From Catajapyx aquilonaris (lineage: Eukaryota): DNA of 64,000 bases. Position 1 is the stretch's first letter. The number at the start of each line of letters is the position of its first letter. The position numbers and the translations under genes were made by a program. Positions 1 to 64,000 of this stretch are shown here, in pieces. Under the pieces are notes generated by a model that saw only the letters and a list, made by a program, of their open reading frames with translations, searched no databases and was not told the DNA's origin. Where the stretch lies: contig JYFJ02001311.1 of assembly GCA_000934665.2 (NCBI GenBank), forward strand, positions 1 to 64,000. Reading direction: 5' to 3'.

Positions 1-80
1 AATTGGCAACAATAAATATAAATAAAAATTTGCCGCAAGTCGCGCCGTTTGCCGCGCGACATTTTTTTTGTGAAATGGCC

Positions 81-118
81 TTTATTCATGGTTACCATTT
101 TTGTAGTATGAATTTATT
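81..118 (-). terminator. Candidate polyadenylation signals (AATAAA x2) for the EcKL gene
   Basis: TTTATT on + at 81-86 and 113-118, about 130-170 nt downstream of the stop codon. Confidence 0.4.
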
Positions 119-250
119 ATGTATTCTTGAATGTGCTCCCAGTTACTGTTCCAAATGGTATGCTGAGCAATTATTGTGTGGAGTCATTTCTCACACAATC
201 GGAACCTATTTTCCTTGTATACTAGGCAATAAAATGTGTTGACTAATACC

Positions 251-983
251 TCATATAGCTCCTTTGTGATGGACCCAAAGTGTTATGTTGACCAGTCTAT
301 TAGTGAGCACAGGGTCATCGTAGAACAAGTTGGCACAAGTCATGCACCACAAGAGTCCGAAATACCATCCATAGGAGTCGAGATTAGCCATGAATTCTTC
401 TTTGGTCTGGGGTGGATCAACCTGAAGTTTGTGGCATCTCGCAATAAATGTATTCCAGTAAGCATCAAGAATATCCTGAAGATGGTTCTCGCGACAGTCG
501 TCATTAGTACTAGATAAGAAGAACATTGCCAGAGACATGAACGGATGCGTGTAGGCCAGCATTTGCCAGTCAACCAGCTTCATCTGCAAGGTGCCATCTG
601 CAATGGTCCGGAACATGAAGTTGTTGTTCCAAAAGTCAAGTTGGGTTAGCACCACTTGGTGTGGTGAGGATGTTTCCAACTCCTCAAGGCTTGTAACGAA
701 CTGCATTAAGGAGGAGGTTGCATGGGACAGCCTGTCCTTCAGTGCGAGAAGTGCGGGGTATTTGTCGTAGAGAGTCGCAAAACGTTGAAAGCCATCGTAA
801 GCTAAGGAGATGAGGGAGCTGCTCTGGTTACTCAAACTGAAAACGAACGGAAACTCTTCACGAACTGGTCTGGTCAGGGTAGACTGCAAGGCATATGAGG
901 CAGCATGAAGTCTGGCTATGGTTTTGGCAGCCAGAATCGAATGGGGCACATCCAAGCCTTGTTTTATGTCCACATTATCATAC
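251..983 (-). CDS. EcKL gene coding exon 2 (733 nt)
   Basis: Acceptor TTGCAG ends at 984; open frame to TGA at 251-253; contains the catalytic D-x4-N and DWQ motifs. Confidence 0.88.
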
Positions 984-1576
984 CTGCAATATGTCACAGC
1001 TTTTTAAGTCCAGTTGCACCTGATTTCAAACAGATTAAATTGAGATCATATGGCATGTGTAGTATGTACAGTGCATTGCTTGTAATGTAACTGACCATTA
1101 AAGATAATAATGTTAGGCAAAAAAAACCAAAGAAATATTTGTTACCCTTTTGGGCCTAGATCTTCAAGCAGCAGTAGAGATTTTCCTTGCAATTGATTAT
1201 AATCGCCATATATGTATTCGGGCACAGAGTGTCGCAGTTCAGAACTTCCTCTCGACTCTTCAAGCTGAATCATGCGGTGCAGCACCTCACGATATCCACA
1301 TATCTCTGTCACATTCATCTTGTTGTCGATGACAATTCCCTTCACCACTTCAACTGTTGGCAGTAGCTTTGCCACCAGCTGGAGTTTCTCACCATCATTG
1401 CCAACCACAGCTTCCACTTGAACCATGTTGCTGAGCCATCCCTTGCCCTCCTGGTATCCATCCTTCGTAACAATGCTCTTGATGCACAAGTCCTGGCCCC
1501 TTGAAATTTTGAGCACCTGTTGCAACCATTCAGCTGTTATGTCCGTAGCAGAGGCTGGGATACTATGAGCAGCCAT
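251..1576 (-). CDS. Ecdysteroid kinase-like (EcKL / choline-kinase-like CHK domain) phosphotransferase, 2 exons: join(1576..1146, 983..251), 387 aa
   Basis: Two track ORFs join through a phase-2 GT-AG intron at 984-1145 (AAAGG|GTAAC ... TTGCAG|GTAT), giving ...LLLEDLGPKGYDNVD.... Total 1164 nt, ending in TGA at 251-253. Family motifs: ITAEWLQQVL, LVAKL, E..Y (TEICGY), LLLEDL, ARLHAAS, LDFWNNNFMF, KLVDWQ. Confidence 0.88.
1146..1576 (-). CDS. EcKL gene coding exon 1 (431 nt)
   Basis: ATG at 1574-1576 in AAA ATG G context; donor GTAAC at 1145. Confidence 0.85.
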
Positions 1577-1953
1577 TTTAGGTGTCTGACCTACTTGTTA
1601 CTATTACTTGCAGCGTACAGTCGTACACCACCCAGGATATATGGATGTAGGCCACAATCAGCAATGTGTTTGCTTGTTAGTGTAGGATTGATTCCACCAG
1701 GTATGAGGAAATACCCGGACGTTGCATACTCAAGGTCCCACTTTTTTTTTTATCTCAAGGCTTTTGCATGTGTAGAGTCTATCGTGTGGAGTGTATCCAA
1801 TGAGAATGCATATATGTTGTGTTGAGTTTAATAACCTACAGTGATAAATGCCACTTATGTTGCATAATTAGACCTAGTGAACTAACCTTATCTTTCAATC
1901 AATATTATCATGGGGATAGAGTGCCTTCAACTTGACCATGACTTGTGTAATGT

Positions 1954-1966
1954 TGGTCACTGAACT
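1954..1966. promoter_or_regulatory. IR1 ecdysone-response-element-like palindrome (AGTTCAgTGACCA on -)
   Basis: TGGTCA-C-TGAACT on +; one mismatch to RGKTCAnTGAMCY; about 380 bp upstream of the EcKL ATG. Confidence 0.35.
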
Positions 1967-2447
1967 CCTCTTATACTAATCAGCTCACTGGCGCTAATTC
2001 CATTGCGATTTTGTAAGACGAATTTATCCCAGGTGATTTTGGCTACTTAATGGCTCCATTACAAAGATAAGCTGACTAATGACAATATTCTCACCCAGAC
2101 ATGCCTGTTCTAGAGAACATCCTGCTAGCTAGTCAGATTACCCGTCAAACATTATGGGTGTTGGTGGGATTCTTTTTTTTTTTTTAATATTCACACTAAA
2201 TGCACTCAAATATTATTGTAACAGAACTTACTTAACATCGCAATCAGCAGATAGACTCCAATCTTCTGCACTTCTGGGAACGATCCTGGCACCTGGACCT
2301 TTGTCACTCAAATGGCCAACCTGACACACTTTGTTTATCATACGTACGCCCGAATCAAAAAGCTCCATTTCATTAGGGCATTTTCGACACTGGACAATGC
2401 CACCATTAATAGCTATGTTGAAAAGATCTTGAGTAATAATAATAAGT

Positions 2448-2457
2448 TTTATTTATT
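2448..2457 (-). terminator. Candidate polyadenylation signal (overlapping AATAAATAAA) for paralog A
   Basis: TTTATTTATT on +, about 350 nt downstream of the stop codon. Confidence 0.45.
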
Positions 2458-2806
2458 CCCTGTTGGGCCCGATCTTGAGTATATATACTTGTATTTACCC
2501 ACCTTTAGCCTACGGCCCTATATACCAATACTCCATGGAGTGAATTTCTTGACAAGAGAGTGATGAGAAATGAAATGAAAGATCACCCATAAGGTTTAGA
2601 GACTTATTGTATTGTGTTAAGATACCACTTAACCGATTATTAATGTTATGTCAATTACACATGTTCTCCAATAAAAACGTAAACCATTTTATCCCTTTCC
2701 CAAAAGTCGCAGGCTATTTTTTAACACTTATATCACGAGCAACACCACAAATAACAGTTTATACCTAAGGTTCATACATCACACGAAACAAATTTAAAAA
2801 CCATCA

Positions 2807-4349
2807 TTAAACCAAGGTCTTGATGACTGGTGAGGACTGCCTCCTTGGCTTTGACGAAGAACCTGGTGGCATCAGCATTGAACTCTGCTGAGACTGCATG
2901 TTGTTAGTGTTGGACAAGCCTTCCACGCTCTTGGCCCCAAACTTCTCCATGGCTCTAGCAACAGCACCTACACATAAGCGATTCCATGGCTGAGCGAAGA
3001 AGGACAAATCCACATGGGCGCTTCCAGAACGTTGCCGTGGACCTGTTGGACTCGGACTTCTCGCTGTTTCTGACGTGTCTTCGCTGCTGCTGTTTCCGGA
3101 TGCTTCTTCTTCTGAAGAAAGAGACTCGGACCGTAAGAACAGCGGAGGAAGATGTTCCTCGTCTTCCCCTTCAGTGGATGGAGTCATTGGCGCTTCATCA
3201 TCAAGCGGTGCGGTCTGGATTGTTATGCACGGAATCAGTATGGTGGTCCCCTCCTCTGAATTGTTGTTCTCAACATCGGAGCCAGATTCGGTCGTTTCCT
3301 GGTTGACATCGCTTTCTTTGTTGTCCTCCTGGACTCGGGCGATAGTTTCTTGCGCTTTGAGTAGCTTTCTGAACGGCGACGGAGAACGTCGTGAATCTCC
3401 AAGAGGTGAGAAGCAATAACTTCTTTCCGGAGCCACAGCCACTGAATGCCGACGAGGATTGGCGTTGTTGGTGTTGGTGTTGGCGATGGAAGTGGTTTCA
3501 CACTGCTTGTTGAAGTTGAGGATGAGTTGTGCCACGCTTGGTTTTGGAGGAGGCGGCGCCTTGTTGTTCTGTGGCAGCTCAGTCGGGACGTGGTCTTCAT
3601 TCTCGTCCGATTCTGATGTGTCCATGGCTTCTACTGGGGGCGCTTCAGCTGCTGGTTTCTCCGGTTGCGGTGCTGGTTCTTCCTTCTTGTCCGAACTGGT
3701 GTCCTGTGACGACGACCCCCGGTTGAGCAGGGTCGGCTCGCTTTGACTCTTGCTCCAGAAGAACGGAAGCTTCCTGAAGTGAAGAGGCGACTTGGGCAGT
3801 CCATCCACCTTCTTGTCTTCTGCCTGCTCGCCCTCTGGCTCCTCCGGGAGAGGCGTGCATCTGGATGGCCCCAACAGAAGACACTCCAGTGAACCCTCTG
3901 GAACCATCGGAGAGGACAAATGGGACAGCCTCCAGCCGCCGTTAATGCTGCTGGCGCCATTTCTGGTGGCAGCCGGTATGGCCTCCTGCGACCTGGACAG
4001 CGACTTGAATGACCAGTACATATCTTCGGCTCCGTGATGGTGACGGTGACTCAGCAGCCTGTCCCTGGACCTGCTCAGGCTCATCTTCAGCTCCCAGAGA
4101 CGCTCCCTGGATTTGGACACGTTCTTCCGCAGCTCAGTTCCGGCCAGCCTCTCGCACAGAACTTCTCTGGACTTGGACAGGTTGGCTCTGAGGCTCATGG
4201 TGCTGTGGTGCAGATGCTTGATGCTCTGTCGACGCAGTGCTGGTGTTGGCTCTCCGGTCGGTGCCGACACCTGTCGAGCCAGAGGAACTGTCTTGGTGCA
4301 ACCAACTATCCATGGATGCTTCAGGCCTTGCTTGGCTGACAGTCGTGCC
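2807..4349 (-). CDS. Paralog A coding exon 6 (end of kinase domain plus ~500-aa low-complexity tail)
   Basis: CTTCACCAG|G GCA CGA CTG (RARLSAKQGLKHPW); long open frame to TAA at 2807-2809. Confidence 0.9.
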
Positions 4350-7300
4350 CTGGTGAAGACATATTTTGTCAATCACAATGCCAAAACATAGCTTGGTTGA
4401 ATGACCAAAAAGCAAAACTCAGGGACACAAACGGTTACAAGGAGTCAGGTTTCACTTTTTCGTTTGACTTTTCGGCTGATTAGGATCACCTGTACAGAAG
4501 GACCAATGACACCGGCTAGAAGGTCTTCCACTATACATTCCTGGTCACATCCGCATGCTACGGTCCAGATTCCCGATTTAAACAGGTAACGGTACAGCCA
4601 CAACATTAATCGGGTGTCCCAGACAACCTGACAGCCCATCAAACATAACAGTTTTCTAGTCTCTAGTTTTACATATACAGCAGTAGGTCACTTATGCAGC
4701 CGTAAAGTATTGCCCCAAACTGCAACGAGTAATTATGTTGAGACCAATGGCAGTAAAAGTTGTCAATTTGCTTTTTAGTGGACCGGAGTGCCCCATGCCT
4801 GTGCAGCTTCTTGTTTCAGTTAAAAGAAAGGAAGCTCCAAGCCCTGTCCTGATCCCAGCGCGATATCAGTCATGTCAAGCCTCTGCCTTTCTCGAGCCGA
4901 CAGAGGCACAATTAGTCAGCTGTCACCTTGGTGAGGTCGCTCACCTGGGCTCTCTGACGATGAGCCGGCGGATGAAATCTCGAGCCTCTTCAGACACGTC
5001 CTCGAACAGCTCCTCTGGGAAGTCTGGCAGCTCTGGGTTCTGACAAATGTTCCAGAAGGTCTCCTGGTCCGTGTCTCCAGCGAAGGGCGAGAATCCGGTC
5101 AGAAGGACGTATGTGACCACACCCACTGACCACATGTCGGCGGCCACCGTGATGGGCTCGAACTGGAGGACCTCCGGAGCTGAAAGGAAATTTTATTTAT
5201 TCATTACACATGTAGAAGAAAATGCACCCAGTGCTTGTTGATTAAGTAACTCAATAAATTTTCAAAATACTGTAATGTTAATTAAATCAATTTTAGTAAA
5301 TAATGCGAGGGAATGAAATATTAAGCAATAAATATAATTAAGCAAATAAAAATTAAGAAAAGAAATTTATCGATTAAAATAAATGAATAACTTGAAATAA
5401 ATTACTGGAAAATAAATATAGCCTATCAATTTAAATCAAATGATTAAAACACAATTAATGAATACCACTTTAAATTACTGCGGATTAAAATTTATGAAAA
5501 CACATATTTTGAAAGAAAAACTGCTGTCAATAATAAAAAAATCTCAGAAATTGCGTGTGCAATATATTTCAAGTGAATTTTATGTTTCGAGATGATTCAG
5601 AGAATAAGGACAAAAAAAATGCATCAAAATGTCTCTTACCGACATAATCAGGTGTGCCCAAAATCTCTCTGACCTCGGCTCCGTCCAGGATGACACGTGA
5701 TATTTCAAAATCGCAGAGTTTGACGTCGCAATTTGGGAATGGTCCCATCATCACCAAATTCTGGGGCTGCAAATTTGGCCTGTGATTAGTCGAGTGACCT
5801 TCTCAATTAAGGATGTTGCCTGTGACGCAAATGCGGACTCTTTTGCGAATTGCAAAAATGACGAAATGGCCATGCTGACCTTGACAGCTTCGGCCTTTTT
5901 TTTTGTATACTGTCGAGTGCCCAAATGTGGGCAACATCGCGGGTCACGGACTCCCAGGTGTGCAAAGATGCCCTTCCCTCAAAACGTGACATTGGCCACT
6001 TGGTTTACAGGATTGGGCCATTACCTGCCCTTTTTAAGCCCGCTTCCGAAGGCGGTTCTTGCATTTTGCACATCCACTACTTAAGGAAGATGCCGCGCAC
6101 ACAAAAAAATTGCATAGCATGAGGAAAAAAGACGCGGTCACCTTGCAAGGTCAGGGTCATGCTCTATCAGGATGTGAGTCAAATCAAGGTCATTTTTTTA
6201 AGAGTCGAAAATGTACCTGCAACGCCCAAGAAATCGTGTGCTGCGCACATCTTAGTGGTGGTCACAATCTTCCCGATTAACTACCTGCTATTTGCAAGCA
6301 GATGAGTATCACCTGACTGAAAATTACAGCCTTGTCACCTCTGGCGACAAGGGGAACCTGCTGTCTGCACCGCCTCATAAAACCGGATTTGAAATTGCGG
6401 ATTTGGTAGTAACTAGTAGGCTAATTTTTCCAGGAAAAATTTCCGCCGATTTTTATAGAGGTGCTAAAATAAATTGCGCTGCGCACCACACCCAGTGGTC
6501 TGATACCAAATTTGGGGCCTACCTTGATGTCCAGATGGGCAATCTTCTTGTCATGAATGTAAGCCAACCCTTCCAGCATCTGCTTCACAAAGTTGACCAC
6601 ATCTCGCTCGAACGGAACCATATCATCATCAATGATGCTCTGCAGATCACCACCACTCGCACTGAAACAACGCCGACATTAATTAATTACATTAATTATT
6701 ATTTGGGAAGTAATTAGGATGACTTACTATTCCATGACCAGAACCACGTCAGTTGGAGTCTCAAACACGTCCTGTAGTTTGACAATCTTTGGGGACGAGG
6801 ACACGAAGGAAAGAAGTGCTGCTTCGTGCAGAAGTTCAGCTGTACAGTCCGAGCCGTACCGAAGTCTGCTTGCAAATTTGGCTGCATACACCTCACCTGT
6901 CTGCCTGTGTCGGACACGCTTCACCGTCGCAAACAGTCCGCTGTACACACACACAAAAAAACGTGTCATCTCCATATCCAGTTTTCCTTGTGTAACTCAA
7001 ACTCGGTTTCCTTTTGTGTAAACGCTAACGAGGCTTTTTATCTACGTCGCGGAAGACAGTGCTCGGTGAGAAATGGACGTCCGGGTGCTGCCCAATGTCA
7101 ACTACTGCCTAAACATTTCCCCCAACTTTATGTGTATTCTATCAGAAAGGCGAGGTCACTCCATGACTAGCTGATACCTCGGAAGTTGGCTGCTAATGAG
7201 GATTTATGAGCGATTTTTAAGAGCAAGCTGACTTAATAGTTGGTCACTAACCTACTGCCCCTGCCATATACATTGTGAGTTGATTTGGAGGCATTTCCCA

Positions 7301-10300
7301 CGCCGTGTCACACATACGACCAAAAGGAGCAGGGTGTTGTGACAACTCGACCTTCCGAAAGACTTGCATGGCCGGTACGGTTTTTATCAAACGATGCACG
7401 CCCATTTGTTATTTTGATTTGTGATTCGTTCCGTGCTGATTTGTGTGTTTACTAAGGCTGAACAACAACACCTAGCCTAAGTGCCGGAAGTACAGCCATC
7501 ACCAAAAGGATACCCCCGGTATAATTATGATGTGTATGAAATATTGCTGATGCGTAGATATCACCATATAAAATATTTTAGGAGGCATAAAATGCGTCAT
7601 GTGCTAATATAAATAATGTGATGCCCTTGCAAATTAAGGACGAGAGGAAGCAGGAAGCTCGTCATAAACATGATTTCAGTTCTCATTGCACATTTTAATT
7701 CATCCAAGCCCCAGTGTCATTTACGACCGTCCTCATGGGAAAAATTCGATGCGAAATAGTTGACAACTCGCCTTGACGCCTTCCCATGTTCGGAACAAAT
7801 TGCCTTGTCAACCCTCCTTGGACCATCGTCGAAGTGTCCGATCCACATTTCTTAAACAACAGGTAATTAACCTAATGACAGTGTGACTCGTCCGTTTTGC
7901 CCTCATTGAGGTGATTAATTATAATAATAAAAAAACAAGGTGCCGCAATAGGGTTAAAGCCCTCTATTCCCCGTGACCCACATTAAGTACATGGAATTAT
8001 TATTCTTTAAATCCTGGCGACCTTGCGTTAATGACTTGCGCGCCTTGTGCTTCCGAAATCTTACCTCAAGGCGACATTACCTAGAAGCAGAATATGTATA
8101 GGGGGAGAAAAAAAACAGAGGAACTAAAATGGCGCCAGCTTTTAGCATGCCATATTTGGAAGCAGTTTGACTCGTTAATTCCTCTGGTTAAGTTCAAGGC
8201 TTTGCGGAAGGAATTACCCCCAGCATTGAGGGACGAAGTGCCAGTTTGCAATATTAAAAGTTGGCGGAATTACATCCATCACGTCTTTACGGCATCCGGA
8301 AGGTTACTTTGCAACATTCTGTGCACTAACAGTAAGAGGTGTGACCTGCCAAGTCTAAACTAAAAAGTGGGCGTGATCTGGAACAATGACATTTCGTCAA
8401 GGGTGTGTTAGAATCCTGTCTGGCTCTCTTGTCGACATAGTTGTAAAATCAAACGGTGCGTGATTCGTACGTCAATATTGTGAGCCCAACACATTTCATA
8501 AAATCATGTTACGACCATTGTATACACGTGCTTACTTCGTGCGGTACAGTACGTCGATCACAAGCCGGATTTATGCAAATAATTTTATACAAAAATCTCT
8601 GTGTTTATGCGCAGAAGCCTATAGTGTTAGGCAATTTATTAAGCACCAAAACGAGCTGGTTGGATTAAAGGCTGTCGGTCAAAATAGCCCTAATTTCCAT
8701 TCCTTCATCTTCCCTAGGGAGTGGCCCGACGCCAGCTCTCTCAAGAAGATATGCCCATGGGCAATATTTGTCACCGCGGATTTTTCAAGGCCTCGAAACA
8801 CTTCGCACAGCACAAGATGGACAAGAAGGCGTGCAATTTGCATATTACACGAGCACACTGCAAACAAATTTTTACCTGCGAAACACCAAGTGCCACGAGC
8901 AGAAAATTAGGTGCGACTATACCTAGCCCATTAGCTAATCGCCAGGAATCGAATCAAAGTGTGAAGACAACTCGCAATAAAGCTGTCATGCAACTGTCAG
9001 CATGTGTACAGGCTGAGTCATCACCACCTTTTTTTTTTGCAATTGAGTGATGGCTGGACTATCAAGTTAGATATTTTTTGGCGCGACAAGGTGAAACACT
9101 TGACGATTACCTCACATCCAAGCGTAAGATCTCGAATTGTTTTTTTTTTTTTTTTTCAACATAGGATTCCACCCTTGGGCTGGGATATTTGCCAGGTACT
9201 TGCTGGTTTGCTTCTTTTGTGAACCGAGTGCGAGACTAATTCCTCTGGAGATTGTTTATTGCAGATAACCCACTGCGCAAGTTTGTCTTACGCTCAGAAC
9301 CTGGTTCCTTTCTTGGGATGCATAAATTTTGAAGGAGAACCGACGCTTTTCAAATTATTGCGGCTATATTTTATGGGAGGGAAACAGCGAAGAAAGAGGC
9401 AATTTGGTGCATGTAATTGAATGGCGGCGTTTGTTTATCCCGCGTGACTGCAAATGATACATGGTTCTAGGGCAGTTATAGTAATATTTATGTCTTCATA
9501 ATCCTGGGAGTAAAACGTGTCTTTTTCCGTCATGTTTATAGCATGAAATCAAACGTGAGGATTATTTAACATTACGAAACGCTGCCACGTAATTATTCAG
9601 ATGGTCATGGGCACGCTGCAACCCAAACAATAAAGTGCCAAACAGATAACACCAGACAGTCATTTATGCTCTCTTATCAGCCTCTCTGAGAATGGGTTCT
9701 CTTTATCATTCGGGGGCGCCCAGTAGTTACCACTATCATGACCGCATCAGGATCCTGCCACGAGGCCAAACTGGGGCTCGAAACCCTCTCGATGTCGTCA
9801 TCCTTTCTTCAAATCGTCTCCAAGAGAATGAAATGAGCCACATGGTCATATCTGGTCAAAGCACTATTACATGTGGTGAACGTGACCTCTTACACGAGGC
9901 AAAGATGCGCAGAAATTCTCTGGAAGGTCAGACCATTCATCCCAGAAACTTTGTGGGAGGTACAAAGAACTACGTTGTACTCTACCCCAAGTCAGAGTGA
10001 CAAAGAAATCCTCTTTTGGCGACCCCCGCCGAAGTGTCTCCATTCAAGGCGATGGGTCAAGTGCAGCATCACTGCCCTTGAACCACATCCTATCCATCAA
10101 AGACGGGGTGTGGATCTGTTAACACTTATCTTTCCAGTACGAACCTTCAATTTGTCATTTCTTATAACTCCCAATATGGTCACCAATGTTGAACAACAAT
10201 GGTCCATCTCAGAGAATATAGATAGAATCTTGCAAATTACATGGTGTGGGAAGGCCGGCCCCACAGGTGAATTGGAGTAAAATTATACGCACCCATCCCT

Positions 10301-13300
10301 GTCGGAATATAAGTGCTTTATTACCCTGGAGGCATTTTATTGAGGCTGCTGCAGGGCAATGACTAGCAAACCGGGCTGGACAACAGAGGCAAGATCGTTC
10401 GTTTGTACCCCACGCTGTTCGTTGGGCCTCCTTGTTTTTGACCACATTTAGTTTGGAGGAGAGACACACCTATGCAATGGACTACTTGCTAGTCCATTGG
10501 CCACTACCCACGTACTTGTTGGACGGATAAGGCAAGGCTATAGGCCCCGGTGTGCTTGCCAGGGTTTGGCCAGAGACTGGTTACATGGAGCTGCGGAAAG
10601 TTGGGCCTGTCGAACACCCAGAGACAAATGGGGCCGTTGGGGACAACGGAGACTGAGCTCGTGGCAGGTTACGCCCAGTGGTATACAGCAGCGGAACACA
10701 TGATGGTAAAACCATGTAAGGCCTTCTCTATGGGCGACACGCAGATTTCTCCGATGGTGTGTCAGTGGACGAAGCGTATAGGTTGTACTGTGGTGGTCAG
10801 CAAATAATTTATCAGGTGGTACAGAAATCAACAGGAAATGCATTTTGTGTAATACATAATTATAGTACGAAATTCGAATATGGCGATGTGGTCAGCAATC
10901 TGCTATTAAAATGTCAATATGTGACGAATTCTGTACGGCACCACTCTGCATTCAGTCCACATTCCCATCAAGGATTGAGTGATGCAATGGATAAGGTGAG
11001 TAACTGATTGCCAGGAACTAATTATCACGTCCCGGATAAGACGTGGCTGACAGCTGACGGCCGCTAGTCCTCGAAGGATATATGGAAAACAAATCCAGAG
11101 TCCAACAAAACACATGCAATTTCTCACACTCTCCAACAAGAGTCTTCCTTGACCACTTGCTCCAGTTTCAGGTGCAACGTCCATCGTCCGGAAAGCAAGC
11201 CCCGGAATACCAATGAACCTGCGTGTTTTTCCACGGACCATACAACCGGTCACCTGGCCAAAGGCAGCCTATCTTGCCTTCCCATCATGGAAGGTCTGCG
11301 TCCCCTTTGAAATCATTTTTTTTCTACCTTTCCCCATGAACGTCCTTCCCAGCAACCTTCCTTCAACCTCACCACAAGGACGAAGGAAGTCCGGAAGCCA
11401 ATGATGAGAAACGCAGCAGGACTCCATTTTGTACCACGATATAGCCGGATTAAACCATCATCAGCAAATGAGGTGTAATGTCGTTAAATGGGTGGAGGAT
11501 TCTTCCACCTGCCCATTGTCGACTTCAACGCCTGGATTGCAAACGAGCTTTCGCATCACGAAGTTGCAAGATGGCCAATCATCCAGAAGCACGTGTCCAT
11601 AGCCTGTTTTTTCCGAATTTTACTGCTAAAAATTCAGCGAGGACTTAAACCACCAGCAGCCTTGGCAGGTGGTCTTCTTCGGCCTTTGTTCCTCCTTATA
11701 TGGATACCCCCTTTGTTTTTCCAGCAAATTCTGTTGCCACTGCGGGGACCGAAAAGGGCAGAGGGCGGCCATTTTGATGCCCATTGTTCCTCAGGTCGGC
11801 TGTAAATGTCTCCTCCACTTTGCATATCCATTGACAGGTTTTCATACCAAATGGACAAACCCATCGGCGGAATGTCTTTGCCTGACTATACTTAAGGCGA
11901 GTTGTAAAGAGATAAGGCCGCTGAAGAACTTCTTAATTGACGCACGAGTGACGGAACAGAGACGTGATCTGGATGTCCTAACATCCTCTCCAGAATTTCA
12001 AGTGGTCAGAAACCTCAAAATAGGTCATGTCAATGAAGCCCACATGTTGAAAAAAAAGTGGGATATAATTTTCTCTCTCGCCCACCATCTTGAGAAGGTC
12101 AACATCCCCATGCTGGTGGTCAGTGAAACCCTCCATTCTCCCAGTGACTTATGCTGCCAACTAACTGCATAGGCAAAGGACCCTGACTACCTCCATCTTT
12201 TGCACCTTCAAGGTGACCCTTTAAGGAACGGATATTGTCACCTTTTTTTTGTATTTCTTCCGCTTGTTATCTTACGCCTGTCTTGTCTTCCTGTGATTAG
12301 TTGTGGCAAAAAGAGGAGTTGTCTGCATTATATGTTTTCTGGCGCCAACTGGACTGATTGGCAAGTTATTGGGGGATCATTACATCTTCGATGATTCGCC
12401 AGACGTCTGCTTTGTGGGGGGCCTAAGCGATATAACCACGCTTCACATGCCCCCAAGAGTTTGATTGAGGCAACCGGTACGTAGACGCCCACAGGTAAAA
12501 TTGGACACACAAAAAATTCTGCTCAGCGGGTTATCTAAGGGGTCATAAATAAGGGTTTCTGATCCGGTCACTGCTAACGAGTAGTTGCTGTAATTGCAGT
12601 CGCACCTAAGAAGAGCTTGATTTTTGGCACTTTAATATTGGAAAGGCGGAGTGATTGGTTGGCAAGCGGGAGTGATTACTCAAGTACCTGCTTATAGGGC
12701 GTTCTTGCTAATGATTGCTATTTGCCAAGAATTGCTGTGAGTTTAGAGTACCTATAGTGACATTTCGCCTTGAAAGTTTTGCATTAGCACCTGAATGCAA
12801 TGTAGCAAATAGTATTTAAACGAATTATAAACGAGTAGCAAGTGTTCATGATTAAACTGAGGAATTTGGCAGCAATATATACCTACTCCTCTGGTGAATT
12901 CATTTCTTAGATGAAGCTATTTACAATCGCGCTTGTGCTAACTATAATATTAAAATTCTCGTTTCCGCGACACTTCCGATTGGCCCCCGTTTTGCGCCTG
13001 CGCAATGGGTCAAAGACCCATTCACTTGCTAGTTGACTGGCGGCCAGTAAACATCGTGAGCTCGTAAAACTATAAACCAGTGGCTATAGAAATGCACCAA
13101 AAGCAACATTATAATGAATCAAGAGCTGCTATACTGCGCAGCAATAAGATAACCTGACTTCTCTGCATTTTCTGCACAAGTGCTGAGTGTATATTTTTCA
13201 GTAAACTTGTTAACGACGCAACTGATATGGCACTAAATATGCCTGTCACGCATCTCGTTATGCGCGTGAGAAGTGATTACCTATGATCATCGATGATGGC

Positions 13301-14362
13301 CATCTCGAGAGGCATTTGCCCCCTTTTACTGATGGTGCAGTGGGAAACGCTGGCCATTTACTTCTCACGCGTGCAATAAATCTCTTCGGTAATGATGCTG
13401 TAACTCTGTGCTCGGATTCAGGCTATCTGGCGAGAGCATTCCGTCAGCAGAAGCCTCCAGCATTTAACTGTTTAAAAAGTGCACATTCACTAAATTGCAC
13501 AAATTTTAGAAAAATAATTTTTGGCCGAGTGGACTGTTTTATGACAAACTCAAAAACAGATCAGAAAATTGTGTAAAATTTTACCCCATTCTGCAGAAAC
13601 CATTGCACAATTATTAGTAATCACCCTGAATTTAAATAGGCCATTAAATTTATTGCTTTCGTTTAGTATTTAATACAGAGCTCCCCAAGTCCACAGTCTA
13701 TGAATCAAGTCAGCTATTACGAATTGCTTCCTCGAGCAACCAACAAACACGACAAATGGACCAACTGATCTGATTTTTCCGACAGGTTGCTTCTAAATTG
13801 GTTGACATACCAAATAACTTCTCCGCTCCTAATATGTAAACATTGGCCATGCCTCTATTTACCTCCATTTAAAAGACTCCTGGTACTCACGTGACTATTT
13901 GATAGCTGTTAAATAATTATGCAAATTATTATTCGCGCAAATGGTTGTCGTGCTACAAACATTTGAAATATAGAAATTAAGTAATACCGGCAGTGTTTGA
14001 TTACCCTTCGTGACCCAAGATCGTTTTCGACGCCCCATACCCTTGCATAGCGTGATTACACAATACTCGTCAAATCCCACTATTCACCCCTTTTCCCATC
14101 AAACTTTCCCCAAATAAAAACCAGCTTGAACTTACGTTGCGAAAGGTTCCTCCTCCACCTCGTATAGCTTGTCGATGGGCTGCTTCCTAACCATCTTGGC
14201 CACCTTATCCGGCGGCAACGTAACCACACCATTGTTGACATTTGAAAAATCGCATGAGGCTGCATCTTTGGTCCTATCTCTCTTCCGACTCCGACAACCC
14301 TTGGCCTTCCCTTTGCCCTTGCCCCTACTCCTCTGGTTCACCGCTGGCTGCTGGTAGATCAT
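2807..14362 (-). CDS. DRAK/STK17-like Ser/Thr kinase, divergent paralog A (DFE variant): join(14362..14136, 6940..6728, 6661..6523, 5766..5640, 5179..4945, 4349..2807), 827 aa
   Basis: All five introns are GT-AG with consistent phases (2,2,0,1,2), total 2484 nt. Motifs: PFATGLFATV, YAAK, HEAALL, MEYASGG, HLDIKPQN, KLCDFEISR, GTPDYVAPE, DMWSVG, HPW. The ATG has A at -3 and an in-frame TAG 10 codons upstream. Confidence 0.92.
4945..5179 (-). CDS. Paralog A coding exon 5 (235 nt; APE...DMWS...EPR)
   Basis: CCTTTCAG|CT CCG GAG ... GAG CCC AG|GTGAG. Confidence 0.93.
5640..5766 (-). CDS. Paralog A coding exon 4 (127 nt; PQNL...DFE...GTPDYV)
   Basis: TTTGCAG|CCC CAG AAT ... TAT GTC G|GTAAG. Confidence 0.93.
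6135..6192. promoter_or_regulatory. Cluster of nuclear-receptor half-sites plus an AP-1 site in intron 3 of paralog A
   Basis: CGGTCA 6135, CAAGGTCA-GGGTCA 6146-6159, TGAGTCA 6175-6181, TCAAGGTCA 6184-6192. Confidence 0.3.
6523..6661 (-). CDS. Paralog A coding exon 3 (139 nt; to HLDIK)
   Basis: TTTCAG|T GCG AGT GGT GGT ... GAC ATC AAG|GTAGG. Confidence 0.93.
6728..6940 (-). CDS. Paralog A coding exon 2 (213 nt; subdomains I-V)
   Basis: TGTACAG|C GGA CTG TTT ... ATG GAA TA|GTAAGT. Confidence 0.93.
12962..13004. promoter_or_regulatory. Promoter-like motif cluster (ETS, CCAAT, NRF1/ewg-type) inside intron 1 of paralog A
   Basis: CACTTCCG 12971-12978, ATTGG 12979-12983, TGCGCCTGCGCA 12993-13004. 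Confidence 0.35.
14136..14362 (-). CDS. Paralog A coding exon 1 (basic N-terminus, pre-kinase segment, start of G-loop)
   Basis: Ends EEEPFA-AC|GTAAG and is homologous to paralog B exon 1. A likely acceptor (TATTTCCAG at 14539) would put 5' UTR at 14363-14538 in the same exon. Confidence 0.85.
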
Positions 14363-17300
14363 CTTGTTGGTGTGTGCACAGATTGAGAGCTATCGGAGAT
14401 CTACCTCATCACTGGAGGCTGATCAAGGAAGGAATGGTGAGGGGGACGCGTGTAGGAAGACTACACGGAGTTCTTGTGGTGTAACTTGCCTTGACTCTTA
14501 CCTCGGACTCACCTCGCACGCTCATTGGACGAGGGGGCCTGGAAATACACGGATTCGTCACTGCCCACCATGCCATTTAGGCGCAATTTTATGCGTTGTC
14601 CGGCATTTGTATGGGGATGTGCGCACTAATCCAGTTTTATATTCAGAGCTCTGGGGCATCGGGTTGCTCAGTAAATATGGATTAAAGCTGTTTTTTTTAA
14701 CGAAATACAAAAAATATAAAAATTTAATGAAAAATAGCATGATGTCACAACGAAAATATGCTCCTGTAATTTTCATTACGTTTTGCCATTTCCTCCTAGT
14801 TACTTCGTTGATTAGAACCCTAGCCATTTCATTTCGTGATACTGGAAGTGAAGGAAATTGAATCTTAAAGGGACGGAATGAACTCGAGAGTAATCAGATA
14901 CTGTGTATAGCCTACCTTCAAGTAATGACCACATGAAGTAGTCAAACTTAAAAATTCAATATATAAGCAGAGCAATATAATGCCCACCAAATGTGCGTCA
15001 TGCTTTAAAAATATATTTAATAGCTCAAAACCAGAGTCACGTTTCAGTAAAATCTAATACCCACAGTGTGGTTTACTGCGTCGCATAGTTTTTACATATA
15101 AGGCGAAGCAGCTCGAGTGGTCATATATTTCCAGTCGTGTCCAGATTTGAGTATTGGACTTCACCTTGTGCGCGAGCGTTGCCGCACGTTGTCCTCACTT
15201 CCATTTCCTTCCTGTCTTTTTTTTCCATCGAAGGTAAGACCTGCCCCGTGTGAGGATCGGCTTTTGGCCAAAGGGGTTTGCTCACCCGGCTCGAATGATG
15301 ACTGGCTTTTCTTCCCCAACAAATGAGTTACCATCAATTTCAGCTCGGACGTCCCCTCCTGCTTATTAATGAAGCCAGGTAAAAGACATGTAGACGCGGA
15401 TTGAGCTGCGATTTTTCACCGATTCAAGGCTATGTGTGAGTCGCTATCCCACTACCACACGCTGGTTGTTAACATCGCAAATATTTGCATACCTCATGCG
15501 AGTAACAACAAGACCATCGTGGGTCGTCCTGTCACCTGACATGTCATTGGGGAAAATCGCCCGTCACCACATGCCCATTGTGGATACCTATCGCTCATAA
15601 CACTTATCATAACAACATGAACAGTTGGATCTACAATACGGGAAAAATATTTATAGACTCCAGATTTTTTTTCCATCTACAACTGTGGACTTGGAACACT
15701 GCACTAACAGTAAATACCATAGAAGCCATTATACCCTATACTGAAACACCAAGTTTACGAGGGTTCTGACTGGGCAGGCACCTGTAATTCAAAAGAGAGC
15801 GCAGGTGTCAACCGGGCCATGTTACACCCTGTATATAAGCTGCGTTTGTCACCTTAAATCCATAAAAACAAAATATATCGCAGGGCATCCGTTCAGTATA
15901 CCCAAGACACCCATAAAACCTAGCGATTTATGCCTGGCAATCCGAACGCCGCTTGTAACAGGGCATGTAGTGAGCCGTTCACATCCACCTTGTTGGTCCG
16001 ACCTTTGACCCCTGCGTTTCCTATCAGTCCTTTTGATCAATCAATCCAACATGACTCGAAAAAGTCCCTTGGGCATCGCACCAATCCTCGACGCCTTCGA
16101 TTTGACCTCCCATTTCTCTCGCACTGCAAAAAGGCCTTTTGGTTCGCGCCCTTGTACCGACAGCCATTCCTCATGGTCCAGTACGAGAATGTACTAATCA
16201 ACCAATGTACAGGCCCAAAAAAAATGTGCAGGATAATACCTGATATGGTACTTTTAGAAGAGTGCAAAATGTGACCACCCAAGTGCTGAAGACACTCCTC
16301 GAGGTTACTATCCAAATTCAAGGTCTGGTTACAAAGGAATGCAAAAAGCAGTCGGCGACTTTCCGGCAGCGTATATAAAAATAAAAATAAAAAGTAGGGG
16401 GCGACGGCACCCAACTTTTAACAACGACAACAACATACCAAAAAAAAAGTTGATGTATATTCTTTGGCCGAGCCGAATGGCCGTGAGGTCTCTTCTTGCC
16501 CATTGGTTCGGGGCAATGGTTGGTCACCAACCTCACCTGGTTCGAAGTTTCGGAAAAGGAAGTGAAGGTTAGATGCCTCTTTTTGATATAAAGCGGTATG
16601 TCGTTGCCAATACTTGAGTATTAATCCGGTCTTCTGGGTTGAAAGGTCGGGCTCTACGACTCTCTTGCTAAGGAAATGTTCAAGTTCTTCCGCCATATTT
16701 AGAAAGGGTTTTCCAGCTCAACGGTACTTGAACCCACATAATTCATCGGCTCCAATATTGTACCCCGAGCGGTTGGTATTTTATAGTGAGAAAATTATTG
16801 TACTGTATACTTAATATTCAAATCTTGCACCATTTTTAAGCGGACTAAAATTATAAAATCTGTCATATGCCTGTGCGTCAGAATAATATGGTCTGGTCAT
16901 CCCATCTGTATTTCGCAAAAACAAAAAAATGCAATTTCACTACAAAAAGACATCATCAATTAATTTATTTATTATCACCTCTTGCTGGAACACCTTCACT
17001 AATGTGTATGAAGGATTATAGCAAATTCATCAATACATGAAAACAAAAAAAGCTATATCTGCAAAGCTGACATTTTCTGCAATATGCTGCCATCTTTGTA
17101 CAAGTTACGACAATTTATATTAGAGTGATCGTATGTGTATAGCCCCACATGTCTTTGTGATTTCTTGCATTTCTCATTTGGACATGGGCGTCAAAATATG
17201 GTTTACGGTAATTACAGATAATGCGCCACGTAGAACCTTGTGACTGTATTTTGCATAATAAAGTGTACCAACAAAAAAATGGCTATTTTCATCTAAGGAT

Positions 17301-19485
17301 TACGCAAATCTGCATAACAACACGGTCCAGATAGTACATCAATGTGCCCCATAATTCGCTGCGTGAATATTATAACCTGTCCCACCTCGTCACGCCTTAC
17401 CGACCTGTTTCCTACTGTCACACAGATAAGGAAGGAGAGAAAAAAAAGGGAAACAGTATGGAAAAAAATAAGAAAAATATAGAGTCTGGCGAGGCTGAGA
17501 GGGTCACGAGCTGCCCTGCTGACAGCCTCTGCCCTAGGGAGTCCTTGCTATCCTAGTTCTGCACTAGGAAGCAGCATTTTCAAGGCGAGGTCTCCAACTG
17601 GCTTTTACTCGATTCGAGCAAACTTTACATGTCGTCATAAAACTATGAATTTGGCAAACATACGCCACAAACCGACGTAACTCCCTTCAAAAACATATAT
17701 GTCAACTAGGAGGACAAAGTCGTTTGATGGACATGTCTTTCACAAAATGGGATCAAGATGACGCAGCAAAATTGCGCTGTTTTGAAGACATCAAAAAAGC
17801 GACACGCGTCAGCAGGATTAGAGGCGCCGACATGTCGTAATATTTCAAACACCGGACATATCTATAGATGGAACCTTTTGAATCTTGTCCGAAAAACATG
17901 ACGTAATGTTGTAATGAAGATATAACAATGTTGCGGAGAGGAAATCGGACGGGTTTTCTGCGAAACGAGTTCGTGAAGATCTAAGAGATGCCATCGGGGC
18001 TCGAAAGCTAATTTTCTCTCGGTTTTTCTTACTCGGTACTATTATTTGACACCAATTGCGTGTCTGGATGAAATTTATGAGTGGTGTGACGCAACCAGGT
18101 CTTGCCAACCCGGTAATTATTGTTCAGGATTTCGTGATGAAGCCATCAGAAGCTTAAATTTTCGTCGGGGGTACAAAATTTATGGCGTTATTCTATTGAT
18201 TAGACATGAAAAAAAAACTAGGCATTGTTCAGTTTTGAGATAGGCCTACACCAGGATAGTATTGAAAATGAAGGGCGTAATGGAGTTACTAATAAATAGC
18301 CACTTTTTTTTCTAACTGTGAAGTAATGAATGCTGTCAGTGCATATGATATAAGGTAGCCATTCACTGAATCATGTGAATGAAAAACATCGTTGACTGAA
18401 CTTACAGCGCATTTCGTACCACACATGGCATTGAGGTTGAACCGCACCCTGCCCCAACTGTTGTGGTTAAAGTTACACCACTTTCACCACATTAAACACT
18501 AAAAAGGGAAACGCATGGTGAGTCACACCACCACGGAACAGACCTTACGCAACTATCTGATGAACCTATAAACAAATCAAGGTCCAAATATTTGACCCAA
18601 ATTTATGCGCTTCATCTAAAATGGGGCGTTGTTAATTACTCTGTGGTGTGATTAATTGCAACTACTATCTGCATTTACACGTAAAAAAGATGCTAAAAGT
18701 AGGCGTGACTTATAGATGCTATCGAAGCGTGAATTTCAAAATGGCCACCCTCATATTTCACCACTAGCATTTTGTTCACACGCAGAGAAAGCCAGCTGAT
18801 TCCTTCCGGGTGATAGACATGGAGTAATTGGATAGGTTACAAGGGCAATTAGGATCTGCTTTTATGATTTCAAAGAAACTCTGGCTAAAGGAGGCACGGA
18901 GAAAAAAAAATGGCGGTTGTCTTAACACCTGATCCCTTCTAACTGTACTCCTTTTTGCTGCGAACGAGCACGTGGGAGGCTGCTGGTTCCTAAGGACTCA
19001 ATTTGTAAAGGCCAAGAGGTGACAAGGAAAGATACGTACATACAAAAAAAATTGACGCCCATGCACTTGACCGCAAGGGTTTGAGTGGCGGAGCTAATCT
19101 GCTTCGCATTACCGTCAATTATAATTGGCGATTGTTCCAGACGCGGAAGTATTTTGCACGCTTTTATTGGTGTTACACACTATGTTGCATAATTGTCTAG
19201 CCAGTCAGTCATTACTATGAAAGAATATTGAAATAGTTCTGTTTAAAAATGACCACAATGAAAGATGATAAAGTTGGCCTTGAAAGGTGGATGCTACACC
19301 CACGTAAGCGGATGAAACGCCCATAAATTAGATGGCCGAAGAAATTAATAAGTCATAAGTGGAGATCAACAAAGGCAGCCTTGATATTGACATATATGGC
19401 CAGAGATTTTAAGCAAACTTATGATGATGGTTACAGGTTATGATTAGATGACGGTCATGCTGCGTCAGAGAGCCAGAAAAGTGGG

Positions 19486-19524
19486 GGGTCAAGGGGAGGT
19501 CAAGGGGAGGTCAGCGCGTGGTCA
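19486..19524 (+). repeat. 11-bp-period array of four (A/G/T)GGTCA half-sites (tandem DR5 geometry)
   Basis: GGGTCA agggg AGGTCA agggg AGGTCA gcgcg TGGTCA. Confidence 0.75.
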
Positions 19525-21680
19525 AATCGGGAGTTTTGCGTGACTCTTCTCAAAGCCACCTCATACTATACTGCAGGATAAGAGCGCACAGTATTTTATC
19601 CTGGAAGCCATGCCTTCCCTAACCGTTAGTGTGTTGCGGGTTGCTCCGAAGAATTAGGATAAGAGCGACATGTTGCACCTGGAAGTCACTTCCTGCTAAT
19701 GACATGCACTCCGAAATATGCCGTAAATGTCAGCAGTGGAAATATTACAAAATGTCTAATGCTGTGGTTTTAGTGTCTTGGTTAAATGGCAAGGAAGGCA
19801 TCTTTTGGATGGGTTTTGGATGCCCTCTGCCTCTGCCACTGCTACCATGTTACTTTGATTGGGGTTGTAGGTGACGGCATAATCGACAATGACAATCTGA
19901 TCAATTGGAATAATAATGGACCAATACTGCATCTGGTAAGAGTCTGCTGCAGGGTCAAATTGGAATGAAGAAACTTTCACAGTTGATTTTAATCGAGTAA
20001 CGGTAAAAGGTTGAATTAATTACTTGAAGCCGGAATTGTAACCTATTAACTATTTTTAACAGTCTGAATGACGAGATAAAAATGTTCCTGTATGGTAACT
20101 TTTTCAGTTATTTCTCAATAATGTGGAGGACACTGTAATACTTTTTTGATATTTAAAAAAAAACTACTTAACGGAGATGCAAAGAAGTGCCCGATAAAAT
20201 CCATGCAAGTTTTGCATCCTAATTACCTTAGTATTCTAGCAAAAAATCATAATTTAGCGCAGGGCCCTTGTAATACATTGTGCAATAATTAGTATTGCAT
20301 TTAGACTGCAAATAATATAAGTCGTCCAGCGATCAAACATATCAACATGATGAGACACTTGGAAATGTGACTAAATACAGCCAGTGCCACCTCAACTCAC
20401 AAGAGATTATTATCAGTGCACTCCGTCTTCTTGCCTTCTGCCTTACTGATGATTCAGTGTCCATGAACGTGAAATAGAGAAAGGCAAAAAACCAATTATT
20501 CACATATGACGTGGGAATTAACAGTCAGATTAGTTCAGAATTGTCCCTGAAGGCCTTATGGACCATGTCAGATTGCACTCCATGGGCATCATCACCTCTG
20601 TTTCCATGGTGGAACTAGGTCCATGGAAACATGTAGTAATCCTAGCTGTAACGTTAGTATCCACACATTTCATATTGTACCGCAGGACAATGCATAAATT
20701 ACAATCTAGCATTTGCTACATGAAGTTGCGACCTTGGATTTCTACAATGCATTGGATGATTTGTCTCTAAGGTTGGTTGGGGCCCATTTGTTCTGCCTGT
20801 AGGAACAGAATGTGAAGGTTTGGATTAGTACCGTACTGTATATCAGTGCATTTTTGGATTGTCTGCGTAAATCCAGCATCCTTCCTTCCTTCCTTCTTAA
20901 TGGGCTTCAGTGTACATGGGAACATCTCAGAACTCCATTTGTGTATATGTAGACTGTAGGATAATCGGGCACAGCATGCTGCTTAAAACCTAATTAGCAA
21001 AAGATCAATCACATTAAACCCAAATGAGCGAGGGTAGTTATGCATTGAGTTGTTAACCCTCCATGAGTATTTGCTCATGGTGAAGTTAATTTTTTGTAGG
21101 AACAGAGTGTATACTACCAGAAAAATATCACAAAAGTGGTGAAATTATAAAGAACAAAGATACCATAATTACTAATATTTAAATATCAATAAATTACTGA
21201 GGCCAGCCAGATTACATTATGTCACACCAGTTATTGTATGTACAGTACTCTGATATTTGCCGTCTTTCTTTTCCATTATTATCAGATTCTAAATCTCGGA
21301 TGAGCGGGGAAAAGTGCATAATTCAATACATTTTTTTTTTTACTTATGCACTTTTTTCTGCGCATCCGAGAAATGTCCATCACTTCTTCAAACTTACAGC
21401 AAATGCTATTGTCAACCCTTTATGTAGCAACTCTTACCAAGTAGTGTCCTTCACATCAAAGCCTTCAATTACAAATACATACTCATAAAGTGATATGATT
21501 TACTCAGTGAAGTAGCTCCTTTGTGAAATAAAGACCCCTTGGTCGGGAGAGAAAAAGTTGTCATCAGTATAATATGGTATGGTATTAAAAATGCATAACG
21601 TCATAATTTTGGGCCGACACCCTGAAATCAAGCTTAAACTACTGATATAAAAACAAAATGGTCTCAAATGAGTGAAATAT

Positions 21681-21686
21681 TTTATT
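21681..21686 (-). terminator. Candidate polyadenylation signal for paralog B
   Basis: TTTATT on +, about 630 nt after the stop; the true 3' UTR may be longer. Confidence 0.3.
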
Positions 21687-22171
21687 TTCAAGTTACATCC
21701 TAAGACTGTACAACCCTAAATTCAGCACTCTTTCATTTTTTGAGAACACCCATCCACACCTGGTCATGAATATCATGACCACACCTTTGGCTTGCTCAGC
21801 GAGAGGAGGGGGAGGGGTATGGTAATTATTCAGAAGTGTTGATTGATTGGAATTGGCACCGATATTTTTCGACTCTTGCAGTGTCCGCTGCTGCAGACTC
21901 AACAAGAAGCGAATTGGTGGGTATGCATGGTTGGGCACCTCCCCCTTCGTCTCCTCACTGGTGTCCTTTTCCTAGCCAGGATTGTTGGCACAAGTGGCAA
22001 ATTATTATGCAAAAAATTTAATTTGTACACTGCAAGACAGTTAAGTAACTCGTCCTCGTGCATGCGTAACAAAATTGTTATAAAAAAATTCTGTTCGGCA
22101 GTGGATGAGTCTTATGAATCTCCCAAACAAATAAATAGGAACTGTTCTACACTGTACACAGGCAAGTATAA

Positions 22172-22206
22172 AATAATATAATAATATAATAATAATAATA
22201 ATAATA
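22172..22206. repeat. Imperfect (AAT)n microsatellite in the 3' UTR of paralog B
   Basis: aataatataataatataataataataataataat; reads (UUA)n in the mRNA. Confidence 0.8.
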
Positions 22207-22315
22207 TTAAAGTCGTAACGATATGCTGGTCGCATGCGTAACAGAATATCGACTAGGGAAGAAATGTCGCTAGCCAAATGTATTATCACATTGCACACAT
22301 CTGCAACATGACTGC

Positions 22316-23444
22316 TCAAATGACCATCTCAAACTTCTTGATTCTGGCTCTGACACTCTGGCAGTGAACCTCGGCCTGCTTGGTCAGTGACCCCTTCCGA
22401 TGCGTGAACTCTTGGATGACCACCACATCCCCTCCAGCCAGCTTGAAGTTGGAGATGACCCTCGAGCGACCAGTGTAGGCTTTAAGGGTCTCCCGGGCTG
22501 GGCTGCTTCCAGCTGACGAGGCATTCAGTGATAGAGAGTTGAACTTCTCATATGCTCGTGCAAAGGTGCCATCACACTCTTTCTCCCAGCACCTCCCAAC
22601 GCGATCCAGGAAGTCCAAGCTGCCTCGCCGCGCCCAGTGACTGGTCAATAGCGACGATGACGACGACGACGACACGGATGATGCCAGTGAGGTTAGAGAT
22701 TCGTATCGGCGATGCGATGGATTCAAGGCAGCAGAGGCACTCAGGTCGACTGAATCATCGAGTGATATTATGCTGGACCGGTCACTGGAGGAGTCTGCTG
22801 AGGACATCTCACTGACTTCATTGCTAGACTCACTCCCCCTGTCACAGGAATTCTCTCGGTGCGGGATGGAGAGCAGGTTGCGGCCAAGAGCTCTTCTTGC
22901 TCCCCGCGTCCTCCAGTCACGGTTGTGAGGCGTGGATGTTAGTTGCGCAACAATGTAAGCAGCTGGTGATGATGACTGAAGGCTGAAGCGGCGGTTGTCG
23001 AGGCAACTGGCAGTGCTGTGCCGCCTGGCAGGGCTAATGGTACGCTTATCCAGGATTGGGTTGCTGTTCAGGTCGAAGGAGTTGTCCAGCAGTGGAGTCC
23101 CAGGCAGTACTGTGAGCGGTGTGGGAAGTGGTGGAGGTTCCAAAGGCAGTGGTGGTGGCAGGTCTTCTTCGCTGGGCAGGATTGAAATCTCTGCCCTCTT
23201 CTCCTCCTGGGCTAGCATCACTTCAGCATTTCCATTCATGGCATCAGAGTGGACACAGGTGCAATTTGGTTTCAGTTCTTGCTGCTTCTCCTGTGCTGGC
23301 AATACTACTGGCTCAACTGGAACAACTTCTACGGGTGGTACTACTGCTTGTGGCGTTACTGCTTGCGGCGTGAGATGTCTCGAGACCTCTTCCTTCTTGG
23401 CGAGCCATGGATGATTCAAACATTCGAATGCGGTGAGTCTCTCA
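22316..23444 (-). CDS. Drak: Paralog B coding exon 7 (end of kinase domain plus Pro/Ser-rich tail)
   Basis: CACTTCCAG|T GAG AGA CTC (SERLTAFECLNHPW); open to TGA at 22316-22318. Confidence 0.9.
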
Positions 23445-26400
23445 CTGGAAGTGCAAGGGGTGTTATCAGTCGCAATGAACGCATTCACTTGGCTCTGCAC
23501 GAGCACAATAATGAACAAATTACACCTTGTAATTTCGCTTTACAAATTAGATGCTGAACTGGTCTGAATAGGAAATTGTGCGGGTCTCACCTGGATTCTT
23601 TGACCAACAATCTTGAAATGAAGTCTTTGGCTAAGTCTGAGACATCCTCAAAGAGCTCTTGAGGAAAATCCAACTTGCACTGGGTGATGTTGCAGAATGT
23701 CTCCTGCTTGGTGTCTCCTCCAAACGGCGAGTATCCTGTAAGCAGCACATATGCCAGAACTCCCACGGACCTAGTGAGGGAGAGAAAGTCCGACTTTAAT
23801 AACCTTTTTTTTGTAACCCATAAGATTCTCACCTACAACTTTCATCCCCAAGGTTCTTAAGCAACACACACCTTTAGGTAAGTGCATCCTCCCAATCTAT
23901 TATTAACAGCTGTTTGGAGATTCCAGACGTGACCGCAAAAAATGAGATTCTCCAGCAATTACAGGCAAGGGAGGCAGACCAAAACCCGATCATTACAGCA
24001 TGGCGGTGGGTTCTATAAATCACTACCATCGGGATCGACTTCTGGTTAAGGGAGTCGACTTACCCCCTTTTAAAGTCAAACTGGTATGTTAAGGGCAAGC
24101 AAAACTGGCCCCGAATGGGAATTAAGTTTGACACCAGTTTTTTAGTCACACAGCTTCTACGGTGATGAAGCTGATGATAATGTTAACTTACCACATGTCA
24201 GTGGCCAGGCTGATTGGCTCGTAATTCAGGACTTCTGGAGCTGCAAACACAAGCAATGAATCAGTATTCTGTTAATTACATCACCATATATTTGCAAATC
24301 AAGATATTTATTTTAATGTGCAGTGATTCTGTCTCATTTCTTTCACTTAGTAAAATTATTTATTATGTAAGAGAACAACAAGCCCTGACAACTCACCAAC
24401 ATAATCCGGCGTCCCCAGTAATTCTCTCACATCAGTTCCTTTGGCAATGTATCGTGATATTCCAAAATCGCACAGCTTCACTTCGCACTCCGGGTAATCT
24501 CCAGTCAGTACCAAGTTCTGCGGCTGGAAAAGAATAAAAGAAGTGAGTTCAACAGTTCACCAAAAATTGGGGCACAACTTTCAAGCAATTTTGGCCAGGA
24601 ACACACCGCAAAGGGGATGTGGATCACACACTTCACGACCTCTCCTTTTTTTTCTTCTTCTTCCAACATGTTTCTTTTCAACTCCCCTTCTCCCAAAATC
24701 GAGCATTGTCATCCATCTTGGGTATTGACCCTCAGTGTTACATAACGTCACGACACTGCTCCACTTGCACTTGTTTTCCGCCTGACTCGCCTCGGATAAT
24801 CACTTTTAGCACGTCCGTGACTCTCCCAAAAAGTCACACCTTTTTTTTTTGCCATTTTGCCTCACACCCAAAATTCAAATTTTACAGCTTCAGATAACTT
24901 TGATGTTCGATCATAATCAAGGTGGGCCCATCCCAACCGATCATAAAACTGTTCTTTTTTTTATTTATTAACAGACTTGTTCATCCCCTAAGCCGACCCT
25001 GTCACTCGAGCTTTTCGCCCCTGGGCCAAACGTTTCTACTAGGCCACAGACATTACGGTACTTGTCGGGAGGGGCCAGAAGGTGACCCCCTCCAGTAAAG
25101 GGGGGACCAAATGATCAGTTTTTTTTTTTTAATTCCAGTTGGTGAAGTGCACTGTACAAATCGCAAAAATAGATCGCGCCTATGATCAATCAACCTGAGT
25201 CTATAATCAGCAAGATGTTATGATCCGGCCCTAATTATGTTTCAGACCGATAATAACAGTGACTTTGGAGGACATGCCTATTATACCGACTGGGGTGGGG
25301 TTTGCTAAAATTCCAACCTGCATCTTGCCATTCTGAGGAGGAAATGGTCGCGAATATTACAAGGTCAACATTTTAAAAATTTCAAGTGTCTCTTTAAGAT
25401 ATGGCGCCCAGAAGCTCGCCGTATCTGAAGGCACCCTACTTAGGACGGGTTATAAATAATGATTCCACCACGTTTTAAAGCTCGCGGACATCATTTTATT
25501 AAATCCCATCACGAGCCATTTAAAAACAACAAAAAAAATGGTTGGGACTCTGATCAAGTGGCGGCTGACAGCTCGGCGCCTCGAAGTGCCATACTTGTGC
25601 ACCGTTATGCCAATATAAGCCTTACCCCTAGAGAGGTCACGTTTTATTTTAAAACGCTAAAAAATTTATCTAGTAATCGTGCCATATAAATCCATCCACT
25701 CCTTTCTCTATCCACGCCCTCACGTTTCTCGGATTAGTTGTGCTCCCTATGTACAAGGTGTGACAAAATCTGTTTACTGGCTTTTGGTTTACGATCTCCA
25801 AATTGCAAAGGGTCAAGTTTAGCCAACCCCTTTTAAGAGGAAGCCAGGTGGTCGCATCAGGACCGCATTCCAGCGACCAAAAACCGATCTTCTGGTGATG
25901 ACCCAAAGTGTCCCAAGGACCGAAGGAGTGGCAAAACCGGTCCAGAAGAAATTCGAGACGCTCTCTTGCACGCGACCTCGTATAAACCAGTTGAGGTCAA
26001 GCTTTTGCACACCGGGCGACAAGCTTTCCACTTGAATGGTGCTACACAAGACGATGCACTGTGCAGGATTTTTCCCTCCATAAGGCTTATAGTTCAGGGT
26101 CGGCTTTGCGACACTACATAATTCAGGCTAAGGAATCGACCGACAGGAATAAAGTCAAGGACCTCGCGGAGCATTACCAATCGATCATCTTTTACGAAGG
26201 TATAATCCCTGTAATCCGATGTCCCGTTATTCGACAATAATAATAAGGCGCGCGAGGTTCTAGGGTATCCTCCAGTGTTGGTAATCGGTATCTCACCTTG
26301 AGGTCCAGATGAGCGACATTCCTCTGGTGCAGGTACGACAGCCCCCCTAGGATCTGCTGCATGAATTTGACAGCGTAGGACTCCAGCATACCTTCCTCGC

Positions 26401-29400
26401 TGTCGAGGATGGTCTGGAGCTCACCACCTGGAGCGCTGGAAAAAAAATGAGACACACGGTGATCAATCAATTTGAAAGTTGACCATGACCATCTGTATAA
26501 TTCGACCCGTGTTAAAGGTTCCGATTGCATACCAAGCCACGCCTTATGTCCTCTGGGGTATTACATAGCTCTGCTTTCACTGGCACATTCTCATGATTTA
26601 AAAAAAATTGTGCCGCAAGACTCATTGCTCCACACAAATTGCGAAAAAAAATGCTGCTGGAAAAATGACTTACAGTTCCAGGATTAGCACCATCTCTGTC
26701 GGCGTCTCGAAGACTTGTTGCAACCGGACGATATGTGGACATTGCGATGCCAGTTCTAGGACCGCGACTTCGTGCAATATCTCTGTCGTCTGGTCAGCGG
26801 TTCGTCGACGCTTCCGGATGAATTTGGCTGCATATGACTGCCCACTTGCTCGATGTACCACTCGCCGTACAGTAGCGAACTTGCCTCTGAAATAATTAAT
26901 AAATAATTAATAATGCTGGCATATAGAGGGGGCGGTGCATAGCCTACTAATGTCATCGAGGTTGATAATATCTAACAAAAATTATAGGACGCAGTAGCAG
27001 CTAGACCAGCAGCTGCGAAAAAAAAATCAGTTTGCAGAGGTCAAACTTTCGCAGCGGGTCAAGTGCCCCTTTCGAAAAAAAAATGTTGTGGGGAGGTTGT
27101 CTGGAAGGGTTGGGAAGTCGAACAAGAGCCAAAAACTCCGCGGTTATGCGAGACTAAATAACCTACATTGTCCTCGACTCCCCAGTTCATTAAATTCCTT
27201 CTCGAACTGGGTCAAACTGATAAAATTGATACCACTTGCATACTTGACTCGTTGGGGGGAGACGCCTTGGAGTTTTGGGTTTCACCACTCGAAATACCAG
27301 TGAACCCATTTCTTGACCATCGAAACTCTAACTTAAACAAATATGTGGAATGCAAATACACAAAGTTGATGCGGAAGCAAGGTTGCTGGATTGAACAAAC
27401 CCTGTGCTTCTGACGTTTCATTGATAAAAGTGTTGCGCATTTCCGTTCCATTTGATAAGATGAGTAAACGCGTCCCCATTGACAAAAAGTCTGCTGACCA
27501 TGTCTTAAGAACACATGACCAGTACTGTTCGTAACTTATATTTTTATCACCGACTTTCGCACGACTTTTGCCCACAGACAGGACCAGCTCTTACGACATA
27601 TTACCTTGCCCTCTTCACTGGTTCCGCCAGTTTAAAAAAAAATCTCTTACAAACACCTGAAACCCGGGGCGGCAACAAATAACGCCTGACTAACACTCGC
27701 TAACCGCATCATCCGACATCCCCATCTATCTCCCTCATGCTGGAAAAACCATCCGATCCGCAAGATTACAAGCCTCCCTGTAATTGGCCTCCCAATGAAC
27801 TCAACGAGGTGCACACACGCTGTCAGGAAGTTAAAAGTTGACAACCGTTCCGGCAATAACCTGCGACATGTCCGAAAAAAAGTATCCGCTACTTTTCCTC
27901 ATTACCCGCGCTCTTTTCCTGTGAAAAACAAATGAAAAAAAAATTATATATAATTGGATCGTCCAGCATGACCATTCTTACAAAGTATAAACGGAACGTC
28001 CTTGCCCCCTTACAAGCCATTATCAAGAACCCCTCTTTAAAAAAAAAGGCGGTCCCAAAACGTTGAACCCATCTTCTCAATTTTTTTATATACACCTTTA
28101 TACCCATCGGTTGGAAGGTACACGAACGCCTCCAAGGCTTTTGAGGCATCCCGAGGGCCTTGACACGACCTTGGGAAGGACATAGCCCGGATCCAGAGGT
28201 CACGCACAATCTTTTGTTTTTTTGACCAACCCCGTAAGGCACCGTGTGAACAACCCAACGGAAATTAAAAACTTGCTAGGGAAAACAACGAGCTTGGAAT
28301 TTCCAAGATGGCCCCCGGGTTTCGAAGCTGGGAGGTAAACAGAAGGTTCCTCGAACAAAGAGAAAAAAAAAAAGTGTGCAGACACACATCTGCTCTATCC
28401 AGCTGCTCTGTTGGGTCACCCCCTCCTTCAGGGTCGTAGGGACAAAAGGGACACCCCAAAAGAATGGGGACGCGTGCCACACTCCATTTCGAAATCTGGC
28501 GGTCCAATCGCCCAAAAACCAGTAACGGCGGAATTTCAGCGCACAATAGCCAGGAGATAACCAATAACTGTTCTGCTGTCCACAGGTTCGCCGCCTAATA
28601 CCTGGTTCTAAATATACCCCAGATAAGGCGATTACCTCCAGAACTAATCGACTATACCGGTGCAAAATCTGCCGTCATTGACCAAGAATGTCCACATGAC
28701 TCCCAACATATGTGACTCACACCCATATTTGAACAGGTACGTGGTACGTGCCGCAACGGACAATTCCGGAACCCAAGAAGGACTCCTTCCGGTCGTTTCA
28801 CCTCACTGACTAAATTTCCATGACATGGGAACATGGGAACGAAGCCCCCAACGGAACACCCGAAAAAAAAAAAAATCGGAAGGGAAGCGTATCCTAACAA
28901 AAGCATGGTTCTCACAATTAAAAGGAAGTTTCCGGTATTCATCTTCGGTTCTGCTGTATAAGGTAGGTGGTCTCAGAATAAAACCCGGGCCCAACGTCCT
29001 TGTCAGGGTCGACAGATGAAAAGGAATGTCCAGCCCCTCCCCTTTTATGCCTTTACCTTCCCCGCATTCCTCGAGTCTACCTTTTTCAAAAAAAACTTTC
29101 TTCAGGGGCGGGTTAACCACATTTGACAGACTCATACTGGCCCATCACAATATTTGGTTCGTTGCCTCGGACACATGTGAAGCAAGGGTGTGAACTCTGA
29201 AAAATTCAGTTGCTAATAGCTAGTGGCGGTGAAAGTGTGAATTCTCACCCCCCCTAACGACAAAAAAATATGCTCTTGAATATGGCAACCACCGCATACC
29301 ACAACAAGTGCACTTGAAGGCGCGAAAAGAAACGGATGTGGACATAAAAAGGTGGTGACCTTCGATGGCTGAGACCAGAATCTTTTGGCCAAGAAAGGAA

Positions 29401-32400
29401 ATCCGTAAGGAGAAGCCCTCCCCCAGCCAGCAGCCGCTGCCTTCGAGGAAGGTCAGAAATAAAAGCGACAAACTGTACGGAGGCGGCTTCCCCATTCACA
29501 CTCTCAAAAGTGTCGGCATTGGCCTCTGCCCAAAAAAAGTAGTAAATAACTTTTCGTAACGTTTTGTAAACACGTAATGCCATGTCGGCACAACTTGCAA
29601 ACCGTCGATGCCAATTGCCAAACATATGTTTTTTTTGACCTACCCTAATCCCGGACCCTGTATATGTGCCAAGACTTATTTGATCAAAAGACACGCCCTT
29701 GATCTTCCGTCACTTCCACCCTAAGATGGCGGCTCCGGAAGGAAGTGGCTTCACATCCGGTTTGGCATTGACCGTAGCCGATTGTACCCAAGCTTAAAAA
29801 AAATAAGCTCACCATAATTCATATTAGTACAAACAAGTCTGGATTATCATAAAGAACCATATATGCCCACCAGTTCAAGGCTGACCTTTTTGCGAAAACT
29901 AGACCGTCAGTAGAGGGTCAAGGGTGACCTCCGCCTTGCAGTTATTTACCAAACTGTGATAAGGCAGTAAAATGGGTAAATAAACCCATTCTTGCTCCTT
30001 GGTTGGAGGTACCCCCCCTTAGGGCGCGTCGGCTTGATGAAGGTGAAATCACCGTTACATTTTGGCCATCCGAATAACTGGTTTGGAATACCCCGGCTGA
30101 GGAAATAACTGAAGAAACTGGATCTGCAATCATATTAATTTTTTTTTTTTTTGCGCGCACTTCAACCCCGGCCTTACCCCCTTCCTTCTTTTTTTTCCGT
30201 GTGAATTGGGCTACATGCCGAATAATTAGCAAAAGGCCACGATTTTCACAGGTTTTGAAATTGTTGTTTACGTGCTCTGAAGCTCAAAACACTCCACTGG
30301 ACACCCCCCAACTGGTATGGCATGTCGAGTACACACTGCGACAATTGTCGCCTAGGTCAAGTTTAACGCATCCACACACGTAAATAGAGAAAGTTGGGAT
30401 GCGCCAAACTGCAGCTTGAGTTGTGTCCCGACCCACATCCGATCCTACCCTCTAAAACCAAGAGCCCCTGCTGCTATACCACCTCTTGTCCGAGAGAAGT
30501 AGGTCTGCTCGTCTGTGGATCCGGGGTGCAATTTCCTGAAGGCCAACGTGATTTACACCCTTTTTCACTACTTATTGCCGGAACTACGTTTTCTCTACCA
30601 TTAAAAAAAATTTAAAAGTAAAAAAAATCATTGTAAGTAGGCCTACAGTATACAATATAACATGTATCCCAGAGGTGACAATGTCATGCCCTTATCATTT
30701 GAGTGACAATGGTGCTTCATTGTTCCGACACCATCACTTGTGTAAAAAAGTACGCAACAAACAGCTACCGCGCCTACAGGCCAAGGTACAGTTGGGCGCC
30801 ACAGGGCACATATGACCCTCCCACATGTCTGGGTCGCACACCGGTTACCCTCCTATGCCTTGACCGCAGACAACGCAGCTCAACCACTTTTATATTCGCC
30901 AAATGTTTCAAATACCCATGGACGTAACCATTGATCCGGTTCCTCCACTTCCATTATCGAGTTCCGGTCTTCTAGGAAGTGACCTGCTTCAGGGGGTGCC
31001 TCTTTTCAGGGTCTGAAAAGGGGTGCAGTAAAGAGGAAACAGGCGGCTGTTGTTGATCAGGTGCTAACCGAAAATGTCCCCAGGGGCCGACCAAAAAGCC
31101 CACGTGCCTGTTTCTGATCCGGCCAAATATGGCCAGCAGACCCCCACAAAACCTGCCTGAAACTTACAGAGAGAGGAGGGGTTCAGCGACAGGCCTATTT
31201 CCATCCGTTGGGTCAAAAGACGGTTCAACGAATCCTCGAGGTCGCCAAACTTCCTGTCGATTTATGCAATTGTCCGTTGTTATTTTTTTTCTCTTCTTCT
31301 TCTCCCAACACCCCACCGACGATGGAACCAGTTGGAGGGTCTTCTTCTAGGGGTGTCCCCTCTCCATCCCTTTTGCTTGCTGTCATGATGGGTCAACCCT
31401 GACAGGGCCACTCCCCTTGTGTGTCTGGAGCCGTTGCAATAACTCAGAGGACAGCAGGGGGAATCGGCCACGAATTTTCCATTGTCGTCTCTTCCTGCCA
31501 GGCCAGACTTTATTCACCTCTGGCGGTTTGGAATGGACTCGGAGGCGCCCACACACATGACAGATTTTATAGAGTATAAGCTGGGGGAGTCGGCAATGTT
31601 TGTCGCACATAAGGGAAAAACCTGCTCAGTACGGAGCCGTGTAATTAACAGTTACTATATAACAATCCTGATTTTATGAAGTTGTTTCACCTCCACACCC
31701 CCACACCCTCGCAACTTGATGCGCCGCATTTATTTACATCCCAGTCTGGCCATGGTATGTGTTGACCTCTGAATCACTTGTGTACACAACATCCAAGAAA
31801 AACCGCCTTATCAGTTTCCTGGCCCGTTGACTCACGCCAATACAACTCGGACCTTTGGTCCGGTCATCAATTCAACACCACTGTGTGCACACTTCGGATC
31901 CCGTTACCAATATTTTCACTGAAGTAAATGACTCTGCAAATACCGACGTGGAAGTGATCGGTACGCTGCTGCATTGTCACCACTTTCTTCGTCGCAAAAC
32001 ATTGCGTCACATGTCCTTCGGTCGCGTCGAAGACTTTCTCGACTAATTAGAGTGGATGGAGAAGGGTGTTACCCTTCCCCTTCTCTTCCGACGTACCATC
32101 GGAGGGTACCGAGCACAGTATGCAAGGGAACCAGTTCCAAAAAGCGCGCAGCCTACTTTCAAAACATTCCAACTCCTGAGGAGGGCAAGAGTGAAACTGC
32201 CAAGGCCGGGCTATCCCCCACACACAGTACACAACATACACACCTTTCCAAACATATTTTCCCACACATACACTTGGCCACACTCCCAAATATTTTTTTT
32301 TCCTCCATTTTTTTTTTTTTAACTGGTCGTTTACCTCCCCCCATCCACGTGCTTCCTGGCCGCCAATGTCGGCGACGTAACCGAAAAGTCGGCACCGATT

Positions 32401-33562
32401 CAAATATTCTTCAGGGTCTGGGCCACATCCCCAGAATGTTTCACTTGGCGCCGCCGTCCGTATGCAAAAAAGAAACGAAAAGGGGCCTATATCGGCTTCG
32501 AAACAGGTTGGGTAAGATGTCCGGGGCTTTCACTGTGACCTGCCCCATGCACTTTGTCCTCTAAACACTCAGAAAGTGAGTGACAAAATTTGTGTACAAG
32601 GCTTCCTTAGAGACGGTGCAATTTGTATGTACCGCCTCATACACAGCCTGGAGTCAATGTTCCCACCATAAGCACATTAGGCCAGCAATTGTTACGCCAG
32701 CATAATCGGCCTTGATGGGGTGCCCTACCTGCGCTCCCGAAAGCACCATACTGTACACCCTGTACCGGAGTCAAAAAATCGCCAATTTTGCACACCGACC
32801 GCTCTTTAAATTTAATGCTTCTTTATGCAATAGGCACAACCGTATGTCCTTAACCCGGTTTAAAACATGCATATTACCAACATTCGCAAAACGGTACTTT
32901 CCGTCTATTAATAATTATACCCCCGTGCTTCCAATTTTTTATGGATCCAACCTTCACCCTTGAAAGAATGGCCGTGGCCGGAGGCTGCTCGAAGCCGTGA
33001 AGAAGGCTCAGGTCACAAGGTGGACCTCATTCTTTTGTCTAAACCCGTCCGACCGTCCACCATGCGTGTCTGGACTTGCCACATCTGGCCCGCACCACAA
33101 TTTTTTATTTTTAAAAAAATTATGAATTAAAAAGTGCGTGGGGTCCACATTCGGATGACCTCCGACCTCATGCTCCCGGACTTGAAGGCCGATCAAAGGC
33201 GTGGTTCGCACATGAAGGCCGTTCGATCCCGGATTTTTACCCTTTCTCTTAGTCCGCGGCCATATGTCCGCACAGGTGTTACACAGCTACCGTTGGATGG
33301 ACCGAGTCAAAATGGGGTTATATCAGGAGCAAAAGTCCGTTGCAAACGTGCATGACCGCTGGCCTACTTCCATTGTCCGGACTTACCGAGCAAACGGCTG
33401 GTCCTCCACTTCGAAGTGTTTGGTCAGTGGTTCCTGCACCACCAGTCGGTCCATCTGCTCCGGGGTCAAGCAGAAGAAGCCCGGATGTGTGGTACTCAGG
33501 TTGCAAGATATCCTGGGGTCACCTTTTCCCATGGTGCCATCCACCGACAACAGTTCCCGCAT
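22316..33562 (-). CDS. Drak: Death-associated protein kinase related (DRAK / STK17A-B type) Ser/Thr kinase, canonical paralog B: join(33562..33387, 26886..26674, 26435..26297, 24523..24397, 24240..24192, 23770..23591, 23444..22316), 670 aa
   Basis: Six GT-AG introns with consistent phases (2,2,0,1,2,2), total 2013 nt. Motifs: PFARGKFATV, YAAKFIRKRRR (DAPK-family basic loop), EILHEVAVL, HLDLKPQN, KLCDFGISR, GTPDYVAPE, YEPISLATDMWSVG, GDTKQETFCNI, HPW. The start codon is the least certain part. Confidence 0.93.
23591..23770 (-). CDS. Drak: Paralog B coding exon 6 (180 nt)
   Basis: CCCTCACTAG|G TCC GTG GGA ... GAA TCC AG|GTGAG. Confidence 0.93.
24192..24240 (-). CDS. Drak: Paralog B coding exon 5 (49 nt; not in the ORF track): APEVLNYEPISLATDMW
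   Basis: Hand-translated; TTTGCAG|CT CCA GAA ... GAC ATG TG|GTAAGT. Confidence 0.93.
24397..24523 (-). CDS. Drak: Paralog B coding exon 4 (127 nt; not in the ORF track): PQNLVLTGDYPECEVKLCDFGISRYIAKGTDVRELLGTPDYV
   Basis: Hand-translated; TTTTCCAG|CCG CAG AAC ... TAT GTT G|GTGAGT. Confidence 0.94.
26297..26435 (-). CDS. Drak: Paralog B coding exon 3 (139 nt)
   Basis: TTTTCCAG|C GCT CCA GGT GGT ... GAC CTC AAG|GTGAG. Confidence 0.94.
26674..26886 (-). CDS. Drak: Paralog B coding exon 2 (213 nt)
   Basis: ATTTCAG|A GGC AAG TTC ... CTG GAA CT|GTAAGT. Confidence 0.94.
33387..33562 (-). CDS. Drak: Paralog B coding exon 1
   Basis: ACA ATG CGG (MRELL...) to EDQPFA-CG|GTAAGT; candidate upstream acceptor TTTGCATGTAG at 33800. 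Confidence 0.82.
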
Positions 33563-36500
33563 TGTCACTCGGGATTGTTGGCGGTAACACTTCGAAAAAT
33601 ACACGTCTGACTCCGAGGACCTCCTGCACTGGACTGGCTGCCTCCAGAGGGGGCAAAATGCTGGGGGGAAAGAGGGTGGAAGGTGGAGGGGGAAAAGATA
33701 AGCTCCGCCTACAAAGTGACGTCACTGCTGAGGAACTTCCACTTGTAACACTGTTAGCGCATTTTTGTATAGATAACAATGCAAGAAGCTCAAGTTAATC
33801 TACATGCAAACGACAGCTAAACTCGGCCCATCAAAACAATTTTAAAAAATTAAAAATGCAAATTTTCATATTATTATTAATAATAACAATAATAATTAGT
33901 CGTTATATTCATTATGTGACATACCGTATTTTTAATTTCGAAAATGTGGTAAGGTCACGCAATGTCACATTTTTTTGGGGATGATTTGGCTTATCGATTG
34001 ATTAGTACCAATATTTTCGACGAATTCTTGAATGGTCGTTGACTCGGTCGAAACAAAGATATGATAGTTGTCGAGCCTGGGAGGAGGATATGGGGTTAAA
34101 TAAGAAAAAGAAAAAAAATGTTTTTGGAAACATTCCCACACATTTCCGGAGCCCCGTTGTCAGGGACATTCAAGGTCGAATAGGATAGGCTAACAGGACT
34201 TGAGAAAAAATGGCGTTTGAAGAACACACAAAAAAAAAAACTCGATTCAACTCCACCCTGAGGGGGGGTTTAGGACCTGTAATTTAAAAATCATGGGAAA
34301 AATCTGCGGTTCTTTTCCAGCCATAATTTCGGCCTGCCCTACTCTTAGACACAAACCCTTTTTAGTTTATAACAGGCATCGAGATTTGTGTCTTTATACA
34401 GCACGACAAGCTAGATATAAAAAAATCGTAAAAAATACTATATACTGAGGAATATACGCTGTACACGTGATTTATTTAAAAAAACGGTCGTAATGATTAC
34501 ACGGCGAAGGTTATTTAATGATCCGGAGTAATGCACCCCACATCATAACAGGGCATTCACATACGCTTATTTGTAATGTTTATTTTTATTTTTGCAAAAC
34601 AAGCGATTGCATTTTTTACACAGGCAGAAAATTGTGAGTATCTTGGAATGATACTAATTTATTTAGAAAAACGACATATCGCTTTAAAAACTTGCTTGCC
34701 AAAAAAACTGTGCTGTGTGAACGAGCCTTAATAAGATAACCAGTGTTTTCGGTCTCCTGGCACAGGCGTGAGAAGGCAGGTGCATTTCACCGTTCCTCAT
34801 TGTCGGACACACAACAGACTCGTCTTTCAAGTGCACATCCTCGATAAACCGCGCTGGTGTTTACTAACGACACCGAGTCGATCAATCCTGGAGACTCGCG
34901 GCTGTCAACACCACGTGGGAAAATTACCTGCCGGCAGTATTATTAGTTTGGCTTCTTCACCGAGACGCCGAATTGTTGAGGCCATGCCAAATACGCGCGG
35001 CCTTTCAAGGTGCTGTTCAAACACTTTTGGATACTATGCGGATGGTATGCTTTTAGAATGGAATGTAATTCAAGAATGGGTCATACCGTTTGCCCAATTT
35101 TTAATCCGTTTATAATGAACGGATTATTTTGGATTGTTATTTCAAATGGGGAGGCACTGTTGTGCACTTGTTTTAGCCCTGTACTCTAAAGTTAATTAGG
35201 CTGTTTTCTAGAATTGCTACTGAGATAGCCGTGTCGTAAAAGGTAGCAGCAGGCAGCCGAATGAACTTTTGCGCCGAAAACAGGGGTGAAGCAACCCATT
35301 GTTGTTTCAAGATTATGATAGAACTTCCGGGTTAATCCTAGCTTTAGAAGACATTGCTCCTACATAGCTGCTCGATAAAATGAATCTGCAGCAAACAACA
35401 TAATCATTTGCGGATTGTTCTGTACACAACCCATTGTTGCATATATTTAAACTGGTTGCTGGTTGGGCCAACTCTATATAGACATGCAGTAGGTTCAGCC
35501 AAGGTTAGACAACCCCTGCACGCAATTGACCAGCGCAAGTTACGCAACCAACGCCCATCGGTCGGTCCCTTTTTGACGTGTGAAAGAAATAAAAAGGACG
35601 TCACAAGATGAATCAAACCCTAGAATCAGTCCATCGGGATGGGGGCAGTCTAATCAACGCTTATTCGGCCCCTGGTGTGCGTGATGTGACTTCCACACCC
35701 CAGCCCAAATAAAAACTTGCTCTGGGTGGAGAAAGGCAAAAGGGGGGTCCTTGTGTATATGTATGCAACCCTACACTATTTTGGTTTGCACATTGGTTCA
35801 AGATGGGTGACCATACTGCGCTTTCTTGGAACAGCAGCATTGCCAACATGGCGGAATTTCATGTCGTTGCCCTCCGCTGCATTATTATTCGCTAACAATT
35901 CTCTTTCCTCTGGGTGTATTTATGGATTTCAACTACTCTGGCTGACACTCGAAATCCTTTCGCCAGATAAGAGGAGTTGGCACAAGCGAAAAGACGTGAC
36001 CTGGCGAAGTGGTCACGTGCGAGGCACCTTTTTTTGTGATTTTCACGAAGCTGCATTAAATGTCCCCAACTGCTGCCCCTTGCATTCAACGACCTGACTG
36101 GCCCTTTTTTATGGATTCTCATTAACATATGGCTAATTTCTTCATTTTTGCTGAGGTTATGCCCATACTTAAGAGTTTACAACACAAAGAGACGATTTAT
36201 GCAAGAAAAATTCATTTCCGCATTGTAACAAACGTATTCGGTCATTTTTTAAACCATTTTTGCATAATATTTTTAATTTTTGCAAAGTTCAATTTGGCAA
36301 TCCACAAGCCTAAAGCCGAACCCGTTTGCTATTGTGCAAGGTCGTGAAAGAACGTTTGCGCTCATTTTTCCGCTCGCCTGCAATTCGTCGCAAATATTTC
36401 GCACTTCATTTTCCGAATCAAAAGAATCTCCGTTACTTAAAAAATTTGCCCACCATGTATAACTGAGAACCGCGACAAAACCATGTCCTCACTCTCCATT

Positions 36501-39500
36501 CAAGCATTTTATAATTCGAACGGGCAAGGTCGGCCATCTTATTGAGAGCGCAATTTGACGCCACATTTTGGCCCACTCCTAATAATTGAAGGTCTCCACA
36601 TCAACCAAGCTGTCCTTTAGATTTGATTAAAATGGGTTTTTACTACGGTATATATCCGACTGTTGGTTGCAATATATGCCAAACCATTATAAATATCATT
36701 CCGCAATTTTTTTGCACAAAAATGTGAGTCAAAATTTAGGGCATTTCCTGGTACTTGAATTTTTGTGCAATCAATGTTCGAAGTTAGAGTATCGTATCGG
36801 CCAGCAATGTAGAGCACATCCTTTGAGCGGATTTTTTAAAACCAGTTTTCTTCCGTGCACATGCACACATTTGAATTTATGGGTGGTTGTGGTCGCGTCC
36901 GACAGTGAATTCTACTCGGATATCAGTTTACGACCGGTTTGGAAGCAGGCAATTTTATGGATCCGGGTACAGGAACTCGGAAGAAAGAATGAAAAAAAAG
37001 AGAAGGGATTACGTGACTATGCGAATATTCTTTGCAACTCATCATCTCCAGAAACCTCCTTTTCTTCTCCAAATCCTTAAATAGCCCTTGGTTATATGGC
37101 GGCCTTATGACGCCAGCATGTCCGTCAGTGCCGGAAGAAAGTCTGGAAGCCCTGACCACATACCAGGTCCTAATAGCATCAGAGATATGAATATCATGTC
37201 CCGCACTATACACCCAACTGTGGCTAGACAATGTGCATATCTTGAGTGTCTCAGTGTGTGTGCGTGGCACATGTCTAGTCCATCAATCCTATCGTCTTCT
37301 TTTCTTTCCTTTTTTTTCTTTCAAGTATTCCTTGTCTGGAAGTCAGGCTCCCCTGTGGATATCATGGGAGCCTGAACTAGCCTGTTTAGAATAGTTGTAA
37401 TAGCACCTGCTTATCATGGCAGACGTTTCCTCTTGGTGAATGAATTGTCCGGAGGTGAGCTTTCGTGCATTTTTTTAAATCACGTCTATCAGATCGGATT
37501 GGTATGCATAAATTATGTGCTGAGATCAAACTGATTTTCAATCCAATGTCCATATAAAGTGCGGTTGGGTTACTAACCCGCAATTATCACCACCGGTTCA
37601 TATGTGCGGGCGTACCTGAAAGATAGTTTTATGCTCGGTTTTATGGGGATATGGCTTTGAAGCTCGGGGATAACTGGATAAGAAAATGTGTATGAAAATC
37701 TGATAACTTAGGTTTTTTACGTACGGTACACTACGTAATGCACAGCACAAGATTTTTATGGCATGATTTTGTTTCCATGTCTATAATCCTTGCATGTATA
37801 ACAATAACTTGAAGTAGCAATGCGTAGTTCTGTAGTCTACTCCTTGAGTTATATTTAGCATTCATGTCGTCTATGTATGGCGTCATCATATTCTTAATTA
37901 TGTTTCGCCCCTGCCCTCCTCCCTTTGTTAGTTCTCACCTTAGCTCTTTTATGGCACCTTCTGTATTCTGCAAGCCAGCCACCCAGAAAAACAATCGATA
38001 TTGATATTAGTGGCGCACAAAAAATATAATCACTTTGCATACGTCAAGAGATTCAGAGCAGATAAAATAGAGGAGCTTCCAGTAAAAACTTTTCTGGTTC
38101 AGTAATTTACTTATGCAGCAGTTACTTTGCACCTGTCTGGAATGAAATTCTGGCAAAAATACGATGAAAATAATTATTTAGACACGCCACAATTTGTTGC
38201 ATTGCATCAGTTACTTCTGCATAATTTAAATTTCAGTAACAGTATTTCTTTCTGTCCAGAAATGAATCATCTTGAGAAAACGTCCCTGTTTGAGTAGCTG
38301 AAATGTCAGCCGGTAACGGTTTTCAGAAGCACGTGGAGCTGGCGTGGTTTTTCCGTTTACGACTCCAAACCCAGTGTACAGTCAGACCAGACGATTGTTT
38401 TAGAAAATTATGAAACACTCGTGTTGTATGGCCTAGCATCATTCTTACCATCAATAATAGCTGGAATGACGAACAACGGCCTCTGACCTCGTTCAACACT
38501 TATAAATGTAAGTTGTTTAAACACGGTGCCCAGTTACAGAAAGTGCAGCAATAAACAAACCATGACATTAGGCTACAGGTTGATGAAATATGGTGCTCCA
38601 CATTCCTGGCCACAATATTTTAATTTAAATGTACATTATCCCTGCTACACGCTGGTTCCGGGCTACAATGTTTCCAACACAGTTTGAGATCCACGTTGCA
38701 CCTTCCTACGTTCCTTTGTTATTCCAGCATGGCATCCCGCGAAGTAGCTTCGTAGAAAGGGGTCACATACCTGGCTGTAATTGCTCTTTCTCGGGCTGGG
38801 AGGTAGTCTGGGGCGTTTAGTCTACCTTGCAGACCGGCTTTGGGGAGGTTTATAAGAAGGGTGGAAGAGGGGGGGGGGGNGGGGGGGGGGTATGCATGAC
38901 CACACGCAATGACCTCTCCCGCCAGTACCACTCTTCACCATAATATACCATTGGAGTCTCCAAGACCCCAACCCTTATTTGCGAATAAAAAAGGGGGGAA
39001 TCCGCGACAAAGGAATTGAGACAAAAACATGTCCGGGGAGTCCTGAAGGGTGCCAGTCGTGTCCCACTACGAGCCCCATGGAAAACTTGCCTAGTCGGAA
39101 TAATTGGCGGTGCAACTAACCTTCACGTGGCCCCATCAAGCGAGTGCGTGTGTCCTGCGTATTTTATAGGACCGGCGAGGCGGTTCCTCGGGGATTAATT
39201 CCTTCCAGACGGCTAAAAAATTTCCGAATTAATGAGCGCTTTGTTATTACACAGCGAATTTATTGGGCAAGAAAATGCATGTCTGTGCGTAAATAATTTT
39301 AATCAGGACTTTGCGTTAAAAAAATCCATTAAAATATTTTGATATGTATTAAGGAGGGGCATAATAAGTTAGGGTGGGAGTAAATGGCTATGTATTTTAA
39401 ATGTGCCTGACTAGTTCCCCCTTCCACCCGCCAGAGGCGTAGCCTCTCCCCGATGCGCAGGCGCAGAACAGGGGACCAATGGGAAGCGTCGCTAAAACAA

Positions 39501-42058
39501 TATCCGGCGAGACAATAAAAATCCTTGGCCATACAACGCGGGATTTTAATATTATAGATGCGCGACATGACTGTGCTCTCCTAATATCACAGTACATATT
39601 GAATATTGCACACACGATTAAATAGCATATCGCAAATCCATAATAGGCCCTATTCAGAGTATGTCCCCACGTAATTAATCCAGCTTAGAGCATCAGCCCC
39701 TTATGTGAATGCATTCCAACGCTCGTTAGGCTCTCTCGGCGGAACGTTATGTCACGACAAGTGTGACTCTCCAAGCAACACGGACAATCCTCAAGTTCAA
39801 TAGCCACTAAGCGCATTTGGCTCAGTTATAATTACCCTCCAAAGATGACTAATACCCTAACCGAATGGGTCACGCACGACGGATCCTCAAGCCCAACAAC
39901 TTCCCTTATTCTTCTCGGATTTCCTGGTTGAGGAATCTTTATTCGGTTCGACTGCATGTAGCCCACAGTAACACAGACGAATGGAAAAATCGCACGCCAT
40001 CGTCTCTTTCCTTTTTTTCCGCCTCATCCCCCCCTTTATAAAGACTACCCCCTGCAAATTATTTCCTATTGTTTCAATCCATCCTTAGACAACATCTCTC
40101 GTCTGTTTTCACCCATTGTCCCAAACCCACATTAGAGGGGTGGGATGTTGATGAGACTTCCTAATCATCACTGACTATAAAACTCGTCCCCCTGTGAAAT
40201 TGGTCATTGCTTGGATGATGTGTCAGGGGGGGATGTGTCCTGGTCTAATTGAAGCTCATGTGTTTGCCCCCCCACTATGCCACGATTGCCCAGAAGAAAC
40301 GGTTACAGTGCGGAAACCATTAGGTTCAGCCTGGTTCGTGAGTGGTTGCCCACAAAAGAAAATTGGTCGTAGCACACAGTTTTACCACCTGGAAGATGCA
40401 TGTCCGCGTATATGAGGATGCCCCTGAATTGGAAGGTGCTGGCTCAAATGGTGGTGTTTTTCTACACGGTCACGTACTGCGAGTGCCTGCGCGCATTATT
40501 TACAGCAGGGGGTGCTTGGTATTATTTTTACACCCTTCACTGTCACATTACTTAATGAATTCAGCACGATTACATTGCAAGTTGTTGGTAACAGCCCTGG
40601 GATTTTCGGTTGATATATAACTGTCCCCAACAGGACGTGATATTAATGGCTGGAAGGAAAGGGGAGAGTAGCTGGTGGTTGACGTGATGTATGTCCTGGT
40701 GCTGTTCACTTACACGGTGAACAATAAGGTAGGCACTGTGGGCAACTCAATTACACCTTTATGAACCATCTAGATATTGAAATGTTTGCCGATGCGTTAC
40801 ATAAACCTACAGCTTCATTGTCATGTAAGAGTCACGCCTCTTTTACGAGCCAACCGGTATCAATGCAACAAAATAAAAACCAGTTTTATGCCAATACCTA
40901 CAATAAAAATTCCATTCGCAATGCCATACCTCAGTGACTCAATTTATTGATTTGAACCATCAAGTTAGAAGAGCATATGCACCATTCCGGTTCTTAATGA
41001 CCACAACTCGGATGTCTGTAAAACCAGTCGCGACTTCCTCAGCCACGGACTTTTCCTACATCGTAAAGCACTTCCCGACAAAAGAAGTTCAGCAACCGAC
41101 ACGAAATTTTAGTAGAACTTGCCTCCCACTTTACCGCCGCAATGAGGAAGAGAAGTTTAAGCCTAGCATCAGACTAAATAGTCCGGATTAGTGAAGCGGG
41201 ACGTTCAGAAGTTGCTCTCCAGTAAGCTCCTCATGTGCCTTCCAGCGGAATAATTATTAAAAAAAGTTTTTCTTGCTCCATACCGAGGTTACTAGCGAAA
41301 GTGAAAGGAGGGTTCTCATTTAAAAAGAACTAAAACCCCGCCTTGAGAAAAACAAAAAAAAAGTAACATAATAATAATAACGATAAATTATAAAGCGGGA
41401 CATGACGTCTTCACGCTCATACGTTACTCGTCCCTTTGTCTACATAAAATGTGCAAGGCCAATCGAATTCATTTGCTGGGCGTAACGAACACAAACGCAC
41501 GCGCCCTCACTTATTCGGACTTTATCACCCGAGTCGATTATTATTCGTCAGCAGGATTTCACAGCAGGTAGAGGTCAGATTCTTGGCCACAAAAACAACT
41601 TCTCCTTCTTTCTATTTTTCCAACGCTATAGAGAAAGGGGGTATATGATATGGCCAAGGAAAAAGTGGGTGGTTGCCCCGTTTCTTAATCACGTTTGGGT
41701 CGGGGACACTTGAAGCTTTGTCATGTGACACGCCCAATTTTTATTCACATGCGTAACTGACGCAACTGAAGAACATTTGCTGTGTCATCTATGGAACGTC
41801 GGTATATCGACACACTTCCGCTTATATTTATACCCGCTGTAATGTAAACATGAGACACCTACACCCAGGCGGTTATCCTTGGCAAGGAGAATTGTCTTCC
41901 TGCTGCAATGGTCAATCACACGTGTGGTACAAATTTTCTGATCTCAGCTGGAGTTACATAAGAAAATGGGTCACGACAGACGTGCAGCACCTGCCTTTGG
42001 GGCGTCTTCGAACCGCCAAAAAAAACTGAATCGAAACAAGGCATCCTTTAGCTTCCTT

Positions 42059-42249
42059 ATTAAATCCAGGGCAGTCGTGAAGACCCATTGAAATAACCAG
42101 TCGACACGTTTTGCACGGGGCACCTTCTGATGTTCCTGCACCGTCTAATCTTCTTCCTCTTTTTAATCCAGCCATAAGAAACTGTCCAGATAGCTGATTA
42201 AATCCAGGGCAGTCGTGAATTCCTACTGAAGAATCTAGTCGACACGTTT
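42059..42249. repeat. Diverged ~53-bp direct repeat, offset 138 bp
   Basis: ATTAAATCCAGGGCAGTCGTGAA at 42059 and 42197; AGTCGACACGTTT at 42099 and 42237. Confidence 0.85.
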
Positions 42250-45200
42250 GTTATCATGTCGCGTCATGCAGGCGGCCATCTTGCCTAGCAGGATAGACCT
42301 AGCTTTTTGTCTCCAATCCAATTTTGTCACAGCGTGGCATAGATGAATCCTTTCTCTCACGCCCATCATAAAGTGAGAAAAGAGATTGGTACGCATCAGT
42401 CCTCTCCTGCAGCGCATGAGAAGACGTCTGATCGGACTCTAAACCAGATTTTTCCCACTCCCTCAGCTACGAAAAACCTTTCACTCGATACGATGTATTA
42501 CACCATCAAAAGAAGAAGGGGGTGTGGGGAAGTGGGGGGGAGATCTCACTCATCTCAAGGGGTTGATGATGATGATGATGGCGCTGTTGCTACACATTGT
42601 CCAATTTCCCAATCGTTCAATCAAGTGGGGCTTCCTCCTGAAAGCGCCGTTATTGAGGGCGTCAACTCCGTTTTGCTAAATCATGAATACAGTGCACTTT
42701 AAATTCCGTGACAGATCAGAAGACTAACCTGTGATTAGGCATAGTCCACTGTTCACCGTGGTTGAACATTATAACTTTACCCACGAATAAGGAGCTGTTC
42801 AAAGAGTCCTCTGTGTGCAGTATATATACCATTGCTGTGTCTGCAGTAATGAATAGCATGACAGAAACGAGTTTAAAGTACTCTGCAATATCCACAGACC
42901 ACAGAATTAATAATTTAGACAAAGAAAATTCTGGAAATTCTAAACGTGTCCAACTTTCCAGGGTAAGTGAATTCAGATCCGTGGAGCTCCTTCCTCCGTA
43001 GAATGCACCATTTCTGTTTTACAAACTAATCCGAGCACGCCATCCAGCAGATGTAAGAATGCATGAAAAATACATTCACCTTTCATATATAGAGGAGGGA
43101 AAAAACACCAGCCATGTCTCGCATGCTGAACTGTACGACACAAGGTTTTCCAGACGTGAAAACGAGAGTACAAAATGCTTTCTTCCTCTCTTTCTCCTGG
43201 GGGACAGCGGTGAAATTCTTGCTCTGCATATAAACACCGGATCTTCACACCGAAGACACAGCATGTAACAATGCAACCAAGTCTCGTCCACAAATCAATG
43301 GAATGACTACTGTACCGGTGTATTCGACAGCGAAAGTCCTCACTTTGTTACTCCATTTTCTTACACTTTATACTTTCTCTTTGCACTGTGATGACTAGTC
43401 TTATCTCGTGGGTTCGTTTTTTCTCTCTTCCTTTTGCTCGAATATTTGTAACCCCCCCCCCCCCCCNCCCCCCCTCTAAAGCCACACCTCGTCATTACAA
43501 CGCTGATTCCACACGACCCAGACGAAGAACGGAGTATCGAATTATAACGGGTCGCGTAATCGGCGTTACGTGCCCTCAAAAATTTCCTCTAGAAAAAAAA
43601 ACGGCCTGGCAACACTACAAACACCCGGCTGACCACTAAATGCGGTGGTCAGCTTTTACATAATAAGACACTCCCCAAATACCGAAAAAAAAGTGCAAGG
43701 TTCTTCGGTGGCATGCGAGCCATGCTAATAGGTAACTGTACTGGCAAGCAGCTGGAGCGTGTCGAAGGACTTGTCTCCTGTATGTATAGTACACCAGAAG
43801 CTTTCAGAAAAGCAGCAGTTTGGTCCTAACTATCGTCTGGATAAAAAAATAGTAGCTATTTGAAAAATGGTCTCCCTCAGGTGACAACTGTTCGAAATAC
43901 ACGAATGGACGACCTTTCCGTACGGCCTCCGCCCTCTTTGGCAGGTCCCCACAAAAGGACACAGTGTGCATCGGGGCGGGTCTCTTTACCACCCAAACAC
44001 ATATATACACACACATAGGTTATGTTTCCCGCCTAGCTTTTTAAGGGCAGTGTAATTGCCCACAAAACCCACTCGGAAAAATATAGAACTTATAATGCGG
44101 CAGATTGTAATTGAGCGATATCGGATTATTGCGTTTAATAGCTTGTGGCCTACATAGTGTTTCATAAATGACAACTAATATTGGGGCCTGTAGATTTATA
44201 AGGTGTGTATAAATCATACATATCTACCTGGCAGTATTGTACATACACCTGGAATAATTTACGGCCACTCTTTGCTTAACGACCCAACAATGGGCCTAAG
44301 ACAATTATTCCTCGAGTGTATACCTGTTCTCCAAGGTTAAGTCGACATTCGTTACAATAATGTATCCAAAAATTATTGCCACATTTCAGTTAATTATTTT
44401 TAATTCATTATTTTATGCTAAGAATTTATTAATTGGTGACATTGTGGAAAATAAGTCAGCAGGAGAGAGCAGACAACATATACATCAAATTAACCAGGAA
44501 ATTATTACAGCCTTGTATTTAGTAGTGAATAATGGGATGGCATTTTTTAAAAGAGTGATTTGAATCAGTTCGGCTTGCTGCAGGGATTACTACCGGGGTA
44601 TACAGAAAGAAAACTTTGGCATCAGATCAAGTATGGTCGCCTGGGTAATTCCACCAGGCTGGTCACGTAGCTATAGAGGTGCGCAATGTCATGCAGACAA
44701 GGACAGCCATCCCACTGCCATAATGCGCTGATGCAAAACGTCAATTCAACCCCCCNAACCGCTCATTCTAAGGATCTGAATGGAAGAAAAGGGGGAACCA
44801 CAATTGGTAAAAATTGTGTTTGGAAAGATTTGGGCGGAAAAAAAAGTGGACCCGGTACAAGTTACAGGGCGTCAAATCCGAATGGGATAAAAGGGGGAGA
44901 AAAAAAGAGAGGGTGGAGTGCACCAAAATACACGCGAGACGAGGGGAAGAAATGTTTCTCAGGGGTTGAAACAGGGAGGGGTTAGGAAGGTCGACTAACT
45001 ACTCTCACAAAAAGAGCTTGGGAACTGAATGAATAAAATGCCTCAAACTCAGCCTGTTATGGTAACGTCGCCTTTTCGTGCCCTTGTGATGTTTTGTCAG
45101 AGAGGGAAACCGCCTTGGACATTTTTTTATTTTATTTCAGGAAAAAAATTGAAAAAAATCATGGTCATTCGATCATCTTAAGAGACAGATCTTGATAGGG

Positions 45201-46298
45201 GATAAGTATCTCGCGTGTCATTCAAGCCTGAAATTCAGTTGATTATTGATATAGCCTCAAGGTTAACGCGATTTAAAAATAGTGATAGGTGCCATTGTCT
45301 TCAAACGACAGATTTATGTGCGACGTTTTGCTAACTTAATTTCTTTTTTGTATTTTACGTCATGGGCGTATTCGTTAGGAAAGTTTTGGGGCGAATTCCT
45401 ACGGGGGAAAAGCTTTGGGCAACAACCTGAGAGACGTGATGCGATTTATCAAATGCTGGTTGTGATCAAAGTGGGAAGGAATGCTGTGTGAGGGAAAATC
45501 TACGCAAAAATCGGAACTTATCAGATGGGGAAGTTTGCAAAAAAAAAGGAGGCGGAGAAATCGGCAAGTTAATGAATTTTATGCAAAATGGCGTCACCGA
45601 CTTGCAATGTTTTAATCTTTGCGATCATCAGATTTGGAAGCAGAAAAAAAACAATTGTTATGAAGAATGCAGGCCGCATTATGCAAATAGCAACATTGCA
45701 TTCGATGCTAAACTTGAAGCAAGGTCATAGCTTGCATGCTAAACCAAATATATCACATACCTGGCTTCTAGCTAATCGCTTCCCACTTCCAGGCTTATCT
45801 TCATTGCGAATATTGATTCTGTTGTGGGCAGACCTTATATAATAACGTACTTGCCACATAAAGCATAATGCAAATTTCTAAGCAGCGCAAAAATTTGTCG
45901 CAATATTCCGACATGATGGATGAGCCAAGTGGAACAGAAAAAAAATACATGGCAGGGTATTATATCAGGTAGCAACCGTAAAAGTCCTTGCAGCATAACG
46001 CTATTGGACATGACTGCTTGCGCATTAGCCTTGAACAGGAACCGCCAAAAAGGTAGGAGTTGCAGGAAGACAATTTGCACACACAGAGTATTTGGGCATT
46101 GGCGTGTGATAGACAAGCGAGAAAATACCGGGTAGGTGTCGTTTAGAATATATTTTAAAAACAGGGTCGTAGTTCATTATCAGCAGACGCCTCCGGTTTA
46201 TATGTGATTAATAATATGCGACCAAAGTGGTTCGCGAATTCAGCGATTTCAAGTTTTGCAACCCACGTGGGACCTTGTGCCGGATTTTTAAACCAGAA

Positions 46299-46322
46299 AC
46301 ACACACACACACACACACACAC
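46299..46322. repeat. (AC)12 microsatellite
   Basis: Direct read. Confidence 0.95.
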
Positions 46323-48325
46323 GTTAAAAAAAATGGCATAAGTAGTTCTGAAGGACTCACGCTCTTCATCTGCACATGTAATCGGTTTGATCCGTGTGCA
46401 TCTCTTGCCCTACTTGCTCCATTACGTAAAATCGCATCTTTTGCCCCACTTATTTTTTCCCAGCGGCATTTCAGCCTCAATTGTGACGGAAAACGATGCA
46501 GCGCATAACGGAAACGACGTTACGTTTCTGCAATGTTATTAAGGTGTATAATCACTGCAATTTGGTTGTGACACACAATGGCAAAGGGATTCACAATGTT
46601 AATGATGCTCCTTCTTGAGAAAAAAAAACTGTGGTATAGTCATGGTGACATTGAAATTGGATCCCTGTGTTCTCACATTCCTGCATATACGTGTCACGTT
46701 CCACTTATTTCTGTAATGCCAAAGTTGCACTGCTACATTTCTCGTGTCAATGTATTCTCGAGTCACGAGGCCTGCAACACATTTACAGGCGTCACAGGGG
46801 TTTAGACCCACATTATTACACGTGGTGACAGAGGTGAATGGCATTACCATCATAACCACACGTTTTACCACTTCTACAAGCAGTGAACTGATTTTGTTAG
46901 TGGCATCCTAGCTATTTTAATGTTTTTCAGTTGTTACAAAATTCTGTGGTTTATCTTGATGTTTAATAAATTTTTTGAATTGCTTCTTAATGCTTGCATA
47001 ATCTCTTGCCATGTTTAAAAAAATTGCTTATCCAATTCGTCCTCCGCTTTGCAAATGTCCCCCAACTAACATCCCTATTTGGACCCTAAACCCGTCCAGA
47101 GACCCCCACGTCACTCCGCAACAATGACCTTCCACCTCAGATGAAGATATCCTCCAATGGTCTGGTGATCACTCCCTTACCACCATTTTTTGTAAAAAAA
47201 ATCCTGGCTCCTCTTTTCCAATTCCTTCGAAGACGTATCCAGCAGCGTGATGAGGTTATTGTCACCCCTAGTTGTTGAGAGCAGTGGCATGACGAAAGGA
47301 AGTTGGAAGAGGAGGGCACCACAAAGGATAGCTCCAGTAGCTCAGAAAGCGTTGGAGCTCAACGAACGACCTTCTCACACCTGCAGGGAAGGCCACTCAC
47401 CTTGAGGCAGGACATCTGTTATGGGGGTGGGAGGAGGACCAGGACTTTGAAGGGGGAGGAAAGGGGAAGGAGGGGTGACCACCCATAATCACAACAATTA
47501 GGAGGAATGCTGGGTGTGTTGCATCCTCGGGCCATGTTCTTTGCTTGTTGGCTGCTTTCTCTATGCGGATGCAGACGGGGTGTAATTCATGGTAAAAAAG
47601 GTTAGAGGAAAAAGTGTGTGCAACAATGGAAGAAGGGTATTGACTCTATATAGAAACTAGTGTAAGGAGAAGCAACAATGATTCACCAAACTGTGTACAG
47701 TATATTCCACTTATCATACTGCAAGGTGTTAACGCAAGCCAGCTTATCACGATTCCTGGCGCTTATCACCATGATGTTTACTGTCGGTGAAGGTGTGAAC
47801 AGCCGGATGAGAAAGAATGAGGAAAAAGGGTAACCGACGATAAGAGATTCGGATTAGTCCATCATGCTTCTTGACGTCCGCACAATATCTGCACTGCATA
47901 TTATATTTGTATGCTTCTGTGATAGTGAAAAATGTACGGTTTATTAATACCTAGACCTATTATGCTGTATAATGAACATCACGCCGCGGCGACTTTAAGC
48001 AGTTTTTTTTCAACCACTTCCCCATGTCACTCACAGTCATGCAGGGCCAGATCCCACCTCAAAAAGTACATCACGCCGACACGCCCCCTTGCTCTTTTTT
48101 TCACGCAAATTGGCGTTTGCGAATTTACCTTCAGATATTAAAGGCAGCTCACTCTAAAGTTGACATCTACCTAAATTACTCTCTCTCAAAAAAAAGTTAC
48201 TTGAAACTCATGCAGGTCACGTATGAAGGAGGAGCAATGTGAGAAATCCATATCTCCTCACAATGATCTATTTAAAAATGTGGTCAGAACAAAAATTGCA
48301 AATTTCTGCTCAAGTTATCAGATTA

Positions 48326-48379
48326 CAAGATGGCGGATCCAATATGGCAGATCCAAAGTGGAATATCCAAAATGGCAGA
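48326..48379. repeat. Degenerate 14-bp tandem repeat x4 (CAAnATGGCrGATC)
   Basis: caagatggcggatc caatatggcagatc caaagtggaatatc caaaatggcaga. Confidence 0.8.
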
Positions 48380-51300
48380 GCTGACCAGTGAGTCTCCTTT
48401 ATGAGCTCATACATTCATACTTTTTTACGATTTTCTTGGCTGAAACCCCCCACGCAGAGAAGCTATAAACGCGTGGGGTGATCCTTAATATGTCCCGAGG
48501 GTACGATGACCACCAGGTGCAGCCTCTTGGTGAGGCAACAATGACATCACTCTCTTTCGCGCGACCTTCCAGCTTGCGAGGTCGGCTGCCAAATCCGCAA
48601 CATTCTCTTCCTATGAGTTTGAGGTTGGCGGTTTTAATTTAGCACAAGTTCATGCCCGGTCAGTTAACATGAGGGAGCTGCAACCATCCAAACACAGAGT
48701 CAGTCTCTTGCAGAAAAATTCCATCATGATGAGACGCCGGCGCTAATATTACACTGCGGGAGTGAATTCTCTTTTTACCTTTCGTCGACACCAGACGTGT
48801 TTTCTCTCGACGCCACTATTTTTACCGTTATGACGCGTCCTGTCAAATTGGATTCCTAGACTGAAAATCCCTGCCAACAACTTAATGTATGTATATAGGA
48901 ATCGCCTAGATTCCGCCAATACCTGATGGTTTGTTGCGAACGTTTTTATCGCGAAAAGTGGGTTAGCCACGATAGGGGGTGGAGGAAAAACTGGCAAGGT
49001 CTAGGGCCGGTACCAGGGTCCGACGAGTAGTTTGCGTGTCGTTTGATTGGTATAGGGCATATTTTCCCATCCGGAGTTGCAAGACACCATGGCGCCGGCA
49101 CATTCCGATCTATCTCCGTTATTTTTGTAGTTCAACCTGATGGCCATCTTGATAACATGTGATTTGGCATTTCTAGGTATGCCATATCTGGTTAATTGTG
49201 ACACTGAGCATTGTTCTAACGCTGATAGCATGGTCATTCATGCCAGATCCGGATTCATTGACATTTGCAGCTATTCCCTTGGACATTTTTGGTCAACTGA
49301 ATTTTTTTAATAATGTTGGATACAAATTATTTGCGTTCAACCATGTAACTTACGCAGACTCATTGTGAACAAGGTTGCCAAGACCCTGTGTTTTTATCTT
49401 CAGAAAGGTAGTTACATTATCCGTTTTGTTCGTCCCCGCCCAATAAGGCACAACCTTCCTGCGACAATGCTCGTCCCTCTTTTCCGTACATGTACAACTT
49501 GGTCAAGAAAAATGGGTCTTGGTAACGGAAACCGCCTATCAAGAGGGCACAGTTTCGGAACGTCCAAAAAAGTCCCACACCGTCCCATTATTATCTAGAT
49601 GAAAGATGATGACTGGTGATATACAACTTTTGCGAACTCACCAGCACCATGCTAAGAAGAAGTGTGCTATTAACTATATTGCTTTGCGTGATTGACCCTG
49701 AAGGACGCCAATTACACGTGCTGGATCGAATTGGCCACCAGGCGATGTCTCTCACTAATTTTTTTACTGGTTGTAAAAGCCGTATTCTCATCGCAATGCA
49801 TCATGTACAGTTCACTGACATTTGTGTTTGCAGTAGCTGTCCGGTTGTCTTTCATCATATGGTTGTCCGTACCTCAACTTGTTGAGTGCATTCCTGTAAG
49901 ACCATTAGTACAACATCGCCAACAATCTGTCCACAGGGCATAACAGTTTGACCTCCGACAGGTCACGTCGGATGGTAAACAATTCGAGGAGGCCCCTGTC
50001 AGCATCTTCTGGAATGTTATTTAACGTCGCGGAACATTTTACGGCGGATGTAAATATTTCATTTTCCGGCGAATTTACAGCTGACATGGGGCCGGAAAAA
50101 AGTAGGCCATAAAAGCTAGGATTTACAGCGGATTAAAAACGTAAGCGGTTTTGGAAAGGGAATTAGGAAGCCTGCCAACTGTATATAAGACTTGCACTTT
50201 TGAGCAGGCCTGATTGACCCCCGCCGTTGGGTCGCCAGAAAGGCAGGAAGTCCATAGGAGAAGATAATAAAAAAAAATCATGATAGGCATGGCCTGCAAA
50301 AAGGATGGGCTCGTTTTTTTGGGTTAATGCCTAAGCAACCCGATACACTGATAATTTCGGGCCTGAAGCAGGAAGAGGAGTGGTTTCAATTCGTTTGATT
50401 TGCACAAAACGTGATTTTTTTCAGAGAGTCTTCCGGAGGATGGTCAAAATGCATGTTCCTCACCGGATGAGGTGGTGTACAAGAAGATAGGAAAATTTCT
50501 TAATTTCTTATCCCTATTAAATAATTTATCAATGATTTCACCTGATCACGTGACATCCTTTTGAATTAAAGTTTTTTACCACAAATCAATCAGTTCTTAA
50601 AACTAATTGGTCAATTTCACAAAATTGTCGGAAAAGTACAGTATGAAGGCCTACTTTTAAGATCGTTGCTATTCCAATAAAATTTTAAACACTTATTTAA
50701 TTAAGCAGATTGCTACATTGAACAATTGCTTCACTTTGGGTGGAAATTCACAATCTTTTTTGTACTTTAGAAGCTAGAAGTGATTAATGCTCCGCGTAAC
50801 GAAACATTATTCCTATTGCTTCTGGACACGAGACAAATTCGTGATGGCAACGCATTGCAAATTAATGTTTGTTAAAACGTAATACAATTTTAAATTGGGG
50901 AGGGAACAACCTGAGCATGCTTCCAGGTACAATCAGCCAGAGGCCAAAATCGCTGTCATTCTTTCAGGGTTTGCAATTCGGATTCCTGTGCCCCTGGGCA
51001 ATATACGTGAGGAAATGCCTTTCCGAGTAGGCAAGTTTCCCATTCCAGTTGGAACACCATGGAGAAGAAGAAGAAGAAAAAATTTGTTTCCACGACCTGT
51101 TGGCCATCCTGAGCTTGCAGTTTTCACTCTCCGCACACAATCAAAGCACGCCATTTTTTAAAGCTTACAAAGGTTGCCGCACTCCAGAGCACATACCGTT
51201 CAAGCGCAAAATAAGTGTCGTCGTGATTGAGATGTCAGGGTGACAACTGCGTGAAGTCGAAGAATTCGGCTTTCGCTTTTTTTTCTATCACTCTATTTGA

Positions 51301-54300
51301 TCCATACGTTTGAGAAAAGAGATTTCGTGCTTCGCTGTGTACCAATAAGTGGTGTACGGTAATTTCCTGTTCATGTTGCACGAATCGAGCTAACGGAACG
51401 GGTATACCGAAAAAAGCCCTCCTGCACCATATTAATGTAAGTCGACCCTGCAAAGAGTCGACCTTCACGGTACATTCTCATAGCATGTCGGCACTCGAGC
51501 CTATAGTGCTTGTGGTGTAGAGATTTTTCGCGATGACACTCGACCTCGTGACTCACCGGAATTCGAGTAGCCCAGCAGATGTTATGCCTGCTGCTTCACC
51601 AACCTTTGGAACTTTCGGTTTCAAATCTGGCCTTAGGGCGTGCAATAATTCGCAAACGTTGGGGATGCCATTTTTTGATCATAAAAATTCCATATACACT
51701 TGTAACGGATCTTGCATATACAAAAAAAAAATTGTCCTAAAATCTGGTTTCTCCTGGACCACTCCGCCATTCATTCACTACATGCTAACAAGCATTCACT
51801 AGCAGCACAGCAACTTCTCAAGCCCACAAAAAAAATTAGCCCTCATTACCAAAGGTCTCGAGATATATGAGCATTTTGGCATTGACCCGACTTTGGATCG
51901 CCAGCACCGGGGGTACCGTAAATCTCCTTTAAAAAATCCCTATAATCCCACCCACCCCTCATTTTTTTTCTCCATACCAACCAACCGAAGGCACGACGTC
52001 GCTGTTTCTTAAGTTGAATGACTCGTCTGCCTGTTCATCCTCGCCGAAAAGCTGGTTGTATCCACGAGCGACCTTCCGGGTTCGCAGCCCCCAGCGGCCT
52101 TAACCCATAGGTCGCCTAAGAAGAAAAAAAATTAAAAAGGGAAGAATACACATACGCGGGCCAAATCGGTTATGACACACGGTATGTCATTTTCCGAAGT
52201 GAAAATATAGCAAGACGTCAGTAGAAAGCATGGGACGGTCCATTTGCGTTATGTGCGTCACTTGTTGGGAACAAACGCATTGGAGAAAGGTTATATTGTC
52301 GGACCTGACGCATATTATTCGGGCATAGTCTCTGATATCAAGCATAGTTTGTGCCTTGTTTTTCAATTGTGGACGCACGTACTTTCTCCGGTCGTCTTCT
52401 CGGTCGAGAGTAAAAGTGGTAATGATGGATGGGGACGTGATGGCACGAGCCTCTGGGAATTCCTTAGGTAATCACATGTGTACGAGAGTCATGCCGTTCA
52501 GCGCAATATATACTGTACATTGGACGAGTTTAGGCCATAAAAATAACCGTAGCGTAAGGTTCGAGTATTATTATTATAGGTTGGCATACCTTTTTTTAAC
52601 GTTTCGAACTGTTATCTTAATGTGTGGTCTCGACGAAAAAAGCAACAGTACTGATCTTTTACAGTCCCATGTTTTTAGGTTTAATTAAGGAAACTGTACG
52701 GAAGTACCGTATTTTTTATTATATTTGTCACAGCACGTATTTATTAGTTCTATTTTTTGCATATTTTTCCATTTGTAATATATTTGGTATAAGCAGAAAT
52801 GTGATAAATAAATTGTAGGTCGTCTACTTCATACGAAATTAAATAGTGACACAATTTATGTATTCTATTATTTATTTACTTAGCGAATATTTACTTAAGT
52901 TTATTTACTTTTCCTCGCATGATAGTGCAAGATTCCAAGGAGCAATAAACTAGTTTTTTTTCCACTATTACGCCACACCATGCAATTTATACATCCTCCT
53001 CGTAGACGTTGTTTTGTACATTCACTTCAAATTTAAGCTAAAATATCACTTAATAAGTATACTATCCTAAGCACGTGCCGTGAACCAGCCGGATTCAATG
53101 GTATTCTCCGAGCTTGACGGCCTCGTAACAATAATTATAAATTAGGAAGGTTCGTTCATAAAATCCTCACACACCCCCCTTCGGCCCTTTGTAGTTAAGA
53201 CATTACTTTTCCGCCGCCTACGACGCCACAAACGGAACTCAGGCAAGTCCCCAATTTGCATTCATGAATAACAACGGACGGGGCTTTACACCATTGGATT
53301 ATTTCCAGTCCCCCGAACCTCTCCACCAGGTCCTCCTCCTCAGACTTGAACAAACCGGACACACACATGTATGCGTTACACGTGAATGTGCAACGGCCGC
53401 GGATGTGACTCATCTTCATCCCCCCAGGCCGCTTTCCTGAGTTTATTTTACCTTTTTTCGCTTTTTTTTCGTTTTAAAGTACTGAGGAGCATAAATTGAG
53501 GTGCAGTGTACTATGCAGCCATGTGGTAGGCGGATCTAATTTCAAAGCTCGTTAAAACATGGTTTAATGTTAGGAGCAGATATGCATGACCAAAAAAATG
53601 CAGCTTGTGCATTCAAATCTTCTGAAACATAAATTAGGCTCTTTAGTTGTGGGTAGTAAGTAGAGTAGTGAGGGAGGTGGCCAATAATGTTACAGTATTT
53701 AACTAAATAGTTAAACACAAGTCATTTACGCAATATTTTGATTTTATAAAATAGTCCAACAGTCCAATAGGTATTGTTTACTCCAGCAACCAGTAGAGAG
53801 AGAGAGACAACATTCGTGGCTATAATAACTTCACCTTGGCTACATCTTGAGGTAAACAATCCATAACTTTCCCTCCCTTCCATTGTGGACTATAAACCTG
53901 AGCACAATCCAGTACTCCTGGGCTAAGCTCACTGGCTGGTTTCTCTCTCATTGCTGAGTCTATATGCAATCCGCTGTACAATATATCCATGGTTTCCTGT
54001 ACTATCCAGTGCTCGTTTCGCATCGCACTCGATTCCACACATTCAATGGATGTTACCATTGCGGAATCAGGGTTCTGCTAAGAAACAATTCTGTTCGCTA
54101 TAATTGTGGTTTCAAACTTGTGCAGATTTATAGACATGCATGGGTGGGAAATAATGTCATTTCATTCTTTAATAACTATTTATAGCGTGGGACTGTGATC
54201 TTACTGCTATCAGTGCTTGTGCAATGTGTAGTTAGTCAACTGGCTGCCTTTACATAGTGTTTACATACACCAACTTACACAAGTTATCTGACTAGATATT

Positions 54301-57300
54301 TCAGGGCCAGATCATGCTGTATAATTTATTATGGAAAACAGGCAAAAGTGCGATAATAAGTTCTATTAATAATTCATCGTGTGTAGTACTGCATAACTTA
54401 TGTAAGAAGAGGCCTGTCTACTACTTTATTAGAAGGTTCCTGTATTATGCATATCATCGATGATGTGTTTATTATACACGCGTTTTATGCAATCCTACCC
54501 GGTGTCTGGACATACCAGAAAAGAATGTTTATCTTAATAATTATAAACGCGCAGTAATTTTATTACCCATCGGCATGTCAGGGTTGACCACATACTCAAC
54601 TACTTATTTCGAATCTTACAATAATTTATTCACAAGGAAGTTTTTTTTTCTCCCTCACAGTTTCAACACAACTCTGTCGCCTTAAAAAAATCGACCTTTC
54701 TGAAACAAGTCTTTAGTACAAGCTGTTTCGTAATTATACAACCCCACCCCTCATAACCATTAGTTACGGTGAACTTGAAAAAAATATATTTATAATCATT
54801 TTATGTGTGTCACGGCAGAGAATCATCCTTCCCTAGGAGGCAAATCTTCAGGTCACGGCAAACATCTTCCGTTTTCTGCCGTACACGTGGACTCATAAAA
54901 AAGGCGGGGGTGTGTTATTCTCAGGATTAAACCAGGCCATTTGTAATCCTACCACTGATTCCTGCCCCGCCTGTCTCAAACGACCAACAAAGCTCCAAAA
55001 ATGGTCCAGACCCCAGACAGAACCAAAAAGGGATTATATTTTTCCACCATCCAATTTTTTTTTTTTTTTCAAAGATGTCAACCTGTCTGGAATGGAAGAC
55101 CTGGGAAAATATGTGCAGCTGCGGATCGGACTCAAACACTAAAAACATGACTCACTGCCATCACACCGTGTGACTAAAGAGCTTTGGTAGTTTAAATAAA
55201 AAAAGAAACGGGAAACCGGTCAGGTTTTTTGCATATTTTTCATGGGGCTGTTAAAAAAAATGGCATGCTGAAGCTTCGGGTTTTTGTATGGTGGAAGGTG
55301 TGCCGAATGACTTCATCTAATATGTATCGTCTAAAGGTCAGGGTTGTTGCAGGTTAGTCTAAAGATAGTTATGGAAATACCCCCTGCAGGGCATACCTGC
55401 GAACAAAGAATGGTTGCCCACATTGGAACACAGTGTTACAAATTTCAGAGGTCGGTCCTTGTATTTTTTGTGTGTGTGTAACATTTGCTATAATTCTAGT
55501 ACAATTTATTTGCAGCTATTTATAACCGTTTGTTTGTAGCTGCATTAAGCATGCTCAGTGAGTTGGAAAATTTTCATGGGCATACAGTATACCGTTAGCT
55601 TTTATGTTGTACGCTAATAATAGCTAGTCTGCAAATAACCAAAATTAAGTCGAATAATAAATGAGCTGGATTGTTACTATACCGCTGAGATGCGTCAGTT
55701 ATGACGTCCTCTAATTTTAGCCCGAAATATGCGGCTAAAAATAAGGCAAACTAACCATTTTCCATTCAGTGACCTGCTAACTGTTACTAATTTTTGTTTA
55801 GACATGGGGCACACTCCCATATCAGAAGCAGCTGCCGTTTTTCCACTTTTCTCCCCTCAGCCATTGGATCCCATTCCGAATCGTCTTTTCCAACATATCG
55901 CAGAGCAGCTGGCCAAAATTTGATGCCTCCCATGGGCTGTTTGCAAGCAGCTGCAAGGGACTCCCCTGAGAGGAAAAAGGGAGAAGAGGATGGCACCCCC
56001 CAAGCCAAAGAGCGATGCCATCAAGAGTCCACGGTTCAGAAACGAAACCGTGGCCAAGGTCTGCGACCTTAGCTTTACAGCTGCCTGGAATTATTGGGTG
56101 AGACCTGCTGTTTCGCACGTGGCCCACCCTCTAGCAATGGTCCTTTCAAAGGCAAAACCACATGCGAGTTATATCAGGTTGCAAGATCGGATCCAAAATG
56201 GGTGCCAATGGCCTCTGACAGCTGGCATTCTAATTATCTCAACAGCGGTCATGGTCTTTCTAGCAATCATTTTTTGGGTACAAATTATACGCACAACGAT
56301 AAATTAAAATCCTAATTATGTGACCAGCTGTTTTCTAGTAACTGATAAATCGTTTCTAACTATTTCCAAGACAGGTATTAACGACAATTAATTCTAGGAA
56401 AATGGGCGTGAAATGGGCAACGAACACTCAAGTTTAGTATCATCCGACATGAAGCCGGATCTGTATACATTATGACCCCAAAAAAAAGCCGGACTTCCCT
56501 TGGGTCTGGAAATTCAAAACCGCACTTTTCTGGGTCGTCTTTTGGTCAAAAAAGGAGTGATTCAACCGGAAGGGAGTGTCACCAAAAGCATGGCGACATA
56601 TATGAAAAAAATGATAAATTCGCATTATTATTAAGTACGACAACTGGTCCAACGACATTCTTCCACTTGGTCGACTGAACTGAAGTGCATAGGTGCGTAA
56701 AATAAAGTGAAAGAAAATAGAGACAATGGCGTATCTACATGAAGAGGACTTTGCACCCGGATGACTTCCTGAGTTGAAAAATAGTCTAGTCGCGTGGACT
56801 GTTACCACAAGCTTGATTAATGCATCGTGGACTGGCCAACAGTAAGGGAAAGTCACCTGAATTCATAGCAACGTGAACAAAATGATTATTACAGTTACGC
56901 ACCGAATTACGTGGGAAATGGGACGTATAGCGTGAAAGTGAGTAACAAAGGAGATGAGTGTTTTCATAACTTTTGCGGCTGCGGCTTTTTTTGCCTAATT
57001 TCCTGAAAAAATTGGATGAAAAGTGAAGTTTTGTAACAGTGTTTTTTTTGCCATTTATCAAATTAGCCAAGGCCAGACCCCATTTCAGTAACCCCAAAAA
57101 AGGGGCATATCCTCCCGCAACCGTGACCTGGCCAAGTTGACCTCCAACACCTCACCCCTTGACTCTAATTCGCTCTTGATTGATGAGGCTCGTTCTCGCC
57201 TCGTAAGCAGAATCCGGTCCAGATTGCAATCCTGATTTTTTTTTTTGCAAGTCCCATCCTTTTTTTTTTGCACAACCCGCACCCCTGACAATGCTAAAAG

Positions 57301-57768
57301 GCTTGACCACCCTTGATAAAACTCGAATTTAAAACCAAGGCCGCATAAATATCGCACGTTGCCATTTCTTGCAACTAAGCGACGACTGATTTTGCCATCT
57401 CACTGGCGCCGTACAGACTTAGTTTTAAAAAAAACTATTAAAAAAAAATAGAAATGGGGGCAGCAGGAGTTATTAATTTATTTTTCCGGAGCACTCTCTC
57501 AGATTGACAAATGAAGCGAGAAGCCGAACGTCTTCACCTCTCAGCTAATTCCGACGAGAACTGTGGCACGCTGGAGAATATTTTGCAAACACTCTTTGCC
57601 TCATCCATCACTCTCCAATGGTGAGATTCCAACAGCTTTTCTGGGTCGAGCATTTTTGCCAAGGATATAGCCCTGAAATTCTCCTAATTGCTTAACCATA
57701 CTCGGCAACTTCTGGGTCTGCTCCAGCATCAACCATCTATATAAATCTATTCAGTACACTATGGAATT

Positions 57769-57792
57769 TTAATTAATTAATTAATTAATTAA
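57769..57792. repeat. (TTAA)6 self-complementary microsatellite
   Basis: Direct read. Confidence 0.9.
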
Positions 57793-60700
57793 CTTACACT
57801 AGTAGTAAACACGTTGCCAAAATTTGTAGTATATGCTACAAACAGATGGCGCGCATCCGTCCTCTCTGTACACTACTGCCACTCAACGAGGAAAATGGTA
57901 ACTACATGCACGTAGGTGATGAGTCAACGCGTGTACCAAGCTATAATAAGTCACTGAAATTGTTTAATTAGCAATTTTTAGTACCTGGGAACATACCAAT
58001 TGTGTCCAAAATTATTCTCAGGATTCTATAGGCTAAGGGGTTATTTTTCATGGCGACTTATTATCTGGGGCTCATTGGGACGCCGGAATTTCTGAGCAGA
58101 TTTAAATCAGCGGCCTTCGCTTTTACAGGGAGTGGCTGCCATACCTCGACTGCTAGGCGAATAGGGCGAAAGGGGACAGAAGCTGTAATATTTTTGTCTG
58201 ACACATGCACGGTAATAAAGCCTTCCAAACTGTCACACCTCTTTTGAAGTCTTAATCTAGTTCAAGTTGTGGGTCAGTGACGATATGTGGTCTCTTTTTG
58301 CAAAAACCGGATGCGGATTCCTGAGTTGGGCCTACAGCATGACTACATCAGTGTGGAGCGACAAAGAGAAAAAAAAAAGCATGTGCTGATTGAAATTTGC
58401 TGGCTGATTGGTTGAGGCGAACATGTTGTTGCCACCTGTACAGCATACTAGGTCATTGTTGTGCATGTTTTAGTTTGGGAAAATAAATGAGCGCAAAAGA
58501 TGGACATTTTCTTTCAATTGCACAGTGGTGTTGCCCAGTTCCCAAACAGCAATTATTGTGTTACTTTCTCCGAATCTTTCATGCCATGCACCCCCACACA
58601 CTTGCGGGGTTGCCAAGTAATGAAAATTAATTTCACAAAAATGGGCGTGAAATGGGCATGAAATTGAATACATGGCTAATTAATTAATCATTCTGGTGGG
58701 CCACCCCACTGACCTCTCCTTGTGCGGCCTATACCAATGAAAGATTTGGTGTCATTGCTTCAGAAAATCTGACCTCCAATCATGGCCATGTCTACGTGTA
58801 GGCTATACATGTGAGGAATTGAAATGATCGAAATTAAGCAACCCATTGTGTAATACAGTCCTTGTCAATAATCATCAATTATTACTATCCGCGTCTGAAA
58901 ATAAAATATCTCATAAGCCATAAGGAGTAATCTGACCTTCACATTTCTCATGCTTGCATGAACAGTTCGCAAATGTCTAATTTATTAGGCAAATATTTTC
59001 TGCTTTAATTATCAACTTGGCTGAGTGTCTACGTGATGCTTACATCTCTCGCAACCTACTGACTCCTTGAAATGGCATAAACAAAATAGTGTCGAAACTT
59101 TTTACGAGGCCCGACCTAAATATCTCCTCAAAGTTAAGAAGCTAAAAGAAAAATCGTTCGTCCTTGAATAAGAAAAATTCCAAGCTAAACGCAGGGATCT
59201 CATTACCTAAACATGAGGTGTAAAATCAATTACAGCATTGTCCATGTAACTGTCACTTTCTCTTTTCGTATAGCCAAGACGAATGCCACGTGGGCTTTTA
59301 ATGAGAAAATGTATTTCGTTCCTTTTGCAGTGTGGAACAGGAAACATGCAGATCCCCCCACCAACTTCCCAGTTCATGCCTTGGGCGACATTAGAGACAT
59401 GCCAAGTAGGCCATCAAGTTCTCAGCAATTTCACCACCTACCCTTATTCCCAAAAGCATAAGTCAAAATGTATGTGATTGTCTTCCAATTGGAAATCGGG
59501 TTGATATCGATGTTTGAATGAAGGTGTGTGCTTGTTTTGCATTCCTGAACTCGTTAGTTTCAACATTAGCTGCCAAGTGTTGGGCAACCAAAGACCATCC
59601 ATATCAGTTATGACAACCTCATAATGCAACTGCGTAATAAACGGCGCTTATTGTCCCGGTGGCTGTGAATTCACGAGATCGGCCAATCATTGTGCCAAGA
59701 TGTTTTGGGCTTGCCACTTTGAATTCTAGACATGAAATCATTATTACATCACTTATGGGCGTTGCACGTGGCAAATCTCATCAGACGCATCTCACCAAAT
59801 ACACACAGTAAAGTTCAGTCATGGATTGTTTTCTCCAGCAGCAAGTTTAATGAGAAGCAACACGTAAGGTCACTTTCACTTGTCGTGACAGTTTTCAGGC
59901 TGCTGGAGCGAACAATCGGTCATAAATTCTTCATCACCTCTACCCCCCCTGAGTACGCTTCAGAAGTGCACCACTTTATATGCATCAGCATAAGTCAAGT
60001 TTATTCCCACATATCGCTCTGGCCGTCTATATAATTACAGCTTACATTTTAACTGGTTCTGGTGTCCTTCACCAAGAAACTTGACCCTGCTGAATATGTG
60101 GTGTGCTGACCACCCCGAGTCTTTTGCACCGATTCACGTAACGTGATGCCCCCAACTGCAAATTTCTTCTACCTGGTCAAGCACGCAAGAGAGCCGTCAG
60201 GTTCACTCAGCATGCACTGTCCCATCTAATTTACAGCCAGTTTACTTGGACCTTGATGAGGACCTTCCTTGGTATGCAGCAGAAGAAGTGGAAGAAAAAA
60301 ACTGCAAGTTAAACCAAACCTTCTGGCATTTAACAAAAACCGATCGTGACAACGTGTTGCCACCGATTCATCAGGAATGTTTGCAAGGATCGGTTCTCAC
60401 GCAACATAATCGGATCCCGGAGGCCTTCAGAACCGTTCTGACCTTGCAAAACATTTTCTCATGAGGAAGAAACAAGAGAGGCCCATGCAGCACGTGCTGC
60501 AAATCAAGCCACGTTTACGGTATTTGATTCAACCCTCTTCTTATCTATCGAATGTAACATGTACCGTAAACTTTTCCAACACAAACCTCAGAGTGTAATG
60601 CACCAGGTCTGGTTTTTTTGGGGGAGAAAATCAGTATGTACCCTTTTTCATCGTTGAACTTGACCCTCAGGTTGAATCACGATTTGGGTTCCATTCGTGC

Positions 60701-63700
60701 ATTCAAATCTTTCCTTGTTGGCACGTCCTTGTTTACATAACCTTCCACATATGCAGTAAGGGGTTGTGATGTGTGCAACTTATGCAATCAACCGGCCAGT
60801 TTCGCCTTTTTCGGGCTCACCCATCAGGATCCTTCTGAAGGACGTCTGGCTAAGGAAGGAGTGACCACCTTATGTATAGGAAGAAAGAAAAAAGACAAAA
60901 CGCAGTAACTTTTTCAGAGACAAGTTTCATTTTCTGGTGAAAAATGTAAGGTCACTTCCTGTAATAAATTCACTTTTTTTTCATGCTGCAATTTGTCGCG
61001 GAAGATACCAGACACCGGTTACGTAAATCATGGCAGATGACCTCTGGTTTTCTTATTTTTGCAGGATTTTTTTTTCCACGAAATTCCGGAGCGAAAACAA
61101 ATATATCTGCTGCCACCTGTTTCAACAGGAAATTCTTCCTTTATTTCAACAAGGATTGGCAAACCAAATAGGCGTGTGTTTTTTTTATGTCAAAATGGTG
61201 GCTGCTGGGCATAGGTGAATGGATCCATTCCCATGGTTGGAAAAAGACTGAGTAGAAGCAAACTCATTCTGGCGTAGATGAAACTAGCTTGGTGGGAAAA
61301 CACAAGACCAAAACAGGTGTGGTTGTCACAAACTTGCCTTAATTGCAAGGTGCATTTTGTCAATGAGCCAGTTTTTTTTTGCATCATACTCTTGCAAAAT
61401 AGCGTGTATTATTCGACGAGTTCAGCAGATGCTATCATGTCGCCTGTATTCTTCATTGAATCACACAGGGTGGTTTAATTATTGGGGGGGGAAACCGGTT
61501 GCCTTTATTTGTACACCACTGGCAGCTTGTAGTTGCATGGACTTACTCTCATGCTGATAGAGAAATTTATTGGTAAAATAACTGCTTGTTTATGTCATGT
61601 TGTGTACATACACTTCACATTTTGGGCACGTGTTTTGTTTCCTTCCCCGCCGAACCCTGGCTACGTCACTGTGTAGATTTCATATAATATAATAAACATA
61701 TAAAATAAACAGCAAATTACTGATGCTGTGCATGATCATTTTAATACAACTGTCGTGTATACCGGAAGCATCCCACTGACTTATGAAATACCTGACCGCC
61801 AAAATGACGCAAAATTATTGCCATAATACCATGTGAATTACATTGCGAATTTCCTGGAGGTCAACTACTCCAAAACAAAAAAAATAATGACGTCGAGCAA
61901 AATCTGACTCCTATATCAGTAGGGGGTTATTTATTCCCCCAAACTTGCTTGGAATGGGGAAATACTTTTGCCTTTTCCTCTTTCAACGGGCTGCCTTCTC
62001 TCTCTGCACTTTCTGGCAAAAAGGTATGGACATGTTGGCCCTAAGCCCGCCAAACAAACAAAGAATTTGCTATAACCCTCTGGGGGTCACCGATCGGGAG
62101 ACGACGAAACACCATCAATTTAAAGCTCCTTCTTTTTCGCCCCCCCCCCCTCCTTGTATTTTTGGACATGTGCAGTGAGTGAGGTCAGGGCCTTTTCCTA
62201 TTTTGAAAAAAAAGGTGCAGGTGACGACCACAAGGAACGACTATACCGAATGATGGAAATGGGAAGGGTTGAACTTCCGGCACGTGTAAGAAAGGTCGAT
62301 GGCCTCTGTAGTCCAGTCCACAAATCCTTCATTTTTTTTTACAAATGCATGTTACAAATCTGTAAAATACACGTGAGAAATCGCATTTGTAATTGTCATA
62401 TTACAGCATTCTTAGCTCATTAGCCATGCCGCGCGTGACTAACGTAATGTCTCCGGAAGCTATATTTTGGTTCTACTGGGGGCTATAGACGGCCTCTTAA
62501 AACCTATATTTGGCTAGGGGGGGAGTCAGCGACAACCCCTATAGACTTGACAAAAAAAATAGTCGAAAAAATGAGTCGGCGATAAATTCTTCAGAGGTTG
62601 GAACGATGAGTCCAGAGCGCGGAAAAAAAGGGACGTGGCGCCTTCCTGGGAGCTCCCTCAGGATCCAGTGACCCAAGCCTTGCCAAGGAGATAAATAAAG
62701 ACATACATACCCACCCATGCTACCTCACCACACCCACCACACTCTTGCAACTTTCTTTTTTTTCTTTTCTGTTTTCGAAAGGCTCCACTGCCAAATAGCG
62801 GCCAAGTCTTCCCAAAAAGGGGGCCATAAAAAGTATGCGAGAGTGTCTCAGAAATAACATGGACCCAGGGTTAGGTCTTCCCTCAGACTTTCAGGATGAG
62901 TCACACGTGATTGGCAAAACAACTGTTGGTCTCAGGCTCTTTTTTTTATAGGTCGTCTACTCAACCTTAACCTATTTGTGTCGTTTACGCGCCCAATGCC
63001 ACATTGTTAAGAGCAAAGGTATTTCCACATGAAATGTTTTTGGGAGGTGTGACGCATAGGTTTTCTTTAAAGAACTGCATATCTTTCGTATGAGAGTAAG
63101 TATGTTGTAATTGCAAGATATTGTCATCTGACCTGACACGAAAAGTCATTATTTGTCATTGATTAGTATAGAAATATAATGTATTTTTTATTTCCATAAA
63201 TTCTATGTTTAATTATTGTTTCTTTATTACCCAGCGTTGACTATAACTACTCATGTTATTTGCCTAATTTGTGCAGTATGAATCACTGCTATTTTTACTG
63301 AATAGCTTCAGGTGTGTATTACGAGCACAAAATATATCTAGACATACACATGAGATTTCAATGGACAGTTGGCATTGACGGATTGTATTCCTTTCTCTGT
63401 GTCTCCTTGAAGATCTGCAACTTCTGATGCACAGGTGTACAAAAGGAAGCTACAAAAAAGTTGCATTACTGCACGAACAGGAATTTTGGCTAGTCGCCTT
63501 TTTATGCACATCCAGTGTGCACATATGTGTAACGTCATAAAGTGCTGCATATGAATATCAGATATAATTTGGCTGGCATGTTCAAATATTTTTTTTCCTC
63601 CATGCTCCAGCACCCTGTACATATAAGCAGCTTATAGCAATTAAATGATCCGTTTTTTCCTCAACATACTTAACCCAAACCCGCTTAGAACAGATCTGCT

Positions 63701-64000
63701 CCAAATTCCCAGTCCATATGGTGGGAAGGCCACCCCAGCATGACTGCATTACCTTAATTAACCCCCGCAACCTAATTAGTCGGATTATGCCCCCCCTTCT
63801 TAAATCAGGACCTCTAATTACCTCCTTTTGACAGTCTCAGGTGAGAGATAGCCTTGAATATTCATATCCCAGTGTCCAGTTCTCCCAAAGTTTTGTCCTT
63901 GGAAGCTCTACGACGGATCGTCCGGTTTTGTCCTATGCTTCCTCTTGGGTGCATATATAATCAGCACCAACCATTTCCTTCCCCAAGTTCCTCCAAGTCG

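Follow-up and report, generated by a model that had tools for sequence, protein, structure and literature searches.

Two neighboring protein kinase genes of Catajapyx aquilonaris, both of the DRAK type, carry near the ends of their tails two copies of a 16-residue motif running from Trp to Phe. Conservation in both kinase lineages, in insects as well as crustaceans, shows that the tail of pancrustacean DRAKs has long carried this short linear motif, which predates the tandem duplication and has been kept in disordered, fast-changing sequence. The motif is apparently undescribed. Judging from its sequence, its mode of action most likely resembles that of the short F-actin-binding motif (SFM), although it is not classed as one. 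Both copies lie in the window, i.e., the 64,000 nucleotides of contig JYFJ02001311.1 analyzed here, and all coordinates are collected in Table 1.

Host Kinase Genes

The two genes are arranged head-to-tail and the motif copies are contained within their long last exons. Exon sizes of 213, 139 and 127 nt are common to both, and an alignment of their kinase domains shows the same residue at 149 of 256 positions. In homolog searches these domains group with proteins named STK17A/B or DAPK-related, which identifies the hosts as DRAK/STK17-type kinases; A is the DFE paralog and B the DFG paralog. All five introns of gene A were seen as CT..AC joints, at the modeled positions, in a 2609-nt contig of run X1, which places the motif of paralog A and the kinase in one reading frame of a spliced molecule. 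The kind of run is not on record for X1, and we took from it the spliced joints only. Gene B introns rest on splice signals and homology, with the start codon placed by likeness to homolog N-termini; its motif region is covered by a contig of X1. Next to gene A, on its downstream side, lie two open frames that match ecdysteroid kinase-like proteins (EcKL, PF02958; window 251-1597, minus strand) and are probably one two-exon gene.

Table 1. Coordinates of the kinase genes, the shared motif and other tail elements in the window.
Feature	Coordinates	Strand	Basis or remarks
Gene A, DRAK-like kinase with DFE in place of DFG, ~827 aa	2807..14362	-	Splice model and spliced contig; DFE clade in tree
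Gene A, six coding exons	14136-14362, 6728-6940, 6523-6661, 5640-5766, 4945-5179, 2807-4349	-	Five joints confirmed by contig
Gene B, DRAK-like kinase with DFG, ~670 aa	22316..33562	-	Splice signals and homology; DFG clade in tree
Gene B, seven coding exons	33387-33562, 26674-26886, 26297-26435, 24397-24523, 24192-24240, 23591-23770, 22316-23444	-	
Shared motif, copy of paralog A (DFE kinase), 16 aa, W...F	2939..2986	-	Translation, homologs, spliced contig
Shared motif, copy of paralog B (DFG kinase)	22541..22588	-	Translation, homologs; helix 291-305 in tail model
SFM-like core P1-P9 of A copy (P1 V, P4 A, P8 F, P9 G)	2936..2962	-	Compared by eye with PMC13364712 Supplementary Table 3
SFM-like core P1-P9 of B copy (P1 F, P4 A, P8 F, P9 N)	22538-22564	-	Sequence pattern
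Canonical SFM-shaped site in tail A, V-x2-L-x3-F-N	3509..3535	-	In 89/92 long DFE-type homologs
Canonical SFM-shaped site at tail B C-terminus, V-x2-R-x3-F-E	22328..22354	-	In 81/82 long DFG-type homologs; helix 364-372 in model
Two-strand conserved segment just before B terminal site	22358..22426 (approximate)	-	Strands 340-349 and 352-362, low confidence; no fold match
Basophilic RxRxxS-type site, 11 codons upstream of A motif	3020..3037	-	Sequence pattern
Basophilic RRxS site upstream of B motif	22610..22630	-	Sequence pattern
Ser/Asp-rich conserved block of B tails, DSSSDRSS core	22751..22804	-	Invariant columns in two alignments
Repeated S-[KR]-S-R-[ED]-x-L units (three to four) after A kinase	4052..4192	-	Matching pattern in 92/92 long DFE-type homologs

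The Shared Motif

The initial annotation, made from the sequence, had paired two ungapped peptides with nine identities in 16 positions, close to the ends of tails of about 500 and 360 aa that could not otherwise be aligned by eye. Both peptides are present on the minus strand, the plus strand encoding unrelated peptides at the same coordinates. The tails measure ~499 aa (A) and ~361 aa (B) after the HPW that ends the kinase, with 59 and 90 aa, respectively, from motif start to C-terminus, in agreement with the description given. The view that the tails defy alignment needs correction: their final ~230 aa can be weakly aligned, mostly through Ser/Pro-rich sequence, with a BLAST E of 7e-7 when composition is left uncorrected and a Smith–Waterman score of 94 that 1, 12 and 6 of 2000 shuffles equalled. 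Among all ungapped 16-mer pairings of the two tails, the flagged pair scores best, and its BLOSUM62 score of 49 was matched by 1/1000 full shuffles and 1/1000 local shuffles. The identity count by itself is weak: since the tails are low in complexity, at least 9/16 identities arise in 53/1000 and 74/1000 shuffles.

The pattern proposed at the outset, W-x3-C-x-G-x2-A-R-A-x-E-K-F, captures the overall layout but is over-specified, as two of its positions differ among 65 distinct versions of the motif: the Ala that precedes R-A and the Glu that precedes K-F. These versions give the revised consensus W-x-[RK]-[EVI]-C-x-G-[SVAT]-[YVF]-x-[RK]-A-[MLF]-[ES]-[RK]-F. The pattern used to collect them fixed the Cys, restricted several other positions and admitted only F or L at the last position by design; within this set, W is first in 54/65 versions and F last in 63/65. 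Net charge lies between +1 and +3 in 64 of the 65 versions and is at least +2 in 50, the window B copy having a charge of -1. In a low-confidence AlphaFold model of tail B, a helix is predicted over the motif with pLDDT 50-59 while the flanking segments stay below 50, and the model of a honey-bee B-type protein has a helix (544-553) over the motif at similarly low confidence. In both models the predicted helix covers the second half of the motif only. The hydrophobic moment was calculated at 0.54-0.58.

As the initial annotation had supposed, the motif is not a recognized domain: no Pfam family scored above cut-off and no meaningful match was obtained among PDB sequences. With the last exons as queries, Pfam returned SPATA3 below cut-off for A and no family for B, without any match at gathering score (Xin, Caldesmon and WH2 included); with 19 motif rows, it returned two unrelated single weak matches only. 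A profile of the motif found no actin-binding peptide in the PDB and neither Xin nor caldesmon families in Pfam at E up to 10, and a Foldseek search with the low-confidence tail model gave no match at E up to 0.001. In the literature searched, subscription papers aside, no description of the motif was found.

Conservation and Origin

Homologs were collected using one kinase exon from each gene as the query, a choice unbiased as to the tail, with the best 120 of 383 and the best 120 of 329 matches used and proteins of at least 400 aa kept. In this set, which is heavily hymenopteran and contains near-duplicates, the motif pattern is found in 72/92 long A-type (DFE) and 80/82 long B-type (DFG) homologs. 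The sampling is biased to Hymenoptera and Hemiptera, with Diptera, Lepidoptera, Coleoptera, chelicerates and myriapods outside the sample. Best-window scans free of any pattern were also run, and the final Phe (P8 in the numbering used below) emerges in these as well. The 20 long A-type proteins without the pattern include 14 of aphid, adelgid, whitefly or psyllid type, whose tails end early and two of which are truncated forms. The remainder comprise one thrips protein in which the tail end is complete and the motif absent, four truncated-looking or differently ending proteins, and one decayed copy. Of the two B-type misses, one is a damselfly protein in which the motif is kept starting at the Cys, and the other is a thrips model whose end is aberrant. 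The loss in the DFE kinases of aphids, whitefly, psyllid and one thrips shows that the motif is not essential to the DFE paralog everywhere, which limits any claim that the paralogs need it in order to interact.

A 30-column profile of the motif was compared with 1.84 billion representatives, giving 266 matches at E up to 0.001, of which the best 150 were examined. All 43 single-stretch matches among these best 150 of 266 are A- or B-type DRAK tails, as judged from other conserved blocks or overall likeness; those with names include proteins of the isopod Armadillidium, the shrimp Halocaridina, a cockroach and a psyllid. Twenty representative matches were looked up, four of them clusters with a species name, and no vertebrate name occurs among them. 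The 107 multi-stretch matches were dropped as artefacts, 104 being repeated-unit database entries and three other proteins, two of these seen to be repetitive. The 104 repeated-unit "proteins" look to us like translated CRISPR arrays, and such entries crowd profile searches with short motifs.

Conservation in orthologs, on which the initial annotation had made its proposal depend, was thus found in both lineages, in insects, an isopod and a shrimp, and the pattern and profile searches that it had suggested recovered the motif in DRAK tails of both types among homologs and representatives alike. Certain B-type tails among the profile matches carry the motif in A-like wording, and the aphid B copies have seven consecutive residues in common with the window A motif; together, these observations indicate one ancestral motif. 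In an unrooted tree of 26 kinase domains, built without an outgroup, 13 DFE rows and 13 DFG rows split at 100/100, and in each half the window gene sits on a long branch apart from the rows of insects. The two motif copies of the window are identical at 27/48 bases and encode five of their nine shared residues by different codons, so they do not stem from a recent gene conversion. The initial proposal of a short helical module kept since the duplication is supported by the presence of the motif on both sides of the 100/100 split, by the lack of recent conversion, by the AlphaFold helix, and by its absence from Pfam and PDB sequences.

The other way to account for the resemblance is chance likeness in low-complexity tails, or recent gene conversion between neighbors. 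The 5-7% of shuffles that reach at least 9/16 identities would speak for chance; the BLOSUM62 score, equalled in 1/1000 shuffles, the separate conservation in both lineages across insects and crustaceans and, for conversion, the synonymous divergence between the copies speak against it. We leave this reading next to no probability, as the ortholog data rule it out. In the ants Cataglyphis (006037/006038) and Pogonomyrmex (006874/006875), the locus tags of the DFE and DFG genes follow directly on one another, and in two further hymenopterans they nearly do; such adjacency indicates that the tandem pair of the window is ancient and persistent.

Comparison with the Short F-Actin-Binding Motif

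The SFM, V(P1)xxL(P4)xxxF(P8)E(P9), is a nine-residue helix that binds the SD1/SD3 cleft of actin with an affinity of 2-12 micromolar (PMC13364712, 2026). According to the sections of that study consulted here, P1 and/or P8 are essential whereas P4 and P9 tune affinity, Ser/Thr are enriched at P-2 to P0, and changes outside the core left affinity unaltered in two peptides tested. The screen covered the human proteome and described SFMs as arising de novo; human STK17A/B are not among its 124 listed human SFMs, and a term search of its main text returned no mention of Drak, STK17, Drosophila or insects. The likeness of our motif to the SFM was checked against this study, and all counts of SFM rows given below were made by eye.

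The second half of the motif has the P1...P8 spacing of the SFM and, in the low-confidence models, forms a single short helix within disordered sequence, as SFMs do. P1, an aliphatic anchor with Val as the SFM consensus, is Val in window A and Phe in window B; over the 65 versions it is Y25 V23 F12 L3 R2, hence hydrophobic in 63 and aromatic in 37, whereas aromatic P1 occurs in 3/124 listed SFMs. P8 is Phe in 63/65 versions (the collecting pattern admitted F or L alone) and P0 is Ser or Thr in 46/65. The likeness extends to a short amphipathic helix in disordered sequence with hydrophobic P1, Phe at P8 and Ser/Thr at P0, and to the hosts, which are actomyosin regulators with tandem copies in one protein. 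The differences lie at P4, which is Ala in 61/65 and Val in 4/65 versions in place of Leu, and at P9, where N17 S16 T15 G6 A5 stand in place of Glu (Asp/Gln), with Glu in 1/65; to these are added the often aromatic P1 and the conserved W-x3-C-x-G extension. Among the 124 listed human SFMs, Ala at P4 occurs in five (SSH2, RAMAC and three Xin repeats) and Asn, Ser, Gly or Ala at P9 in nine; all five with Ala at P4 have Glu at P9, and none pairs Ala at P4 with a non-acidic P9 as our motif does (PMC13364712). The motif was moreover inherited through gene duplication, in contrast with the de novo origin described for SFMs in the consulted parts of the same study.

A pattern loose enough to admit the motif is found in 2906/5000 and 2971/5000 shuffled tails (~58%), so SFM-type spacing alone is weak. 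The W, C and G outside the SFM core, together with conservation at nearly every position, suggest a larger and more specific interface. With Ala at P4, no acid at P9 and the W-x3-C-x-G extension, we do not file the motif as an SFM. Out of the three functions raised by the initial annotation, namely docking, dimerization and actomyosin targeting, the last has a concrete lead in this likeness.

Each tail also has a separate SFM-shaped site (Table 1), a context that favors the actin lead. The two fit V-x2-[L/R]-x3-F-[E/N/Q] with conserved anchors, and this canonical pattern is found in just 272/5000 and 249/5000 shuffles of the window tails (~5%). Their residues at P4 (Leu, Arg) and at P9 (Asn, Glu) all have precedents among the SFMs of Supplementary Table 3 of PMC13364712. 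Crustacean-type tails keep the anchors of the tail A site with the inner residues changed. As candidates for binding F-actin, these canonical sites outrank the flagged motif; they seem unreported.

Drosophila Drak and Vertebrate DRAKs

In the consulted portions of the two studies of the fly kinase (PMC4825652, PMC13225219), Drosophila Drak is the single fly DAPK-family kinase, with a long (380 aa) disordered tail that the latter study calls intrinsically unfolded. It phosphorylates the myosin regulatory light chain, organizes actomyosin and marks cortex and furrows (PMC4825652, PMC13225219), and it is needed for myosin II organization in cellularization rings (PMC4825652). Drak-GFP remains cortical as myosin moves basally, and filamin, the one mapped partner of Drak, binds residues 435-476 and could not be tied to Drak function in vivo (PMC13225219). 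Fly Drak resembles the window kinases in its DRAK-type kinase domain, its long disordered tail and an SFM-shaped tail site. It differs in that the tail pieces seen between ~274 and 530 do not resemble tail A or B, and the filamin site is unlike the flagged motif in sequence. The SFM-shaped site lies at about residues 500-508 and reads V-x2-L-x3-F-Q with a Ser before it, according to a by-eye translation of the clone reads in Table S1 of PMC13225219. It has no mention in the sections of that study covered here, and it falls inside the GST-Drak 435-532 fragment of the filamin pull-downs. A third homolog search, with exon 3 of gene B as query and aimed at fly-type Drak, gave 7 candidates, none significant, and the fly-type tail pattern is absent from all 392 proteins collected. 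Vertebrate DRAK1/DRAK2 (STK17A/B) belong to the same kinase family by homolog names but differ in having tails of only 80-90 aa without known motifs, as stated for mammals in the consulted part of PMC13225219, citing Temmerman 2013.

Possible Functions of the Motif

We hypothesize, with a confidence a little short of even, that the motif is a weak, extended actin-filament anchor which, with a second site, would tether each kinase near the myosin regulatory light chain. On binding, it would fold into an amphipathic helix with G-[SVAT] as N-cap, hydrophobic P1, Ala at P4, hydrophobic P5 and Phe at P8, and with Arg or Lys at P3 and P7. This helix would dock, SFM-like, into the subdomain 1/3 cleft of filamentous actin, and the W-x3-C extension could add a second contact or a regulatory handle. 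Motif and canonical site would then be two weak filament anchors per kinase, on a long leash, holding it near the myosin II regulatory light chain, the substrate of fly Drak. DFE kinases that lack the motif retain the canonical site wherever the tail extends that far, which fits redundancy but does not separate the competing readings. A weaker part of the proposal is that the DFE paralog may use the same site, in which case both kinases would share or compete for filament positions; that it competes with or partners the DFG kinase, as the initial annotation had imagined, is pure conjecture.

The main rival supposes a new type of docking motif, specific to a single folded partner that is not actin. 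This partner could be an actomyosin part (myosin II, light chains, phosphatase or scaffold), or else the motif could bind the kinase domain of DRAK, in cis for autoinhibition or in trans for DFE–DFG pairing. We regard this rival as possible but rather unlikely. The conserved W, C, G, A and F go beyond what an SFM needs, the departures at P4 and P9 point the same way, and a private interface would predict just what was seen in the profile search, where 43/43 single-stretch matches among the best 150 of 266 were DRAK tails; DFE and DFG genes are also still neighbors in Cataglyphis and Pogonomyrmex. No candidate partner emerged, however, and the one partner site mapped in the fly, that of filamin, is unlike the motif in the sections of PMC13225219 consulted. 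As to docking on the kinase, in a full-length model of the honey-bee B protein the motif has pLDDT ~50, no rise over the tail alone, which is a weak objection given the poorly modeled kinase C-lobe. Pairing of two motif copies, possibly through their cysteines (disulfide or metal), could yield homo- or heterodimers of the paralogs, and its occurrence in both of them, with a conserved Cys and a hydrophobic helix face, would suit such self-association. Three helical turns without heptad extension are nonetheless short for a stable dimer, the Cys is single and the protein cytosolic, and the consulted literature attributes DAPK-family dimerization to the kinase domain, so that we consider this very improbable.

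Lipid rather than protein may be the target. A Cys next to a Trp, followed by a basic amphipathic helix, is a layout linked to acylation, and the mostly basic helix (+1 to +3 in 64/65 versions) with its Cys near Trp would allow S-acylation and attachment to the plasma membrane from its inner side, which would recruit the kinases to the cortex. The cortical Drak-GFP of the fly is in line with this (PMC13225219, consulted sections), yet the fixed Gly, Ala, Phe and spacing exceed the needs of lipid contact and the window B copy is acidic overall, with a net charge of -1; a membrane anchor thus seems improbable to us. Given the DAPK/MLCK background of the family, the motif might alternatively be a calmodulin-binding helix, a relic of or substitute for the calmodulin control of those kinases. 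The 1-16 class, known from CaM-kinase kinase, has two bulky anchors 15 residues apart, and the W...F spacing is fixed in most versions of our motif, with a charge of at least +2 in 50/65. Nevertheless, the B copy of the window is negatively charged, a Gly stands in mid-motif and a Pro follows W in many B copies, the predicted helix is confined to the second half, and the motif lies 300-900 aa from the kinase, as opposed to directly behind it. A suspected likeness to the MLCK calmodulin site was dropped after the PDB search: no calmodulin-bound peptide matched among chains of at least 20 residues at E up to 10. The mammalian DRAK tails, too, are without known motifs in the part of PMC13225219 consulted. 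We give calmodulin binding only a slight chance.

For the question of how Drak reaches actomyosin, the locus offers three short elements to consider: the two canonical SFM-shaped sites and the shared extended motif. On like grounds, residues ~500-508 of fly Drak come into view, in an animal that lends itself to genetics. Should the motif bind F-actin, the SFM consensus would widen to include Ala at P4, neutral P9 and a W/C extension, and arthropod kinases would join a class defined on human proteins; should it bind something else, it would be a new docking motif. The scope is modest, i.e., one kinase family in insects and crustaceans. A bolder reading, which we put forward as doubtful, is that W-x3-C-x-G-x4-A-x3-F represents a new motif class with its own receptor, or a new two-part mode of binding actin filaments, private to pancrustacean DRAKs. 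It would place an ancient atypical DFE kinase and its DFG sister at the same contractile site, one tuning the myosin activation of the other, the two having been in tandem since before the insect/crustacean split and overlooked because the tail of the fly kinase has been rewritten.

Other Elements of the Tails

The two-strand segment and the terminal helix of tail B may, in the low-confidence model, form a small folded unit; the terminal 44 aa of B gave only unrelated weak matches against PDB sequences. Basophilic sites stand upstream of the motif in both window copies, though such a site lies within 30 aa of the motif in only 13/65 versions. We take the RxRxxS-type site of tail A to be a possible phospho/14-3-3 switch. 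The Ser/Asp-rich block of B tails was considered as a filamin-binding strand and rejected, as the mapped filamin region of the fly is a different sequence. The repeated units that follow kinase A are possibly a multi-site phosphorylation or docking array. Finally, a basic C-terminal RR-x-S-x-P element of A (2828-2845, minus strand) is nearly invariant in the A-type alignment and is retained even in the thrips protein that lost the flagged motif.

Follow-up and report, generated by a model that had tools for sequence, protein, structure and literature searches.

The stretch of DNA analysed here (the window) comprises 64,000 nucleotides of a Catajapyx aquilonaris contig and contains two related kinase genes on the minus strand, termed paralogs A and B, with B located 5′ of A. 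Their features are as follows.

14136..14476, minus strand: exon 1 of A, with the 5′ UTR to the extent covered by the transcript contig; start ATG at 14362; last residues ...EEEPFAT, with which the glycine-rich loop is half complete; joint 6940/14136 in the transcript contig
6728..6940, minus strand: exon 2 of A, 213 nt; remainder of the glycine-rich loop (GLFATV), beta3 Lys97 (AAKF), degenerate basic loop (ASRLRYGSDC) and alphaC Glu115
6523..6661, minus strand: exon 3 of A, 139 nt; hinge, GGD with Asp152, and the HLDIK part of the catalytic loop
5640..5766, minus strand: exon 4 of A, 127 nt; PQNLVMMG...CDFEISR...GTPDYV
5704..5712, minus strand: DFE codons of A (GAT TTT GAA), Glu214 in place of the DFG glycine; 0 differences there in the spliced contig X5
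4945..5179, minus strand: exon 5 of A; remainder of the kinase core from APE onwards, with the clade-specific Asp273 (GDTDQETF); transcript joint given as 4348/4944 ("cut +1")
2807..4349, minus strand: exon 6 of A; last part of the kinase domain (HPW), then a tail of 500 aa; stop codon at 2807-2809
22316..33562, minus strand: paralog B, a DFG-type DRAK-like gene of 7 exons and 670 aa, predicted from homology and GT..AG sites
33387-33562, 26674-26886, 26297-26435, 24397-24523, 24192-24240, 23591-23770 and 22316-23444, minus strand: exons of B (homology model)
24461..24469, minus strand: DFG codons of B (GAT TTT GGA), motif match

A tRNA scan of the whole window found none, and a Pfam search with four intronic or intergenic ORFs returned no families.

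The model of paralog A joins six exons on the minus strand through GT..AG introns and encodes 827 aa, the length reported in an earlier note on this DNA. That note had held that A does not look like a decaying pseudogene and had proposed confirming the DFE base in reads and cDNA, and both points are borne out. Contigs X1, X2 and X4, which are DNA and possibly derive from the source sample, do not differ from the window over the exons of A. Moreover, a spliced contig of 2609 nt from another sample and study (X5) matched all six exons with 0 differences and spans exon 4 (5640-5766) with 0 other letters. X5 is read as RNA from its splicing alone, the library type being absent from its record. Because this spliced contig matches all six exons without a difference, GAA is not an assembly error and A is transcribed; the gene is intact and spliced. 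The idea that DFE reflects an assembly or sequencing error, or that A is a decaying pseudogene, can be dismissed with near certainty, as contigs from three DNA runs and the spliced contig of a separate sample and study agree, the 827-codon frame is unbroken with five of five introns GT..AG, the same residue occurs in orthologs of many species, and nothing was found in its favour.

A motif match places DFE exactly where it had been reported, with D encoded at 5712-5710, F at 5709-5707 and E (GAA) at 5706-5704. The surrounding 20 nt of paralog A (TGCGATTTTGAAATATCACG, 5696-5715, minus strand) and of paralog B (TGCGATTTTGGAATATCACG, 24453-24472, minus strand) are the sole two matches within the window, and 0 of 100 shuffles yielded any. 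The two are alike at 19 of 20 bases, the single difference that the earlier note had seen lying at 5705; B reads GAT TTT GGA at 24469..24461. Recent gene conversion between A and B was rejected as the cause of this match. Over 286 aligned codons the paralogs share 61% nucleotide identity with saturated synonymous sites, residues identical in both use the same codon in just 41% of cases, and other conserved motifs are likewise alike at 18-19 of 21 bases. Three exons of B equal those of A in length (213, 139 and 127 nt) and phase. The nucleotide identity, the saturation and the shared intron positions together suggest that the duplication is old.

Few residues of protein kinases are as conserved as the DFG glycine. 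At this position Glu was found in 120 of 120 listed matches to the exon of A, all reading DFE, and in all 46 new matches to a full-length A-type query (45 DFE, 1 DLE). The alignment and tree were built from one representative per 50% cluster together with hand-picked named rows. In the resulting 116-row tree the clade containing A is well supported (UFBoot 100, SH-aLRT 96) and the G/E state changes once, with Glu in 30/30 rows of the clade (27 DFE, 3 DLE) against Gly in 82/82 other DRAK-type rows. The clade draws its members from eight orders of insects together with a springtail, malacostracans and a copepod. A-type sequences occur in bees, ants, wasps, aphids, planthoppers, lice, termites, locusts, dragonflies, mayflies, springtails, shrimps and copepods. 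Kinase-domain identity between taxa, measured on the same pairs, is 65-93% for A and 65-95% for B. The earlier note had mentioned DFEISR in DRAK-like proteins of other arthropods and had proposed that A is old and under selection, with orthologs to be sought by phylogeny. The motif does recur among the matches to the exon of A, the Glu-bearing sequences form one clade and are not private to this genome, and both the breadth of that clade and the conservation of its kinase domain, about as high as in B, agree with the proposal.

On this comparative evidence, A belongs to an old, unnamed sister subfamily to the DRAK/STK17 kinases in Pancrustacea, in which the DFG glycine appears to have been exchanged for glutamate once (DFE, rarely DLE) and never restored. 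The subfamily is apparently undescribed so far. Searches of open-access text turned up no publication that describes a DFE variant in any eukaryotic protein kinase, DRAK-like or other, and the papers found on DFE-motif kinases all concern bacterial enzymes. The Drak of D. serrata is of the DFG type and falls outside the A clade, and Drosophila is described in the relevant part of PMC13225219 as having a single DRAK ortholog. Drosophila thus probably lacks an A-type gene; more broadly, flies, moths and beetles appear to lack one, as none occurs among the named D[FL]E sequences recovered.

With the exception of the glycine, the catalytic core is complete. The protein contains AAKF (Lys97), HE (Glu115), HLDIKPQN (189-196), DFE (212-214) and APE (236-238), so that the beta3 Lys, alphaC Glu, catalytic loop, Mg-binding Asp and APE listed in the earlier note are all present in the 827-aa model. 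Across the clade, Lys97, Glu115, Asp191, Lys193, Asn196, Asp212, Thr231 and APE are each retained in 30/30 rows, which includes the full residue set of an active protein kinase (beta3 Lys, alphaC Glu, catalytic Asp and Asn, metal-binding Asp, APE). In common practice a pseudokinase is a kinase that has lost the beta3 Lys, the catalytic Asp or the DFG Asp. All three are kept in A and the DFG Gly alone is replaced, so A lies outside this usual definition, contrary to the suggestion of a pseudokinase that had been made for it. In the passage of PMC4718504 that defines the term, a pseudokinase lacks at least one conserved motif for nucleotide binding or catalysis.

The change at the glycine is accompanied by others around the same pocket. 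The ribose-binding Glu of GGE is Asp152 (GGD) in 30/30 clade rows, against Glu in 79/82 other rows, and Met200 (Thr in beta7 elsewhere), Asp133 and Asp273 are each found in 30/30. In the P-loop, the position of Lys78 holds Q, M, L or I in the clade and Lys in 74/82 rows elsewhere, while the position of Arg76 is Arg in 4 of the 26 filled clade rows as opposed to 74/82. A basic loop after the beta3 lysine is a signature of the DAPK family. The A clade departs from it, reading SSRxR(F/Y)G... where other DRAK-type rows read (K/R)KRRR, and the net charge of the loop is +0.87 (range 0 to 3) compared with +4.95 (range 3 to 7).

In spite of these differences, A remains closest to the DRAK/STK17 kinases. 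Its best PDB matches are STK17B (E 8.8e-73) and STK17A, followed by DAPK3/2/1; it shares with STK17A/STK17B and Drak the HLD(I/L)KPQN catalytic loop, the GTPDYVAPE segment and the overall domain, and its clade nests among HLDxKPQN DRAK-type rows in the tree, as expected of the STK17 subfamily. It differs from them in having DFE for the canonical DFG, GGD for GGE, S/T-G-Q/M/L for R-G-K in the P-loop and Asp for Lys in GDTKQETF, in having lost the basic loop, and in its long tail with SKSRExL.

DRAKs are not known to have a calmodulin-binding, ankyrin or death domain past the kinase domain, and A shows none either, as judged by Pfam and by the disordered tail in the model of a relative. Four SKSRExL-type motifs lie in the tail at aa 371, 391, 405 and 431 (about 3977-4180), followed by a C-terminal W..C.G..ARA.EKF motif. 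The SKSRExL motif is present in 153/153 A-type proteins of at least 600 aa and in 0/85 B-type proteins. Pfam found no family in the tails of A (513-aa tail exon) and B. An AlphaFold2 model of a full-length A-type relative (P0235) is confident for the kinase domain and below pLDDT 50 for the activation loop and nearly the entire tail; the SKSRE region is modelled as a helix at only about pLDDT 56. In this relative the tail is accordingly predicted to be mostly disordered.

Paralog B shares its gene structure with A, and the two are linked in many species. For 38 species present in both listed sets, the contigs carrying A and B are identical in length. In several of these the locus tags are adjacent or nearly so, namely in Cataglyphis (006037/006038), Pogonomyrmex (006874/006875), Eretmocerus (011882/011884), Odynerus (009312/009314) and Lasioglossum (LOC143211671/143211673). 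Two aphid-lineage species, Daktulosphaira and Cinara, carry A and B on contigs that differ in length. Conserved linkage of the pair is seen in many, though not all, of the species compared. The earlier note had set A beside a canonical DRAK. A DFG-type neighbour is indeed present in the window, and the pair is linked in many other species, but the name DRAK fits B only approximately. B is 54% identical to Drosophila Drak, against 46% for A, and in the tree Drosophila Drak belongs to a third group together with beetle and moth sequences.

We consider it most probable (roughly 60%) that A has kept catalytic competence under a different mode of regulation, and can be compared with the DFD-bearing MNK. 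Because residues that serve only catalysis are fixed across very old lineages, A would still be expected to bind nucleotide and transfer phosphate, with the acidic residue at DFG+2 altering the behaviour of the activation segment. MNK is the well-studied natural acidic exception at this site, and its autoinhibited state has been exploited for selective inhibitors. Like A, the CAMK-like MNK1 and MNK2 combine an acidic residue at DFG+2 with an otherwise complete core; they are active kinases and would be the closest worked-out precedent, DFD favouring an autoinhibited "DFG/D-out" resting state. According to PMC3326643, this DFG/D-out state excludes ATP, and D228G permits both states. The precedent has its limits, in that MNK has Asp where A has Glu and A is not closely related to MNK, with no MNK chain occurring among the 42 PDB sequences matched at E up to 1e-40 (STK17, DAPK, twitchin, MYLK4 and a CDPK). 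Given MNK and the retained catalytic residues, A would most likely be a regulated kinase of low basal activity, whose ATP pocket has been remodelled and whose substrate or docking surface is unlike that of B.

A secondary possibility is that Glu214 helps to place a metal-bound water. An active phosphotransferase, mycobacterial maltokinase, has DFE itself; according to PMC4306142, its Asp binds Mg and, in the complex with nucleotide, its Glu (Glu324) contacts a water bound to Mg. Maltokinases are, however, small-molecule kinases on a distant branch with a glycine-free P-loop, so that this is an analogy and not family-level homology.

Several points weigh against competence. Since the same glycine is invariant in 82/82 other DRAK-type rows, its loss could well cripple catalysis in A. 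ATP binding should be weakened by the loss of two basic P-loop residues and the gain of a carboxylate close to the phosphates. Moreover, some kinases that act mainly as scaffolds also conserve their catalytic residues.

The strongest alternative we regard as a serious possibility, although clearly less probable than a competent kinase. Here A would be a dead or nearly dead pseudokinase whose role is that of a scaffold or of an allosteric partner or regulator for B, the Glu locking the activation segment and the lost basic loop and acidic gains forming a surface complementary to the basic loop of B. An elsewhere-invariant Gly has after all been replaced, the charge of the cleft and N-lobe is strongly more negative in A while B retains a +5 basic loop, and the pair is found on identical-length contigs in 38 species with neighbouring locus tags in several. 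In addition, where no A-type was seen in a lineage, the Drak that remains evolves fast, as judged from long branches. The Tribbles pseudokinases, also of the CAMK group, offer a parallel, E[S/N]LED replacing DFG with Glu at the glycine position in the sequences discussed in PMC5382568. In Tribbles, however, the metal-binding Asp is missing, the glycine-rich loop is degraded and the catalytic loop is unusual, whereas A keeps Asp212 (30/30), Asn196, Lys97 and the catalytic loop. Drift at some catalytic residues would be expected of a pure scaffold, yet the three defining residues, Asn196, Lys193 and the ribose-contacting position are kept in 30/30 rows over very old lineages. The linkage may merely reflect tandem origin, and it is not seen in Daktulosphaira and Cinara.

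A more specific proposal, which we hold to be speculative and somewhat less probable again, is that DFE kinases form an obligate partnership with the DFG-type DRAK next to them, the two having been kept as a tandem pair since early Pancrustacea. The acidic A, devoid of a basic loop, would bind the basic loop of B and either gate its myosin-light-chain kinase activity or be switched on by it, the Glu serving to lock the activation segment from within. A loss of this layer of control in flies, moths and beetles would then explain why genetics missed it.

It is quite unlikely that A is a fully ordinary DRAK in which a tolerated, neutral Glu became fixed by chance in an ancestor. Other kinases do tolerate a non-Gly residue at the DFG position, and the Phe itself varies within the DRAK set, giving DLG and DYG. 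Against this, Glu is found in 30/30 clade rows, 120/120 listed exon matches and 46/46 further matches, and several other clade-invariant changes surround the same pocket. Neutrality is improbable because the Glu stays invariant although a single base change turns GAA into GGA.

A whole kinase subfamily combines an invariant DFE with a co-evolved nucleotide pocket, amounting to a natural experiment on the role of the DFG glycine. In most arthropods the A-type kinases may also provide non-muscle myosin with a second regulator, and their pocket appears to be unlike that of vertebrate DRAKs. There has been no genetics on the A-type because Drosophila seemingly lacks it. The A-type records recovered are annotated as "uncharacterized" or carry the names of unrelated kinases, such as GIN4, MARK, Nek4, PKH3 and NUAK.

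A scan of the window placed the DFE-containing 20-mer of paralog A, the DRAK-like kinase gene with Glu214 in place of the DFG glycine, at 5696-5715 on the minus strand and its DFG counterpart in the neighbouring paralog B at 24453-24472. There was no further match to either in the window and none in 100 shuffles. The two 20-mers differ by one base, at position 5705. The DFE codons lie exactly where the earlier note had put them, and the six-exon model of A yields the 827 aa claimed there. The gene models, and the alignment to the window of a contig from run X5 (another sample and study), are as follows.

14136-14362, minus strand: A exon 1, coding part, ATG at 14362
6728-6940, minus strand: A exon 2, gene model
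6523-6661, minus strand: A exon 3, gene model
5640-5766, minus strand: A exon 4, gene model
5712..5704, minus strand: DFE codons of A, GAT TTT GAA, from the sequence
4945-5179, minus strand: A exon 5, gene model
2807-4349, minus strand: A exon 6, gene model
2796-4348, 4944-5179, 5640-5766, 6523-6661, 6728-6940, 14136-14476, minus-strand gene: blocks of the X5 contig
33562 to 22316, minus strand, upstream of A: B, predicted gene model, seven exons, 670 aa

Contigs from three DNA sequencing runs (X1, X2 and X4, possibly the assembly's own sample) span the A region and have exons without any difference. The X5 contig, of 2609 nt, comprises exactly the six exons of A with no deviating letter, and five of five joints read CT..AC on the plus strand, that is GT..AG on the strand of A. 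It can only derive from spliced RNA (the library type of the run is not on record). The agreeing contigs and the spliced X5 contig therefore rule out both an assembly error at DFE and a pseudogene; the base stands, and the six intact exons of the transcript bear out the earlier view that A is not decaying.

By gene structure A and B are true paralogs, since three successive exons (213, 139 and 127 nt) agree in length and phase and the fifth exon of A is split in two in B. Judging from their divergence they are old: across 286 aligned codons their identity is 56% in residues and 61% in nucleotides, and the same codon is used at only 41% of identical residues. No sign of gene conversion was found, as the DFx motif (19/20 alike) matches no better than other conserved motifs (18-19 of 21). 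B and A lie head-to-tail with ~7.8 kb between them. In 38 species present in both match lists, A-type (DFE or DLE) and B-type (DFG) relatives are on contigs of equal size, which is only a proxy for the same contig (smallest case 165,817 bp, Pseudomyrmex). These include ants, bees, wasps, sawflies and parasitoids, and also Adelges, Macrosteles, Cyamophila, Lycorma, Anabrus and Ischnura. In Cataglyphis, Pogonomyrmex, Eretmocerus, Odynerus and Lasioglossum the two types carry neighbouring or almost neighbouring locus tags or LOC numbers. The contigs differ in size in Daktulosphaira and Cinara.

The 42-aa DFE exon of A matched 384 significant proteins, and DFE was present in 120/120 of those listed (the best 120 of 384); DFE-type orthologs, proposed as a check in the earlier note, thus occur in many arthropods. 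The corresponding exon of B matched at least 120 proteins, 8 of them fragments already matched by the exon of A; among the 112 new matches listed 111 read DFG, the motif being missing in one fragment. Both sets come mostly from common insect orders and frequently from common species. Scanning all 1.84 billion cluster representatives with an A-type kinase domain yielded further, more distant D[FL]E sequences. Named representatives came from Malacostraca (Oratosquilla, Hirondellea, Meganyctiphanes, Hyalella), Orchesella (Collembola), Ladona (Odonata) and several Hemiptera; a gene model labelled Tk03133, presumably from the copepod Tigriopus judging from the label, reads DLE. A third search, with a full-length A-type query, placed the one insect representative left unassigned nearest to lice and brought in Orthoptera, termites and further Odonata and Hemiptera (46 new matches: 45 DFE and one DLE, from a louse). 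The Phe of the motif varies by lineage: katydid and cockroach B-type proteins and a cluster-mate read DLG (P0253, P0262, P0269), and DLE occurs in A-type proteins of one louse and among copepod-like sequences (P0244, P0246, P0247, P0407). None of the named D[FL]E sequences was from Diptera, Lepidoptera or Coleoptera. From these search returns, rather than genome scans, we infer that the A-type was lost in flies, moths and beetles and is absent outside Pancrustacea. A single DRAK ortholog is described for Drosophila (PMC13225219); the sequence from D. serrata is of the DFG type.

A phylogeny of 116 kinase domains (LG+C20+F+G4) was built from A, B and DRAK-type representatives with near-complete domains, 20 named rows picked to cover a wide range of taxa, and 4 rows from outside DRAK, of which 3 formed the outgroup; fragmentary domains, including those of D[FL]E representatives, were dropped. 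All 30 D[FL]E rows fall into a single clade (ultrafast bootstrap 100, SH-aLRT 96) and the G/E change occurs once. Unnamed D[FL]E representatives complete enough for the tree fall with psyllids, copepods, malacostracans or lice. The window's A lies just outside the winged-insect members, with weak support (80/26), within a set including springtail and copepod rows (100/92). The clade thus spans insects, a springtail and crustaceans, in keeping with the earlier description of A as old. B falls close to the winged-insect B-type clade without belonging to it. Drosophila Drak is elsewhere, with beetle, moth and some crustacean DFG sequences. The dividing branches have only moderate support (88/88, 92/78), so B-type and fly Drak may be orthologs between which the rate shifted, or else two distinct paralogs. 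Drak sequences of flies, beetles and moths group together on long branches, away from the B-type of other insects, and these orders are those without a named A-type; loss of A may coincide with quicker evolution of the remaining DRAK.

The nearest solved structures to A are STK17B, then STK17A, then DAPK3/2/1, and A is therefore a DRAK-type kinase. Lys97 (beta3), Glu115 (alphaC), Asp191 (HLD), Lys193, Asn196, Asp212, Thr231 and APE are present in 30/30 clade rows, extending to the whole clade the beta3 Lys, alphaC Glu, Mg-binding Asp and APE noted earlier in A. Glu214 is invariant in the clade and Gly in 82/82 other rows. Likewise invariant are Asp152 of GGD (Glu in 79/82 others), at what we take to be the ribose-contacting position as in PKA, Asp273 (Lys in 71/82 others), and the clade-specific Met200 (beta7) and Asp133. 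The P-loop reads (S/T)-G-(Q/M/L) against R-G-K in others, and the presumed gatekeeper is mostly Met against Leu. Two marks of the DRAK/DAPK family are lacking: DFG, and the basic loop that follows the beta3 Lys and is presumably typical of the DAPK family (net charge +0.87 against +4.95 in others). When the same pairs of taxa are compared, kinase domains are conserved about equally (A 65-93%, B 65-95% identity).

With the Lys and both Asp kept, A is not a pseudokinase by the usual criterion. Residues serving only catalysis or nucleotide binding have stayed fixed across very old lineages, as has the remodelled pocket, and A is therefore most likely a kinase that works but is regulated differently (probability roughly 0.6). 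The best precedent is MNK1/2, where DFD takes up a DFG/D-out state that excludes ATP, whereas both states are open to the Asp-to-Gly mutant (PMC3326643). In maltokinase, an active bacterial enzyme, the Glu of DFE touches a Mg-bound water (PMC4306142). Three points speak against a working kinase: Tribbles pseudokinases carry Glu at the same place (PMC5382568), less positive and more negative charge near the phosphates could prevent A from binding ATP, and a partner role beside B would fit both the shift in charge and the linkage kept across species. Searches of open-access text turned up no account of DFE in a DRAK-like kinase or in any other protein kinase of eukaryotes, and database names of A-type proteins are 'uncharacterized' or those of unrelated kinases. 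The A-type is judged a distinct, old, unstudied DRAK-like subfamily.

An invariant K-S-R-E...E motif lies ~50 residues past the kinase domain in an alignment of 26/26 A-type proteins (first copy). The pattern S[KR]S[RQKH][EDH]x[LIM] was found in 153/153 A-type proteins of at least 600 aa, with 1-4 copies each, whereas it occurred in 0/85 B-type proteins; regulation or phosphorylation is a possible role. The copies in A are LSKSREVL, VSKSRERL, LSRSRDRL and LSRSQEAI. By eye, a C-terminal motif, W..(L/E)C.G..ARA(M/Y)EKF, is common to the translations of both genes; no search output gave a name for it. The consensus keeps W...C in A-type and B-type alignments, and RA...F also in A-type.

about 3977-4180, minus strand: four SKSRExL-type copies in A (aa 371, 391, 405, 431; span aa 371-438), pattern scan
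about 2880-2960 (A tail) and about 22480-22560 (B tail), minus strand: shared C-terminal motif, by eye

Elsewhere, immediately downstream of A, there is an ecdysteroid-kinase-like (EcKL) gene; EcKL is itself a kinase of small molecules and has the choline/aminoglycoside kinase fold. At 34-64 kb no long ORF with a family match turned up. Many contigs stop in a repeat in intron 1 of A, with loose ends at 12961-13009; summed contig depth there reaches about 400-610, compared with about 23-34 on either side.

254-1597, minus strand: EcKL gene, at least 2 exons, Pfam PF02958 (E 3.2e-26 and 4.8e-06)
12944-13337: short high-copy repeat in intron 1 of A, from contig depth
38880, 43467, 44756: three single N bases in the sequence, gene-poor right half of the window
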